Shown piece by piece: positions 1 to 47,665 of a stretch of DNA of 47,665 nt (positions within the stretch are counted from its first letter, which is position 1; each line of letters begins with the position of its first letter). The translations under genes and the position numbers were made by a program. Below the pieces are notes generated by a model. It saw only the letters and a program-made list of their open reading frames with translations, ran no database searches and was not told the DNA's origin. Origin of the DNA: Deltaproteobacteria bacterium (GTDB lineage: Bacteria; Myxococcota_A; SURF-8); contig JAKQSH010000367.1 in the NCBI GenBank assembly GCA_029570245.1, positions 1-47,665 on the forward strand, given 5' to 3'.

Positions 1-756
1 GTTGATGATGTTCAGAAGATCGGCGGTCTGCATGGCATTGCCGAAATCGTCCCATATGATATTCAGCCCTTCCGCACTCACCTGCCAGGCTTCTGCAATC
101 AGTTCCGCGTCCGAAAGCGAGCTGTAACGGTGAAAATATCCGGATGGTTCCAGATGTTCCGGCACCGCGCCCAGAGCCTGCGGCAGAACGGCCAGCGCCG
201 CAGCAACGGTTTCGGAGTCTTCGTCCGTCCATTTCAGCGCCGCCGCCCAGCAGTCGATATCTTCGCCGCAGTCGGCTTGAGTAAACGCCTCGCTGCGCGC
301 CTCGGAAACGGCCGACAGAGTGGAGTCCGACGCCAGCGCCTGACGCAACTCGGCCACTTCGTCGAAAAGCGTCAGCAGATAAAAGTTTTTGTCCTGGACA
401 AAATTTCCGCTTTCTGCTGACGAGTAATCAGGGTCAAAAGGCTGCATGTCCAGCGGCGTTTCCGGCGCGCATAGCGAAGGGTCGATGCCGATCATTGATT
501 CGCTCCACTCCTGAAACTCGGCGCTTTCCGCTTCACTTTCCGGGTCGCTGTCGCTTTCCTGTACAGCATCGTCCTCAAACTCATCCTCGGTCGAATCCGT
601 GTCTCCGTCGCTTTCGGTCTCGGCGCTCTCAGAAAGTTCAGAAATTTCGGCATCTCCATCCGGGATATCGCTTCCTGTGTCGTCTTCTCCGCTGCAGCCG
701 TTCAGCAAAAAAAGAACCGCAACAATAATCATTGCCGGAAACAGACGGGATTTCAT
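1..756 (-). CDS. Hypothetical secreted lipoprotein. The 3' end runs off the left edge of the window. It is absent from the ORF track because no stop codon lies inside the window.
   Basis: Reverse-strand ATG at 756 (CAT at 754-756) is preceded by GGAGG (complement of 761-768). I translated all 252 codons down to position 1 by hand and found no stop: MKSRLFPAMIIVAVLFLLNGCSGEDDTGSDIPDGDAEISELSESAETESDGDTDSTEDEFEDD...IIWDDFGNAMQTADLLNIIN. It has a signal peptide, an LLNGC lipobox, then an acidic linker. Confidence 0.75.
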   Translation of the reverse strand, partial: MKSRLFPAMIIVAVLFLLNGCSGEDDTGSDIPDGDAEISELSESAETESDGDTDSTEDEFEDDAVQESDSDPESEAESAEFQEWSESMIGIDPSLCAPETPLDMQPFDPDYSSAESGNFVQDKNFYLLTLFDEVAELRQALASDSTLSAVSEARSEAFTQADCGEDIDCWAAALKWTDEDSETVAAALAVLPQALGAVPEHLEPSGYFHRYSSLSDAELIAEAWQVSAEGLNIIWDDFGNAMQTADLLNIIN

Positions 757-1528
757 GGTTTAACCTCCACAGACTGAAACAAACAGGATTCTCCGGGAAA
801 ATATTCTTCATTAATTCTGATTCAATAAGATTAATGCAGTATCGTCTGCAGGTCAACAGCCCGGCGCGAATTAACCGGAAACTGACGTTTTCGGAAAAAT
901 ATTAAAATATCGAAGAACCGGCTTCTGCAATGGATTTGACGATTGACGGTAAATAAGTATGATTGCCAGTTAATGAAAGCCATCTCGATTGCAGAGCGGT
1001 TTTTCTGCATCGAGTTCCGTCGGCACATCTTGACAAAGGATTTCAGCAGCTTTGATTTCGGAAAGAATCAGAATTCAGGCATACATCACACTGCTGCTCA
1101 TGGCTGCTGTCTGGGTTGCGGCAGGCCTGGATTTTGTTTCTTTCGAACACAAATGGAACAGCAGGCAGCAGACCTATCTGCATTTTTCAAAATGCGGCGA
1201 AAATCTTTCGATTTTCCTGACTCCTTCTCACGATGAAAACATTCTTGAAACCGGAAAATATGTAAAGCCCGCAGCGGCGGATGTCTGTCAGATGCTGTCT
1301 CAAATGAGACACAACAATCTGTCCTGTCCCCAGGACAGATCAGTTATGGTAGAATCTTCCATACGACAGTGTTTTTCTGTCTCTGATATTGCGACATCTG
1401 CCGGAGCACACGTATGCAACTATGCACCCAAACATTCCCCGCCAGCCGATATGGTCTGAAATCCTCTTCTGTTTTCTGAAAAATAAGTTGTTCAGCTGTC
1501 TCAGCCGTTGGTTTTCGAAAGCGTTGCA

Positions 1529-2029
1529 ATGTCGCTGCGTCACAGTCATTTAATTCTGGCCCTTCTGCTGGCTCTGCCTGTCGCCGTCGTAACCTTGTAT
1601 TTGTTCCGGCCCGATAAGGCTGTGCCGGACGATTGCCGCATGGTTCCCATTGAGCGCTGGCGTAACGGTGAGCCGAAAACGCTGACCTGCGACTGGGTGA
1701 AGAATAACATCGAATACGCCAGATACTGCGCCATCAAACCCGACGGCAAAGAGGCCGGTTGCTGGGTAACGCGCAACGGCGAACCCTATGAAGGCGACGT
1801 TGTCGAATGGTACGTTTACGGCAGAATGCCCGATCCGCAGGCGGCTTACGGAGTGGCGCGGGCCATAATGCGTTTTTCCCGTGGACAGCCGGACGGCGTC
1901 TGGCTGAATTATTATCCGAACGGAAAACTTATGAACGAAACCGTTTTCGAAAATGGTAGAAGCAAGGAAGTAAGACTTTACGACCAGTCCGGCAAGCTGG
2001 TGAGGAAAAACAGCTTTTCTTACCCTTAA
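1529..2029 (+). CDS. MORN-variant (YwqK-like) repeat protein with an N-terminal membrane anchor
   Basis: ORF 1508..2029. The N-terminus is hydrophobic (LILALLLALPVAVVTLYLF). It is followed by repeats of the type GVWLNYYPNGKLMNETVFENGRSKEVRLYDQSGKL. ATG 1529 is preferred over TTG 1508, but the start is uncertain and there is no clear SD. Confidence 0.5.
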   Translation: MSLRHSHLILALLLALPVAVVTLYLFRPDKAVPDDCRMVPIERWRNGEPKTLTCDWVKNNIEYARYCAIKPDGKEAGCWVTRNGEPYEGDVVEWYVYGRMPDPQAAYGVARAIMRFSRGQPDGVWLNYYPNGKLMNETVFENGRSKEVRLYDQSGKLVRKNSFSYP

Positions 2030-2038
2030 GGAAGCACA

Positions 2039-3883
2039 ATGAATCGAAAAATAAAAGCTTCGCTGATATCCATCTGTTCAGATGTTCTTATGATAAGCAT
2101 CAAGGCGGTGCTGGCGTCCCTCAGCGGCAGCGCGGCGCTTCTGGCCGACGCTTATCATTCGCTGTCCGATCTTTTCGTTTCCATATCGGTGCTGACAGGA
2201 GCCGCTTCCCGTTCGTATGTCGAAAAACGGGCGGAGGCCTGCGCTCAATCGCAGACTGAAACCGGCACGCAGACCGCGACAGAAGAAACCGGCAGCGAAC
2301 AGAGCGCCGCGACTGATGAGGCACAGAGCGAAAGCGCACGTAAAAACGCGCCGGGCTACTGGATAGAGGCCGGAATCGCCTACATAATTTCTCTGGTGAT
2401 ACTGTATCTGCCGGTCGAAATCATAAGCGGCCTGGCCGACAGCGGATCATACGAAATCAGAAATACGTGGATTGCAGTCATCGGAGTGGTTCTCTGCATA
2501 ATCATTGCATATTTTCTTTCACGATTCAAAATTCAGGTCGGAGCCGAAACGGATTCTCCGGCACTGGCGGCAGACGGTTACCATACCCGCATGGACATGT
2601 TCAGCTCAATCGCCGTCCTGTTTTCGCTCATGGGGCATCAGATCGGCATCAGGCTTGATCCGCTGGTGGCCATAATCATAGCCGTACTTATCGGAATAAC
2701 CGGACTGGAGCTTTTCATAACGTCCGTCATGGGGTTTGTACAGAAAACCAGCCTGCGCGATCTTTCGCTGTGGGGCAGGATAAACGCCGGAGCCGACCGT
2801 GCTTTTTCTTATACGGTCATGCGGTTTACCGGGCGCAGCGTTTCGTTGTCGGAATTCAATCTGGTCGGGCGTTTTTCGCCGCATAAATTCCTGACTCCGC
2901 GACGCCTGGCGCTCTGGCTGTTTCTGGCGTCGGCGCTGTGGTTTTCCAGTGGTCTGACCACCATCGCCCCTGATGAGATCGGCGTAAAATTCCGCTTCGG
3001 ACGCATTGTTGACGGCGAAATCAGGCCCGGCCTGGCCTATGGCTTGCCGTGGCCGCTCGAAAAAATAGAGCGTGTCAACATGACAAAGATTTACGGCGTC
3101 GAACTGGGTTTCCGCACCGATCAGAAGGCCGAAGGCAGTTTCACTTCCACACTGTGGGAAGCCACGCATACGGTTGACGGATACAGAAAAGAAAGGACGG
3201 AATCGGTCTCGCTGACCGGCGACGAAAACATCGTGGATTTCAGCCTGGTACTGCATTACCGCCCGCTGAATGCAGTGGTTCCGTTCTATAAGGTCAACAA
3301 CATCGACGAAGTTCTGCGCGGCCTTCTCGAATCCGGTATGCGCCGGGTTGTGGCAGTCAAAAACGCCGATCAGCTGCTGGTTGAAGACCGGCAGGCGATT
3401 CTTACGGAAATAAAGAATGAACTTTCGGAAGAAGTCAAACGCCTGGAACTGGGCGTCGAGATTATGGGAGTCTACTGCCATGACCTGCATCCGCCGCTTG
3501 AAGTGGTGGAGGCCTTCCGCAGCGTCTTTTCGGCGCGCGAAGAAAAAGCGCGTCTGCTGAACGAGGCCGAAAGCGCACGCAATGCATCCCTGCCGCAGGC
3601 TCGCGCCGACAGCAGACGCAAACTGCTTGAAGCCGAAGCCTTCGAGCATGAGCAGAAGGAACACTCCGGCGGCGACGCGGAAAATTTCAGGCTTAAGGCT
3701 GAAGCGTACCGAATCGCTCCGGGGGTCACATCTTACCGTTATTACATAGAAACAGCCGAAAAAGGCATGGCCGGAAAGAAAAAAATCATTGCCGACCCGG
3801 ACGCCAACCGGGGCGGGTACAATCTGTGGTTTTTCGCGCCTGAAAAACTGGGCGGAATCAGCGGCATAAAAGGAGAACGATAA
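2039..3883 (+). CDS. Fusion protein: a CDF-type (cation efflux) membrane domain, one extra TM helix, and an HflK-like SPFH/band-7 domain
   Basis: SD AAGGAAG lies upstream of the ATG. The N-terminal half carries the two CDF signature helices with H-x3-D sites (LLADAYHSLSDLF and LAADGYHTRMDMF). Then comes the TM helix LALWLFLASALWFSSGL, followed by GVKFRFGRIVDGEIRPGLAYGLPWPLEKIERV...LTGDENIVDFSLVLHY and a coiled-coil tail typical of HflK. Confidence 0.7.
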   Translation: MNRKIKASLISICSDVLMISIKAVLASLSGSAALLADAYHSLSDLFVSISVLTGAASRSYVEKRAEACAQSQTETGTQTATEETGSEQSAATDEAQSESARKNAPGYWIEAGIAYIISLVILYLPVEIISGLADSGSYEIRNTWIAVIGVVLCIIIAYFLSRFKIQVGAETDSPALAADGYHTRMDMFSSIAVLFSLMGHQIGIRLDPLVAIIIAVLIGITGLELFITSVMGFVQKTSLRDLSLWGRINAGADRAFSYTVMRFTGRSVSLSEFNLVGRFSPHKFLTPRRLALWLFLASALWFSSGLTTIAPDEIGVKFRFGRIVDGEIRPGLAYGLPWPLEKIERVNMTKIYGVELGFRTDQKAEGSFTSTLWEATHTVDGYRKERTESVSLTGDENIVDFSLVLHYRPLNAVVPFYKVNNIDEVLRGLLESGMRRVVAVKNADQLLVEDRQAILTEIKNELSEEVKRLELGVEIMGVYCHDLHPPLEVVEAFRSVFSAREEKARLLNEAESARNASLPQARADSRRKLLEAEAFEHEQKEHSGGDAENFRLKAEAYRIAPGVTSYRYYIETAEKGMAGKKKIIADPDANRGGYNLWFFAPEKLGGISGIKGER

Positions 3884-4767
3884 TGAAAAAGGCGCTGGCG
3901 GCAATCGGAGCACTCATAATTCTGATTTATATCATCGGCACTTCTTTTGTCACCGTTCACGAAAGCGAAGTGGTGATAATCACGCTTTTCAATCGTCCGA
4001 CACGCATAGTCGATCAGGCCGGTCTGACGCTGAAATGGCCCGACCCCATTCAGACGGCCATCCGCCTTGACCACCGGTTGCAATCGCTTGATTCCAATCT
4101 GGGAGAATATCTGACGCGTGACAAGAAAAACCTGGTGGCGAGCAGCTTCATCATATGGCGCATAGCCGACCCGGAGCGGTTCATTCAGAGCGTGCGCAAC
4201 AGCGCAGGCGCGCAGCGCAGGCTTTCCGACCTTGTAAGCTCGGAAATTGGCGTCGCCATCGGCGAATACCAGTTGAGCGATTTTCTCAATACCGGCAAGG
4301 AAGGCTCGAAGATCGGAGAAATATGCGATAATGTTCTGAAGAAAACCGCACCGCAGTCAATGAATGATTTCGGCGTCGAACTGGTGGATGTGCAGTTGCG
4401 CCGCCTGGGATTCCCCAGCCAGAACCTGCGCTCTGTATACGACCGCATGAGCGCCGAACGTGAGCGCATAGCCAAAAAGTACCGCGCCGAGGGCGAGGAG
4501 GAAGCCTCCAACATCCGTTCGCAGACTGACAAGGAAGTGCGTGAACTGCTGGCGCATGCCTATCGCGAATCACAGATAACGCGCGGGCGCGGGGAGGCCG
4601 AAGCCATCAAAATCTACGCCGAAGCATTCTCGAAGGACCCCGGCTTCTACAAAATGATGCGTACTCTCGAAGCCTACAACAAACTCATGGACGAGAAAAC
4701 CACTCTTATACTCTCGGCGGAGTCTCCGCTGTTCAAATATCTCGAAAATCCGCCGGAGGGAAACTGA
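3883..4767 (+). CDS. hflC: SPFH/band-7 protein, HflC-like
   Basis: The ATG overlaps the upstream stop (TAATGA at 3881-3886). One N-terminal TM helix, then TVHESEVVIITLFNRPTRIV...LKWPDPIQT, and the C-terminal ERERIAKKYRAEGEEEA / RGRGEAEAIKIYAEAF motif typical of HflC. Confidence 0.7.
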   Translation: MKKALAAIGALIILIYIIGTSFVTVHESEVVIITLFNRPTRIVDQAGLTLKWPDPIQTAIRLDHRLQSLDSNLGEYLTRDKKNLVASSFIIWRIADPERFIQSVRNSAGAQRRLSDLVSSEIGVAIGEYQLSDFLNTGKEGSKIGEICDNVLKKTAPQSMNDFGVELVDVQLRRLGFPSQNLRSVYDRMSAERERIAKKYRAEGEEEASNIRSQTDKEVRELLAHAYRESQITRGRGEAEAIKIYAEAFSKDPGFYKMMRTLEAYNKLMDEKTTLILSAESPLFKYLENPPEGN

Positions 4768-4768
4768 A

Positions 4769-5698
4769 ATGAGCGAGGAAAAGACGCTTAAGCACACCTT
4801 CCGCCATGCGCGGAAGATTCTGCTGGCTTCGCTGGCGCTGCTGTTTCTGCTTTATCTGGCCAGCGGCATCTACGCGCTCAAACCGGAACAGACCGGAGTT
4901 CTGATGCGTTTCGGAAAAATTGTGGCCGACGATATTCAGCCCGGCATACATTACCATCTGCCATGGCCTTTTGAATCAGTGTCGCGCCCCAACACCAGGG
5001 AAATCCGCTCACTGGAACTGACTTTCAGAAACGACGAAGCTGCGGAAGAAGACGATTACGAAGGCGGTCAGCTGCTGACCGGCGACGAGAATATTGTTCT
5101 GCTTACGCTGCTGGTTCAGTACACCATAAAATCTCCGGCCGATTACCTGACCGGCTCCGAATACCCTGAATACATCCTGTCCCGCCTGATTCAGGCCGAA
5201 AGCGTCAGATTGTTTGCCAGCATGTACATAGACGACATTCTGACAACCGGGCGCAACAGCATTCAGAGTGAACTGAAGCAGAAAGTGCAGAAATCCTCCG
5301 ATGGAATCGGTCTGGGAATACAGCTGGTCTCGGTGCAGATGCAGGCTGTGGAGCCTCCGCCGCGCGTGGCGCACTCATTCAAAGATGTAGCCTCGGCCCG
5401 CGAAGACATGCACAAAATGCTTCAAAAAGCCAACGGTGAACGCAACCGCCGCCTGCCGGAGGCCCGCGCCCAGGCTGAGCGCTCCATAAAAGAATCCGAA
5501 GCTCAGGCCAGCGAAATGATCGAAATGGCGCGCGGTGACGCCGAGAAGTTTCTGTCGGTATGGGACGAATACCGCAAGGCGCGCAGCGTTACGGCTCATC
5601 GCATATACATGGAAACCGTCGAAAACGTTCTGACGCGGGTAAAGAAGCATATCGTAAACCCCAACGCAGAGCGTAAGGCAGGAAACGGTATGCGCTGA
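4769..5698 (+). CDS. hflK: SPFH/band-7 protein, HflK-like (second HflK-type copy in the operon)
   Basis: SD GGAGGG. It starts 2 nt after the previous stop. TM helix, then YALKPEQTGVLMRFGKIVADDIQPGIHYHLPWPFESV...LTGDENIVLLTLLVQY...ARGDAEKF. Confidence 0.7.
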   Translation: MSEEKTLKHTFRHARKILLASLALLFLLYLASGIYALKPEQTGVLMRFGKIVADDIQPGIHYHLPWPFESVSRPNTREIRSLELTFRNDEAAEEDDYEGGQLLTGDENIVLLTLLVQYTIKSPADYLTGSEYPEYILSRLIQAESVRLFASMYIDDILTTGRNSIQSELKQKVQKSSDGIGLGIQLVSVQMQAVEPPPRVAHSFKDVASAREDMHKMLQKANGERNRRLPEARAQAERSIKESEAQASEMIEMARGDAEKFLSVWDEYRKARSVTAHRIYMETVENVLTRVKKHIVNPNAERKAGNGMR

Positions 5699-6331
5699 TA
5701 TTTCAGCTGCATTACTGCCTTAACGTTATTGAGCGCTAACCTTCGTCGCTTGCGCCATGCTGCCGGCAAGAATGAATATCCGTTAATTTTTTTGTGGTAT
5801 TTTTATTTTTTCTGCTGTATGGTACAGCCCCTTTGTCGGGTCGTTCTCCGACTGTCTGCGAAGACGGCGTCCGAGGATCGCGGTATGTCGCCGCTCGCAT
5901 ACAGTCAGTGGATTTTTTGTTGCCTGGCTTCCAGGAATATGTATTCTATAGACGTGGTGGTTTTCCGGTTTGGAGAACAGAAGAATCTCTGCCGGAAACG
6001 CATGGATTTTTTTCCGTCTTTTGTGGTTCCATTATCACTGCCGGCCTGCGGAGAAGAAGGCTGCAGCAAGGGCGCGTTCAATTTAATACTCAGGGGGATT
6101 TAATGCGACGACGCCCGTTCGATGAGTTTCCATATGGATGGAAGCGATAAAGTTCCCGGATATTTTTATATTATTTTTTACTGACCCGTTCCGACATCGA
6201 ATGTGTTTCCGTTCGTGAAACCCAATTTCGAGAAACCGATGTGATGGTTCTTTTTCTTTCAGTCGCTGATGCAGCGAAGTAAATACATCCGACGGGCTTT
6301 ACGGCCCACTGCTCTTTTAACAATGGGAACT

Positions 6332-6362
6332 GACGGACGACACCGGTTGTCCGTCGATTTTT
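6332..6362 (+). terminator. Terminator-like or attenuator-like hairpin in the leader of the decarboxylase gene
   Basis: GACGGAC (6332-6338), a 10-nt loop, GTCCGTC (6349-6355), then GATTTTT. It lies about 45 nt upstream of ATG 6406, at the end of a roughly 700-nt non-coding stretch. Confidence 0.4.
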
Positions 6363-6405
6363 GTTCAACCTCAATGAATCAGGATTCTGGGAAAGTTACA
6401 GAGCA

Positions 6406-7584
6406 ATGAAAGAAACAAAAACTATTGACAGATATCTTACAGAAGAGGAACTTGAGAAAATCAAGCAGTTCTCCAAAGACAAAGAAACACCTTTTCTGAT
6501 TGTGAATCTTAAGAAAATCGAAGAAAACTACGACAATCTACATAGGTTGATGCCTTTCGCGAAAATCTATTACGCCGTAAAAGCAAATCCCATGGACGAG
6601 GTCGTAAAAACGCTGGCGAAGAAGGGCTCTTGCTTCGATGTCGCTTCGATATACGAAATCGACCAGTGTCTGGGTCTGGGAATTCCGCCTGAGCGCCTGA
6701 GCTACGGCAACCCGATCAAAAAATCGGAGCATGTCGCTTACGCCTATAAAAAAGGCATCCGTCTTTTCGCGACGGATTCACTGGAAGATATCCAGGGAAT
6801 CGCCAAAAACGCTCCGGGATCGAAAGTCCTCTTCAGAATCATCCTTGAAGGCGGTAATGCCGACTGGCCGCTGTCGAGAAAATTCGGCGCGCACCCGGAC
6901 ATGATTTATCATCTCATTCTAAAAGCCAGCAAAATGAACCTGGAACCTTACGGATTGTCTTTCCATGTCGGATCGCAGCAGCGCGACATCGGCGCCTGGG
7001 ACAACGCCATCTCGTTCTGCAAATATCTGTTCGACGCGCTGAAACAGCACAAAATAAAGCTCAAAGCAATCAATCTGGGCGGCGGATTCCCAACCGACTA
7101 CATCCATCCGACGCATCCGCTTGAAACCTACACCAAATACGTCACCAGATTCCTGCAGGAAGACTTCGCCGACGATTTCCCCGAAATCATCATCGAGCCG
7201 GGCCGCTCAATGGTCGGCAACAGCGGAGTCATGGTGACTCAGATCGTTATGATTTCCAGAAAATCCAGCCTTGACAAGAACAAATGGCTGTATCTGGACG
7301 CCGGAAAATTCAACGGCCTGATCGAAACCATCGACGAGTCGATCAAATATCCCATTTTTTGGGAGCACGCCCAGAAATCCGACCGCAACACAGAGAAGGT
7401 CATCATCGCCGGCCCGACCTGCGACAGCATGGACATCATGTACGAGAAATATCAGTACAAATTCCCTAAAGGCATGAAAGAGGGCGACAAGATGTTCATT
7501 CTTTCGACCGGCGCTTATACGCTGTCTTACTGCTCGGTATACTTCAACGGCTTCCCGCCGATGAAGGGCTACATTCTCAAGTAA
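6406..7584 (+). CDS. Group IV PLP-dependent decarboxylase (ornithine/lysine decarboxylase type, eukaryote-like ODC fold)
   Basis: Motifs: IYYAVKANP (PLP-lysine), INLGGGFP, IEPGRSMV, IIAGPTCDSMD (active-site Cys). ATG 6406 (MKETKTIDRY) is preferred over TTG 6361. Substrate (Orn, Lys or Arg) cannot be decided by eye. Confidence 0.8.
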   Translation: MKETKTIDRYLTEEELEKIKQFSKDKETPFLIVNLKKIEENYDNLHRLMPFAKIYYAVKANPMDEVVKTLAKKGSCFDVASIYEIDQCLGLGIPPERLSYGNPIKKSEHVAYAYKKGIRLFATDSLEDIQGIAKNAPGSKVLFRIILEGGNADWPLSRKFGAHPDMIYHLILKASKMNLEPYGLSFHVGSQQRDIGAWDNAISFCKYLFDALKQHKIKLKAINLGGGFPTDYIHPTHPLETYTKYVTRFLQEDFADDFPEIIIEPGRSMVGNSGVMVTQIVMISRKSSLDKNKWLYLDAGKFNGLIETIDESIKYPIFWEHAQKSDRNTEKVIIAGPTCDSMDIMYEKYQYKFPKGMKEGDKMFILSTGAYTLSYCSVYFNGFPPMKGYILK

Positions 7585-7610
7585 TACAGCCCCTTCAAAA
7601 AATCTTAAGA

Positions 7611-7650
7611 ACAGAAAGCTTTGCGGAATTCGCAAAGCTTTCTGTTTTTA
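7611..7650 (+). terminator. Rho-independent terminator of the decarboxylase gene
   Basis: Perfect 15-bp stem ACAGAAAGCTTTGCG / CGCAAAGCTTTCTGT with a 5-nt loop, followed by TTTT. Confidence 0.85.
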
Positions 7651-7798
7651 TATGGCGTAAAAACGGCCTGCCTACAGCCGATGCATACACTCAAATGCCG
7701 CATGCGACAGCTTTCCATTTGAGAATAGCCCCGTGAAGTGATACATAATGACGCAGCACGTTATGGCCGCTTCCGGCGGCTCTGCATGGAGAGGTACA

Positions 7799-8872
7799 AT
7801 GAACTGGGTCTGCGGAATTCTTACGGCGCTGCTGCTGATGGTAATTGCACTCTGGGTGCTGATTGAGATAGCCCGGCGTTATTTTCATGTTCCCTACCCG
7901 GAGTCCGAACGGCACTGGGCGGAAACCGTTGACGGTTTCAGGCTGGCCTTATATCGCCGGCGGCCTGAAAAGCAGCTCTTTGCTCTTCCGATTGTTCTGT
8001 GTCACGGTCTTGGAGCCAACCGCTACGATCTGGACTGGCCGCAATGCTCTTTGGCCCGCTATCTGTGCGACGCCGGTTTTGACGTGTGGGTCTGCGAACT
8101 GCGCAATGCCGGGCAGAGCGACAAGCCGCGTTTATGGAACAGACTGAGCGGGCGCTACAGTTTCGACGATCTGGAACAGAAGGATGTTCCGGCCATAATC
8201 GGAAAAGTGCTGGAAGTCACCGGTGCGCCGCAGCTTCTCTGGACAGGCCACAGCATGGGCGGCATGCTGGCTTATGCCTATCTTGGGCGCGGCGGAGATA
8301 AAATCGCCGCCGCCGTCGCCATCGCATCTCCTGCGTATTTCGACGGCTACGACTGGGCGCGTCCGATGTTCGGCATGGTAAAAAGAACAAGCTGGCTGCC
8401 CATGTACAATCAGGTTTTCGCCGCCCCTCTGCTGGCTCTGTGCCTCGATTTCTTCATTCCCGAACTTCTGAGGCGCTCGGCCAGTCTGGAGAATCTGGGC
8501 AGATATGCCGCGCGTCGCATGATTGTGAACGTGGCGGCCAACGTCTCTACGCCGCTGGGGCGGCAGTTCGTTCACTGGATCGAAAGCGGGCGCTTCGATT
8601 CATTTGACGGAAAAACCAACCACCACGACAATTTTTCCCGTATCCGCACGCCTTTTGCTTTCATAAGTTCAACCGGAGACGGACTGGTGTCTCCCGAAGG
8701 TGTGCAGAAAATATGCGACAGCATTTCCAGCACCGTGAAAGTTCACAGAATTTACGGAAAGCAATTCGGCGGGCTTTGTGATTACGGACACGGCGACCTG
8801 GTGCTGACTGAGAATTCCAGGAAGGAAGTTTTTCCTTTCATTCGCGATTTTCTGAAGGAACACACGCCGTAG
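7799..8872 (+). CDS. Alpha/beta-fold hydrolase (lipase/esterase type) with an N-terminal TM helix
   Basis: SD GGAGAGG before ATG 7799; the track ORF starts at 7748. Motifs: oxyanion region LCHGLGANRYDLDW, nucleophile elbow GHSMGG, and C-terminal ...DYGHGDLVL (His). Confidence 0.7.
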   Translation: MNWVCGILTALLLMVIALWVLIEIARRYFHVPYPESERHWAETVDGFRLALYRRRPEKQLFALPIVLCHGLGANRYDLDWPQCSLARYLCDAGFDVWVCELRNAGQSDKPRLWNRLSGRYSFDDLEQKDVPAIIGKVLEVTGAPQLLWTGHSMGGMLAYAYLGRGGDKIAAAVAIASPAYFDGYDWARPMFGMVKRTSWLPMYNQVFAAPLLALCLDFFIPELLRRSASLENLGRYAARRMIVNVAANVSTPLGRQFVHWIESGRFDSFDGKTNHHDNFSRIRTPFAFISSTGDGLVSPEGVQKICDSISSTVKVHRIYGKQFGGLCDYGHGDLVLTENSRKEVFPFIRDFLKEHTP

Positions 8873-9076
8873 AGATAAAAACGCGCTGATATTCTGCTCC
8901 TGACGATTTGCAAACGAAACATTCTTTCGGTTCCCGAATCGACCGTTTTCATTTGATTTCATAAAAATTACAAAAAACGACGGCACGCTGTTGCACATGC
9001 AGAAAGCGTCGTTATGGTATGAACAAGGAAGAAATTCCATAAGTACGAATCCAAACCCCAACCGGAGGATAATACC

Positions 9077-9748
9077 ATGAGCGAAGAGAGCATCCGCATT
9101 CCGTTAATCGGCGAACCAGCCCCGGCATTCAGAGCCAACACAACCAACGGTCCGATCAATTTTCCCGAAGATTACAAAGGAAAATGGGTTATTCTGTTTT
9201 CGCATCCGGCGGATTTCACGCCGGTCTGCACCACCGAATTTATGAGCTTTGCAGCCATCCAGGACGATTTGAAGAAGCTCAATACCGAGCTTATCGGACT
9301 CTCAATAGACAGCAATTACAGCCACATCGCATGGCTGCGCACCATCAAGGAGAAGGTCAAATTCCGCAACTGGTCCAACGTTGACATAACCTTCCCTGTC
9401 ATAGCCGACCTTAAAATGGATGTCGCAAAAAAATACGGCATGCTGCAACCCGCAGCCAGTGAAACTCAGGCGGTGCGCGCAGTGTTCTTCATCGACCCCA
9501 AAGGCATCATGCGCGCGCTGATTTACTATCCGCTGTCGAATGGCCGCAACTTCGATGAAATCGTGCGCCTGCTAAAGGCCATGCAGACCTCCGACAAATA
9601 CGGCGTTGCTACACCCGCCGACTGGCGTCCTGGCGAAGACGTCATAATTCCGCCGCCGGGAACCGCACAGCTCGCCAAAGAGCGTGTAGCCGAGCACGGC
9701 GACAAATGCGTGGACTGGTTCCTGTGTTTCAAAAAGCTCGACCAGTAA
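9077..9748 (+). CDS. Peroxiredoxin (Prx6 / 1-Cys-like subfamily)
   Basis: SD GGAGG. Motifs: [42 protein letters not shown] (peroxidatic Cys motif), [11 protein letters not shown], and the long C-terminal extension typical of the Prx6 type. Confidence 0.85.
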
Positions 9749-9770
9749 AAAAATGAATCCCTCATAGACA

Positions 9771-9806
9771 AAGCCCGGATCATTGAGTTGATCCGGGCTT
9801 GTTTTC
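9771..9806. terminator. Terminator between the convergent peroxiredoxin and porin genes
   Basis: AAGCCCGGATC (9771-9781), an 8-nt loop, GATCCGGGCTT (9790-9800), then GTTTTC. A second hairpin, CCCCGGAATAAGCTCCGGGG, follows at about 9811-9830. Confidence 0.7.
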
Positions 9807-9858
9807 ATGCCCCCGGAATAAGCTCCGGGGCTTTCTGCGATTAGACTGTCAACCTCCG

Positions 9859-11220
9859 TCAGAATGTCATCTGCATCAGCAGGCGCAGGCGGACATCATG
9901 TTTGGTGTCTGCTGCAACTTTTTCCTGCCACAACAGGCTGACATCACTTGTCAGTTTAAGATGCTTGCCCAGAGGATAGCCGTTGATGCCCAGCGAAAGT
10001 TCGTTGTCGTTCTCAAGCACACCGGCGCCCTTGTAAGCGCTTTCAAGCTCGGCCAGTTCGGCTTCGTCGGCTGCGCCGTCAAGTATGGCCTGAGTGCGGG
10101 CCTGAACATCTTTGCGGTAATCGGAGCCGACGTTTACATGAGAATAGCGCATCACTATTTCGAGATAACGTTCGATCAGATAACCGCTCTGCAGCACCAG
10201 GCCCAGCATGGCGTAATTGAAGTTTCCATCAACTTCCGGCGAACCGTATTCGTCGCTCTTGTCGTAAAAGCCGGTCCAGAAAGTAGTAAGAAAAGACCAT
10301 CCGTAAGCCTTCATCATAAGTTCAAGGCCGGTGCGCATGGCGAAATCGCGGTATGCTTCCGGGCGCGGATCGTAGCTTAAACCCAGACCGGCGGAGCAGC
10401 GGAAATTCGTCTTTTCCCAGTCGGTTTCCGTAGTGACATCAATGCCGTTGTAGTTATATGCATAATGTCCGACCAGCTCAGGATGAATTTTGTCGATGTC
10501 GTCGTTGTCTTCCGAAAGTATCATGGGCTGCAGCATTTTTTCTTTCGAAACTTTCGCCAGACCGGCGTCGTAGCTGGGCCGCGAAGGCGCACCGGTGTAA
10601 ATGCCGAATTCGTATTCATGCTCGCCAGGTTTGTCAAGGCCGTTGTGCAGAGTAAGACCAACCTGGCGTTCGCTGCCGAAATATTTGGGGCCGATGGAAA
10701 AATCCACCAGCGCCTGATTGGTCCAGCTGTTCATGCGCAGGCGCGTAAAACCGACGTAAGTCGAACCAAGGCGCAGTTGGGCGTGGGTATGGAATGAATA
10801 ATCCACAAAGGCATCGACCACGTCGATTTTTCCCGGCACCATTTCGAAGCTGAACTTATAGGTGAAGTCGGGAGTGAAAAGATTGCCTGAAATACCGGGC
10901 TGAATGTGTTTGAAGGTGATGTAATTGCTGTGCGGACCTTCGTCTTCGACTTTCGTCCAGGTTGATTCATAGACCATCTGCACCGCCAGTCCGAATTTTA
11001 TCGAAGCCAGGCCGTCTTCGCTCTTAAGAACGAAAGGCTTGATTTTCAACGGTTTTTCAGGTGCCGCAGCGGGTTTCTGTTCTGCGACAGCCGGAGAAGG
11101 GGTGACAGCTTCATCCGCCGCAACGGCTTCCGCAGCAAATGAAAAACAGGTCAGGATGGATATTGTTACAGATAAGAACACAGCTGGCAGGCAGGTATTG
11201 CGCAATCCTTCTTTTCTCAT
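9859..11220 (-). CDS. Outer-membrane beta-barrel porin (phosphate-selective porin O/P-like)
   Basis: SD AGGGGA. Signal peptide ...CFSFAAEAVA. The sequence has alternating amphipathic strands rich in Y/G/F and a C-terminal ...LLMQMTF ending in Phe, as in OMP beta-barrels. Family assignment is tentative. Confidence 0.6.
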   Translation of the reverse strand: MRKEGLRNTCLPAVFLSVTISILTCFSFAAEAVAADEAVTPSPAVAEQKPAAAPEKPLKIKPFVLKSEDGLASIKFGLAVQMVYESTWTKVEDEGPHSNYITFKHIQPGISGNLFTPDFTYKFSFEMVPGKIDVVDAFVDYSFHTHAQLRLGSTYVGFTRLRMNSWTNQALVDFSIGPKYFGSERQVGLTLHNGLDKPGEHEYEFGIYTGAPSRPSYDAGLAKVSKEKMLQPMILSEDNDDIDKIHPELVGHYAYNYNGIDVTTETDWEKTNFRCSAGLGLSYDPRPEAYRDFAMRTGLELMMKAYGWSFLTTFWTGFYDKSDEYGSPEVDGNFNYAMLGLVLQSGYLIERYLEIVMRYSHVNVGSDYRKDVQARTQAILDGAADEAELAELESAYKGAGVLENDNELSLGINGYPLGKHLKLTSDVSLLWQEKVAADTKHDVRLRLLMQMTF

Positions 11221-11446
11221 AACAGTTCCCCTTTCAGGCTATGAAAATGAATAAGAAGAAAAAAGTACTTACCGGAATTTTTTTTGTTCTGGCATTGTCC
11301 ACGCTGTGATAAGCACCGGATATTCCGTCATAAAACCCCTTGGAACACCAGTGGGAGACATTCTACTGCATTATCCGGGTTGTGTAAACAGGAGAAAACA
11401 GGTAATTCTGCCCGGCGGAAAAGGGTACTGCAATACCATAAAAAAA

Positions 11447-11471
11447 GGGAAGACGAAGGTCTTCCCTTTTT
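11447..11471. terminator. Bidirectional rho-independent terminator downstream of the 903-aa lipoprotein gene
   Basis: GGGAAGAC (11447-11454), GAAG loop, GTCTTCCC (11459-11466). It is flanked by an A6 run on the left and T5 on the right. Confidence 0.8.
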
Positions 11472-11491
11472 ATTCCCATGAAAAAACCGTT

Positions 11492-14203
11492 TTATTGAGA
11501 CAGAGCGGCCAGAGCTGCGAAAGCCGCAGCGGCGTGATCGGCGTCAGGCAGGCCCGGAGCTTCGTAGCCGTCACCTTCGAGATCGACGAAAATCGGGTTG
11601 GCGATTGTAAGTACCGGCTGAGACGGAGAAACCGGCGCAAGGCGCTTCTGCGGCGCTCCGGCCAGCACCACTATCCATGAATCCTTATCGACCGTAAGAT
11701 CGAAGGAAGAATCATAACGGACTACGCCGCTCTGCAACTGATCGGCGTCCACCGCCGCCACGATGTCGCCGTTGACGACGACGCGTATCCAGTCAAGCGG
11801 CATCCAGGTTGGAGCCTGAACTTTTACATGCAGTTTAAAGGAACCGTCGCCGCCCAGATCGGCGGTGTCGCCGATTTCGGCTTCACCGACGTTCATTGTG
11901 ACGAAGGGGCCGCTTGCGGCCTGCACACGCAGATTCTTTATGGCGTCCACGAACATGTCTTCGGTAACGAGTGATGGATCGTCTTCGCCGGTGCGGATGA
12001 ACGAACGCGCGTCACCGGGGCAGGAATCGTTATGACAGTCGGAGACTGCGGTTCCGGCCTTGTGCGCACCCTGATTGAAGAAGCTGAACCAGTCTGCAAG
12101 AGAGTAATTGAGAGCGTCGCCGACATCATTTGCGTTTATCAGCTCCATGGCGTCCCAGTTGAAATCGAAGTCGCCGGCCTCAAAAGAATCAACGCCGACT
12201 ATCGGGTCGTAACTGAAGGTGTTGAAGAAACCCTGCGAGTTGGAGCGCGGATGGTTGATCTGGATGATGCGCGATTCGTATATTTCGCGCATCTGCTGCC
12301 AGATGGCCGGATACTGCGGGTTGTTTTCAAGCGCGCAGCCGGTGGAATCGTAGTCGCCGAACCACTGCACGCCGAAATACGTGTCGCGATCTGGGCGGGG
12401 AGTGATTGGGAACCCGTTGGAGTGCGCCGCGATTGGAGAGACTTCGTCGCCGGCAATAAGGGATATGTACTCGCGAACGCCGACTTCATCAACATAGGGG
12501 TCAAGAACCGAAATCACGTCGTGATCGGTAATAGGCATGCGTTCCAGACCGACGGCGGCCAGTTGCGTCACACGATCCTGAACCGGCACTACGGCGTCGA
12601 TGCTGCGTTCGGTGTGAATGTGCAGGTCGCCCGCCACCCATCCGCTCGAATCGACGGAACGTTCGAGGAAACAATCCAGCTCGAAGTTCGCCCCGGCAGC
12701 CAGGCTTATGCTTTCCTGACAGATTTCATACTCGTAGCCGCGACTGACGGTAATGGTGTATTCGCCCGGCTCGAGCAGGAAAACTCCTTCGCCGGATGCG
12801 GTGAATTCGCGGCGGATGATGCCGGATTCCGCAGCGGCGTTCTGCCCGGCCTGAACCGAAATGCGGGCCGGAATGCGTTCTTTTACGGTGCCGTCGAAAT
12901 GGTCGCCGCCTACGGTGTAGGTGATCCGGCCGGTGGCGGGAACCTCGATATCGGCTTCAGTTGCGGCGTCGGCGTTTACACTGACCGACAGTGTGCCGTC
13001 AGTCCAGGGACGTCCAAGTTGCCCGATGCGCAGCGTATAATCTCCCGGAGGAAGCTTGAGTTCGTTGACTCCCACTCTGGCATGGGCGAAACCGGCAACT
13101 TTTCCATTGGAATCCACAGCTTCGAGTTCGAAAATTTCTTCGGCGTCCTGTTCGTCAGCAACGCTGACTGTGACATTCAGCGTTCCGATTGCAGTCTGAC
13201 GCAGCTGAGCACAGGTCTGCTGAATGCCGGAAATGCTGTCGGCCACGATGAAATAACGGGTATAAGAACGGCTGTTGCCGCCTTTGACGCGGTCGTCGGA
13301 GAATCCCATGTAAGGCAGAATGTCCGCCAGGTCGGTTGCGATGGTTAACTGACCTTCTTTGGGCATGAAACCGTAGGCGATATCTCTGCCGTCGGGTCCG
13401 ACTTTGTTTGACACCGCCATCTGAACATCGAAGGCTCCGTGTGCTGCAAGACCGTTGACGCCCCAGCCGAATCCAGGAGTAAGAATTCTGACACGGTTGC
13501 TCCAGACGATGCCGTCGCCCAGGTCGATGTCCGAACGGTCTTCAGGAGTAATGGTGGTGGTGATTTCGACATAATTCACGTCTGGATACAGCACATAATC
13601 CAGAACAACGGCGGACGGCACGCAAGCCAGCGGCAGTGCGAAATCGACAATGGGAATTCCGGCCAGTACACCGGTGGCGCGCACATGGGCTTTTTCCCCG
13701 CTTTCGCCGTCGTCAATAATTTCCACTTTTTCGGGTCTGAAGGCTTTGATGAAGCCGGTGATCGGCGAGATTTCATCAATCATATCATAGCCTTCACCTT
13801 CACGCAGCACGTCGGCGTCTATGATTGAACCGCCGTATGGCACCCAGCTGCGCGAAGGACCTTCGTCCTGAATTATGAAGCGTACTTTCGAATTTTTCAG
13901 CAAAAAGTCACCGGCTCTGGCGGCGGCATCCGGTCCGCCGATGGCGGGCTGACCCTCGCCGAGCTTGACGGCCAAGAGATCACGCTCCGGCAGTTGCTCG
14001 GTATCTTCGGCGTTTTCTCCATTCTCGGATTCTTCGGATAACTCGGCGTCACCGTCGGTATCGTTTTCTCCGTTGTTTTCACTTTCGGATACATCGTCGT
14101 CCGAATCGCCGTCGGCTGGAACTTCGTCGTCGTCGCCCGAAGAACAGGCGAACATGAACAGCACGAACAGCAGCAGGGCTAAGAGATAAGCCGTCTTTTT
14201 CAT
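11492..14203 (-). CDS. Secreted lipoprotein with a PHP/CehA-McbA-type metal-dependent phosphoesterase domain and Ig/carboxypeptidase-regulatory-like domains
   Basis: SD GGAG. MKKTAYLLALLLFVLFMFAC lipobox, then a roughly 60-aa acidic linker. PHP-type motifs GDLHIHTERSID and PITDHDVIS, plus later HPRS.. and SDCHN. GDYTLRIG and GEYTITVSRGYEYE are beta-sandwich-like repeats. Confidence 0.65.
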   Translation of the reverse strand: MKKTAYLLALLLFVLFMFACSSGDDDEVPADGDSDDDVSESENNGENDTDGDAELSEESENGENAEDTEQLPERDLLAVKLGEGQPAIGGPDAAARAGDFLLKNSKVRFIIQDEGPSRSWVPYGGSIIDADVLREGEGYDMIDEISPITGFIKAFRPEKVEIIDDGESGEKAHVRATGVLAGIPIVDFALPLACVPSAVVLDYVLYPDVNYVEITTTITPEDRSDIDLGDGIVWSNRVRILTPGFGWGVNGLAAHGAFDVQMAVSNKVGPDGRDIAYGFMPKEGQLTIATDLADILPYMGFSDDRVKGGNSRSYTRYFIVADSISGIQQTCAQLRQTAIGTLNVTVSVADEQDAEEIFELEAVDSNGKVAGFAHARVGVNELKLPPGDYTLRIGQLGRPWTDGTLSVSVNADAATEADIEVPATGRITYTVGGDHFDGTVKERIPARISVQAGQNAAAESGIIRREFTASGEGVFLLEPGEYTITVSRGYEYEICQESISLAAGANFELDCFLERSVDSSGWVAGDLHIHTERSIDAVVPVQDRVTQLAAVGLERMPITDHDVISVLDPYVDEVGVREYISLIAGDEVSPIAAHSNGFPITPRPDRDTYFGVQWFGDYDSTGCALENNPQYPAIWQQMREIYESRIIQINHPRSNSQGFFNTFSYDPIVGVDSFEAGDFDFNWDAMELINANDVGDALNYSLADWFSFFNQGAHKAGTAVSDCHNDSCPGDARSFIRTGEDDPSLVTEDMFVDAIKNLRVQAASGPFVTMNVGEAEIGDTADLGGDGSFKLHVKVQAPTWMPLDWIRVVVNGDIVAAVDADQLQSGVVRYDSSFDLTVDKDSWIVVLAGAPQKRLAPVSPSQPVLTIANPIFVDLEGDGYEAPGLPDADHAAAAFAALAALSQ

Positions 14204-14503
14204 TGATCCTTCTCCTTACTTCTCATTTCAGAAAGACAGAGATTCAGAAGTGCTGAAAAACAGCAGACATACAAACAAAGTGAAAAATACATTAGAATTG
14301 TATGAGGCGTTTGTCAAACGGATATTAACCCCGAAAGCTTTCAAACAGCTTGAATTAATGAAAATTAATGGTTGCAGGGAATTTTTCATTTGTTTCAGTG
14401 AACGTCCAGTGACCGGAATTTTCGGGCGGAGCTTGCAGACTGACTGCACTGGCAGTTAACATTTGATCAGCCTGTAAAAATCTGAAATCACATGGAGAAA
14501 AAA

Positions 14504-16270
14504 ATGTCTGCGGTAAAAGCGTTCAATTTTGCTGTTCTGTTTGTTTTTGCAGTGCTGTTTTTCGCCTGTGGAGAAAGCGGAGACGATAACGTCATCCAGG
14601 ATGACGGCGACACCGATTCTCTGGAAATGCCTGAGGAAGATGCGATTGAAGCAGAAGACGCGGAAAGCGCGGAAAGCGCGGAAACCCATGAAATTTCGGA
14701 CGAGGATGCGGAAAACAGCAATCCTTACGGAATAAGCTGGACGTCGTGTTCGCTGGAAGAGGGCGCAGATGACGGACTGGCGTTATGCGCATCGGCCATG
14801 CTGCCGCTTGTATACGAACCATTGGGCGAGAAGCGCATTGAGATTGGAGCCAAATGCTGGAAACCGGAAGGCGAGAGCAAGGCCCAGTTATGGCTTCTTC
14901 AGGGCGGTCCAGGCGGTTCCGGTATGATGACATTCGAGCCTTTCATGCGTGAGATACGCAAGCTGTATGCAGAACTCGAAATATGCACCATCGACCATCG
15001 CGGAGTCGGATATTCGAGCCTGTTGAAATGCCCGGAGCAGGAAGACCCCGACAGCGAAGGAGGCGCATACATATATGCAAGCGAGTGGGACGCCTGCATC
15101 GACTATCTGAACAAAACATATGGGGATGATCTTAAAGCCTATTCCACCAGCAATGCCGTGCGCGATCTGGCGACTTTCATAGACGCCACCCGCGAAAGCG
15201 GCAAAAAAGTGTTTGTCTGGGGCGGTTCGTATGGAACATATCTGGTGCAGCGTTATCTGAGTCATTTTCCGAATCAGGCTGATGGAGTCGTAATGGACGC
15301 CATTCACGCCTGCAGCCAGCCGGCCATCGCTTTCCCCAAATGGTATAACGGCGTCGGCAAACAGCTTTTCGAATATTGCGCCGAAGACGAGTTCTGCAGA
15401 TCAAAACTGGGCGACGATCCGTGGGCCCGCCTGGAAGCCGTGCACAAATCTCTCGATAACGGGCATTGCTCGCAGTTGCAGCTCGACCGTGCCGGGCTGG
15501 CTTATATTCTTGGCTGGCTGACATGGTACTATCCGATCAACAGCATTGTCCCCGCCATTGTTTATCGCCTCGAACGCTGCGAGTACAACGATATGCTGGC
15601 CATAGTGAACATGTACAACAATCTTTTCGGCGGCAACGGCGATCTGCTGGGGCTTGACGGCGCGTGGTGGTCGCAGGTGCTGAACGCCAACATTTCCATG
15701 TCTGACCAGTATTGGGGTGAGGAGTTCGAAGGTGTCGATCTTGACGCATATTTTGCAGCGATGAAAGATGAAGTTCTGGTGGGCAACTGGGGTACCAAAG
15801 AAGAATACGAAATGTACCAGAAGTGGCCCAAATATGAAGACCCGCTGGCAAACACGCTTCCCGACAGCGACATTCCTGTTCTGATGCTTCAGGGAGCAAT
15901 CGACGGCGCCACTCCGCACGAGCAGGCCGCAGTTCTGGGCGAACATCTGAAGGGCGAGCATCAGAACTACATTCTGTTCCCCTATTCCGCCCACGGCGTG
16001 ATGTCCGACTCATTCACTTCAGCCGACGAAGCGACATGCGGCATGAAAATTTTCATGGAATTTCTGAAAAATCCCGAAGTTGACCCCGACACATCCTGCA
16101 TTGCGGAAATTCCGCCGCCTTTCTTTGAAGGCAATCAGAATATTGCACAATATGCCATCGGCTACGACGATCTGTGGGAAAACGGAGAAACGACTCAGAA
16201 ACAGAGCGTAGAATCGCAGGATTTAACGCTCAGGCTGCCGCCGCCGGAATTGCGCAGAATGCCGTATTGA
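14504..16270 (+). CDS. Secreted lipoprotein, alpha/beta hydrolase of the S33 (prolyl/tripeptidyl aminopeptidase, TAP-like) type
   Basis: ATG 14504 has GGAG 7 nt upstream; the track ORF starts at ATG 14492. The FFAC lipobox is followed by an acidic linker. Motifs: LLQGGPGGSG, nucleophile WGGSYGTYLVQRYLSHFPNQADGVVMDAI, and a C-terminal ...YSAHGV His region. Confidence 0.7.
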   Translation: MSAVKAFNFAVLFVFAVLFFACGESGDDNVIQDDGDTDSLEMPEEDAIEAEDAESAESAETHEISDEDAENSNPYGISWTSCSLEEGADDGLALCASAMLPLVYEPLGEKRIEIGAKCWKPEGESKAQLWLLQGGPGGSGMMTFEPFMREIRKLYAELEICTIDHRGVGYSSLLKCPEQEDPDSEGGAYIYASEWDACIDYLNKTYGDDLKAYSTSNAVRDLATFIDATRESGKKVFVWGGSYGTYLVQRYLSHFPNQADGVVMDAIHACSQPAIAFPKWYNGVGKQLFEYCAEDEFCRSKLGDDPWARLEAVHKSLDNGHCSQLQLDRAGLAYILGWLTWYYPINSIVPAIVYRLERCEYNDMLAIVNMYNNLFGGNGDLLGLDGAWWSQVLNANISMSDQYWGEEFEGVDLDAYFAAMKDEVLVGNWGTKEEYEMYQKWPKYEDPLANTLPDSDIPVLMLQGAIDGATPHEQAAVLGEHLKGEHQNYILFPYSAHGVMSDSFTSADEATCGMKIFMEFLKNPEVDPDTSCIAEIPPPFFEGNQNIAQYAIGYDDLWENGETTQKQSVESQDLTLRLPPPELRRMPY

Positions 16271-16284
16271 CGAAAAGCTCAATC

Positions 16285-16301
16285 GGCGCGCGAAGCGCGC
16301 C
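16285..16301. repeat. GC-only hairpin GGCGCGC-GAA-GCGCGCC. The same core occurs at 22490..22514.
   Basis: The core GCGCGCGAAGCGCGC is present at both sites, each in an intergenic 3' region. Confidence 0.5.
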
Positions 16302-16394
16302 GCCAGCAAATGATGGCTGCGTCGGATTGAATAAAAACTAGAATGCGTCAGGCTATCTGGCTGTAAGAACATGTCAGATGCGGCGAGGCGAATT

Positions 16395-16949
16395 TCAGGG
16401 AGAGATACCGATTAGTTTGCGAATGCCGCTCAGGAATATATTGTAACTTTGGGATCGGTTCCCCTCTTCCCGCAATTCCGCGCCAATGGCACGAGCACCG
16501 CTTATTTTCTGATAAAGCGGGACCAGCTTTCTTAGTTCGTCTGACGGACTTGACAGTTTGTCAGGGTTACGGTACTTGCGGGAATTCTGTTGTTTCTTCA
16601 GATTTCTTACTCTCATAGCTGTTTCTACAGCCTGAAGGTCTCCAAGAAACCATGACTCCAGTTCCCTGCAAGAAATGCGAATCAGGCAATCTGATTTTCC
16701 GCTCTGATTGCATAATTCTCTAAGATGAGCTTTCACCACTTTGCAATCGGCTGAGTCCTGATCCCTTACAATAACGAATCTGGCTTGTGGGTCCTGCCAA
16801 GCCCGAAGTTTTCTCGGAATGGATTTTTCAAGGTCGGATTTGCCGCTGTGTGGAATCGCCATGTATTCCACTCCGGGGAACATACGAGGCATAAGACCGT
16901 CCAGCAGTTCCTTCATGGATTGTTCTTCGAGAAGAAACACCAGCTTCAT
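16395..16949 (-). CDS. DUF4276-like small Toprim-related protein (putative nuclease partner of the upstream ATPase)
   Basis: ATG 16949 lies 1 nt after the ATPase stop (TGA 16953-16951), so the genes are translationally coupled. The protein starts MKLVFLLEEQSMKELLDGL, then FVIVRDQDSAD and CRELESWFLGD. This acidic E / DxD / E pattern and the 184-aa size are typical of DUF4276. The 31-codon N-terminal extension in the track ORF (to 17042) overlaps the ATPase and was rejected. Confidence 0.65.
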   Translation of the reverse strand: MKLVFLLEEQSMKELLDGLMPRMFPGVEYMAIPHSGKSDLEKSIPRKLRAWQDPQARFVIVRDQDSADCKVVKAHLRELCNQSGKSDCLIRISCRELESWFLGDLQAVETAMRVRNLKKQQNSRKYRNPDKLSSPSDELRKLVPLYQKISGARAIGAELREEGNRSQSYNIFLSGIRKLIGISP

Positions 16950-16950
16950 A

Positions 16951-18123
16951 TCAAAGCCCCGTGTTCTCGAAGAAACCCTGTTTCCAAAGTTCCCCTGGAA
17001 AGTCGCCTTCCTCCACCAGAGCGCGTATTTGTTTGTTATCACACAAGCGTTTGATGCTCGTGTACCCGTTCTGTTTATTCAACCAGAAGATTTCCTCCAG
17101 TTTAACGCCATTGAGCAAGTCCGGTGAATGTGTGGACACGAACACCTGTCCACCACGCCTTGCGTAAAGTCTGAATTCCTCAGCCAGTTCCTGTAAAAGC
17201 TTTGGGTAAAGCTGATTTTCAGGTTCTTCGACACAAAGCAGTGGGTGGGGAGATGGGTCATATAACAGAACCAGATACGTAAACATTTTTATAGTACCGT
17301 CTGAAACGTATCGCGCCACGAAAGGGTCTTTGAATGCACCGTCCTGAAAGCGAAGAAGGATTTTTCCTTCTTCAGTGGTTGTTGCCTTGATTTCTTTTAC
17401 GCCCGGGACACGCTCAGACATTTTTTTCAGTATTTCATCAAAGATATCACGATGTCTTTCGTACAAAAATTGCGCGACAAGGGCCACGTTCTCGCCCTTT
17501 TCATTCAGATGTTCGGCGTAACCGGCGTCCTGACTTGAGCGGGCATATTCGATGTGAAAATTAGAGACATGCCAGTTTTCTATGAGTTTGCGGAAGGAGG
17601 AAACTACTTTGAATTTCTGAAACTGCCCCAATCCCTTTATCGCCAGAATATCTGGCGAATCAAGCTTCTGCTCGTCACGCTTTATCTCCGCGTCGGGTTT
17701 TCCGTAATCCTCCTCGTTTGTCACGGCCAGTCCCCTACCGTTCTGGAAATCCAGAAAATGCCAGGGCTTGCCTCGTTGTCCACGGCGATATTTCAACAAT
17801 TCCCGTTCAACTACAGGGCGGTTGTCCTTTAGTCCTATGCGGAGAGAATATGTTACAAGAGGCCCCGATTTATCACGGAACTTGATATCGAATCCAATTG
17901 GGCCTGTCGCTTCACGACTTCTCACCTCTTTGAAGCCTCCGCGCCGGGCAAGCGCCTTGTCAACATTGTTCTGAAGAGCATCCCGCAAAAAGCCGAACAC
18001 ATCAAACAGCGTCGATTTGCCGGAACCGTTTGCACCTACAAGCACCGACATCCCGGATAAATTACTCAATTCAGCGTCTTTGAATACCCTGTAATTTTTA
18101 ATGGCAATAGATTCTATCCGCAT
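16951..18123 (-). CDS. ABC/SMC-like ATPase of the AAA_15/AAA_21 type (OLD / AriA / GajA-like ATPase domain, no nuclease domain)
   Basis: SD GGAAGGA. MRIESIAIKNYRVFKD..., Walker A GANGSGKST, signature-like VSDGTIKMF, Walker B LLCVEEPENQLYP, and the VFVSTHSPDLLN H-loop region. Confidence 0.8.
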   Translation of the reverse strand: MRIESIAIKNYRVFKDAELSNLSGMSVLVGANGSGKSTLFDVFGFLRDALQNNVDKALARRGGFKEVRSREATGPIGFDIKFRDKSGPLVTYSLRIGLKDNRPVVERELLKYRRGQRGKPWHFLDFQNGRGLAVTNEEDYGKPDAEIKRDEQKLDSPDILAIKGLGQFQKFKVVSSFRKLIENWHVSNFHIEYARSSQDAGYAEHLNEKGENVALVAQFLYERHRDIFDEILKKMSERVPGVKEIKATTTEEGKILLRFQDGAFKDPFVARYVSDGTIKMFTYLVLLYDPSPHPLLCVEEPENQLYPKLLQELAEEFRLYARRGGQVFVSTHSPDLLNGVKLEEIFWLNKQNGYTSIKRLCDNKQIRALVEEGDFPGELWKQGFFENTGL

Positions 18124-18256
18124 TTATTTATCCTTCCGCCTGCATTTATATTTTAGTGCAGTGAAATCTGAATTGCAAATACCCATCTGAGTTTGCATTT
18201 TTGAGGACGTGTATTGACTTTTTCCAACAACAGAAAATATTCCTCGCCAGCGCCGG

Positions 18257-18285
18257 TTGACTGTATCTGAACTTTAATCTAATAT
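18257..18285 (+). promoter_or_regulatory. Sigma70-type promoter candidate for the FG-GAP lipoprotein gene
   Basis: TTGACT (18257-18262), 17-nt spacer, TAATAT (18280-18285). It lies about 40 nt upstream of ATG 18327, with a GGAG SD in between. Confidence 0.5.
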
Positions 18286-18326
18286 ATGCCCGTTCTGACA
18301 ACAATTCAGATGAACGGAGTTTTATA

Positions 18327-20417
18327 ATGCTGAAAAAAATGATTTTCGCTCTTCTGGCAATCTTCATACTGCTTTGCGCCAACGCCTGTGGCGGCTCGGA
18401 CGACGGCGGCGAGGGCGAGGGCGAAGGTGAAGGCGAGGGCGAAGGCGAAGGTGAGGGTGAAGGCGAAGGTGAAGGCGAAGGTGAAGGCGAGGGCGATTCC
18501 GAGGCCGAAAGCGACGGCGATTCGGATTCGGAATGGAACAGCGAATACCCGCAGCCGGTCTGCAAAAGTCCCGGAATACTCGGACCCATCCGTCCGTATT
18601 TCAAGGAAGTCAGTTCCGAATGGGCCATGGACGCCACTGGCCTTGACGTTCAGGGCAACCGCATAGCTTCGGTCGATATCGACAACGACGGCTGGCCCGA
18701 TCTGATCGTCCACAAGGTGTCTTCCAACGTCCGCGACGACTTCGAAGCAAACCCTCCGACTGTAAACAAGCACATCTACATGAACCGTCCCGACCCGGAT
18801 GACGCGACGAAGCGCGTATTTACAGATGTCACCCGCGAATCCGGTTTCACTGCCACGCGCGACGGCGGCGAAGGCCGTTCGGCGCAACTGGCGGTGTGGG
18901 GCGATGTCAACAACGACGGCAATCTTGACGCATTCAGCGGCAATTACTACGACGCAAACCACCCCGAAACCGACACCGGCGACCGCAACGAAATTCTGCT
19001 GGGCGACGGCAAGGGCGGCTTCACTCTGGCTCCGAAATCCGACATAACGGTTGAAGCCGGAGCATACAATTCCACCACCGGAGCATCCTTCCTGGACTAC
19101 AATCTCGACGGCAATCTGGATGTCTGGGTAACATATTTCTATCAGAAATACGGCTATCTGCTTGCCATGCAGAACAGACTTTTCAAGGGCAACGGCGACG
19201 GCACTTTCGAAGATGTCACCGATGAAATGGGACTTACCACCGACGACAACGGTTACGACGACGGCACCAACCACAAGCCGTCCTACGGCGCCAGTGTATG
19301 CGACGTGAACAACGACGGACTGCCCGATCTTATAGGCTCTACATATGGTCGTCAGTTCAACGAACTGTGGGTCAACAAGGGCGACAGCTTCGAGGATGTA
19401 AGCCAGTCTTCCGGCTTCGCCTCGGACGACAACATGGATTTCAGCGACAATCAGTTCTACAGGTGCTACTGCACAGTTCACGAATGCAACCCCGATCCAG
19501 GCAATCCAAGAGTACAGTGTCCCGATCCGGCGGATTCATACTGGTCAAGCGACGACGAAAAAGCCTGGCGCAACGGCGGCAATACCTTCTCGACTCTCTG
19601 CGGCGACTGGACCGGCGACGGTTTCCCCGATCTTTTCAACACCGAAATACAGCATTGGCACATCGGGCAGTCGTCCGACCCATCTCAGCTGCTGGTAAAC
19701 ACGACTTCCGTAATCGGCGTCAAATTCGACCGTCCCGGACGCGAAGCTACCGGCCTGACGCGCGCTCATGTAGGTTCGGACTGGAACGAAGGCGACATAA
19801 CCGCTGCGCGTTTCGATTTCGATCTTGACGGTTATCCCGATCTTTACCTGTGCAGTTCCGATTATCCCAATACCTGGGGTCGCCTCTATCATCAGGTCGA
19901 AGACGGCGTCTTTGAAGATGTCAACAAGGAAGCCGAAACCAAACACGAGCGGGCGCTGGGCATCACCACTTCCGACTTCGACCGCGACGGCGACCTGGAC
20001 ATGATAATAGGCTCCAGCACCATGCGCGAAAGCCCGTGGACAACGCCTCAGGTGTTCTTCTACAGAAACGAAATCGGGCAGTATTCCAACGCCGTCCGCC
20101 TGACGCTTAGAGGAAAAGGCGCCGGCTTTGCCAATGTCTCAGCCATCGGAGCCCGCGTGAAAATAAAAACCGGAGAACGCACACAGACGGAATGGGTTGA
20201 CGGCGGTTACGGACACTTCGGCAACCAGAACGATCTGACGCTGACCATCGGCCTTGGACAGAGCTGTGTCATCGACGAACTCGAAATCACCTGGCCGAAT
20301 TCCGAACTGAGCAAACAGGTCTTCCACGGAGTCCCGGCCAACTTCCACATCAGTCTTACAGAAGGCGGCGAGCTGGAATTTGTGGAAATGGTTCCCGGAT
20401 CGGCAGCAGCCGAATAA
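18327..20417 (+). CDS. Secreted lipoprotein with FG-GAP/VCBS repeats and a C-terminal ASPIC/UnbV domain (CRTAC1-family architecture)
   Basis: Lipobox CANAC, then a (GE)14 linker. There are seven Ca-binding-type repeats: DIDNDGWPDLIV, GDVNNDGNLDAF, LDYNLDGNLDVWV, CDVNNDGLPDLI, GDWTGDGFPDLF, FDFDLDGYPDLYL, SDFDRDGDLDMII. These are followed by AIGARVKIKTGERTQTEWVDGGYGHFGNQND (ASPIC/UnbV). Confidence 0.8.
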   Translation: MLKKMIFALLAIFILLCANACGGSDDGGEGEGEGEGEGEGEGEGEGEGEGEGEGEGDSEAESDGDSDSEWNSEYPQPVCKSPGILGPIRPYFKEVSSEWAMDATGLDVQGNRIASVDIDNDGWPDLIVHKVSSNVRDDFEANPPTVNKHIYMNRPDPDDATKRVFTDVTRESGFTATRDGGEGRSAQLAVWGDVNNDGNLDAFSGNYYDANHPETDTGDRNEILLGDGKGGFTLAPKSDITVEAGAYNSTTGASFLDYNLDGNLDVWVTYFYQKYGYLLAMQNRLFKGNGDGTFEDVTDEMGLTTDDNGYDDGTNHKPSYGASVCDVNNDGLPDLIGSTYGRQFNELWVNKGDSFEDVSQSSGFASDDNMDFSDNQFYRCYCTVHECNPDPGNPRVQCPDPADSYWSSDDEKAWRNGGNTFSTLCGDWTGDGFPDLFNTEIQHWHIGQSSDPSQLLVNTTSVIGVKFDRPGREATGLTRAHVGSDWNEGDITAARFDFDLDGYPDLYLCSSDYPNTWGRLYHQVEDGVFEDVNKEAETKHERALGITTSDFDRDGDLDMIIGSSTMRESPWTTPQVFFYRNEIGQYSNAVRLTLRGKGAGFANVSAIGARVKIKTGERTQTEWVDGGYGHFGNQNDLTLTIGLGQSCVIDELEITWPNSELSKQVFHGVPANFHISLTEGGELEFVEMVPGSAAAE
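18408..18491 (+). repeat. Coding hexanucleotide microsatellite (GGN-GAR)x14 that encodes 14 consecutive Gly-Glu dipeptides
   Basis: Counted codon by codon from G28 to E55 of the 18327 ORF. Only wobble positions vary. Confidence 0.95.
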
Positions 20418-20445
20418 ATCCGCGCTGACATACGATTCCATTAAA

Positions 20446-20475
20446 GGGTCTTCCGGTACGGAGGGCCCTTTTTTT
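20446..20475 (+). terminator. Rho-independent terminator of the FG-GAP gene
   Basis: GGGTCTTCCG (20446-20455), GTA loop, CGGAGGGCCC (20459-20468) giving a 10-bp stem with two G-U pairs, then T7. Confidence 0.8.
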
Positions 20476-20784
20476 CGAAAAAATTGGCGGTGGAAGAGAA
20501 AATCCGTTAGTAAAATATTAAATAGTACAGTTGATATTCGCGTTCTTACAGAAACAGTGAAGAAGCATCCTGATAATGACTCTTCGAAACAATCCGGTCA
20601 GATGCCGTGCACGGAAGAATGACGCGCACGGAAAAGCCGAGTTTCGATGCAGTTGAAGGCGGAGGATTGTCTTTCGACAAACTGACTGATAAGACACAGG
20701 ACGGTTTCTGAGCTTCTTTCTGAGCGGACCGTCGCTGAAAAAACATATAATCAAATGAATAAAAAACACTGAAGGAGCTGCTGC

Positions 20785-22431
20785 ATGTCGAATTACGAAT
20801 ATCCGGGCTGGTTCACCGAACGCATAGTCAGTTTAGAAGAAGCCATGAACACACTGGTCAAATCCGGTTCGGTGGTAGCTTCCGGTTTCGCCACCAACGA
20901 ACCGCACGCCTTCTATGAGAAGCTATGGGATCACATTCAGGCCAATGACATTCACGACCTCAACATCCGGCAGGCGCTTTTCATGGCGCCGCACAAGGTG
21001 CTTTTCGGCGACACGTTTTCGGCTCGTGGAAAGCTCGAAGGGCTGGCGGCATCTTCCGGTCCGCTGAAAGGTCTGGCCTCAAAAATCAACGCCGTCACGA
21101 AAAAACTGGACGGTCTGGGCCGCCTGATCGCCCATTATAAAGAACTTCAGGAACGCCGCATCGTTTTCACATCGCCTTTCATCGGCGCCGCCAACAACGT
21201 CATAATTCCGCCCAACGCCATCACAAATGCGCTTTATCCCGAATTCGTGGGGCGCAACACAACCCGCATGGGCATCACCGACATGCAGTCGGTGCATTTC
21301 CCGGACGGCACTTTCGCGCTTGGTTACGATTCCGACAACAACCCGAAAATCCACACCTGGATTCAGGTGATGACGCCGCCGAACGAAGACGGCGAACTCA
21401 GCCTGGGACCGGCCAACGGCGCGAACTCGGAAATCGTGGATAAGATTCTTGAGAAAAACGACGCCAACATCCTGCTTTTCATCAATCCCAAATATCCTTT
21501 CACGCGCGGACATGCCGATGCTCCGAATACGCTGCATATCGAGCGTCTTAAAGGTCTGGCCGAAAAGGGCAGGCTGTTCGTCGTCATGGACGACAGCCGC
21601 ATTCCGTTCATGCCAAAGGGCAGTTTCGACAACCCCAAGCCGGAAGAAGTGAAAATAGCCGAGAACGTGGTCAACCATATCGAAATGAATCTGCGTTATA
21701 CTGCGGGACGCGCCATTCAGGTCGGCATAGGCGGCACCGGAGTTCTGGCAATAAAGGCGCTCAAAAACGCCAGCTGGAGCGGACGGATTTATACCGAAAT
21801 GCTGGAGCCTTTCACTTACGAACTGCTCGAAAGCGGCAAGATCGCCGGTTCGCACTTCATCCGTAGAGACGGCACGCGCGAGCAGCTTGACGGAAAAATC
21901 GTCTGCACCTTCAGCATGGCAGAAGAAGGCAGTGACTTTTATTCAAAGCTGCACAACAACCCGCGCGTGGTGCTGGCCACCGCTTCGCGCGTTGTAATTT
22001 CCGAAGGTTTCTATTATGGAATGGGAATCAACAACATTCTGTCCATCGACTTCAACGCCCAGGTCAACTCCGGCGGACGCTTCAAAAATCATCATTCCGG
22101 CATCGGCGGCGCAGCTCAGATTCATCGCGGTCTTACCAAGGGCGGCATTTCGTATCTGCTGCTCAAATCCACTTATCGCGGCCTAGACGGTCGCGAGGTT
22201 TCCGCCATAACGCCGTTCCTGCCCGAAGGCACGCCGGTCAGCATCAACGGACCCGACATGCTGGGAGGACGCGAAAATTCGCGTGTTTTCCTGGTGACTG
22301 AATACGGCCTGGCGCAGGTCAACGGACTCAGCCAGTCGCAGTTCGTGCGCACCGCAATCGGGCTGGCGCACCCGAAATTCCGTGAACAGCTGAAGCGTCG
22401 AGCCTGGGAGGAATTCAGAATCAAGGTTTAG
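20785..22431 (+). CDS. Acetyl-CoA hydrolase/transferase-family protein (4-hydroxybutyrate/acyl-CoA transferase-like)
   Basis: SD GAAGGAG. N-terminal LVKSGSVVASGFATNEPHAFYEKLWDHI, central IQVGIGGTGVLAI, and C-terminal NHHSGIGGAAQIHRGL resemble the family's conserved glycine-rich motifs. At 548 aa it is longer than typical members, so the assignment is moderate. Confidence 0.55.
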   Translation: MSNYEYPGWFTERIVSLEEAMNTLVKSGSVVASGFATNEPHAFYEKLWDHIQANDIHDLNIRQALFMAPHKVLFGDTFSARGKLEGLAASSGPLKGLASKINAVTKKLDGLGRLIAHYKELQERRIVFTSPFIGAANNVIIPPNAITNALYPEFVGRNTTRMGITDMQSVHFPDGTFALGYDSDNNPKIHTWIQVMTPPNEDGELSLGPANGANSEIVDKILEKNDANILLFINPKYPFTRGHADAPNTLHIERLKGLAEKGRLFVVMDDSRIPFMPKGSFDNPKPEEVKIAENVVNHIEMNLRYTAGRAIQVGIGGTGVLAIKALKNASWSGRIYTEMLEPFTYELLESGKIAGSHFIRRDGTREQLDGKIVCTFSMAEEGSDFYSKLHNNPRVVLATASRVVISEGFYYGMGINNILSIDFNAQVNSGGRFKNHHSGIGGAAQIHRGLTKGGISYLLLKSTYRGLDGREVSAITPFLPEGTPVSINGPDMLGGRENSRVFLVTEYGLAQVNGLSQSQFVRTAIGLAHPKFREQLKRRAWEEFRIKV

Positions 22432-22449
22432 TTCTGTCTTATAATACTG

Positions 22450-22480
22450 AAAAGGCGGGCCTTCTACGGCCCGCCTTTTT
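22450..22480. terminator. Bidirectional rho-independent terminator between the CoA-transferase and rsmB genes
   Basis: AAAA-GGCGGGCC (22454-22461), 6-nt loop, GGCCCGCC (22468-22475), then TTTTT. Confidence 0.85.
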
Positions 22481-22489
22481 ATTGCATTC

Positions 22490-22514
22490 AATGCGCGCGC
22501 GAAGCGCGCGCATT
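22490..22514. repeat. GC hairpin AATGCGCGCGC-GAA-GCGCGCGCATT, the second copy of the motif at 16285
   Basis: Perfect 11-bp stem with a GAA loop, located just 3' of rsmB. Confidence 0.5.
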
Positions 22515-22519
22515 CGTCT

Positions 22520-23980
22520 TCAGATGCTTCTGCGCACGGCTTTAAAGGCCGCAAAGCCGTCAAGCTCGACGGCGGGACGGGTATCCATGTAAGGCAGACC
22601 GAGGTGTTCCTTCCATAATCCACGGTTTACTTCTGCGCTTTTCACAATCTCGAAATCCTTGAATTGCGAGAAATATTCAAGCTGATCCAGAGTTTCCTCG
22701 CGGGTGTAGGTGCAGACGGCAAACACCAGTACGCCGCCAGGTTTTACATAGCGGCGGGCGTTGTCCAGTATGGCGCGGGCGATTACCGCACGCTCGGCGA
22801 TATCCTGCGGTCCGCGCCGGTAACGTATTTCGGGATGGCGGCGGATTATACCCAGCGCCGAACAGGGCGCGTCAATAAGCACGCGGTCGAAGGACGCTTC
22901 TTCAAGCCCCGGCAGCGCTTTCATCGAATCGGCCTCCAGAGTGCGGATAATGTCCAGCCCGCAGAGCTGCGACTGCGTCGCCAGCAGTTCCAGGCGCGCA
23001 CCGTGTATGTCCAGCGAAAACACCTCGCCGGAGTTGTTCATCAGTGCGGCGGCCTGCAGACTTTTTCCGCCCGGAGCGGCGCACATGTCAAGCACGCGCA
23101 TGCCCGGTTGCGGATCGAGCAGCACTCCCACAAGCTGCGCGGCTTCGTCCATGGCGTGACAGTCGCCGTTTTCCATCAGACTTCGCACGGCGCTGAAATC
23201 TCCGGCTTCGAAGGATACGGCATCCGGGGCATAGTCGCCCGGACGCGGATCGGCGCCGGCTTCCTGAGCAATTCTGAAAAACTCAACCAGATTATGACGG
23301 GAGCGGTTGATGCACACCGTAAGCGGCGGAATGCGGTTTACGGCTTCGGCGCGGGCCTTGAGCTGCGTCAGCAGAATGCGGCGGTCATCAACGCCGGAAG
23401 CTTCGATTTCCGCCGCCCAGCGTTCGAGTATCCAGCGCGGCGTAGAATGTTCCACCGCCAGACGTTCCAGAGCATCGCGCGGCAGCTCAGGCTCGTGTAC
23501 ATCGTCGCGCCACAAGCGCAGATACTTGCGCAGAACAGCGTTTATGAATCCCACGGCGTGTGTGCGATCTACCGAGCGCGCCAGTTTGCCGGCCTCATCC
23601 AGAACGGCATGCTGCGGAATGCGATCCAGAAAAATCAGCTGATAGAGCGACAGCCGCAGAATATTGAGCACCGGCGGATCGACCTTGACGGTCTTGCGCG
23701 CCGACAGCTGGCGAATCCACTGATCGAGCAGCAGCCGTTTGCGCAGCGTGCCGTAAAGCAGTTCGTTGGCCAGGCGTATGTCTTCGGATTTTACAGAGTC
23801 CGATTTTCCGGCGGCCTCGGCCCTGGCGATTTCTTTTGCAATCAGCCCGTGCAGCACCAGGTTCGAAAAAGAACCTTCGTGTTCCACCCGCAACAGAGCC
23901 TTAAGAGCCACGCGCCGGGCGTTTATGAAACCGCGACTGGCTGCGACCATTGAGGCGTGCGAAAAGTTGCGCGCTTTCAA
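22520..23980 (-). CDS. rsmB: 16S rRNA (cytosine-C5)-methyltransferase RsmB/Sun
   Basis: NusB-like N-terminal region (RRVALKALLRVEHEGSFSN). SAM motif DMCAAPGGKS. Catalytic Cys motifs DAPCSALGIIRRHPE and LVFAVCTYTREE. It sits in the conserved def-fmt-rsmB order. Confidence 0.9.
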   Translation of the reverse strand: MKARNFSHASMVAASRGFINARRVALKALLRVEHEGSFSNLVLHGLIAKEIARAEAAGKSDSVKSEDIRLANELLYGTLRKRLLLDQWIRQLSARKTVKVDPPVLNILRLSLYQLIFLDRIPQHAVLDEAGKLARSVDRTHAVGFINAVLRKYLRLWRDDVHEPELPRDALERLAVEHSTPRWILERWAAEIEASGVDDRRILLTQLKARAEAVNRIPPLTVCINRSRHNLVEFFRIAQEAGADPRPGDYAPDAVSFEAGDFSAVRSLMENGDCHAMDEAAQLVGVLLDPQPGMRVLDMCAAPGGKSLQAAALMNNSGEVFSLDIHGARLELLATQSQLCGLDIIRTLEADSMKALPGLEEASFDRVLIDAPCSALGIIRRHPEIRYRRGPQDIAERAVIARAILDNARRYVKPGGVLVFAVCTYTREETLDQLEYFSQFKDFEIVKSAEVNRGLWKEHLGLPYMDTRPAVELDGFAAFKAVRRSI

Positions 23981-24945
23981 TTCGTCTCCCCGTCTCCGAA
24001 ATGGAAACCTATTTCAAGCGGGCATCCGCACAGGAAAGAAGCTGTTTCCAGTTTTTTATGATTTTCCTGCTGACAGGTTTTTATGAGCAGACCGTCTTTT
24101 CCGCAGGCGACAATAAGACCTTTCTTAGTCGAACAGGCCACTACGGTTCCAGGTTCACCTGAAACACCTTCGGCGACTTCTGCTTCCCAGATTTTAAGGT
24201 AAGAATCGTTTATATAGGTGAAAGCGCCGGGCCATGGATTCATGCCGCGCACCTGACGTTCTATTTCGGCAGCGCTGCGATTCCAGTCGATGCGCCCGTC
24301 TTCCTTCTGCAGCTGCGGGGCGTAAGTCGCCAGACTTTCGTCCTGCTCACGCTCCACAAGCCCGCCGGAAGCGGCCAGTCGCACAGTTTCGCACATGCCT
24401 TCCGGCGCAACGGCTGCCATTTTCGCCGTAAGAGTTTCCACAGTTTCGTTTTTTTCGAGCGGGATTTTCTTCTGCCACAGCAGCGGACCGGCATCAAGTT
24501 TTTTAACGATACGCTGAATGCTTACGCCGCTTTCGGAAAAGCCGTTGATGATGGCCCAGTTTATCGGCGCCGCACCGCGCAGAAGCGGCAGAAGCGAAGT
24601 GTGCGCATTGAAGATTCCCAGCTTCGGCATGTCGATCAGCCACTGCGGAAGTATCAGGCCGAACGCCATAACGCAGAAAACGTCGGCATCGAACGCCGCC
24701 AGTGCTTCGCGGAAGCCTTCGTCACGATGCGATTCCGGTTGCAGAACGGCAATATTGTGAGCCAGGGCGAATTCTTTAACCGGAGAAAATTCAAGCTTGT
24801 GGCGGTCGCGTCCGCGCGTGCGGTCGGGACGCGTCACGGCACAGACGACATCGAAGCGTTCGTGCAGAACGGTCAGTGTCGGCAGCGCTATTTCAGGCGT
24901 GCCGAAAAATACGACCTTAACGTTCGACGTAGTCCGTTCCGGCAT
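23977..24945 (-). CDS. fmt: Methionyl-tRNA formyltransferase
   Basis: Motifs: VVFFGTPEIALPTL and NAHTSLLPLLRGAAPINWAIING, plus a C-terminal beta-barrel domain. Its stop overlaps the rsmB start (ATGA). Confidence 0.9.
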   Translation of the reverse strand: MPERTTSNVKVVFFGTPEIALPTLTVLHERFDVVCAVTRPDRTRGRDRHKLEFSPVKEFALAHNIAVLQPESHRDEGFREALAAFDADVFCVMAFGLILPQWLIDMPKLGIFNAHTSLLPLLRGAAPINWAIINGFSESGVSIQRIVKKLDAGPLLWQKKIPLEKNETVETLTAKMAAVAPEGMCETVRLAASGGLVEREQDESLATYAPQLQKEDGRIDWNRSAAEIERQVRGMNPWPGAFTYINDSYLKIWEAEVAEGVSGEPGTVVACSTKKGLIVACGKDGLLIKTCQQENHKKLETASFLCGCPLEIGFHFGDGETN

Positions 24946-25450
24946 AGGAGTGTTCCTTGTTCCACTGGTTAACGCGACGCTGCGCCGACACCCGCTTCAG
25001 ACTCGACAGATAGTCGATGAACATTTTTCCGTCAAGGTGGTCGGTTTCATGCTGAGCAGCGATGGCCAGCATACCCTCGGCTTCGATTTCGTGCGTTACG
25101 CCCTCAAGATCGGTATAACGCAGCCTGACAAACTCGGCGCGCGGAATTTCCTCGAAATAATTCGGCACCGACAGGCAGCCTTCTTCCATGCTGGTCTGTC
25201 CGCGTTTTTCCAGAATCTCCGGGTTTATCAGAGTCAGCAGCTGCGCCGGCTGGCCCTCTTCGGCTACGTCAATGGTTACAATGCGCAGGTTTGCGCCGAT
25301 CTGCGGAGCGGCCAGGCCGACTCCGGGCGCCGCGTACATGGTTTCGGCCATATCCTCGGCAAGTTTGCGGATTTCGTCGGTGATTTCCTTGACTGGTTCG
25401 GCCTTGCGGCGCAGTTTTTTGTCGGGAATGGTCAGAATTCTGTAAATCAT
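24917..25450 (-). CDS. def: Peptide deformylase
   Basis: The three canonical motifs are present: GVGLAAPQIG, EGCLSVP, QHETDHLDG. Confidence 0.95.
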   Translation of the reverse strand: MIYRILTIPDKKLRRKAEPVKEITDEIRKLAEDMAETMYAAPGVGLAAPQIGANLRIVTIDVAEEGQPAQLLTLINPEILEKRGQTSMEEGCLSVPNYFEEIPRAEFVRLRYTDLEGVTHEIEAEGMLAIAAQHETDHLDGKMFIDYLSSLKRVSAQRRVNQWNKEHSYAGTDYVER

Positions 25451-25475
25451 AACAACCTCTTTAAAACCGCCGGGT

Positions 25476-26168
25476 TCAGTGCGTCATTTCCTCGCCCAGC
25501 AGATAATGCATTCCGTCTCCCAGCGTAGTCGAATAAAGCAGCTTTTCCCTGAAGCGGTCAAGCAGGCGCTCCATGCGCTGCAAAGGATCGTCTTCAAGCA
25601 GCTGCTGGCGCTCGGATGGGGTAAGTCTTAAAAGCGCCGCAGCCAGCGGCACGAAATTTTCTATGGAAACCTGGCTGATTCTGTCCAGTGTTCCGCGCGG
25701 AATCGGATCAAGCAGGTTCTGAATGCTGGAATCCATGAAGAGCCGCATGATGTCTTCGCGCGCGTCGAAAATGCGCATCAGTTCCAGCTGATCGTTGTCT
25801 TCGTTGAGAATCTCCACAAAGACACGTCTGTACGGAAAAGACGAAGCTTCGTCAAGCAGCATGATTTTGCGTGTTCCGCGAATATAGGCGCTGATGCCGC
25901 CGCCGTTCATGCTGCGATGAGCTGCGATGCGTCCGATACAGCCGATACGGTGAATGCGATCAAGCGGAACGCCGTGATTGTCGATGTCGGCGAAACGGCT
26001 TTTCTGCAGGGCGAAAGCCACAAGTCCGTTGCCCTCTGCGGCATCAAGCAGCATGGCTTCGTAAGTCGGCTGCTGAATGAAAAGCGGCAGATCGGCGCCC
26101 GGAAACAGCACGACAGACGGCATGACGAACAGAGGCAGCGGTTCTGATATGTTGATTATGTGGTTCAA
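25476..26168 (-). CDS. LON N-terminal (substrate-binding, PUA-like) domain protein, with no ATPase or protease domain
   Basis: LPLFVMPSVVLFPGADLPLFIQQPTYEAMLLDA... matches the start of the Lon N-domain. 230 aa. Confidence 0.7.
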   Translation of the reverse strand: MNHIINISEPLPLFVMPSVVLFPGADLPLFIQQPTYEAMLLDAAEGNGLVAFALQKSRFADIDNHGVPLDRIHRIGCIGRIAAHRSMNGGGISAYIRGTRKIMLLDEASSFPYRRVFVEILNEDNDQLELMRIFDAREDIMRLFMDSSIQNLLDPIPRGTLDRISQVSIENFVPLAAALLRLTPSERQQLLEDDPLQRMERLLDRFREKLLYSTTLGDGMHYLLGEEMTH

Positions 26169-26180
26169 TTTTTATTCCTG

Positions 26181-26798
26181 TCAGAAAAACGGGTTGTTTT
26201 CGCGCTCGAATCCAATGCTTGTGGACGGCCCGTGACCCGGATAAACTACCAGATCGTCCGGCAGACACAACAGTTTTTCTTTTATGGACTGCATAATCTG
26301 TCCGTAAGAGCCGCCGGGAAGATCGGTGCGTCCGATAGACATCTGAAATAGCGTATCGCCTGAAAGCATGAAACCGTCGCCCAGCAGGCAGACTCCGCCG
26401 GGAGTATGGCCGGGCGTGTGAATAACGCGCAGTTCAGATTTTCCGGCCTCAAGGACTTCGTTATCTTCCAGGTGCCCGTCAACGCGAGGAATTTCCACCT
26501 GTCCCATTCCGAACATGCGTGCCGCCGCCGGAGCCTGCCGCAGAAGCGGAACATCGTCGCCATGAATCTTCATCGGCAATTTCAGCAGATTCTGTAATTC
26601 CGCCGCCCCGGCGATGTGGTCGATATGCCCGTGAGTACAGATAATGGCCAGCGGCTTCAGATTGTTTTCCTGTATATAACTGACAATCTTATGATTTTCA
26701 CCGCCCGGATCGACAACAAAAACCTCGCGGCTGTCTTCATCGCCGACGACATAGGTGTTTTCGAGTATGGGTCCGACTTCGAATGTTTTCAGAATCAT
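26181..26798 (-). CDS. MBL-fold metallo-hydrolase (glyoxalase II-like)
   Basis: Motifs: THGHIDHIAG (HxHxDH), HTPGHTPG, SGDTLF, YPGHGPST. Confidence 0.85.
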   Translation of the reverse strand: MILKTFEVGPILENTYVVGDEDSREVFVVDPGGENHKIVSYIQENNLKPLAIICTHGHIDHIAGAAELQNLLKLPMKIHGDDVPLLRQAPAAARMFGMGQVEIPRVDGHLEDNEVLEAGKSELRVIHTPGHTPGGVCLLGDGFMLSGDTLFQMSIGRTDLPGGSYGQIMQSIKEKLLCLPDDLVVYPGHGPSTSIGFERENNPFF

Positions 26799-27270
26799 CG
26801 GTATCTTTCCGCCTGTAAGACTTCACATCTCCGGAGTTCCCCGACAGAACCCGGTATTTTCTGTTATCCGTCCGGCAGCCGGAATAAAGGCTTCCGCCAT
26901 CTGGCGCCGATCATGTTTCTGATGTTTCTTGCGCAGGAACACCGGACATCTTCTTACTTAATTATACGGTATTTCAGGCAAGTTGTAAACACCCGGACTG
27001 CACACTGCCGGAAAGCGGAAGCAAATCAGAAGCTTCCCGCAGGCTTTATATCGCCGCCAGGATTTTACAGCATGCTTTACGGTTGTTTTTCTGGCAAGTT
27101 CGATGTTGAAGTGAATTTTGCAGATTTTAATCTTCGTTCCGCTCATCTTTTTCTTGCTTAAGACATAAAAAAGATGTTTTATTGAATGAGCAACCACTCA
27201 TAATGTAGCCTTGACGCCGAACATTTCGACTGGACCGGCATTCTGTGAAACTCGTAGCGATGTTATTGGA

Positions 27271-27309
27271 TTCACGCGTGAAATTTGATTTTGTGCCTGA
27301 AATATTTCA
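27271..27309. promoter_or_regulatory. Two perfect 12-nt palindromes, TTCACGCGTGAA (27271-27282) and TGAAATATTTCA (27298-27309), upstream of the hydrogenase operon. They are candidate operator sites.
   Basis: Both were verified as self-complementary by hand. They are built from TGAA/TTCA half-sites. The second matches the TGAA-N4-TTCA core of Rex-type operators. Confidence 0.35.
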
Positions 27310-27376
27310 AGCCAAATCAACAGGTTGCACGTTTCGAAATTTGTCTCTTATTGAGTAAGACACCGACTGATTATGC

Positions 27377-27405
27377 TTGACATTCACACCTTCGGATGTT
27401 AGAAA
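27377..27405 (+). promoter_or_regulatory. Weak sigma70-type promoter candidate for the receiver/hydrogenase operon
   Basis: TTGACA (27377-27382), 17-nt spacer, TAGAAA (27400-27405), about 130 nt upstream of ATG 27535. Confidence 0.3.
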
Positions 27406-27534
27406 ATCAGCGGTCACAACGCGAAACTATGAATAGAATACCGAAGTAATGGGTGTTTAAGCAGACAGATACAGGTTGCCGTGACTCGCTTAGCGGGAGA
27501 CGGTCGTGTACTTCACTCTCAGGAGGATAGTTAA

Positions 27535-27903
27535 ATGGCAAAAATACTGATCGTTGACGATGATCTCGACGTGGTCGAAGTCGGTCGGGTCATCCTCGAA
27601 GGCGAAGGCTACCAGGTAGTTACCGCCAACAACCGAGAAGACGGCATGGCAGCCGTCAAGGCCGAAAATCCCAATCTCATTCTGCTCGACGTTATGATGG
27701 AGCGCGAGGACGACGGCTTTGTCATGGCGCAGGACCTGCGTCGCGCCGGAAACAACACCCCCATCATTATGATGACCAACGTCTCCAAAGTCTTCGGACG
27801 TCAGTTCGGCGCCGATTCCGAAATGGTTCCGGTCAACGAATTCGTCGAAAAACCGGTTGATCCGCAGACCCTCAAGGCTCTGGTAAAGAAACATCTGGCT
27901 TAA
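27535..27903 (+). CDS. Stand-alone CheY-like response-regulator receiver domain
   Basis: SD AGGAGG. MAKILIVDDDLDVVE..., phospho-acceptor context LILLDVMM, and TPIIMMTN. There is no output domain. Confidence 0.85.
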   Translation: MAKILIVDDDLDVVEVGRVILEGEGYQVVTANNREDGMAAVKAENPNLILLDVMMEREDDGFVMAQDLRRAGNNTPIIMMTNVSKVFGRQFGADSEMVPVNEFVEKPVDPQTLKALVKKHLA

Positions 27904-27937
27904 CGCGGCCAACAAGAAATCGAAAGGATGGTTTGCA

Positions 27938-29623
27938 ATGCCTACTATTGAACGTGAGGACCTGCGCAAAGAAGTACTGGCCGTGGCCAAAGAGCTGGGC
28001 TCGAACCGCTCAAGCCTCATCCCGCTGCTTCAGGCCGTTCAGGCCCGTTACGGTTACGTTTCCGAGCATGCCATGCAGGACATCGCCGACGCCATCGGCA
28101 TTTCACCGGTCGAAGTCCAGTCCGTGGCCACTTTCTATCACCTTATCAATACCGAGCCCACCGGCCGTTTCGTAATCCGTGTTTCGTCGTGCACACCCTG
28201 CATGATGGCCGGAGCCGAACGCATTATGCATCAGTTCGAGAACGAACTGGGCATCGAAGTCGGCGAAACCACCACGGACGGTGTTTTCACTGTCGAATGG
28301 ACCAGCTGCATCGGAATGTGCGATCAGGGTCCCGCCGTGCTGGTGAACGACAGCGTATACACTTTCGTAACACCTGAAAAGGTTTACGCAATCATCACCG
28401 AGTGCCGCAAGGCCTTCTCCGGCCTTGGAGCCAAAGCCAACGGCCTTATTCCCAACAAACGCAATTCCGGTCCCATCCTCGAAGGCGTCAGCGCTCCCAA
28501 CGCCGCGCTCAAAAAGGCTCTGGGAATGAAGCGCGTGGACGTTATCGCCGAACTGCGTGATTCCAACCTGCGCGGTCGCGGCGGAGCGGGCTTCCCGACT
28601 TCGCTCAAATGGCAGCTGGCCGCCGCCGCAAGCGATCCGGTCAAGTTCGTGGTCTGCAACGCCGACGAGGGCGAGCCGGGCACCTTTAAAGACCGTCTGC
28701 TGCTTACCGAATACATCGACACGCTGCTTGAAGGCATGACCATCGGCGGATACGCCATCGGTGCGAACACCGGCGTCATTTACCTGCGTGCAGAATACAC
28801 CTTTATGAAGGCCGCTATCGAAGCCGCCATCGAAAAGCGTCACACCGAAAAGCTGCTGGGCGAAAAAATTCTGGGCAAGGATTTCAACTTCGACATTCAT
28901 CTGCACATGGGCGCCGGCGCTTACGTGTGCGGCGAAGAAACCGCTCTCATCGAGTCCCTCGAAGGCAAACGCGGCGAACCGCGCAACCGTCCGCCTTTCC
29001 CGGTTGATACAGGTCTTAACGGACATCCGACCATCGTCAACAACGTCGAAACCTTCATCGACGCCGCCCTCATCGTCGATCGCGGCGCGGCCTGGTGGAA
29101 ACAGTACGGCACCGAAAAGTCCAGCGGAACCAAGCTCTTCAGCGTTTCCGGCGACTGCGACAAGCCCGGCATATACGAATTTGCCTGGGGCCTCACCGTA
29201 AACGATCTGCTCAAGCAGGTCGGCGGAGAAGGAGCCAAGGCGGTTCAGATCGGCGGCGCTTCCGGCACCTGCGTTCCCGCCAAGGACTTCGGTCGTAAAA
29301 TCTGTTTCGAAGACGTACCCACCGGCGGCTCCATCATGGTGTTCGACCATGATCGCGATATGCTGGAAATAGCTGAAAACTTCCTGGAGTTCTTCGTTGA
29401 AGAGTCCTGTGGAAAATGCGTACCCTGCCGCAAAGGCTGCCCGACTCTGCTGCGCGGAGTAGAAGAACTGCTGGACGGCAAGGGCTCGGTCGCTTATCTC
29501 AACAAGCTCAAGTCGCTGGCCGAAACCATGCAGTGCTCGTGCGTATGCGGTCTTGGACAGTCGGCGCCGAACGCATTCCTTTCAATTATAGCAAACTTCT
29601 CAGACGAAGTTCTGGGCCGTTAG
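27938..29623 (+). CDS. Fused NuoE-like [2Fe-2S] and NuoF-like (FMN/NADH, [4Fe-4S]) flavoprotein subunit of an NAD(P)-linked [FeFe]-hydrogenase (HydC-HydB fusion)
   Basis: NuoE part: LIPLLQAVQARYGYVS, RVSSCTPCMMAG, WTSCIGMCDQGPAVLVND. NuoF part: LRGRGGAGFPTSLKW, VVCNADEGEPGTFKDR, YVCGEETALIESLEG, ESCGKCVPCRKG. There is no C-terminal 2x[4Fe-4S] ferredoxin module. Confidence 0.85.
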   Translation: MPTIEREDLRKEVLAVAKELGSNRSSLIPLLQAVQARYGYVSEHAMQDIADAIGISPVEVQSVATFYHLINTEPTGRFVIRVSSCTPCMMAGAERIMHQFENELGIEVGETTTDGVFTVEWTSCIGMCDQGPAVLVNDSVYTFVTPEKVYAIITECRKAFSGLGAKANGLIPNKRNSGPILEGVSAPNAALKKALGMKRVDVIAELRDSNLRGRGGAGFPTSLKWQLAAAASDPVKFVVCNADEGEPGTFKDRLLLTEYIDTLLEGMTIGGYAIGANTGVIYLRAEYTFMKAAIEAAIEKRHTEKLLGEKILGKDFNFDIHLHMGAGAYVCGEETALIESLEGKRGEPRNRPPFPVDTGLNGHPTIVNNVETFIDAALIVDRGAAWWKQYGTEKSSGTKLFSVSGDCDKPGIYEFAWGLTVNDLLKQVGGEGAKAVQIGGASGTCVPAKDFGRKICFEDVPTGGSIMVFDHDRDMLEIAENFLEFFVEESCGKCVPCRKGCPTLLRGVEELLDGKGSVAYLNKLKSLAETMQCSCVCGLGQSAPNAFLSIIANFSDEVLGR

Positions 29624-29645
29624 ATGCCAATAAAGGAGAATAGCA

Positions 29646-31466
29646 ATGGCTGAAAACATCACCGCCGGCATCGGCGGACAGATCAGTATCAATATCGACG
29701 GCAGGGACCTTAAAGTTCCCTTCAACATGACCATTCTCGAAGCGGCCCGCGCCAACGGAATCCGCATTCCGACCTTGTGTTATCACGAAGACCTGTGCGT
29801 TTCCGGTTCCTGCCGCCTCTGTGTGGTCGAAATCGAAGGACAGCGCAATCTGCAGGCCTCCTGTGCTTATCCGATAACGCAGTCCATCAAGGTAAAAACC
29901 ACATCGCCGCGCGTGCGCCGCGCCAGAAAGAACATCATCGAGCTGCTTCTGGGCGAACACTTCGGTGACTGCTACACCTGCAAACGCAACAAGAATTGCG
30001 AATTGCAGTCTTTAGCCGCCGAATACGGCGTGACCGAGTATACCTTCGGAAAAGAAGAAGGACCCTTCTTCGAAATCCTGGGCGACGGTCCAGTGGTTCG
30101 CGACATGAACAAGTGCGTGCGCTGCTATCGTTGCGTTCGCACCTGTCAGACTTTGCAGGAAGTTTCAGCGCTGGGCAAAATCAATCGTGGCGACGAAACC
30201 TATATCGGCTCCTTCATGGACCTGCCGCTGCTTGAAGGTCTGTGCGTGGCCTGCGGTCAGTGCATCAACCGCTGTCCGACCGGCGCTTTAACCGAGCACG
30301 ATCAGACCGACGAAGTGTGGGCCGCCATCGACGATCCCACCAAGCACGTCGTCATTCAGACCGCCCCGGCTCCGCGCGCTGGCATCGCCGAAGCCTTCGG
30401 CATTCCCGCCGGAAGCGCCGTCACCAAAAAGATGAACAGCGCCATAAAGATGATGGGATTCGACAAGGTCTTCGACACCAACTTCACCGCCGACCTCACC
30501 ATCATGGAAGAAGGAACGGAACTGCTGCTCAGACTGAAAGCAGCTCTGGTTGACGGCAACAAGGATGTCAAGCTGCCGCAGATAACCTCCTGTTCGCCCG
30601 GCTGGGTCAAGTTCGCCGAGCAGGTTTCACCCAAGCTGCTGGATCATATTTCCAGTTGCAAGAGCCCGCAGCAGATGTTCGGCGCGGTCATCAAAACCTA
30701 TTACGCCGAACTGGCCGGAATCGACCCGAAAGACATCGTCAGCGTTTCTCTCATGCCCTGCACCGCCAAGAAGTTCGAGTGCGAGCGCCCCGAAATGTGC
30801 GACTCCGGTTATCAGGATGTCGATTACGCCCTGACCTCACGTGAGCTGGCCAAGATGATCAAGGAAGCCGGAATAGACCTTATGGCTTGCCCGGATTCGG
30901 AATTCGACGATCCGGTCGGTCTTGGTTCCGGCGCCGGCATCATTTTCGGAGCCACCGGCGGCGTTATGGAAGCGGCCATCCGCACCGCATACGAAATCGT
31001 CACCGGCAGAGAAATTCCTTTCGAGAATCTCGAAGTCAAACCGGTGCGCGGCATGGACGGCATCCGTTCCGCCGAGTTGCCTATAACCGGCGCTGTTGAA
31101 GCCTGGAAATTCCTCGAGGGCGCAACGCTGAAAGTCATGGTTGCGCATGGTCTGGCCAATGCCCGCAAAGTGCTCGAACAGCTCGCAGCCGGCGAACTGA
31201 GCGATTATCACTTCATCGAAATCATGTGCTGCCCCGGCGGTTGCCTGGGCGGCGGTGGACAGCCGATTCCGACCAACCCGGCCATCCGCAAGGCCCGCGC
31301 CGAAGCCATCTATCAGGAGGACCGCATCATGCCCATTCGCAAGTCGCACAAAAACCCGGTCATCGACAAAATTTACAAGGAATTCCTGACTGAAGGTCCC
31401 TGTGGACACAAGAGCCACAAGCTGCTGCATACGCATTACAAAAAACGCGGAACGCAGATCGTATAA
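29646..31466 (+). CDS. hydA: [FeFe]-hydrogenase catalytic subunit (M3-type: 2Fe-2S, His-ligated 4Fe-4S, 2x[4Fe-4S], H-domain, small-subunit-like tail)
   Basis: SD AAGGAG. N-terminal CYHEDLCVSGSCRLC, HFGDCYTCKRNKNCELQ, CVRCYRCVRTC and CVACGQCINRCP. H-cluster motifs are L1 TSCSPGW (variant of TSCCPxW), L2 MPCTAKKFE, and L3 EIMCCPGGCLGGGGQP. Confidence 0.9.
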   Translation: MAENITAGIGGQISINIDGRDLKVPFNMTILEAARANGIRIPTLCYHEDLCVSGSCRLCVVEIEGQRNLQASCAYPITQSIKVKTTSPRVRRARKNIIELLLGEHFGDCYTCKRNKNCELQSLAAEYGVTEYTFGKEEGPFFEILGDGPVVRDMNKCVRCYRCVRTCQTLQEVSALGKINRGDETYIGSFMDLPLLEGLCVACGQCINRCPTGALTEHDQTDEVWAAIDDPTKHVVIQTAPAPRAGIAEAFGIPAGSAVTKKMNSAIKMMGFDKVFDTNFTADLTIMEEGTELLLRLKAALVDGNKDVKLPQITSCSPGWVKFAEQVSPKLLDHISSCKSPQQMFGAVIKTYYAELAGIDPKDIVSVSLMPCTAKKFECERPEMCDSGYQDVDYALTSRELAKMIKEAGIDLMACPDSEFDDPVGLGSGAGIIFGATGGVMEAAIRTAYEIVTGREIPFENLEVKPVRGMDGIRSAELPITGAVEAWKFLEGATLKVMVAHGLANARKVLEQLAAGELSDYHFIEIMCCPGGCLGGGGQPIPTNPAIRKARAEAIYQEDRIMPIRKSHKNPVIDKIYKEFLTEGPCGHKSHKLLHTHYKKRGTQIV

Positions 31467-31485
31467 GTAAATCCACCTTGGCAGA

Positions 31486-31519
31486 ACGCCCTCCGTCTTT
31501 ACGACGGGGGGCGTTTTTT
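31486..31519 (+). terminator. Rho-independent terminator of the hydrogenase operon
   Basis: ACGCCCTCCGTC (31486-31497), TTTAC loop, GACGGGGGGCGT (31503-31514), then T5. Confidence 0.85.
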
Positions 31520-31598
31520 ATGCATGGCATGATTGCACGATGTTGAAAAAGCGTGTAAGTTTAAACGCGTAGTTCAACTTCGTCTGCGGGTAGTTTAC

Positions 31599-31874
31599 AT
31601 GAGCATATTCGAAATCATAATGCTTATCTGTTTCGGCTCGGCTTGGCCCTTTGCCATAGCAAAGTCTTACCGGTCGCGTTCGAACGGCGGCAAGAGCCTG
31701 TTTTTTCTGATAATCATCGTGATCGGCTACATCATGGGAATCATGCACAAGGTCTTCTACAACTTCGACGCGGTGGTATACTTGTATCTTTTCAACGGAC
31801 TGATGGTCGGCGTTGACATCGGTCTGTACCTGCGCAACCGGCGCATTGGCCGCGAGCAGAATTACGCAGTCTGA
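31599..31874 (+). CDS. Small 3-TM membrane protein (possibly PQ-loop/SemiSWEET-like)
   Basis: ATG 31599 lies within track ORF 31533..31874. The 91-aa protein has three hydrophobic helices: IFEIIMLICFGSAWPFAIA, LFFLIIIVIGYIMGIM, VYLYLFNGLMVGVDIGLYL. Family assignment is a guess. Confidence 0.4.
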   Translation: MSIFEIIMLICFGSAWPFAIAKSYRSRSNGGKSLFFLIIIVIGYIMGIMHKVFYNFDAVVYLYLFNGLMVGVDIGLYLRNRRIGREQNYAV

Positions 31875-31942
31875 AAAAGCGCTGCAGAAATTCTGGAGAC
31901 TGGCGCACAGTATCTTACAACTGCAAAGAAAGGAGCCGTGAA

Positions 31943-32443
31943 ATGGGAAGCAAGGGACGTGAAATAGTAGGGATGAATGTAGAACGCGTCATCGAGTTGC
32001 TCAACAAGGCTTTTGCCGACGAGTGGCTGGCTTACTATCAGTACTGGTTGGGCGCAAAAGTCGTCGCCGGTCCCATGAAAGACGCCGTAATCGCCGAGCT
32101 TATGCAGCATGCCGCCGACGAACTGCGTCACGCCGACATGGTTTCGAACCGCATCATTCAGCTGGGCGGAGTGCCGCTGACCACTCCCAAAAAGTGGTTT
32201 GAAATGACCAATTGCGGTTATGATGAGCCGGTCGATCCTTTTGTAAGAACAATCATCGAGCAGAACATCAAAGGCGAGCAGTGCGCCATTTCGGTTTACC
32301 ATGCACTCATTCAGGAAGTCGGCCTTAAAGACCCCGTAACCTACAACATGGCGATTCAGATTCTTCAGGACGAAGTCGAACATGAGGAAGACCTGCAGGC
32401 TTTGCAGGACGACTTGGAAATGATGCTGAATCACAAGCGCTGA
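31943..32443 (+). CDS. Ferritin-like / Dps-like (bacterioferritin-fold) di-iron protein
   Basis: SD AAGGAG. The four-helix pattern carries ferroxidase-type ligands ...FADEWLAYYQY..., ADELRHADM, ...KGEQCAISVY..., QDEVEHEEDL. Confidence 0.75.
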   Translation: MGSKGREIVGMNVERVIELLNKAFADEWLAYYQYWLGAKVVAGPMKDAVIAELMQHAADELRHADMVSNRIIQLGGVPLTTPKKWFEMTNCGYDEPVDPFVRTIIEQNIKGEQCAISVYHALIQEVGLKDPVTYNMAIQILQDEVEHEEDLQALQDDLEMMLNHKR

Positions 32444-32462
32444 AAATTAAAGTCTGCGACAG

Positions 32463-32489
32463 AAAGCCCCGGTCCGGTCCGGGGCTTTT
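32463..32489. terminator. Bidirectional terminator between the ferritin-like gene and the radical-SAM gene
   Basis: AAAGCCCCGG (32463-32472), 6-nt loop, CCGGGGCTTT (32479-32488). It overlaps the stop codon of the minus-strand gene. Confidence 0.75.
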
Positions 32490-33648
32490 ATTTATTCCGA
32501 GGCTTTTTCAGGTAATCGACGACAAAAGGACATTCCGGGTCCGGCTGTGAGATATCGCCGTAATAATGCTGCGTTACGGCATGGCAGCCGCCACGGCATA
32601 TATGCAGATATTCGCAGGAAGCGCATGGCTCAGGGGCGTTTTCGCACCAGTTGCGATAAGCGTTGAACTGCCGGTTCGTGTCCCACTGTTCCGCCACTTC
32701 CGCCGCTTCGCAGGCTTTTTCTTCCACAAAACTGCAGACCGAAAGCGCGCCGTCGGAGCGCACGCCCAGCAGATGGTTGCCTCCTTCGCAACCCAGAACG
32801 CCGTAGAACTCCATCACTTCGCGCGCCGGGCGATGACAGGCGATGAAAGGCACAAAAGAACAGTCGGCTTTAAGCGGAACTCTGTATCTCTCAGTCAGTT
32901 CAAGCAGTTTCGGGTAGAGCGTGCGAGTCTGTTCATCGCTAAGGCGGAACTGTCCGTATAAAGCCGCCGCTCTTCCGCCCGGCTTGTAGCGCAGAAACTC
33001 CACGTCGTGCAGTTTCAGCTTTTTCGCCAGCCTGACTACATTTTCCATCTGATCGAAACTGCGCCTCGAAACCACCATGTTTATTCCGCAGCGTACCCCG
33101 GCTTTTTTCAGAAGCTTCAGGCCGTTCAGCGCCGAAGAAAAACTTCCGCCGCGCCGGTTGATTGCATATTCGTCACTGGTTCCGTCCAGAGAAACGTTTA
33201 CCTGTCCGAAAATGCGACAGCGCCGCGCCAGTTCGGACGTTAATTCATGGCCGTTGGTGGTGAGATTGGGAACCATTCCCTGCATGCGCGCGTATGCCGC
33301 AAGATCAAAGAGGTCTGAACGCAGCAGCGATTCTCCGCCGCCCAGCGCCACATGAAAAACTCCCATGTCGGCCAGCGTCTTCAGCACCATGCGCCATCCG
33401 GCCCCGGAAAGCTCACCCGGATCGCCTGCAGGAGTGGCGCCGGTATAGCACGAGGCGCAGGCCATGTTGCAGCGATTGGTAATCATCAGATGCGCTTCAG
33501 TTGGCGCGCTGAGATGTCTGCGTGTGCCGCTCCATGCCGGATGTGGGGCGTAACCCAGCTTAAGCAGAAAGTTGCGGCTCACGAAAGCCAGCAGTGCCGG
33601 TTTTTCGAGGCTGACTATTCCGCCGAAATGTTCAAATCGCACTTTCAT
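32488..33648 (-). CDS. Radical SAM enzyme with a C-terminal SPASM-type auxiliary Fe-S domain (peptide/protein-modifying maturase class)
   Basis: CNMACASCY (CxxxCxxC), GGGESLL, and a Cys-rich C-terminus ...SVCSF...PEPCASCEYLHICRGGCHA...DPECP. The N-terminal FEHFGGIVSLEKPALL leader-like segment is common in this class. Confidence 0.8.
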   Translation of the reverse strand: MKVRFEHFGGIVSLEKPALLAFVSRNFLLKLGYAPHPAWSGTRRHLSAPTEAHLMITNRCNMACASCYTGATPAGDPGELSGAGWRMVLKTLADMGVFHVALGGGESLLRSDLFDLAAYARMQGMVPNLTTNGHELTSELARRCRIFGQVNVSLDGTSDEYAINRRGGSFSSALNGLKLLKKAGVRCGINMVVSRRSFDQMENVVRLAKKLKLHDVEFLRYKPGGRAAALYGQFRLSDEQTRTLYPKLLELTERYRVPLKADCSFVPFIACHRPAREVMEFYGVLGCEGGNHLLGVRSDGALSVCSFVEEKACEAAEVAEQWDTNRQFNAYRNWCENAPEPCASCEYLHICRGGCHAVTQHYYGDISQPDPECPFVVDYLKKPRNK

Positions 33649-33809
33649 GCAGGCATATTGTCATCTGCATTTGCTGAAGTCAAATCAGAAAAAAGCAGAC
33701 ATTTCATGTTCTGTAATGTGCAAGTGCCGCACTTTTAGCTTGCAGACGACATTGCTTGCAGGCATTATTATTGACCGGAAAACAGTAATTCAACCGCTCC
33801 GGTGAAAAG

Positions 33810-35546
33810 ATGTACTCAAAAAACGCCTCACAGATAATTTTTTTTCTCCTGATACTTTCAATCCTTGCCTGCCCGGCCTGCTCTTCGACAAAAGTCGAGA
33901 CTGACAACGGCGGCGATAATGGAAACGACGCCGACGGCGACGAACCGATATACATTCCGCCCGACGGCGATTCGAACGGGCATTCGGACGGCGACACTGA
34001 AAATTACGAAAGCGCCGAATCCGCAGAGGAAGAAGAGGCCAGTCTTTGCGGTGTGGGCGACGACGAAAAAGAACCGCAGAAGACCCTCAAGATTTACGGC
34101 GGTGTGGACGGCCCGGAGCTGTACGACATCCCGGAAGCGCAGAAAATGTCCATCGGCGCACTTATCGGCAGCAATTACGGCTGGAGCAATTTCTGCACGG
34201 CGACACTCATCGCCGACAATGTGGTTTTAAGCGCGGCTCATTGTGTGCGCGGCGGATTTATGACTCCCGATCTTCAACCGGACGATGTGAAATTCATCAT
34301 CGGGCGCGACGCTGCAAACCCGGACTACACTTTCGATGTCGAAGCGATTTACGACAATCCAGGTTACGAACAGGGCGACCCCGACGCGGCTTCACACGAT
34401 CAGAGCATACTTATTCTTAAGGAATCGGTGCGCGACACAATTCCAGACATCCGTCCCATCCCGTACAATGTCGAAGCGCTTGGAAGCGCTTTCGTCGGAG
34501 AGCATGTGCAGAATGTCGGCTTCGGTTCCACCGACAAAGCGGCGGGCGACAGCAACACTGAACGCTGGTGGACAACCGAGCTGGTTTCTTCGCTTGAGAA
34601 CAATTCCTTTACCGTTTACGGAGAGGGCATACACGGCGTATGTTTCGGCGACTCCGGCGGACCTTCTCTGTATATGATGAACGGCGCGCTGAAGGTTATC
34701 GGCACCGTCTCGTGGGGCGACGAAAACTGCGTGGGTTACGATCATTTCGCGCGCACCGACCGCGACGCCGAATGGCTGATGCAGTACGCCGAACCCTACG
34801 AAGACTGCGGCGATCTTGATGAAGCCGGCGAATGCATCGAAGGCACGGCGCGCTGGTGCGAAGACGGAGTCGTAAAGGAAGTCAACTGCACGCAGCAGCT
34901 GGAAATCTGCGGAACCGACGGAAACGGCGACAATCGCTGTCTGCCCGACCCCTGTGAAGGACTTACGCAGCAGGGCAGCTGCCTGCCGGGCGAAATCGCC
35001 ACATGGTGCGAAGACGGCCAGATCAAACAGCGTCATTGCGAGCCATGCGGTCAGATTTGCGACTGGACCGGTTCTGCACTGGGATATTATTGCAGCGACA
35101 GCGCCACAAGCGGTAAAAGCCGCGTGAATTCCTGTCGTGGAGAATGCAGCGCCGATGAAAACACCGCTTCCTTCTGCGTCGGCGCAGAAGAGCGCCTGTG
35201 TTTCTGCGACGAAATCAGCTCAAGCCTGCAGGCTATCGACTGCAACGAAGTCTGTGCCGAGCAGGGACTGGGCAAGGGCTACTGCACACGCCTTGAAGGA
35301 TTCGACAACCCGCAGTGCATATGCGAAGACAGCTACGATCCTGGAGACTGCGGAGGTCTTGATTACGCGGGCTGCTGCAACGGCGACAGCGTCACATGGT
35401 GCGAGAACGGCAGCGTGATTTCACTGGATTGCGCAGAAGAATACGGCTCGTCCTGCGGCTGGGTGGATTCGGTCTACGGATATTTCTGCGGTGCTTCAGG
35501 CGCCGATCCAACCGGAAAACATCCGCTGACATGCGGTGCGGAATAA
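33810..35546 (+). CDS. Secreted lipoprotein: trypsin-like S1 serine protease with a C-terminal array of Cys-rich modules
   Basis: Lipobox-like ILACPAC plus an acidic linker. IYGGVDG..., catalytic His in TLIADNVVLSAAHCV, Asp in HDQSILIL, Ser in GVCFGDSGGPS. Three repeats of the form C-x-G/D-L-x3-G-x-C-x-G-x4-W-C-E-D/N-G follow. Confidence 0.8.
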   Translation: MYSKNASQIIFFLLILSILACPACSSTKVETDNGGDNGNDADGDEPIYIPPDGDSNGHSDGDTENYESAESAEEEEASLCGVGDDEKEPQKTLKIYGGVDGPELYDIPEAQKMSIGALIGSNYGWSNFCTATLIADNVVLSAAHCVRGGFMTPDLQPDDVKFIIGRDAANPDYTFDVEAIYDNPGYEQGDPDAASHDQSILILKESVRDTIPDIRPIPYNVEALGSAFVGEHVQNVGFGSTDKAAGDSNTERWWTTELVSSLENNSFTVYGEGIHGVCFGDSGGPSLYMMNGALKVIGTVSWGDENCVGYDHFARTDRDAEWLMQYAEPYEDCGDLDEAGECIEGTARWCEDGVVKEVNCTQQLEICGTDGNGDNRCLPDPCEGLTQQGSCLPGEIATWCEDGQIKQRHCEPCGQICDWTGSALGYYCSDSATSGKSRVNSCRGECSADENTASFCVGAEERLCFCDEISSSLQAIDCNEVCAEQGLGKGYCTRLEGFDNPQCICEDSYDPGDCGGLDYAGCCNGDSVTWCENGSVISLDCAEEYGSSCGWVDSVYGYFCGASGADPTGKHPLTCGAE

Positions 35547-35641
35547 CGGAACTCTCCGTCTTAAGCGTTTAAAAACACAGGCGCTTCTTGCTATTTCTGC
35601 CGCGTTTGTTTAAATTCAATTAAAGTTTCAGGCAAACGCTC

Positions 35642-36865
35642 ATGGAGGGTAACGTGATCGAAGGTTGGTTCAGGGCAAAGGACGGCACTTCGCTGTATTA
35701 CAAAGTCGAAGGCGAAGGAATTCCCATTGTGCTTTCCGACGGCATCGGCTGCGACGGTTACGCCTGGGCGCATTTTCTGCCGTTCTTCAGAGACAGATTC
35801 AAAATCGTACACTGGCATTATCGCGGTCACGGACGCAGCGAAATGCCGCACGACATGGAATATGTTTCAATTCCCGATATCTGCGAAGACATGAATTGCC
35901 TCTTCGAGGAACTCAAGCTGGAGCCGGCAATAATCGTCGGGCATTCCATGGGCGTCCAGGTGGTGCTTGAATTCTGGCACATGTTCCCCGAAAAAGTGCG
36001 CGCCATAATTCCGGTGCACGGCAGCTACGGTCATCCGCTCGACACTTTCCACGATAACAGAATTCTGGCGACGCTTTTCCCGTATCTTAAAAAATTCGCC
36101 ATCGAACATAAGGCGGCGGCGCAGAAGTTCTGGGAAGCCATAGTGCCGACCAAACTGGCGATGCTGGTTGCAACCACCTTCGAGGTCAACGGGCGGCTCA
36201 TCAACGAAGACGAATTCTGGCCTTACTTCGAGCACATCGGATACGTTGACGTGGAACTGTTTGTGCGCATGCTCGAAAAGGCGCAGAACCACGACGCGCA
36301 GCACTTTCTTAAAGACATCAACGTGCCGGTGCTTATTATCGGCGGCGAAAAGGACACCTTTACGCCCGGCTGGCTGGCGCGCAAAATGGCGCGCATGATT
36401 CCGGGCGCGCAACTTATGATGATTCCCACCGGCAGCCATACCGGCATGATGGAAATTCCAGAACTCTTCCTGCTGCGCGTGGAAAAATTCCTGGAGAAGA
36501 AAGTTCTCTCAGCCTCAGCGCCTGTCAAGCCCCCTGTAAAAACAGCGGTTTCTGAAGCTGCCGAACCCGTCAAAGCCGTAATTCCGACTGATAAACCGGC
36601 AGAAAAGAAAAAGCCCTCAACGGCGAAGAAACCGGCAGCAGCCCCCAGGAAAGCCGCCGCAGTCGCACCGGCACCTGCACCCGCGAAAACGCCCGCACCC
36701 GCAGAGGCGAAAAAAACGGCGGCGAAAAAAGCCGCACCGACCGCAAAGAAACCGGCTTCCACCGCAAAAAAAGCGCCTGCGGAATCAAAAGCGGTGGCAG
36801 CAGAGAAAACAGCGCAGAAGAAAACCGCCGCAAAAAAGACGGCGGCGAAAAAAGCAGCTAAATAA
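35642..36865 (+). CDS. Alpha/beta-fold hydrolase fused to a roughly 115-aa lysine/alanine/proline-rich histone-H1-like (PhaF/PhaM/AlgP-like) tail
   Basis: HG-type oxyanion region IVLSDGIGCDGYAW, nucleophile elbow GHSMGV, and a late ...GSHTGMME His. From about 36510 the sequence reads KPPVKTAV...AEKKKPSTAKKPAAAPRKAAA...AKKTAAKKAAPTAKKPASTAKKAP...KKTAAKKTAAKKAAK. Confidence 0.75.
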   Translation: MEGNVIEGWFRAKDGTSLYYKVEGEGIPIVLSDGIGCDGYAWAHFLPFFRDRFKIVHWHYRGHGRSEMPHDMEYVSIPDICEDMNCLFEELKLEPAIIVGHSMGVQVVLEFWHMFPEKVRAIIPVHGSYGHPLDTFHDNRILATLFPYLKKFAIEHKAAAQKFWEAIVPTKLAMLVATTFEVNGRLINEDEFWPYFEHIGYVDVELFVRMLEKAQNHDAQHFLKDINVPVLIIGGEKDTFTPGWLARKMARMIPGAQLMMIPTGSHTGMMEIPELFLLRVEKFLEKKVLSASAPVKPPVKTAVSEAAEPVKAVIPTDKPAEKKKPSTAKKPAAAPRKAAAVAPAPAPAKTPAPAEAKKTAAKKAAPTAKKPASTAKKAPAESKAVAAEKTAQKKTAAKKTAAKKAAK

Positions 36866-36892
36866 ACATTATTTCTCAGCCACGTAAAAAAT

Positions 36893-37915
36893 TCACCGCA
36901 GCAGTTTTCTGATTGTGCGGGTTGGAACAAAGCGCCTGCCGATGATTTCGATGAAGCGCCGCAGATCGCGCCTGTACAAGGCATGGTTGTAGAAGCAGCG
37001 GTAAAAGCAGGTGCAGTCTGGCGGAACCAGGCGCGCCACTTCGCGCTGCATGACATCATAATTGCGTACATGAGCGGCGTTTACATCCGAAGCCGGGCGG
37101 TCGTGGCAGGGCTGAACCCGCCCGTCCGGCGCCACCGTAAAATAACCGTCGGCGGCGTAGCAGGGCATGCGGAAACGTCCGCGCGCGAACTCCAGCATGT
37201 CGTCTAAAAAGCGGTCACTTTCCGAAACGCGACAACCGGCCCGGCGCAGACGTTTCAGCTCTTCCGTAACCGCTTCAAGCCGGGCGAAATCTTCCTCTCC
37301 TGCAAAAGTCAGTTCTGGATGATGCCCGCGATACTCGAAGTTTTCTTCAGGTGCGGCGGTGTGCACCATGGAGAATGTAACGTCGATGCCGGCTTCATCG
37401 GCCATGCGCACTATGCGCGGCGCTTCCTCAACGTTGAGACGCGTCAGCGTTACAATGGCTTCGGTTGAGAATCCGTATTTGCGGGAGGCGCGTTTAATCA
37501 GCTCCAGGCGTCCGAAAGCGTCCTTGCGGCTGGGTCCGGCGCCGTCGATGAGATCGAAGGAGAATGTCAGAAAATCGAGCCTGCGCAGAGTTTCGAGCCG
37601 GGCTTCGTCAAGCAGCAGACCGTTGGTGATTACGGAAGTCACCGCACGCGGCGAAGCGTAATTGACGAGTTCCGCCAGGCCGTCATACAAAAGCGGCTCG
37701 CCGCCGGTGAAGACAAAGGCGCGATGCCCGCCCGAAATAAAAAGGTCGATAACGCGTTTCCATTCCGCCGCAGTCAGTTCTTTTTCGGGGGCTTTGCGAA
37801 TGACCTGACAGTAGTCGCATTGCAGATTGCAGCGACGCGTGAGCATCAACCCCACGCCGGTCAGTTTGTGCGTAAAAACCATACTGCCGAATTTTATGAG
37901 GCGCGAGATTTTCAT
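36893..37915 (-). CDS. Radical SAM protein (with a C-terminal Cys-containing twitch/SPASM-like region), function unknown
   Basis: LTRRCNLQCDYCQV (CxxxCxxC), FTGGEPLL, and C-terminal ...MPCYAADGYFTVAPDGRVQPCHD...PPDCTCFYRCFYN. The start overlaps the stop of the upstream methyltransferase by 4 nt. Confidence 0.75.
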   Translation of the reverse strand: MKISRLIKFGSMVFTHKLTGVGLMLTRRCNLQCDYCQVIRKAPEKELTAAEWKRVIDLFISGGHRAFVFTGGEPLLYDGLAELVNYASPRAVTSVITNGLLLDEARLETLRRLDFLTFSFDLIDGAGPSRKDAFGRLELIKRASRKYGFSTEAIVTLTRLNVEEAPRIVRMADEAGIDVTFSMVHTAAPEENFEYRGHHPELTFAGEEDFARLEAVTEELKRLRRAGCRVSESDRFLDDMLEFARGRFRMPCYAADGYFTVAPDGRVQPCHDRPASDVNAAHVRNYDVMQREVARLVPPDCTCFYRCFYNHALYRRDLRRFIEIIGRRFVPTRTIRKLLR

Positions 37916-38571
37916 CTGACTACGCCGATCTTGCGATTTCGCAGCACCAGCGCATATTTGGGTCCGCCCGCCCCTATGAATTCGGGCAGGTACTTTACGT
38001 CAAGAGCAGCCATTTCAAGCGGCAGAGGCAGGCGCAGCACATACGCCGCCTCGCAGCGCCATCCGGCGCGTTCAGCTTCGGCCCGCAGTGTTTTAAGCGT
38101 AATCGCTCTTACGCGTTCGCCTTCAAGCAGCGATTGTGCGGCAAACCAGGGTATAACCGCCGGACAGTATGGATTCGCTTCAAAAATCACCGCCATCCCG
38201 CCGGGCCGTACTATGCGCGAAAATTCCTCAAGCGTCTGAACGCGCGCCGGGCTTTCGTAATGGTGAAACAACGAAAAAGCCGTCACGGCGTCGAATTCGT
38301 CGTCGGAAAAAACCAGCCGCACCGGATCGCCGGGCGGAGGCTGCAGAATCCAGTCAACTCCGGCAAGTCTGCGCTCACGGGCCTTCCGCAGATTGCTTTC
38401 AAGCAGATCGGAAGCCGCCAGTCTGCCGAAGTGACCGGCCAGCTCGCATTCGGCGCGCCCGTCCATGCAGCCGATGTCGGCCAGCGCCAGATGTTCAGGT
38501 GTGCCGAGATGCTTTTTCAGCACCTTCAGCAGCAGCCCGGTCTGGATTTTCCACAACCTGTCGAACAGCAT
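37912..38571 (-). CDS. Class I SAM-dependent methyltransferase
   Basis: ATG 38571 (MLFDRLWK) has the strong SD AGGAAGGA 6 nt upstream. The track ORF extends to 38763. Motif I is LADIGCMDG, with post-motifs FDAVTAFSLFHH and RIVRPGGMAVIFE. Confidence 0.75.
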   Translation of the reverse strand: MLFDRLWKIQTGLLLKVLKKHLGTPEHLALADIGCMDGRAECELAGHFGRLAASDLLESNLRKARERRLAGVDWILQPPPGDPVRLVFSDDEFDAVTAFSLFHHYESPARVQTLEEFSRIVRPGGMAVIFEANPYCPAVIPWFAAQSLLEGERVRAITLKTLRAEAERAGWRCEAAYVLRLPLPLEMAALDVKYLPEFIGAGGPKYALVLRNRKIGVVR

Positions 38572-38844
38572 TGATATCCTTCCTGATGTTGCTCTGAAAA
38601 TTCTAACCCAGTCCGGCTCATACACACAAAATATATGAATATTTTCCATTTCGGCTTCTGACAGTGGCATAATACGCACACAGAGTCGCGGTTTATCCTG
38701 AAGGAGAAAACTGCGGGAACGATGAACAATAATGATTCGACAGTGGGGGAGTAGGAACGGCAAGGTATCGGCATTGCCGTGCGGACAACGAAGGCGGCAG
38801 AAGTCCTTCTGGCGGATTCTGTGAATTCGTGGTAATAATAGAAA

Positions 38845-40245
38845 ATGTTTAAAAAAGAACAGCTATGGAAGAGGATACTGTTTCTGGGCGATTTTCTGAT
38901 CGTGGCCCTTTCGGTTTATATCGCCCTTATTCTGCGTTTTTCCTTCGACCCCTACCAGTGGTTCAGCAGCGCCTTCGATCCTTTCAGGGTCTTCACCGGC
39001 GCTTCCACAATTTCCATTGCGGTGGTCATGCTGGTTTTTTCGCTTACTGAAATGTACCGCATCGACGTTAACCTGAACCGATTGAAGCAGATAATACGAC
39101 TTATGATGGCGCTTCTGGCTTCGATGATAATTCTGTCTTTCGTGTTCTACTGGATTCCGCATTATCGCCTCCTGCGGCTGGGTCAGATTTACATGTTCGT
39201 CTCGATGTTCGTGGTGCTGGCCGCCTGGCGTTACCAGTTTTTCACACGCGTGTTTCCGCGTCTGCCGCGCAAGCGTGTACTCATAGTCGGCGCAGGTGAC
39301 AGCGGACGGATGATGATGGACGCCTTCAACACGCATCGCGACTCGCTTTACGAACCGGTCTGTTTTCTTGACGACAATCCGCAGCTGCACGGAGAAGAAA
39401 TAAGCGGGCTCAAGGTCCTGGGCGATTCCGACAAATTGGAATCATGCATCGACAGCCTGAACATCGACACAATAGTGGTGGCGGTGAAGGACAAAATCGG
39501 AGAGAAGCTCACCCGCAACCTGTTGAACTGCAAAATCAAGGGAAAACACATTGTAGACGCCTCCAGCGTTTACAGGGAAATTTCCGGCAAAATCCCGATT
39601 CTGCACATGCAGGATCAGTGGTTCATTTTCGGCCCCAGTTTTCAGCTGGCCGCCAACGTATGGACGCGACGTTTCCAGCGCGTTTTCGACATCTGCGTCA
39701 GTGTCTTCATGCTGTTGCTGTGCGCACCCCTCATGCTGCTGGCTTATCTGGCCGTCAGGCTTTCGTCTCCCGGCCCCGCAATTTTCAAACAGGAACGCGT
39801 CGGTCTGAACGAAAAACCCTACATGCTGTACAAGTTCAGAACCATGGTGCAGGACGCAGAAAAAAACACCGGAGCCGTATGGGCGCAACAGAACGACCCG
39901 CGCGTTACCGGATTAGGGCGCTTTCTGCGCCGCAGCCGCATCGACGAGCTTCCGCAGCTGTGGAATGTGCTTAAAGGCGACATGAGTTTCATCGGTCCGC
40001 GTCCCGAAAGGGCAGAGTTCGTCGAAAAACTCAAGCTGCGCATTCCGTATTATTCGCTGCGCTTCATTATGAAACCCGGCCTGACCGGCTGGGCGCAGGT
40101 TAATTACCGTTACGGCGCCAGCGAGGAAGACGCGCTGGAAAAACTGAGATACGAACTTTACTACCTTCAGGAAATGTCTATTTTCCTGAACCTGATAATA
40201 ATGGTGCGCACCGTTCAGACTGTGCTGTTTCATCGTGGGTCGTAA
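38845..40245 (+). CDS. Polyprenyl (undecaprenyl)-phosphate glycosylphosphotransferase, the initiating sugar transferase for exopolysaccharide or O-antigen (WbaP/EpsB-like)
   Basis: N-terminal TM helices and a Rossmann-like RVLIVGAGDSG. C-terminal bacterial sugar-transferase domain: PAIFKQERVGLNEKPYMLYKFRTM, DPRVTGLGRFLRRSRIDELPQLWNVLKGDMSFIGPRPER. Confidence 0.85.
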   Translation: MFKKEQLWKRILFLGDFLIVALSVYIALILRFSFDPYQWFSSAFDPFRVFTGASTISIAVVMLVFSLTEMYRIDVNLNRLKQIIRLMMALLASMIILSFVFYWIPHYRLLRLGQIYMFVSMFVVLAAWRYQFFTRVFPRLPRKRVLIVGAGDSGRMMMDAFNTHRDSLYEPVCFLDDNPQLHGEEISGLKVLGDSDKLESCIDSLNIDTIVVAVKDKIGEKLTRNLLNCKIKGKHIVDASSVYREISGKIPILHMQDQWFIFGPSFQLAANVWTRRFQRVFDICVSVFMLLLCAPLMLLAYLAVRLSSPGPAIFKQERVGLNEKPYMLYKFRTMVQDAEKNTGAVWAQQNDPRVTGLGRFLRRSRIDELPQLWNVLKGDMSFIGPRPERAEFVEKLKLRIPYYSLRFIMKPGLTGWAQVNYRYGASEEDALEKLRYELYYLQEMSIFLNLIIMVRTVQTVLFHRGS

Positions 40246-40319
40246 TGCATCGGTTGACAGATGACCCTCAAATGTGTTATTGAGCCGGTTCAGGGCGAAT
40301 ATGAAAGCAGGAAACACTG

Positions 40320-40907
40320 ATGGAAAATTCCACGCAGATAATCATAAAAAGATATGCCAACCGCAAACTCTACGATACCAGTCGCAGCCGTTACGTCACG
40401 CTTGAGGAAATCTCTCAGATGGTGCACGACGGGCACGACGTGAAAATACTCGACCATAAATCCAAAAAAGACATCACTTCCATTACGCTGGCGCAGATCA
40501 TCTTCGAAAAAGAAAAGAAGCAGCGCATACTGCCGTCTTCAACGCTTATCGACACCATACGCTCCGGCGGCGAAGCCATTTCGGGCTTCATCCAGAAAAC
40601 CGTCAAGTTCGGCAGACTCAAGGAAGATGTTGAGAAAACCAGCGAAACATTCGAGCGGCTCCTGAGTTCCAAGGTAATTTCCCGTGACGAATGGGTAAAA
40701 CTGCTGCACGATCTTTACGACGCCAGCTTCCAGAATCTTGAATCCCTGCAGAAAAGAGTGGACGAGAAAATCAAGTCCGCCGCCGGACAGGTTTCCAACC
40801 TGGGACTGATGCGCCGCGAAGTGGACGCCATTAAAGCCCAGGTGGCGCTGCTTGAAGAAAAAATAGATTCCCTCGAAAAAACGATCAGAGAAAACAGCCC
40901 GGAATAA
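40320..40907 (+). CDS. phaR: PhaR-type polyhydroxyalkanoate synthesis regulator
   Basis: IIKRYANRKLYDTSRSRYVTLEEISQMVHDGHDVKILDHKSKKDITSITLAQIIFEKE matches the PHB/PHA accumulation regulator DNA-binding domain. The C-terminus is coiled-coil. Confidence 0.8.
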   Translation: MENSTQIIIKRYANRKLYDTSRSRYVTLEEISQMVHDGHDVKILDHKSKKDITSITLAQIIFEKEKKQRILPSSTLIDTIRSGGEAISGFIQKTVKFGRLKEDVEKTSETFERLLSSKVISRDEWVKLLHDLYDASFQNLESLQKRVDEKIKSAAGQVSNLGLMRREVDAIKAQVALLEEKIDSLEKTIRENSPE

Positions 40908-40922
40908 TCAAATCTCACGCTC

Positions 40923-41549
40923 TCAGTCGCTTTCGATACTTTCGAGCAGCTGCGGCAGTTCGGCCAGACTGTTGATGTGCCAGTCTCCACCGCAGTGACG
41001 GTCAGGCCCGACGATTACGCAGCGGATTCCGCCGTTCCGCGCCGTCATTACATCGAATTCCGAATCCCCAACCAGAACGCATTCCCGCGCTTCCACCGCC
41101 AGACGATCCAGAATGGTTTCCACCACAATCGGGTAGGGCTTGGGCCAGGCCAGCGTGCGGGCATGAACGACATATTCGAAATACTGCGCCAGACCGAAAT
41201 GCTCCAGCACTGCAGGCGTGGAGTCGCCGCGATTGGTGGCGATGGCCAGCCGGTAACGCCCGGCGCACCATGCAACGGCCTCGGCGGCGTAGGGTTTCAA
41301 CTCCAGGTGGTTCAGATGCCCGCCCATGTCGTAAACTTCTTCCTTGAATTTGCGGGCCAGTTCGCGCTTGGCCGGATCGGGAATGAGTTTCTCCAGAATG
41401 CCTTTTTCGGAGCCGGTGTAAAAATACTCCTGCTTATCGACAGGAAAAGGTTCGTCTATGTATTCGAAAAGACGGCGGAAGAAAATCAGTATGGCGTCGG
41501 CGGAGGAAATCAGCGTTTCATCCAGATCGAAAATAACGGCTTTGAGCAT
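40923..41549 (-). CDS. HAD-superfamily phosphatase (phosphoglycolate phosphatase-like)
   Basis: ATG 41549 has SD AAAGGA; the track ORF extends to 41627. Motif I is AVIFDLDETL, motif II is IATNR, and motif III is KPYP....VGDSEFDVMTARNGG. Confidence 0.8.
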   Translation of the reverse strand: MLKAVIFDLDETLISSADAILIFFRRLFEYIDEPFPVDKQEYFYTGSEKGILEKLIPDPAKRELARKFKEEVYDMGGHLNHLELKPYAAEAVAWCAGRYRLAIATNRGDSTPAVLEHFGLAQYFEYVVHARTLAWPKPYPIVVETILDRLAVEARECVLVGDSEFDVMTARNGGIRCVIVGPDRHCGGDWHINSLAELPQLLESIESD

Positions 41550-41650
41550 ATGGCGTCCTTTCACTGCGAGTGCGGCTCGCGCGGAAATCTTAATGGTCTG
41601 TTTAACAGATTTGACTGATTGTGGCAAATATGGACTGAGCAGAATAAATA

Positions 41651-41680
41651 TTCGACATATATTTATGGCAAAGCTATAAT
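41651..41680 (+). promoter_or_regulatory. Sigma70-type promoter candidate P1 upstream of the Abi locus
   Basis: TTCGAC (41651-41656), 18-nt spacer, TATAAT (41675-41680). The module is an imperfect direct repeat of P2 (AAATATT..AC / GGCAA.GC / TATA.T at an offset of 54-60 nt). Confidence 0.4.
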
Positions 41681-41712
41681 CAAAAAAAGATGTGAGAGAA
41701 AATATTTTACAC

Positions 41713-41740
41713 TTGACAGAGGCAATGCAACAGCTATACT
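41713..41740 (+). promoter_or_regulatory. Near-consensus sigma70-type promoter P2 driving the small RNA and the Abi gene
   Basis: TTGACA (41713-41718), 16-nt spacer, TATACT (41735-41740). Confidence 0.6.
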
Positions 41741-41746
41741 TAAATA

Positions 41747-41808
41747 CAGCATAGTCGCCAAGCCTCTATTCCTTCGGGAACACGCTCAAATGTGGCGGCT
41801 TTTTTTTT
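41747..41808 (+). ncRNA. Candidate structured small RNA of about 60 nt ending in a U9 run, immediately 5' of the Abi_2/HEPN gene (putative type III antitoxin-like or attenuator RNA)
   Basis: The outer 8-bp stem pairs AGTCGCCA (41753-41760) with TGGCGGCT (41793-41800). It encloses a UUCC-UUCG-GGAA hairpin (cUUCGg tetraloop, about 41770-41781) and is followed by T9 (41800-41808). The TSS is inferred from P2 only. Confidence 0.45.
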
Positions 41809-41818
41809 GGGATTTGAC

Positions 41819-42733
41819 GTGAACGGCAGACTCGCTTATACAAAACCAGCTCTGACAACAGAGGCACAGGCCGAATTACTGCTGAGAAGAGGTCTGGTGG
41901 CAGACCGCAGCATTCTGATTGAACGTCTTTCACACGTCAACTATTACAGATTGAGCGCCTACTGGTATCCGTTCAAATTGCAGGATGACAATTTCAAGGA
42001 AGGCACATCCTTCGAACAGATATGGCGGCGTTACACTTTCGACAGACAGATACGTCTTCTTTTGATGGATGTGATTGAGAGAATTGAAGTTTCCGTAAGA
42101 ACCATCATGGTAAATGTGTTTGCACTGAAATTCGGGGCTTTCGGTCATCTGGAAGCCGCTAATTTTTCATCAGAACGAACTGGTGAAAATAATGACAGGC
42201 ATACCAAATTCCTGGAAAAACTCAGAGAAGAAGCAAAACGCAGTCAGGATGAATTCATAAGGCATTCCAGGATGACTTACTGCAAATGGCCCGATCTTCC
42301 TTTGTGGAAAGCCGCAGAAATAATGAGTTTTGGTAACATGTTCACCATGTTCAGAATGCTCGAACATAACCTGAAGAAAGAAATATCTTCAAGATATGAT
42401 CTTCCAGCTGTTGTTTTTGAAAGCTGGCTCGATTCTCTGAATTATATCCGCAATGTCTGTGCCCATCACGGCAGGCTCTGGAACAGAATTCTGGCTATAA
42501 AACCTAAAATACCTAACAGGAAGAATCGACCGGATTTTCATCATCCAATCAGTCTGGAAAATAACCGGATTTTCTCTCTGCTTACTGCATCAAAATACAT
42601 GCTTGATATCATAGCCCATCAAAGCAAATGGAAAAACAGGCTTATTTGCCTGCTGGAAGAGTATCCAGACATACCGATTAATGAAATGGGATTTCCTGAA
42701 AGATGGGAACAGATTCCGATCTGGATCGTATGA
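41819..42733 (+). CDS. Abi_2 family (AbiD/AbiF-like) abortive-infection protein with a HEPN R-x4-H motif
   Basis: YTKPALTTEAQAELLLRRGL...VNYYRLSAYWYPF... is the typical Abi_2 N-terminus. The HEPN motif is RNVCAH (R at 42449-42451, H at 42464-42466) in LNYIRNVCAHHGRLWNR. The track ORF starts at GTG 41792 inside the U-run, so GTG 41819 (or TTG 41807) is preferred. The start is uncertain. Confidence 0.8.
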   Translation: MNGRLAYTKPALTTEAQAELLLRRGLVADRSILIERLSHVNYYRLSAYWYPFKLQDDNFKEGTSFEQIWRRYTFDRQIRLLLMDVIERIEVSVRTIMVNVFALKFGAFGHLEAANFSSERTGENNDRHTKFLEKLREEAKRSQDEFIRHSRMTYCKWPDLPLWKAAEIMSFGNMFTMFRMLEHNLKKEISSRYDLPAVVFESWLDSLNYIRNVCAHHGRLWNRILAIKPKIPNRKNRPDFHHPISLENNRIFSLLTASKYMLDIIAHQSKWKNRLICLLEEYPDIPINEMGFPERWEQIPIWIV

Positions 42734-42755
42734 TTATTTTCCTACACGTCTATTT

Positions 42756-43538
42756 CTACACGTCCCGGCCCTGAAGCAGTTTGCGAAGTTTATCGACGGC
42801 CTGTTTGTGCAGCTGCGAAATGCGCGACTCGGAAAGGTCCAGCACCTGCCCGATTTCCTTGTAGTTGAGTTCCGAGTAATAATAAAGCGACAGCACCAGA
42901 TACAGCTTTTCCGGCAGTTCACGCAGAACAGTCGTCAGCTGTTCTATTATCGACTCCTGTTCGAGACGTTGGAAGGGTTCGCTGTGCTCCTCTGACGAAT
43001 AGTAATAATTGCGGGCGCGGTCTTCTCCGATATTCTGCTGAAAGTCCTCAAGGTCAAGAAAAACGTACTGCTGCGTTTCGTTCAGCAGTTCGTGAAGTTC
43101 ATCAATGCTGCACGCCAGACGTTCTGAAAGCTCCTCTTCGGTGGGCGGTCTGCCGTTTTCTGCTTCGATGGCTCGCGCGGCGTCCTCGATGCGGTTGGCC
43201 CGTTTGCGGTTCGAGCGCGAAAGCACGTCGTAGCTGCGCAATTCGTCAATGATCGCTCCGCGCACGCGCAGTTCGAGGTAGCGCCGGAAGCTTTTTCCGC
43301 GCGAGGGGTCGTATTTTTCGACGGCGTCCATCAGACCCAGAACGCCGGTAGAAACAAGATCGTCCAGAGCTATGCTGGAAGGCAGGCGGTTGTGAATGTG
43401 CAGGGCGATGCGTTTGACCTGCGGCAGATGATCGACTATGAGACGCTCACGGTAAGCGCGATCAGAGCGCTTGAGAGGTATTTCAAGGTCTTCCTTTTCG
43501 ACCTCGAATTCTTTTATGATGTCGTTTGCGTCTTCCAC
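42756..43538 (-). CDS. fliA: Flagellar sigma factor FliA (sigma-28)
   Basis: Region 2 is DDLVSTGVLGLMDAVEKYDPSRGKSFRRYLELRVRGAIIDELR. Region 4 is LSLYYYSELNYKEIGQVLDLSESRISQLHKQAVDKLR. GTG 43538 with AGGGA 6 nt upstream is preferred. The track ORF start (43634) would overlap flhG by 50 nt. Confidence 0.85.
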   Translation of the reverse strand: MEDANDIIKEFEVEKEDLEIPLKRSDRAYRERLIVDHLPQVKRIALHIHNRLPSSIALDDLVSTGVLGLMDAVEKYDPSRGKSFRRYLELRVRGAIIDELRSYDVLSRSNRKRANRIEDAARAIEAENGRPPTEEELSERLACSIDELHELLNETQQYVFLDLEDFQQNIGEDRARNYYYSSEEHSEPFQRLEQESIIEQLTTVLRELPEKLYLVLSLYYYSELNYKEIGQVLDLSESRISQLHKQAVDKLRKLLQGRDV

Positions 43539-43584
43539 TTCAATTCCCTTTGAAGACGGTTGTTTATACGGAAAGTGTCCGGCG

Positions 43585-44403
43585 CTATTCGGCCAGACGG
43601 TTCCACAAAAACAGGTTGTCCGGCACCTGATCACGCTTTTTAAGCAGCTCTGCGGCGATCTTCTTCAATTCGCGCGAAGCGCCGGAGCTGGGAAATTTCT
43701 CGACAAACGGCACCTGGCTGTTTACGGCTTCATGCACTTTTTCGTCGCGCGGCATGAAACCCAGAAAATCTATGGCGACTTCAATGAAGTTGTCTGCGAT
43801 ATCGCACAGCGTCTGATAAACCGAAAGCGCATTCTGCTCACTTGCAGCCTGGTTGACTACAAGCTGAAAGCGCTTCACCGCATATTGACGGTTCAGAACT
43901 TTAATGATGGCATAGGCGTCGGCCAGCGATGTAGGTTCGGGCGTGGCGATTATGATGATGTAAGAAGCCGCCGATGCGAAATAGAGCACATGCGACGAAA
44001 TGCCGGCTGCCGTGTCGATGAGGATTATATCGTATTTGTCCGAAAGAGTTTCGAGTTGCGCCACAACCTGCGACTGCTCTTCGGGTTTAAGATCGGCCAT
44101 GGCCGAAATGCCGGAAGCCGCAGGCAGAATGCGTATGCCGCCGGGTCCGTTGGTTATTACCTCTTCGATGGTTTTCTCGCCCGAAATCAGATGCGAAAAA
44201 TTGAATTTCGGCCGGATATTGAAAAGGATGTCCACGTTGGCCAGACCAAGGTCGCCGTCTATGATGAGCGTGCGTTTGCCGTGGTTGACGAATTCAACTC
44301 CAAGATTGACGCAGAGGTTTGTTTTTCCCACTCCACCCTTGCCGGATGTGACGGCTACCACCAGGGGAGCTTTGCGTCTGGCGACTGTGCCGGAACTGCT
44401 CAA
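43585..44403 (-). CDS. flhG: Flagellar number/placement ATPase FlhG (MinD-like, FleN/YlxH)
   Basis: TTG start with SD AAGGAGA. Deviant Walker A VTSGKGGVGKTN, and IILIDTAAG. It sits between flhF and fliA. Confidence 0.85.
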   Translation of the reverse strand: MSSSGTVARRKAPLVVAVTSGKGGVGKTNLCVNLGVEFVNHGKRTLIIDGDLGLANVDILFNIRPKFNFSHLISGEKTIEEVITNGPGGIRILPAASGISAMADLKPEEQSQVVAQLETLSDKYDIILIDTAAGISSHVLYFASAASYIIIIATPEPTSLADAYAIIKVLNRQYAVKRFQLVVNQAASEQNALSVYQTLCDIADNFIEVAIDFLGFMPRDEKVHEAVNSQVPFVEKFPSSGASRELKKIAAELLKKRDQVPDNLFLWNRLAE

Positions 44404-44464
44404 GATTTCATCTCCTTAATAAAGTATCCGAATGATTAATATCCTTCTTAATCATGCAATATTA

Positions 44465-45685
44465 TTACATCAAAAGCAATTCCGCCAGTTTCGAACTGCT
44501 GGCTGTCAGAAGATCGTCGGGCACACGCTGTCCGACTCCGAAGTATGAAAACGGTTTTTCGGACTGGAAGTACGTATTCAACAGCCCGCCGTATGTCAGA
44601 CTTTCGTCGAGTTTGGTGAAAATGAGATTCGAGAAGCCGCGTCCCAGATAAATTTCTGTAAAAGCCTGCAGATCACGTTCTTTGGTGTTGGCCGAAAGCA
44701 CCAGATGTTTTTCAAGATCGGGAACGACTGAAATCATGGTGAAAAGCCTGTCCATGGCGGCCTGATCGTGCGGATTCTGCCCGGCGGTGTCGATAAGAAT
44801 GACCTGCTTGGAAGAAAGCACGCGATGAACCTTGCGCAGTTCGAGGTCGTTGGTCGCCATCAGCAGCGGAACGTCGATGGTGGTGGCGAATTTGCGCAGC
44901 TGATCGACCGCGCCGACACGGAAGTTATCCAGCACGATAAGACCAACAGAAACCTCCCTTGCCGTAAGTTCCGTTGCGATTTTGGCGATGGTGGTCGTTT
45001 TTCCGACGCCGGTCGGACCGATCAGCGCCACATTGCGTTTTCTGCCGCGCTTGAGTCCCACCAGAGCGCCGTCACAACGCACATTGCTGTTTATAAGCCC
45101 CGCCAGATACTCGCGCACGCGCTCGCGATTGCCCAGTTGTGAAGGCTTGAAGCGCCGCGAAACACGCCAGATCATTTCGGAGGTGATTTCACGGTTGACG
45201 CCGATGTCCAGAAAATAACGCGCCAGATCGCGCAGTTCGTCCGAGAGTTCTCCGTCTTCGGGAGCGGTGCCCTCCAGATCGTCAACCAGCAGATCGGTAA
45301 GCTCCAGCGCCTCTGCCGCAGGCGGCGAAGGCGGTTCGCGGTATTCGGGCTGCGCAGGCAGCACACTCCGAGCTCTGGACGGCCTGGGTTCGGGGTGCGG
45401 AGCCGGACGCGGAGGAGTGTATTCAACTCCGGTGACTTTCGAATGACCGGCATAAAGCCGTTCAAGAATTTTCTCCGGCGAAAGCTTCAGTTGCGGCTCG
45501 TTCTGCACCGGAACGTCGTCCTCTTCTTCGGGCGGCATGGCGGTGACTTCAAAACGCTTCGAACGCGGGACGGTGGGCCCCTTGTTTTCGTTGACGCTGA
45601 TAATCATGGCTTTCGAGCCCAGTTCCGCCTTGATTCTGCTCAGGCATTCACTGACGGTTTCGGCCTGATACTGTCTGATCTCCAT
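44465..45685 (-). CDS. flhF: Flagellar biosynthesis SRP-type GTPase FlhF
   Basis: G1 is ALIGPTGVGKTTTIAKIA, G3 is LIDTAGQ, and ...FTKLDES (TKxD). A proline-rich linker lies in the N-terminal half. It follows flhA. Confidence 0.9.
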   Translation of the reverse strand: MEIRQYQAETVSECLSRIKAELGSKAMIISVNENKGPTVPRSKRFEVTAMPPEEEDDVPVQNEPQLKLSPEKILERLYAGHSKVTGVEYTPPRPAPHPEPRPSRARSVLPAQPEYREPPSPPAAEALELTDLLVDDLEGTAPEDGELSDELRDLARYFLDIGVNREITSEMIWRVSRRFKPSQLGNRERVREYLAGLINSNVRCDGALVGLKRGRKRNVALIGPTGVGKTTTIAKIATELTAREVSVGLIVLDNFRVGAVDQLRKFATTIDVPLLMATNDLELRKVHRVLSSKQVILIDTAGQNPHDQAAMDRLFTMISVVPDLEKHLVLSANTKERDLQAFTEIYLGRGFSNLIFTKLDESLTYGGLLNTYFQSEKPFSYFGVGQRVPDDLLTASSSKLAELLLM

Positions 45686-45695
45686 GTTTTTCTCC

Positions 45696-47665
45696 TCAGA
45701 TGGCTACCGTTCCAACGAGTTTTATTTCTACGCCCGGATCGACTTCGCGGTGAGAAATGACCGCCAGATCGGGCATGAATCTTGTTACAAAATTACGGAT
45801 GGCGCGGCGGATTTCGGGCGACACCAGCAGCACCGGAGTGCCCGCGCCCAGACTGGCTTCCTGAATGCGTTTTTCAAGGCCGTTGAGTATGCGATGGGCC
45901 TGGTCCGGCGACAGCGCGGCCTGAATGTCGTCGTTTTCGAACTGCTGCGAGCTTCTGAAAATGTCTTCGATGCTGCGGTCGAAGGTGATTGCATAAATGC
46001 GGTTGTCGTGGGCTTTGAACTGCCCGGTTATGGAACGCGCCTGCCGCTGGCGCACCAGCTCGGTCAGAACTTCCGGGTTGCGCGTCTGCCCGACATAATC
46101 GGCTATGGTTTCGATTATGCCGCGCAGGTCGCGGATGGAGATGTTCTCTTTAAGCAGGTTTTTCACCACCCGCAGCAGTTCTCCCATGGAAAAGCGTTCG
46201 GGTATGAGTTCTTCAACCAGCTTGCCGTTATGTTTTGACAGAATATCAAGCAGCTGCTGCAACTCCTGACGGCCAACCAGTTCGTGTGCATGCTTCTTGA
46301 TAAGCTCCGAAAGATGCGTGGCTATTACCGTAGAGCCGTCAACCACGGTATACCCCAGCGCCTCGGCGCGTTCGCGGTTGGCCTCGCTGATCCAGCGCGC
46401 CGGCAGCCCGAAGGCCGGTTCTATGGTATCGACGCCTTCGATTTCCTTGTCCACGTCACCCGGATTCATGGCCAGAAAACGATCTTTCATTACGGAATGA
46501 GAAGCTATTTCCATGCCGCGCAAAAGCACACGATAGCTCGACGGAGCCAGTTGCAGATTGTCACGGATATGCACCGGCGGCACGATGATGCCCAGCGATG
46601 CGGCGAACTGGCGCCGCAGTGCGGTTATGCGTTCAAGCAGTTCGCCGCCGCGATTGCGGTCAACCAGCCCGATGAGGTCGTAACCGACTTCGATGCTTAA
46701 GAGGTCGATCTGAAGCATCTGCTCGATGCGCTCTGCTTCCAGCTCGTGCGGAGGAACAGCCGCAGCGCCGCTTTCCGCAGCGCCGGTGCCGTCTTTTGCC
46801 GAACCTTCAAGGCTTTCCTCGGCAGACGGCATGTTTTTACGGCTGAAATACGCAGCGGTAATCATCACCGCCGAGAGCATGAGGAAAATTATGGTCGGCA
46901 TGCCTGGCATGAGCGCCAGCAGAGCAAGAACGACGCCGACCACCATAAGCGCACGCCAGTATGCGAAAAGCTGCCTGAAAACATCTTCGCCCATATGAAC
47001 TTCGGTTGTGGTGCGCGTAATTACGATACCGGCGGCGGTTGAAATGACCAGGGCGGGAATCTGCGACACCAGACCGTCGCCGACCGTCAGAATGGTATAT
47101 GTGGCGGCGGCATTGGCGACCGGCAGCCCCTGCTGGGCCACTCCTATGATGAAACCGCCGACAATGTTAATGGCGGTAATGATAAGTCCGGCTATGGCGT
47201 CGCCGCGCACGAACTTGGATGCACCGTCCATGGCGCCGTAAAAATCGGCCTCGTGTTCAATTTCACGGCGACGGGCTCTGGCCTGGTCTTCGCGGATGAT
47301 TCCTGCATTAAGATCGGCGTCTATGGCCATCTGTTTTCCGGGCATGGAATCCAGCACAAAGCGTGCGCCGACTTCGGCCACGCGTGTAGCGCCTTTTGTA
47401 ATAACTACAAAGTTGATTGCAATGAGAATCAGAAAGATGATGATTCCAACTACAAAGTTACCTCCGACAACGAACTGTCCGAAAGATTTTATGACGTCTC
47501 CGGCAGCGTCTTCTCCGGTGTGTCCCTGAAGCAGAATAAGACGCGTCGAGGCTACGTTAAGGCCCAGACGGAAAAGAGTTATTATGAGCAGAATGCTGGG
47601 AAACACCGAGAATTCCAGCGGTTTCTTGACGTATATCGAATCCAGCAGAATCACCAGGCCTATGG
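45696..47665 (-). CDS. flhA: Flagellar type III export gate protein FlhA. The 5' end lies beyond the right edge of the window.
   Basis: ...IGLVILLDSIYVKKPLEFSVFPSILLIITLFRLGLNVASTRLIL..., FVVITKGATRVAEVGARFVLDSMPGKQMAIDADLNAG, and FYGAMDGASKFVRGDAIAG. The M at 47654 in the track is an internal GTG (Val), and the reading frame stays open to 47665. Confidence 0.95.
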   Translation of the reverse strand, partial: IGLVILLDSIYVKKPLEFSVFPSILLIITLFRLGLNVASTRLILLQGHTGEDAAGDVIKSFGQFVVGGNFVVGIIIFLILIAINFVVITKGATRVAEVGARFVLDSMPGKQMAIDADLNAGIIREDQARARRREIEHEADFYGAMDGASKFVRGDAIAGLIITAINIVGGFIIGVAQQGLPVANAAATYTILTVGDGLVSQIPALVISTAAGIVITRTTTEVHMGEDVFRQLFAYWRALMVVGVVLALLALMPGMPTIIFLMLSAVMITAAYFSRKNMPSAEESLEGSAKDGTGAAESGAAAVPPHELEAERIEQMLQIDLLSIEVGYDLIGLVDRNRGGELLERITALRRQFAASLGIIVPPVHIRDNLQLAPSSYRVLLRGMEIASHSVMKDRFLAMNPGDVDKEIEGVDTIEPAFGLPARWISEANRERAEALGYTVVDGSTVIATHLSELIKKHAHELVGRQELQQLLDILSKHNGKLVEELIPERFSMGELLRVVKNLLKENISIRDLRGIIETIADYVGQTRNPEVLTELVRQRQARSITGQFKAHDNRIYAITFDRSIEDIFRSSQQFENDDIQAALSPDQAHRILNGLEKRIQEASLGAGTPVLLVSPEIRRAIRNFVTRFMPDLAVISHREVDPGVEIKLVGTVAI

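Follow-up and report, generated by a model that had tools for sequence, protein, structure and literature searches.

The question raised by this locus is what role is served by two small adjoining genes that stand by themselves on the minus strand. A sequence-only reading of the window (the whole 47,665-nucleotide stretch of DNA that was analysed) had taken them for a candidate anti-phage system in which an OLD-type enzyme is divided between two proteins. It had quoted several motifs, all of which we found: GANGSGKST, VSDGT, LLCVEEPE and STHSPDLL in the larger protein, and MKLVFLLEEQ, RDQDSAD and ELESWFLGD in the smaller one.

Gene layout and local setting

The ATPase gene (16951..18123, minus strand) encodes a protein of 390 aa and is followed by the DUF4276 gene (16395..16949, minus strand), which encodes a protein of 184 aa. 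The positions given earlier for both open reading frames and for their junction (16947..16953, minus strand) were confirmed in the sequence: the stop codon of the ATPase gene, TGA at 16953-16951, is separated by a single T, that is, by a gap of 1 nt, from the DUF4276 start codon, ATG at 16949-16947. The mechanical ORF list stretched the DUF4276 gene to a GTG at 17042. We retain the ATG at 16949 as the real start because all of the 55 homologues compared, among the matches listed, begin at the M-x-LVFLLEE position, and because the alignment of the PADLOC model to the protein begins at residue 2. Judged from its letters, the TGA-T-ATG junction strongly supports a predicted translational coupling of the two genes. 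We also surveyed 80 genomes, namely those among the matches listed, a set that does not include the window's own genome. In 77 of these 80 genomes, which belong to many phyla, the DUF4276 gene is immediately preceded by a homologue of the ATPase gene, and in 77 of the 80 loci the ATPase ORF likewise runs up to or into the DUF4276 gene, the commonest overlaps being 4 nt or 1 nt with longest-ORF calling.

The pair lies in an AT-rich stretch, as had been noticed before: its GC content is 47.3% against 53.2% for the window, about 6 GC points lower, which places it at the 3rd percentile among segments of the same length, and its GC3 is 0.48-0.50 against 0.60-0.67 for the adjoining genes. This low GC is not unique, since GC also dips at about 41.5-43 kb, 5.5-7 kb and 26.5-27.5 kb of the window. 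The description of the flanks given by the sequence-only reading stood in part. Of the two spacers said to be AT-rich, the one at 18124-18326 indeed is (36.9% GC), but the one at 16271-16394 is not (53.2% GC). Likewise, both neighbours had been called hydrolases, and while the left one (14492-16270) is an alpha/beta hydrolase, the right one (18327-20417) is by Pfam an FG-GAP/ASPIC-UnbV repeat protein and not a hydrolase.

The AT-rich divergent spacer (18124..18326) is the likely promoter region of the pair. A consensus scan found promoter-like −35 and −10 elements on the minus strand, at 18179-18150, and the ATG at 18123 has a Shine-Dalgarno sequence, GGAAGGA, in front of it. From these signals we infer that the pair probably has a promoter of its own within this spacer. 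At the other end, a GC-rich hairpin visible in the sequence (GGCGCGC-TTC-GCGCGCC, 16285..16301) lies in the gap towards which the hydrolase and DUF4276 genes converge and could possibly act as a terminator shared by both; the terminator scan passed over it because its T-run is displaced. An Rfam scan of 15500-19000 gave no match, and on this ground we rejected an ncRNA partner, whether retron-like or of another known kind. The neighbours of the pair in the window gave no PADLOC match either; they are housekeeping or secreted-protein genes and form no defence island.

The two predicted subunits

The reading of the larger protein as an AAA_21-type ATPase was upheld by Pfam, with matches to AAA_21 (8e-38) and AAA_15 (1.7e-22). 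Its AF2 model (pLDDT 82.7) found its best PDB folds in PtuA and in the Rad50 and SMC heads, with Thermus OLD only 38th, and PtuA was both the nearest solved fold and the best PDB match by sequence. The Walker A lysine K36, Q167, S274/G276/T277, E299/E300 and H332 were 100% conserved in 74 sequences among the matches listed. The data strongly support an ABC-type ATPase with a Rad50/PtuA-like head, in which Walker A, Q-loop, signature, Walker B and H-loop are all intact.

The smaller protein belongs to DUF4276, as had been suggested, since its Pfam score of 52 bits (1.1e-13) exceeds the cut-off of 30.2. We modelled it with AF2 (pLDDT 96.3), and the three top Foldseek matches were C-terminal regions of class 2 OLD proteins, aligned over the whole length with TM values of only 0.50-0.54, in agreement with the Toprim/OLD-like fold proposed for this protein. 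The only significant PDB matches of the model were 6nk8 and 6njv, the catalytic regions of the Bp and Xcc class 2 OLD proteins, and in the viral structure library it came closest to an RloB-like protein. By sequence, neither the single protein nor a profile of 55 sequences gave anything meaningful against the PDB, and the relationship to OLD is therefore drawn from fold comparison only.

The catalytic residues described for OLD are E400, E404, D455, D457, T506, E508 and K562 (PMC6755086), DUF4276 has been placed in the Toprim superfamily (PMC12065111), and a conserved metal site has been reported in HEC-01B (Payne et al., bioRxiv 10.1101/2024.01.29.577857). In the protein of the window, E8/E9 would take the place of the Toprim glutamate, D63 and D65 that of the DxD motif, and E96 and E98 would form the acidic pair that follows beta4 at the start of the helical part. 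Among the matches listed, E8, D63 and E98 are 100% conserved in 81 sequences, D65 reaches 99%, E9 98% and E96 93%. A clear counterpart of OLD K562 was not found in the DUF4276 protein by the whole-fold match. Altogether, the model supports the view that the DUF4276 protein is a predicted nuclease, which appears to have over its whole length the Toprim-plus-helical architecture of the OLD catalytic C-terminal region. To our knowledge, neither a solved structure nor a biochemically established substrate is available for any DUF4276 protein. The idea of a split OLD fits the nuclease half, while the ATPase half conforms to it only generically, given the nearest folds mentioned above.

Assignment to HEC-01 and comparison with known systems

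The candidate defence system foreseen for this pair proved to have a name, as both proteins are full-length matches to PADLOC models of HEC-01. The ATPase matched PDLC04144 with 637 bits (2.9e-192, residues 1-387 of 390) and PDLC04182 with 441 bits, and the DUF4276 protein, the TOPRIM subunit, matched PDLC04143 with 247 bits (1.8e-74, residues 2-180) and PDLC04202 with 119 bits; the A and B labels in the best-matching pair of models are reversed relative to the other HEC-01 models. [quoted passage not shown] It differs in that this copy stands alone, outside Hma, and it still scores as HEC-01. By these model matches, the locus belongs to an already catalogued candidate anti-phage system and is not a new one, and no new category is opened by it.

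HEC-01, the Hma-embedded candidate 01 of PADLOC-DB v2, was described in 2024 as a family found embedded in Hma (helicase-methylase-ATPase) systems, and one representative placed in E. coli failed to protect against any phage that was tried (Payne et al., bioRxiv 10.1101/2024.01.29.577857). A 2026 article reports that a different representative protects E. coli B against at least one of T4, T5 and T7; in the accessible text of that article, this test comes with neither mutants nor a fold-protection value (PMC12881386). HEC-01 has therefore been tested twice, on representatives other than ours, with conflicting results.

The combination of an ABC ATPase with a Toprim nuclease is also that of class 1 and class 2 OLD (P2 Old, Ts OLD, Bp and Xcc OLD; Gabija GajA), and the putative Toprim glutamate, DxD motif and post-beta4 acidic pair are conserved in this DUF4276 family. 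However, OLD is one polypeptide whereas a stop codon separates two polypeptides here, a split kept in 77 of the 80 loci; the small protein matches only DUF4276 and not the OLD-type Toprim of Pfam, and PtuA and Rad50 are at least as near to the 390-aa ATPase as the OLD ATPase is. Gabija was rejected, there being no adjacent UvrD-like GajB helicase and no fusion of the ATPase and Toprim parts. In PARIS, as here, the ATPase (AriA) and the Toprim effector (AriB) are encoded by separate adjacent genes. The AriB effector is a DUF4435 protein and not a DUF4276 protein, AriA falls outside the top 50 structural matches of our ATPase, and PARIS is often borne by phages or satellites, whereas the HEC-01-type pair was almost absent from the phages and viral contigs of the collections searched. 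PARIS was rejected, since no AriB model matched in PADLOC and the AriA models gave only secondary matches to the ATPase, of 122 and 85 bits against 637 for HEC-01.

The same component types occur in MADS, the methylation-associated defence system, where the AAA_21-type ATPase is Mad3 and the DUF4276 protein is Mad4 (PMC12065111). Their matches to our pair are weak, and MADS was rejected on the NCBIfam equivalog scores (MAD3 124 bits against a cut-off of 420, MAD4 14 against 160); no other mad gene, including the methyltransferase, was present among the neighbours in the window. An ABC ATPase is likewise joined to a small Toprim-superfamily protein in AbiL (AbiLi and the RloB-like AbiLii), in RloA/RloB of Type I RM loci and in Menshen (NsnB with NsnC DUF4276 variants). 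The PADLOC matches to AbiLi, which was partial, and to NsnB reached about 92-94 bits against 637 for HEC-01. AbiL was rejected, with the RloB Pfam score (15.1 bits) below its cut-off of 31.5 and the partial AbiLi match at 94 bits, and Menshen differs by an NsnA/ParB-like partner that is missing here. Septu (PtuA/PtuB) and the PtuAB of retrons Ec78/Eco7 resemble the pair through PtuA. The partner PtuB is an HNH protein, and Septu was rejected because the partner nuclease here is Toprim and not HNH; the retrons differ in addition by a reverse transcriptase and an ncRNA.

Mobility, distribution and proposed role

The closest relative with conserved flanks among the matches listed (L090) carries different cargo at the same site. 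By blastn, its positions 360-1831 align to 14716-16181 of the window (81.1% identity) and its positions 3667-5864 to 18254-20417 (80.7%), while the segment between these two flanks has no similarity to the window. The variable segment of the window (16182..18253) contains the whole pair, and an unrelated ORF of 483 aa takes its place in the relative. Since the flanks are 81% identical and the gene between them is unrelated, we conclude that the pair is accessory cargo. For the sequence-only reading, conserved synteny in all relatives as a housekeeping operon would have spoken against a defence module, and the exchange of cargo means that the pair is not fixed at this site. The alternative cargo is flanked by 85-nt palindromic repeats that are absent from the window. 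Our domain and repeat scans agree with the earlier statement that integrase, transposase and flanking repeats are lacking: the scanned genes of the window showed no integrase or transposase domain, no credible direct or inverted repeat flanks the pair, and the window contains no tRNA. A second locus (L008), whose pair is 70% identical to ours, was rejected as a case of conserved synteny, as the immediate neighbours differ and only a distant AhpC gene is common to both.

Elsewhere, among the matches listed, the pair is patchily spread over many phyla at similar identity levels, its GC is below that of its flanks in 70 of 71 loci, and neither a third conserved gene beside it nor conserved synteny with repair genes was found. 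That the gene pair is an accessory, horizontally moving unit is supported by these observations, and the locus cleanly exemplifies a HEC-01 cassette that stands alone as cargo at a chromosomal site of variable content. The patchy spread, the low GC, the different cargo in the closest relative and the lack of synteny with repair genes all speak against a housekeeping or stress module of DNA repair and recombination, in which an SMC/Rad50/RecF-like ATPase and a Toprim protein would follow the logic of RecF-RecR or Rad50-Mre11. Such a module would fit an ATPase fold that agrees with the Rad50 and SMC heads as well as with PtuA, the high conservation of the ATPase, and the weak N-terminal NCBIfam matches to Rad50 and RecF, all of which fall far under their cut-offs. 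It would also fit the neighbourhood, as most related loci among the matches listed, like that of the window, lie outside defence islands and have housekeeping or secreted-protein neighbours. We hold this explanation to be very improbable.

We consider it reasonably probable that the locus is a self-contained, horizontally acquired HEC-01-type operon that acts as an ATPase-gated nuclease defence. In this scenario, the ATPase and the DUF4276 protein would form a complex, in which an ATPase oligomer would sense an infection cue and, by analogy with PARIS, Septu and OLD, would hold the nuclease silent before the trigger. Upon triggering, ATP binding or hydrolysis would license or release the nuclease, which would then attack nucleic acid in a metal-dependent reaction. 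The analogy with class 1 and class 2 OLD makes nicking or degradation of DNA the most likely activity, ahead of an AriB-like tRNA cleavage; we know of tRNA targeting only for AriB. Cleavage would finally stop phage replication or abort the infected cell. If HEC-01 is confirmed as defence, it will add one more branch to the immune systems built on an ABC ATPase and a nuclease, and a minimal OLD-like enzyme, split into two small, biochemically tractable proteins.

The neighbours of related pairs bear on whether such an operon works alone. Among the matches listed, 10 of 63 loci have HmaB upstream and 6 of 65 have HmaC downstream, that is, roughly 10-16%, these being raw counts from crude ORF calling with no background control; genes of PglZ, Type I RM, Gabija/OLD, DRT and HEC-02 also occur as neighbours. 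Such neighbours speak for an association with defence in other genomes. One could also imagine that the pair is an accessory effector that needs an Hma, BREX, RM or MADS-like partner, and that a stand-alone copy is inert or orphaned. The discovery of the family inside Hma, the multi-gene system to which the related Mad3 and Mad4 belong, and the stand-alone representative of Payne et al. that gave no defence would agree with such a dependence. However, about 84-90% of the loci among the matches listed have no Hma neighbours and yet keep every catalytic residue, which argues for selection on an autonomous function. Moreover, a cloned HEC-01 cassette is reported to be protective by itself (PMC12881386). 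A dependence on partners seems unlikely to us.

The survey also revealed a native HEC-01-type copy in a genetically tractable organism, encoded by SGL_RS00110/00115 on the plasmid pSYSM of Synechocystis PCC 6803, amid toxin-antitoxin modules, HNH endonucleases and a Dnd-associated methyltransferase. Such surroundings would suit a selfish addiction or toxin-antitoxin-like module, in which the ATPase restrains a toxin nuclease, any anti-phage effect is incidental, and the pair persists because its loss harms the host. The Pfam annotation of AAA_21 ("putative AbiEii toxin, Type IV TA system"), the tight coupling of the genes, the horizontal spread with low GC and the one HEC-01 test without defence point the same way. 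Against this, the architecture is the same as in the proven immune systems PARIS, Septu and OLD, and an immune role is suggested by the repeated occurrence of the pair inside Hma, BREX and RM operons. We regard both addiction as such and persistence through harm to the host as rather unlikely, and an ATPase-gated defence as the better reading.

Several observations nevertheless count against defence: the negative test of Payne et al., the position of this pair and of most related ones outside defence islands, the near absence of the pair from the phages and viral contigs searched, and the conservation of the ATPase. Across phyla and among the matches listed, the mean identity to the proteins of the window is 63% for the ATPase and 53% for the nuclease, and 96 of the 390 ATPase positions are at least 97% conserved; such an average for the ATPase is unusually high for an immune sensor. 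Since the ATPase is far more conserved than the nuclease and most copies lie outside defence islands, the ATPase may monitor an invariant cue and not a fast-evolving phage protein. We tentatively suggest, as an unlikely possibility, that HEC-01 differs in mechanism from the characterised ATPase-Toprim systems, with an ATPase that monitors such a cue and a nuclease substrate new for the superfamily. Candidate cues of this kind are a DNA structure, free ends of DNA or a host process that infection disturbs.

Identity of the gene pair

Two minus-strand ORFs were found where the sequence-only reading had placed them, an ATPase gene (16951-18123, 390 aa) and a DUF4276 gene (16395-16949, 184 aa), and all of the motifs that it quoted are present. 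The claimed junction was read directly in the sequence: on the minus strand it runs ...GGGCTT TGA T ATG AAG..., with one base between the ATPase stop and the ATG of the second gene, and the two genes are translationally coupled. A GTG start at 17042, which gives a longer mechanical ORF for the DUF4276 gene, was ruled out by homologue starts and by the PADLOC alignment. The start is ATG 16949, because the M-x-LVFLLEE position is the start in all 55 aligned DUF4276 homologues and residue 2 is where the PADLOC alignment begins.

Both family assignments were borne out by Pfam, with AAA_21 (8e-38) and AAA_15 (1.7e-22) for the ATPase and DUF4276 (1.1e-13, 52 bits versus a gathering score of 30.2) for the small protein, whose match to RloB is sub-threshold. 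In PADLOC, both proteins match one HEC-01 model pair over their full length, the ATPase as PDLC04144 (637 bits) and the small protein as PDLC04143 (247 bits); the AriA, AbiLi, NsnB and mad3 models trail by a wide margin for the ATPase (84-123 bits). The pair is thus a further copy of an already catalogued candidate family, HEC-01 (Hma-embedded candidate 01), and its interpretation as a candidate anti-phage ATPase-nuclease pair is supported. The MADS equivalogs of NCBIfam were rejected (124 versus a cut-off of 420 bits, and 14 versus 160 bits). Compared with the other HEC-01 models, PDLC04143 and PDLC04144 have their labels swapped, 'HEC-01A' matching the DUF4276 protein and 'HEC-01B' the ATPase.

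[quoted passage not shown] In another study, one HEC-01 cassette is reported to protect E. coli B against one or more of T7, T5 and T4 (Han et al., PMC12881386); in a further study HEC-01 is still an unvalidated candidate. The Menshen analysis places DUF4276 and RloB in the Toprim superfamily and describes Mad4 as a DUF4276 protein (PMC12065111), and the AAA_15/21 tree of the PARIS paper takes in DUF4276-linked ATPases.

Predicted folds and conserved sites

An AlphaFold2 model of the small protein, built on a 55-sequence alignment (mean pLDDT 96.3), combines a four-stranded alpha/beta core with a C-terminal half that is helical. The top three Foldseek matches in the PDB (E 8e-4 to 1.6e-3, probability 1.00) are two chains of the C-terminal catalytic region of Burkholderia pseudomallei (Bp) class 2 OLD and the same region of Xanthomonas campestris OLD, aligned over essentially the whole protein with a TM of 0.50-0.54. 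In a viral structure library the best match was an RloB-like protein, and sequence and profile searches detected no solved structure of any DUF4276 relative. In Bp OLD, metal A is bound by E400, D455 and D457, and metal B by E404, T506 and E508, with K562 in addition (PMC6755086). Among 81 DUF4276 sequences, E8, D63 and E98 are conserved at 100%, D65 at 99%, E9 at 98% and E96 at 93%, while K37, K73, R91 and D130 reach 99-100%. In the model the conserved residues directly follow beta1, beta3 and beta4, the placement expected of a Toprim site, and we infer the residue equivalences with Bp OLD.

The ATPase model (pLDDT 82.7) is nearest to PtuA (Septu, and the retron Ec78/Eco7 effectors), Rad50 and SMC heads, Thermus OLD ranking 38th with a similar E-value. 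The earlier description of the pair as a split OLD thus fits the nuclease half, which is predicted to have the fold of the OLD catalytic region, and applies to the ATPase half only in a generic sense. All 74 ATPase sequences compared share Walker A K36, Q-loop Q167, the signature S274-D-G-T277, Walker B E299/E300 and H-loop H332.

For a putative immune protein, the ATPase shows striking conservation, exceeding that of its nuclease partner: identity to the window proteins averages 63% versus 53%, and column identity in the alignments averages 76% versus 52%. In the ATPase conservation alignment, sequences from distant phyla are 65-78% identical and mostly 389-393 aa long, with 96 of 390 positions conserved at 97% or more.

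An accessory segment between conserved flanks

The pair has a GC content of 47.3%, versus 53.2% for the window (3rd percentile among same-length windows), and a GC3 of 0.48-0.50 versus 0.60-0.67 in neighbouring genes. Of the two spacers described as AT-rich, the upstream one (18124-18326, 36.9% GC) is so and holds a promoter-like element at 18179-18150, whereas the downstream one (16271-16394) has 53.2% GC. Likewise, only the left neighbour is a hydrolase, of the alpha/beta type; the right one (18327-20417) is an FG-GAP/ASPIC-UnbV repeat protein and not recognisable as a hydrolase. The pair's neighbours are housekeeping or secreted proteins, and PADLOC gave 0 matches among the five flanking genes scanned. 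Scans detected no integrase or transposase domain in the window genes covered, no tRNA in the window and no credible repeats on either side of the pair, and Rfam matched nothing within 15500-19000.

The pair occupies the same place in near-identical contigs of several metagenomes, and the break points of some same-species metagenome contigs fall about 315 nt upstream of the ATPase gene, inside the FG-GAP gene's (GE)n-coding tandem repeat. This 12/18-nt repeat (18378-18539, plus strand) codes for a (Gly-Glu)n tract directly following the lipoprotein-like signal; the neighbouring 592-aa and 903-aa proteins have comparable acidic, low-complexity linkers after their signal peptides.

In L090, the closest relative with conserved flanks, the hydrolase and the FG-GAP protein are 78% and 86% identical at the amino acid level and the flanks 81% identical in DNA, and the segment between them differs. 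Where the window carries the pair (16182-18253), L090 (1832-3666) carries an unrelated 483-aa cysteine-rich ORF with neither a Pfam nor a PADLOC match. The sequence-only reading had named a housekeeping operon in conserved synteny as a finding that would refute its proposal; this unrelated cargo shows that the pair is no such operon. Direct repeats of about 85 nt (L090 1966-2052 and 3557-3643), absent from the window, bracket the ORF; each holds two perfect palindromes, CCGACAATTAATTGAATTGTCGG and GGGGCGCAATTAATTGCGCCCC, and they may be REP- or MITE-like elements marking a cargo-exchange site.

Elsewhere in the window, an Abi_2 gene (AbiD/AbiF-like abortive infection, 313 aa, 41792-42733, plus strand, Pfam 3.8e-59) occupies the stretch of lowest GC (0.427), flanked by the genes for a HAD hydrolase and a sigma-70-family (FliA-like) factor. 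Located about 24 kb away from the HEC-01 pair, it appears to be another defence-like gene that stands by itself and was seemingly acquired. A NuoF-like/[FeFe]-hydrogenase gene pair and genes for flagellar FlhA, FlhF and the sigma-70-family FliA-like factor (27938-31466 and 42756-47654) suggest that the host is a motile anaerobe.

Distribution, defence association and proposed action

The DUF4276 protein has 1611 relatives in a 90%-clustered collection, the nearest 70% identical, and 1314 among 50%-identity representatives, 166 of them at E <= 1e-30. The genome matches listed at 47-59% identity include Thermodesulfobacteriota, Methylococcales, Firmicutes, Cyanobacteria, Planctomycetota, Myxococcales, Spirochaetes, Chloroflexi, Acidobacteriota and Burkholderia. 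Among the matches listed, an ATPase homologue (52-72% identical) lies immediately upstream in 77 of 80 loci, the genes usually overlapping by 4 nt or 1 nt; of the other three loci, two lie at contig ends. The only complete listed locus without the partner (L074, 5945-7658, Chloroflexus islandicus isl-2) has an unrelated 390-aa ORF upstream of, and overlapping, its DUF4276 gene, possibly an orphaned gene or one that has swapped partners. The pair is lower in GC than its flanks in 70 of 71 listed loci (mean gap 6.6 points), and its GC correlates with host GC (r = 0.9, the same loci). On plasmids the family is rare (10 of 72,556 records), none of 50,697 phage records contains it, and just 2 IMG/VR contigs do.

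Immediate neighbours were surveyed in 63-65 de-replicated loci by longest-ORF gene calling, as raw counts without background control. By Pfam, DUF1156 lies upstream of the pair in 7 loci, DUF499 and HEPN_Swt1 each lie downstream in 5, and PglZ, ResIII, N6_Mtase and UvrD occur in fewer. PADLOC gave the Hma subunits HmaB upstream in 10/63 and HmaC downstream in 6/65, so that by raw counts about 10-16% of loci are Hma-embedded; further neighbours were PglZ, Type I RM subunits, AriA-like, GajB, Old, DRT and HEC-02. By the same raw counts, a known defence gene adjoins the pair in roughly a quarter of loci and the rest, including the window's, lack one. An effector dependent on a partner system is possible, as are a repair module and an addiction module, all three less supported; the evidence best supports an autonomous immune cassette of two genes. 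In such a cassette, transcription would start from the promoter-like element in the AT-rich spacer and translation of both genes would be coupled. The ABC ATPase would be the sensor or regulator and the OLD-like two-metal Toprim nuclease the effector; by analogy with OLD, PARIS and Septu, they would form a complex, respond to a trigger and act on a substrate. DNA would be the likelier target, because of the specific resemblance to the OLD catalytic region.

A native HEC-01 pair (SGL_RS00110/00115; L093, 6001-7742) resides on plasmid pSYSM of the model cyanobacterium Synechocystis sp. PCC 6803, its ATPase 58.5% identical to the window's. It is surrounded by RelE/HigA and nucleotidyltransferase-domain/DUF86 gene pairs (toxin-antitoxin modules), HNH endonucleases, a cysteine desulfurase and a Dnd-associated methyltransferase.

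Follow-up and report, generated by a model that had tools for sequence, protein, structure and literature searches.

A probable AbiF–AbiFr-type toxin–antitoxin module between fliA and a HAD hydrolase gene of an uncultured flagellated anaerobe

A gene for an Abi_2-type protein stands isolated among flagellar genes in a 47,665-nt stretch of deltaproteobacterial DNA (contig JAKQSH010000367.1; the whole stretch is referred to as the window), and a compact RNA structure is encoded just upstream of it. Do the gene and the RNA form a toxin–antitoxin pair, and is such a pair already known? A first-pass annotation of the DNA had described a layout like that of type III toxin–antitoxin loci and had suggested that the RNA–protein pair might be new. 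The layout is borne out (a structured RNA, a terminator-like element made of helix P1 and nine U residues, and then the Abi_2/HEPN gene), but the novelty is not, since the core of the RNA is identical to that of the RNA found upstream of PbAbiF. The reading favored here, with a probability of about 0.85, is that of a single-copy AbiF–AbiFr module, which would be a type III-like toxin–antitoxin or abortive infection system acquired horizontally between fliA and the HAD hydrolase gene. The evidence gathered here concerns the family membership of the protein and the RNA, the conservation and covariation of the RNA, and the layout of promoter, U-tract, Shine–Dalgarno (SD) sequence and start codon.

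The cassette is AT-rich, with a GC content of ~0.40–0.42 over 41450–42800 vs 0.50–0.62 in the flanks, and it is bounded by the HAD hydrolase gene (40923–41549, minus strand) and the FliA gene (42756–43538, minus strand), which agrees with the insertion at the fliA 3′ end that had been described. Its surroundings consist of flagellar and housekeeping genes; the site is chromosomal and non-prophage, and no defence island was seen among the neighboring genes. A large minus-strand ORF at 45696–47654 is FlhA-like by synteny. Directly 3′ of the abiF stop codon, a repeat search found 12 nt of the fliA 3′ end duplicated in direct orientation (TTCCTACACGTC / TTTCTACACGTC; 42739–42764, no strand assigned), which may mark, as a scar, where the acquired cassette ends on the right. 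The cassette is carried by all contigs of the same species and is 99.9–100% identical between contigs from three metagenome samples. An empty site was sought through the closest FliA proteins (69% identity; loci L082–L084), and synteny shows none because in these loci fliA is followed by other genes and a HAD gene is lacking. The named relatives of FliA are metagenome-assembled genomes labeled Myxococcales, Bdellovibrionota or Deltaproteobacteria, at no more than 51% identity.

Profile, structure-database and homologue matches place the product of the ORF at 41819–42733 (plus strand, 304 aa, GTG start) among the Abi_2/AbiD–AbiF HEPN proteins, as predicted RNase toxins. It matches Pfam Abi_2 (PF07751) with 200.6 bits against a cut-off of 25.6 (E 3.5e-59), as the annotation had proposed, and PADLOC AbiD with an E-value of 1.3e-76. 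The match to PbAbiF (PDB 8VZ6_A, E 1e-52) is full-length, pairing residues 1–302 with residues 1–299 at 37% identity from end to end, and the protein has one Abi_2 domain with a single HEPN motif. This motif, R211-N-V-C-A-H216, is encoded at 42449–42466 (plus strand), where it had been noticed as RNVCAH, and aligns to R210/H215 of PbAbiF; across an alignment of 25 homologues, its R, N, C, A and H do not vary. Double mutation of R210/H215 inactivates PbAbiF, as cited in PMC12373285. Toxicity has been shown for the C. difficile homologue (PMC12373285), and RNase activity and toxicity are also reported for PbAbiF in PMC12737573. Two start codons had been proposed, and both are found at their positions. 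GTG 41819 is the preferred start of abiF in view of the homologues' N-termini, its residue 1 pairing with residue 1 of 8VZ6_A, although the resulting N-terminus extends 4 residues beyond the family consensus. TTG 41807, and likewise GTG 41792, were rejected as starts, for they lie within the U-tract or helix P1, lack an SD sequence and would exceed the N-terminus of every homologue.

The RNA upstream of abiF (41748–41808, plus strand, about 55–61 nt) is identified by Rfam, covariance model and fold as a P3-expanded variant of abiF RNA RF03085, a putative antitoxin RNA of the AbiFr type. The best Rfam match is RF03085 at 41754–41800 (27.4 bits, E 0.027), and although model positions 1–37 all align to the window RNA, the gathering score of 37, a curated cut-off and not a structural feature, is not reached because of a 16-nt insertion in the apical loop. 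That score was missed by 15 of 20 clearly homologous loci tested and reached by the other five. A leave-one-out covariance model, R2, built without the window, gives 60.5 bits (E 1.4e-14) over 41745–41809, with one internal mismatch only, and this is its sole significant match in 47.6 kb. A second abiF RNA candidate at 47641–47665 (12–13 bits, E 0.45–0.72) is incomplete, falls inside the minus-strand ORF 45696–47654 and was rejected as a chance match; Rfam matches to RAGATH-16, HrrF and sR4 inside coding sequence, far under their gathering scores, were rejected likewise.

The RNA is built from three helices. Helix P1 closes the structure by pairing 41753–41759 with 41794–41800 (span 41753–41800, plus strand), with an optional A41760–U41793 pair; in the family it has 7 bp, is 99.4% paired and shows compensatory changes in six of the seven pairs. 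Helix P2 (41761–41786, plus strand) joins AGC 41761–41763 to GCU 41784–41786 and encloses a conserved CUCU at 41764–41767; one of its pairs, alignment columns 19/52, appears as AU in 27 cases, CG in 17, GU in 14, GC in 3 and UA in 1. Both helices are present in the window RNA with their conserved AAGCCUCU and GCUCAAAU strands. The apical hairpin P3 (41767–41782, plus strand) comprises a U67–A82 pair and UUCC 41769–41772 paired with GGAA 41777–41780 around a UUCG loop at 41773–41776. Thus, the 8-bp outer stem (41753–41760 with 41793–41800), the hairpin at 41769–41780 and the U9 tract that had been listed are all found at their positions, and the fold described for them is exactly the predicted minimum free energy (MFE) fold, which equals the consensus structure. 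The stability of this single-sequence fold is unremarkable (z = −0.62). The check for covariation that had been called for gave 97.7% of cells paired among homologous loci vs 30–44% in slid controls, with compensatory changes in 10 of 14 pairs, and four of five covariation measures were reached by none of 500 shuffles and the fifth by one. The RNA structure is backed by comparative evidence, thermodynamics being uninformative.

Intactness of both partners bears on the reading that horizontal transfer has left a decaying cassette here, a remnant without current function. The cassette is rich in AT and stands alone among flagellar genes, and a weak SD, a GTG start and an N-terminus 4 residues over consensus could be taken for signs of decay. 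Conversely, the ORF is intact and agrees with the family alignment at each of its 46 invariant columns, the RNA scores its 60.5 bits with a single internal mismatch, and the near-identity among three metagenome samples also argues against decay, so that a remnant is very improbable.

P3 is the sole hypervariable segment of the RNA, ranging in the family from 0 to 9 bp. A variable segment could be seen as a proto-crRNA-like guide that takes AbiF to complementary phage RNA in the manner of Cas13, the more so as an origin of Cas13 from AbiF has been proposed (PMC12165695 and PMC12737573), a proposal that the annotation had rightly mentioned. Yet the segment folds back on itself beneath stable tetraloops (GCAA in 14, UUCG in 9 and GAAA in 8 of 70 members), which leaves no free spacer; AbiF has a single HEPN domain; and the window holds one copy of the motif and no repeat array, a search of 39000–45000 having found no tandem, CRISPR-like or ToxI-like repeats. 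A guide function is the least probable of the alternatives. The AbiFr-type reading points to the single-stranded junction CAAAUGU (41787–41793, plus strand), which matches the junction of the PbAbiF RNA exactly and by analogy would be the toxin-inhibiting segment. Its C and its last U would correspond to C32/U38 as given in PMC12737573, with which their 6-nt spacing agrees.

Two promoter-like modules had been noticed upstream of the RNA, and a promoter scan recovers both with 11 of 12 consensus matches. Promoter P1, the extra sigma70-like one, is TCGACA-17-TATAAT at 41652–41680 and promoter P2, the candidate promoter of the abiF RNA, is TTGACA-16-TATACT at 41713–41740, both on the plus strand; in none of 20,000 shuffles did the 197-nt intergenic stretch contain a pair of sites matching at 11/12 or better. 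Promoter P2 occupies the family-conserved position. Its −10 element ends 4 nt before the start of the RNA model, and in 32 of 36 homologous loci with a recognizable promoter this distance is 3–4 nt. We infer a start of transcription at ~41747–41748, inside the conserved CAGCA. Of 76 homologous loci, only one has another promoter of 10/12 or better 70–140 nt upstream, and promoter P1 is, on this comparison, locus-specific and without conservation in the family. That they are also imperfect direct repeats of each other, as had been claimed, does not hold: their best local alignment (score 19) is equalled in 8–9% of shuffles, also when the hexamers are kept fixed, and a true duplication was rejected as not beyond chance. 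Nor are they taken as the trace of a lost promoter-plus-RNA unit, their 61-nt spacing being too short against ~99 nt in locus L007.

Immediately 3′ of helix P1 lies the U9 tract (41800–41808, plus strand), and in 68 of 70 family members six or more of the 9 nt that follow this helix are T. Helix P1, of 8 bp with the optional pair, and U9 form an intrinsic-terminator-like element, which was not called in a consensus terminator scan because the enclosed 'loop' exceeds the limit of the scan. A weak SD-like GGGA (41809–41812, plus strand) follows 6 nt before GTG 41819; homologues have GGGG or GGAGG at this position, straight after the U-tract. The weak SD and the GTG start may make translation of abiF poor. 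With only 10 nt between the U-tract and GTG 41819, it can soundly be inferred from the layout that AbiF expression would require read-through. The distance from the 3′ end of helix P1 to the start codon is 18 nt in the window and mostly 21–30 nt in the family, most commonly 22 nt. In all 80 homologous genome loci the RNA motif is found just upstream of abiF on the same strand, and the order promoter, RNA, U-tract, SD and abiF, as predicted from these sequences, is common to them.

The same proximity suggests that the RNA could be a cis-acting attenuator only, that is, a leader akin to a riboswitch that keeps abiF expression down and has no antitoxin role in trans. A terminator-like element abuts the coding sequence and is kept across the family, the original description of RF03085 was undecided between cis and trans action, and a cis effect on transcription is also found in C. 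difficile (PMC12373285). Against a purely cis role, two characterized homologues show direct binding and neutralization in trans (PMC12373285; 8VZ6 as summarized in PMC12737573), the window RNA shares its core and junction with the PbAbiF RNA, and loci of the L007 type carry 2–3 tandem promoter–RNA–terminator units, which suit an increase in RNA dosage and not attenuation. We consider an attenuator without antitoxin function improbable.

As an AbiF–AbiFr module, the locus would work as follows, with toxicity, neutralization by direct RNA binding, termination with read-through and the anti-phage role carried over by analogy from C. difficile RCd22/AbiFCd and PbAbiF. Transcription from promoter P2, probably reinforced by promoter P1, would start at ~41748, and the nascent RNA would fold into helices P1, P2 and P3. 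Helix P1 and U9 would stop most polymerases, giving an abundant RNA of ~60 nt, and a minority would read through into the abiF coding sequence. As the coding sequence starts 10 nt past the U-tract, every toxin mRNA would have one antitoxin motif in its 5′ untranslated region (UTR). The AbiF HEPN RNase dimer, with catalytic R211/H216, would be held inactive by one RNA per monomer, the CAAAUGU junction being placed at the active site. Depletion of the RNA, brought about by phage infection or by the shut-off of transcription in the host, would release the RNase, and cell arrest would follow.

A more speculative extension, judged unlikely, gives helix P1 a dual role in the large P3-expanded clade. 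The antitoxin's closing helix would double as terminator stem and lies ~9 nt from the SD, and AbiF bound to the motif on the nascent RNA or the 5′ UTR might feed back on its own synthesis, either by making helix P1 more stable, with more termination, or by masking the SD, with less translation. If so, the module would be a self-titrating RNA–protein circuit, beyond plain RNA excess. In the same proposal, the junction classes among relatives (CAAAUGU, AUCUCUC, RAAUUC and ACACU) would be orthogonal RNA–toxin groups, and promoter P1 would be an adaptation of RNA dosage, as are the 2–3 tandem RNA units elsewhere.

The locus adds one natural AbiF–AbiFr pair from an uncultured anaerobe to a known system, a published type III-like pair whose known working it leaves unchanged. 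More broadly, the compact layout (a promoter at fixed distance, a closing stem with U-tract as probable terminator and an adjacent SD) recurs in all 80 loci, whose labels come from many phyla, the abiF RNA family commonly has a variable apical helix P3, and the current Rfam model at its gathering score misses most of these RNAs. These points can be of use in annotating defence systems and in choosing compact RNA–protein pairs for engineering.

The closest relative described is PbAbiF–AbiFr from a Prevotellaceae bacterium (PDB 8VZ6, Zilberzwige-Tal et al.), in which the RNA neutralizes the toxin by direct binding, as summarized in PMC12737573. Like the window protein, PbAbiF is a single-HEPN Abi_2 protein with the catalytic R/H kept, and each of the two genes is accompanied by a single RNA motif. 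In its native locus, the RNA core (CGCCAAGCCUCU ... GCUCAAAUGUG) and the CAAAUGU junction are identical to those in the window, and the U-tract likewise follows helix P1 directly, with the start ~20 nt downstream. The two differ in the apical part, where the window RNA has the 16-nt P3 hairpin with its UUCG loop and PbAbiFr the 7-nt loop CAACGAU, and in helix P1 (AGUCGCC/GGCGGCU in the window vs ACCCGC/GCGGGU in PbAbiFr); the window also has a second upstream promoter, unlike the PbAbiF locus. Their hosts, an uncultured flagellated anaerobe and a Prevotellaceae bacterium, differ as well. The window host is not unusual as had been supposed, for the organism labels of homologous loci spread the AbiF clade over many phyla. 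RF03085 shares with the window RNA a helix P1 of 6–7 bp, an unpaired A, the 3-bp helix P2 AGC/GCU, CUCU, CAAAU and the position upstream of abiF, whereas its model lacks P3.

In C. difficile, AbiFCd is an Abi_2 HEPN toxin too, with RNQCAH in place of RNVCAH, and for AbiFCd–RCd22 neutralization in cis and in trans, direct RNA–protein binding, termination and read-through have been described (PMC12373285). RCd22 is an upstream abiF-motif ncRNA with a shared promoter, termination before the coding sequence, minor read-through and type III-like neutralization (PMC12373285). The statement in the first-pass annotation that AbiF loci have a conserved, toxin-neutralizing ncRNA is correct (RF03085; PMC12373285 and PMC12737573). 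RCd22 contains two abiF motifs and, after them, a distinct terminator hairpin, whereas the single motif in the window has its own closing stem as the likely terminator stem. The distance from transcription start to start codon is 168 nt (to ATG) in the RCd22 locus vs ~71 nt (to GTG) in the window, and RCd22 lies in a prophage lysis module, unlike the chromosomal, non-prophage locus described here.

Cas13, including Cas13an and Cas13e, shares with AbiF the HEPN RNase chemistry with its Rx4H motif and the control of activity by an RNA partner. Cas13 has two HEPN domains per polypeptide whereas the window AbiF has one and would act as a dimer, and the window locus, unlike Cas13, is without a CRISPR array, a spacer or any sign of guide function. 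Classical type III systems (ToxIN, AbiQ–antiQ, CptIN and TenpIN) have the same order of RNA antitoxin gene, terminator and RNase toxin gene, and in them termination sets the excess of RNA over toxin and a role in abortive infection is known, to which the window locus is likened. Their toxin folds (ToxN/AbiQ) are unrelated to HEPN, and their antitoxins consist of arrays of tandem repeats that the toxin processes, in contrast to the single structured motif without repeats in the window. By analogy with its characterized relatives, the window locus appears to work like a type III system, yet it is no member of the ToxIN, CptIN or TenpIN families.

The gene running from GTG 41819 to 42733 on the plus strand encodes a protein of 304 amino acids that is assigned by sequence to the AbiD/F (Abi_2) family. 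The abiF ORF matches Pfam Abi_2 (E 3.5e-59) and PADLOC AbiD (E 1.3e-76), and chain A of PDB 8VZ6 ("Abi family protein"), the AbiF of a Prevotellaceae bacterium (PbAbiF), aligns with the product from first to last residue (E 1e-52), which bears out the Abi_2/HEPN identity proposed in the first-pass annotation. The PbAbiF reference used here is the chain A sequence read off the 8VZ6 alignment; the protein encoded by L088, a metagenome contig with the native PbAbiF locus, is 100% identical to this copy. The window AbiF and the PbAbiF chain share 37% identity, and R211 and H216 of the HEPN motif RNVCAH, encoded at 42449–42466 (plus strand) within the ORF, lie opposite R210 and H215. According to the part of PMC12373285 that discusses Zilberzwige-Tal et al., the R210A + H215A double mutant of PbAbiF is inactive. 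In 24 homologs aligned with the window AbiF, a Met lies one or two residues ahead of the conserved Y-T-K-P. Of the two starts proposed earlier, GTG 41819, with a weak SD (GGGA) 6 nt upstream, is therefore favored, and TTG 41807, within the U-tract, is set aside; GTG 41792, within the stem of helix P1, was likewise rejected. Inside the coding sequence, at 42136–42166, the sense strand has a terminator-like hairpin (GGCUUUCGGUCAUCUGGAAGCC, then GCUAAUUUUU), overlapped by a weak match to RAGATH-16 (20 bits, E 0.88). Terminator-like sites in the region number 7 versus 1.6 expected, and this hairpin is probably a chance occurrence in AT-rich DNA.

Upstream of abiF, an 8-bp outer stem (41753–41760 with 41793–41800), an inner UUCC-UUCG-GGAA hairpin (41769–41780) and a tract of nine U (41800–41808) can be read on the plus strand; these elements, both proposed start codons and RNVCAH are all present just as first annotated. 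The best Rfam match in the region is the abiF RNA (RF03085) at 41754–41800, with all 37 model positions aligned. Its score of 27.4 bits falls under the gathering score of 37 because the 7-nt loop of the model is replaced by 16 nt in the window RNA. The conserved, covarying upstream RNA that the first-pass annotation had suggested looking for is found by comparison. Eighty genome loci encoding homologs at 37–52% identity were fetched, with labels that include Verrucomicrobiota, Planctomycetota, Kiritimatiellota, Hydrogenedentes, Syntrophales, Leptospira, Chloroflexi, Actinobacteria and Bacteroidetes, and inspection by eye found the same RNA element just 5′ of abiF in nearly all. Covariation was tested on 70 distinct RNA copies (alignment A2) over three helices: the 7-bp P1, the 3-bp P2 and the basal part of P3. 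Standard pairs fill 97.7% of cells, versus 30–44% after a shift of the 3′ partners by one to three columns, and both sides have changed in 10/14 pairs; at one helix P2 pair (columns 19/52), A-U, C-G, G-U, G-C and U-A all occur. No shuffle reached the observed covariation on four of five measures, and 1/500 did on the fifth. A covariance model from these aligned RNAs finds the motif in 80/80 loci, on the same strand as the gene and immediately upstream. Model R2, built from alignment A3 with the window sequence left out, scores the window RNA at 60.5 bits (E 1.4e-14), the only significant match in 47.6 kb. Folding of the single sequence gives the same three-helix structure with ordinary stability (z = −0.62); support for the structure is comparative, not thermodynamic.

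Among the 70 RNAs, helix P3 varies in length, from no more than a bare loop up to 9 bp, and its caps are mostly stable tetraloops (GCAA in 14, UUCG in 9 and GAAA in 8). Since length and caps vary across the family, the cUUCGg hairpin is a common, variable decoration and does not make a new RNA; the window RNA is classified as a P3-expanded variant of the abiF/AbiFr family (AbiFr is the ncRNA of PbAbiF). The RF03085 model has no P3 helix. Of 20 homologous loci scanned from L001–L080, all with an obvious abiF RNA, only 5 reach its gathering score; the current model therefore under-detects this clade, one practical point to come out of the analysis. Across the fetched loci L001–L080, the junction and first helix P2 pair (A2 columns 18–21 and 52–59) change together and form discrete classes (AAGC...UCAAAUGU, GGGC...UAUCUCUC, GCGC...G(A/U)AAUUC and CGGC...ACACU), which could be specificity classes of RNA–toxin pairs. 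A candidate second abiF RNA, a partial match to model positions 1–25 at 47641–47665 that ends at the window edge (12–13 bits, E 0.45–0.72), is most likely due to chance because it falls inside a large minus-strand ORF (45696–47654), FlhA-like by synteny. In a Chloroflexi MAG (L022), an unrelated c-di-AMP riboswitch (RF00379, 79.5 bits) lies at 4728–4858, ~0.8 kb 3′ of abiF.

Two sigma70-like promoters on the plus strand, promoter P1 (41652–41680) and promoter P2 (41713–41740), each match 11/12 consensus positions, and two such sites in the 197-nt intergenic stretch arose in 0/20,000 shuffles. The promoter-like modules first annotated stand; their description as imperfect direct repeats is not supported, as the best local alignment was equaled in 8–9% of shuffles, with the hexamers fixed too. 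A recognizable sigma70-type promoter whose −10 ends close to the RNA model start is found in 36/76 loci. The gap is 3–4 nt in 32 of these 36 and 4 nt for the window promoter P2, so transcription would start at ~41747–41748, in the conserved CAGCA. A second promoter (at least 10/12) 70–140 nt upstream occurs in only 1/76 loci; judged across these loci, promoter P1 does not belong to the conserved family layout. RNA unit copy number differs among loci: a Kiritimatiellae MAG (L007, 45–305) has three complete promoter–abiF RNA–U-tract units, ~99 nt apart, with a single abiF downstream, several Prevotellaceae loci (L093–L095, L166) have two motifs, and RCd22, of the C. difficile pair AbiFCd–RCd22, has two motifs within one transcript (PMC12373285). 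Extra units raise RNA dosage in some relatives, and one may speculate that promoter P1 serves the same end. A weak antisense promoter-like site in the abiF 5′ region (TTGACG-17-CAGAAT, 9/12; 41940–41912, minus strand) is directed across the abiF RNA toward the HAD gene, for which no sigma70-like promoter was found in the intergenic region.

The cassette lies between minus-strand genes for a HAD hydrolase (40923–41549) and FliA (42756–43538), and its GC content of ~0.40–0.42, versus 0.50–0.62 in the flanks, fits horizontal acquisition. Directly past the abiF stop codon is a 12-nt direct duplication (TTCCTACACGTC / TTTCTACACGTC; 42739–42764, spacing 14 nt), the second copy of which takes in the minus-strand fliA stop codon and the codons just before it. 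This duplication may be a scar marking where the acquired cassette ends on the right; its left edge showed no matching copy. The cassette is 99.9–100% identical in contigs from three JGI samples. Among these same-organism contigs, the only difference within it is an A-run just 3′ of the promoter P1 −10 element (41682–41688), A7 in the window and metagenome contig L081 and A8 in L085 and L087. At 27938–31466, a NuoE/NuoF-like fusion precedes a group A6 NADH-dependent [FeFe] hydrogenase (NF040763, E 2e-246), which suggests an anaerobic host, and the closest named FliA relatives are from MAGs labeled Myxococcales, Bdellovibrionota or Deltaproteobacteria, at ≤51% identity. This host bacterium is uncultured, flagellated and probably anaerobic. 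Homologous modules occur in many phyla, so it is not the exceptional host first supposed.

The architecture and family assignments come directly from these comparisons. At least six T occur in the 9 nt after helix P1 in 68/70 RNAs; the distance from the helix P1 3′ end to the start codon is mostly 21–30 nt in the family (commonest 22) and 18 nt in the window, and in the family a G-rich SD directly follows the U-tract. From the conserved U-tract and this short distance, the closing RNA stem would also serve as an intrinsic-terminator stem; the same layout leaves abiF no room for its own promoter. [quoted passage not shown] Following this logic, the same mechanism is proposed for the window. Promoter P2, aided by promoter P1, would give an abundant RNA of ~60 nt, and rare read-through would give AbiF. 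The RNA would keep the HEPN dimer inactive, and loss of the labile RNA, e.g., upon shut-off of host transcription by a phage, would free the RNase. Toxicity, binding, termination efficiency and phage defense are presumed here from homologs.

Earlier publications already cover the system with its RNA, structure and link to Cas13 (PMC12373285, PMC12737573, PMC12165695), in agreement with the AbiF ncRNA that neutralizes a HEPN toxin and the proposed Cas13 ancestry named in the first-pass annotation. The observation was correct and careful; the system itself is known, and the possibility raised of a new RNA–protein pair falls away, the core being that of the PbAbiF RNA. Upstream of its ATG, L088 reads ACCCGCCAAGCCUCU-CAACGAU-GCUCAAAUGUGCGGGU-CGUUUUAUUUUU, then 6 nt (UAUACA); the window counterpart is AGUCGCCAAGCCUCU-AUUCCUUCGGGAACAC-GCUCAAAUGUGGCGGCU-UUUUUUUU, then 10 nt and GTG. 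PbAbiF–AbiFr thus has the same helix P1/P2 core and single-stranded junction CAAAUGU as the window RNA and differs only in the apical part. In CAAAUGU, the last U lies 6 nt after the C, a spacing that fits C32/U38 in the portion of PMC12737573 describing them if the RNA starts ~6 nt before helix P1; in the window, this mapping would place them at C41787 and U41793. The window locus is not a Cas13 system, as it has one HEPN domain and neither an array nor a free spacer. Nor is it a member of the ToxIN type, as the toxin fold is unrelated and no repeat array was found at the locus. Its manner of working would be like that of type III toxin–antitoxin systems.
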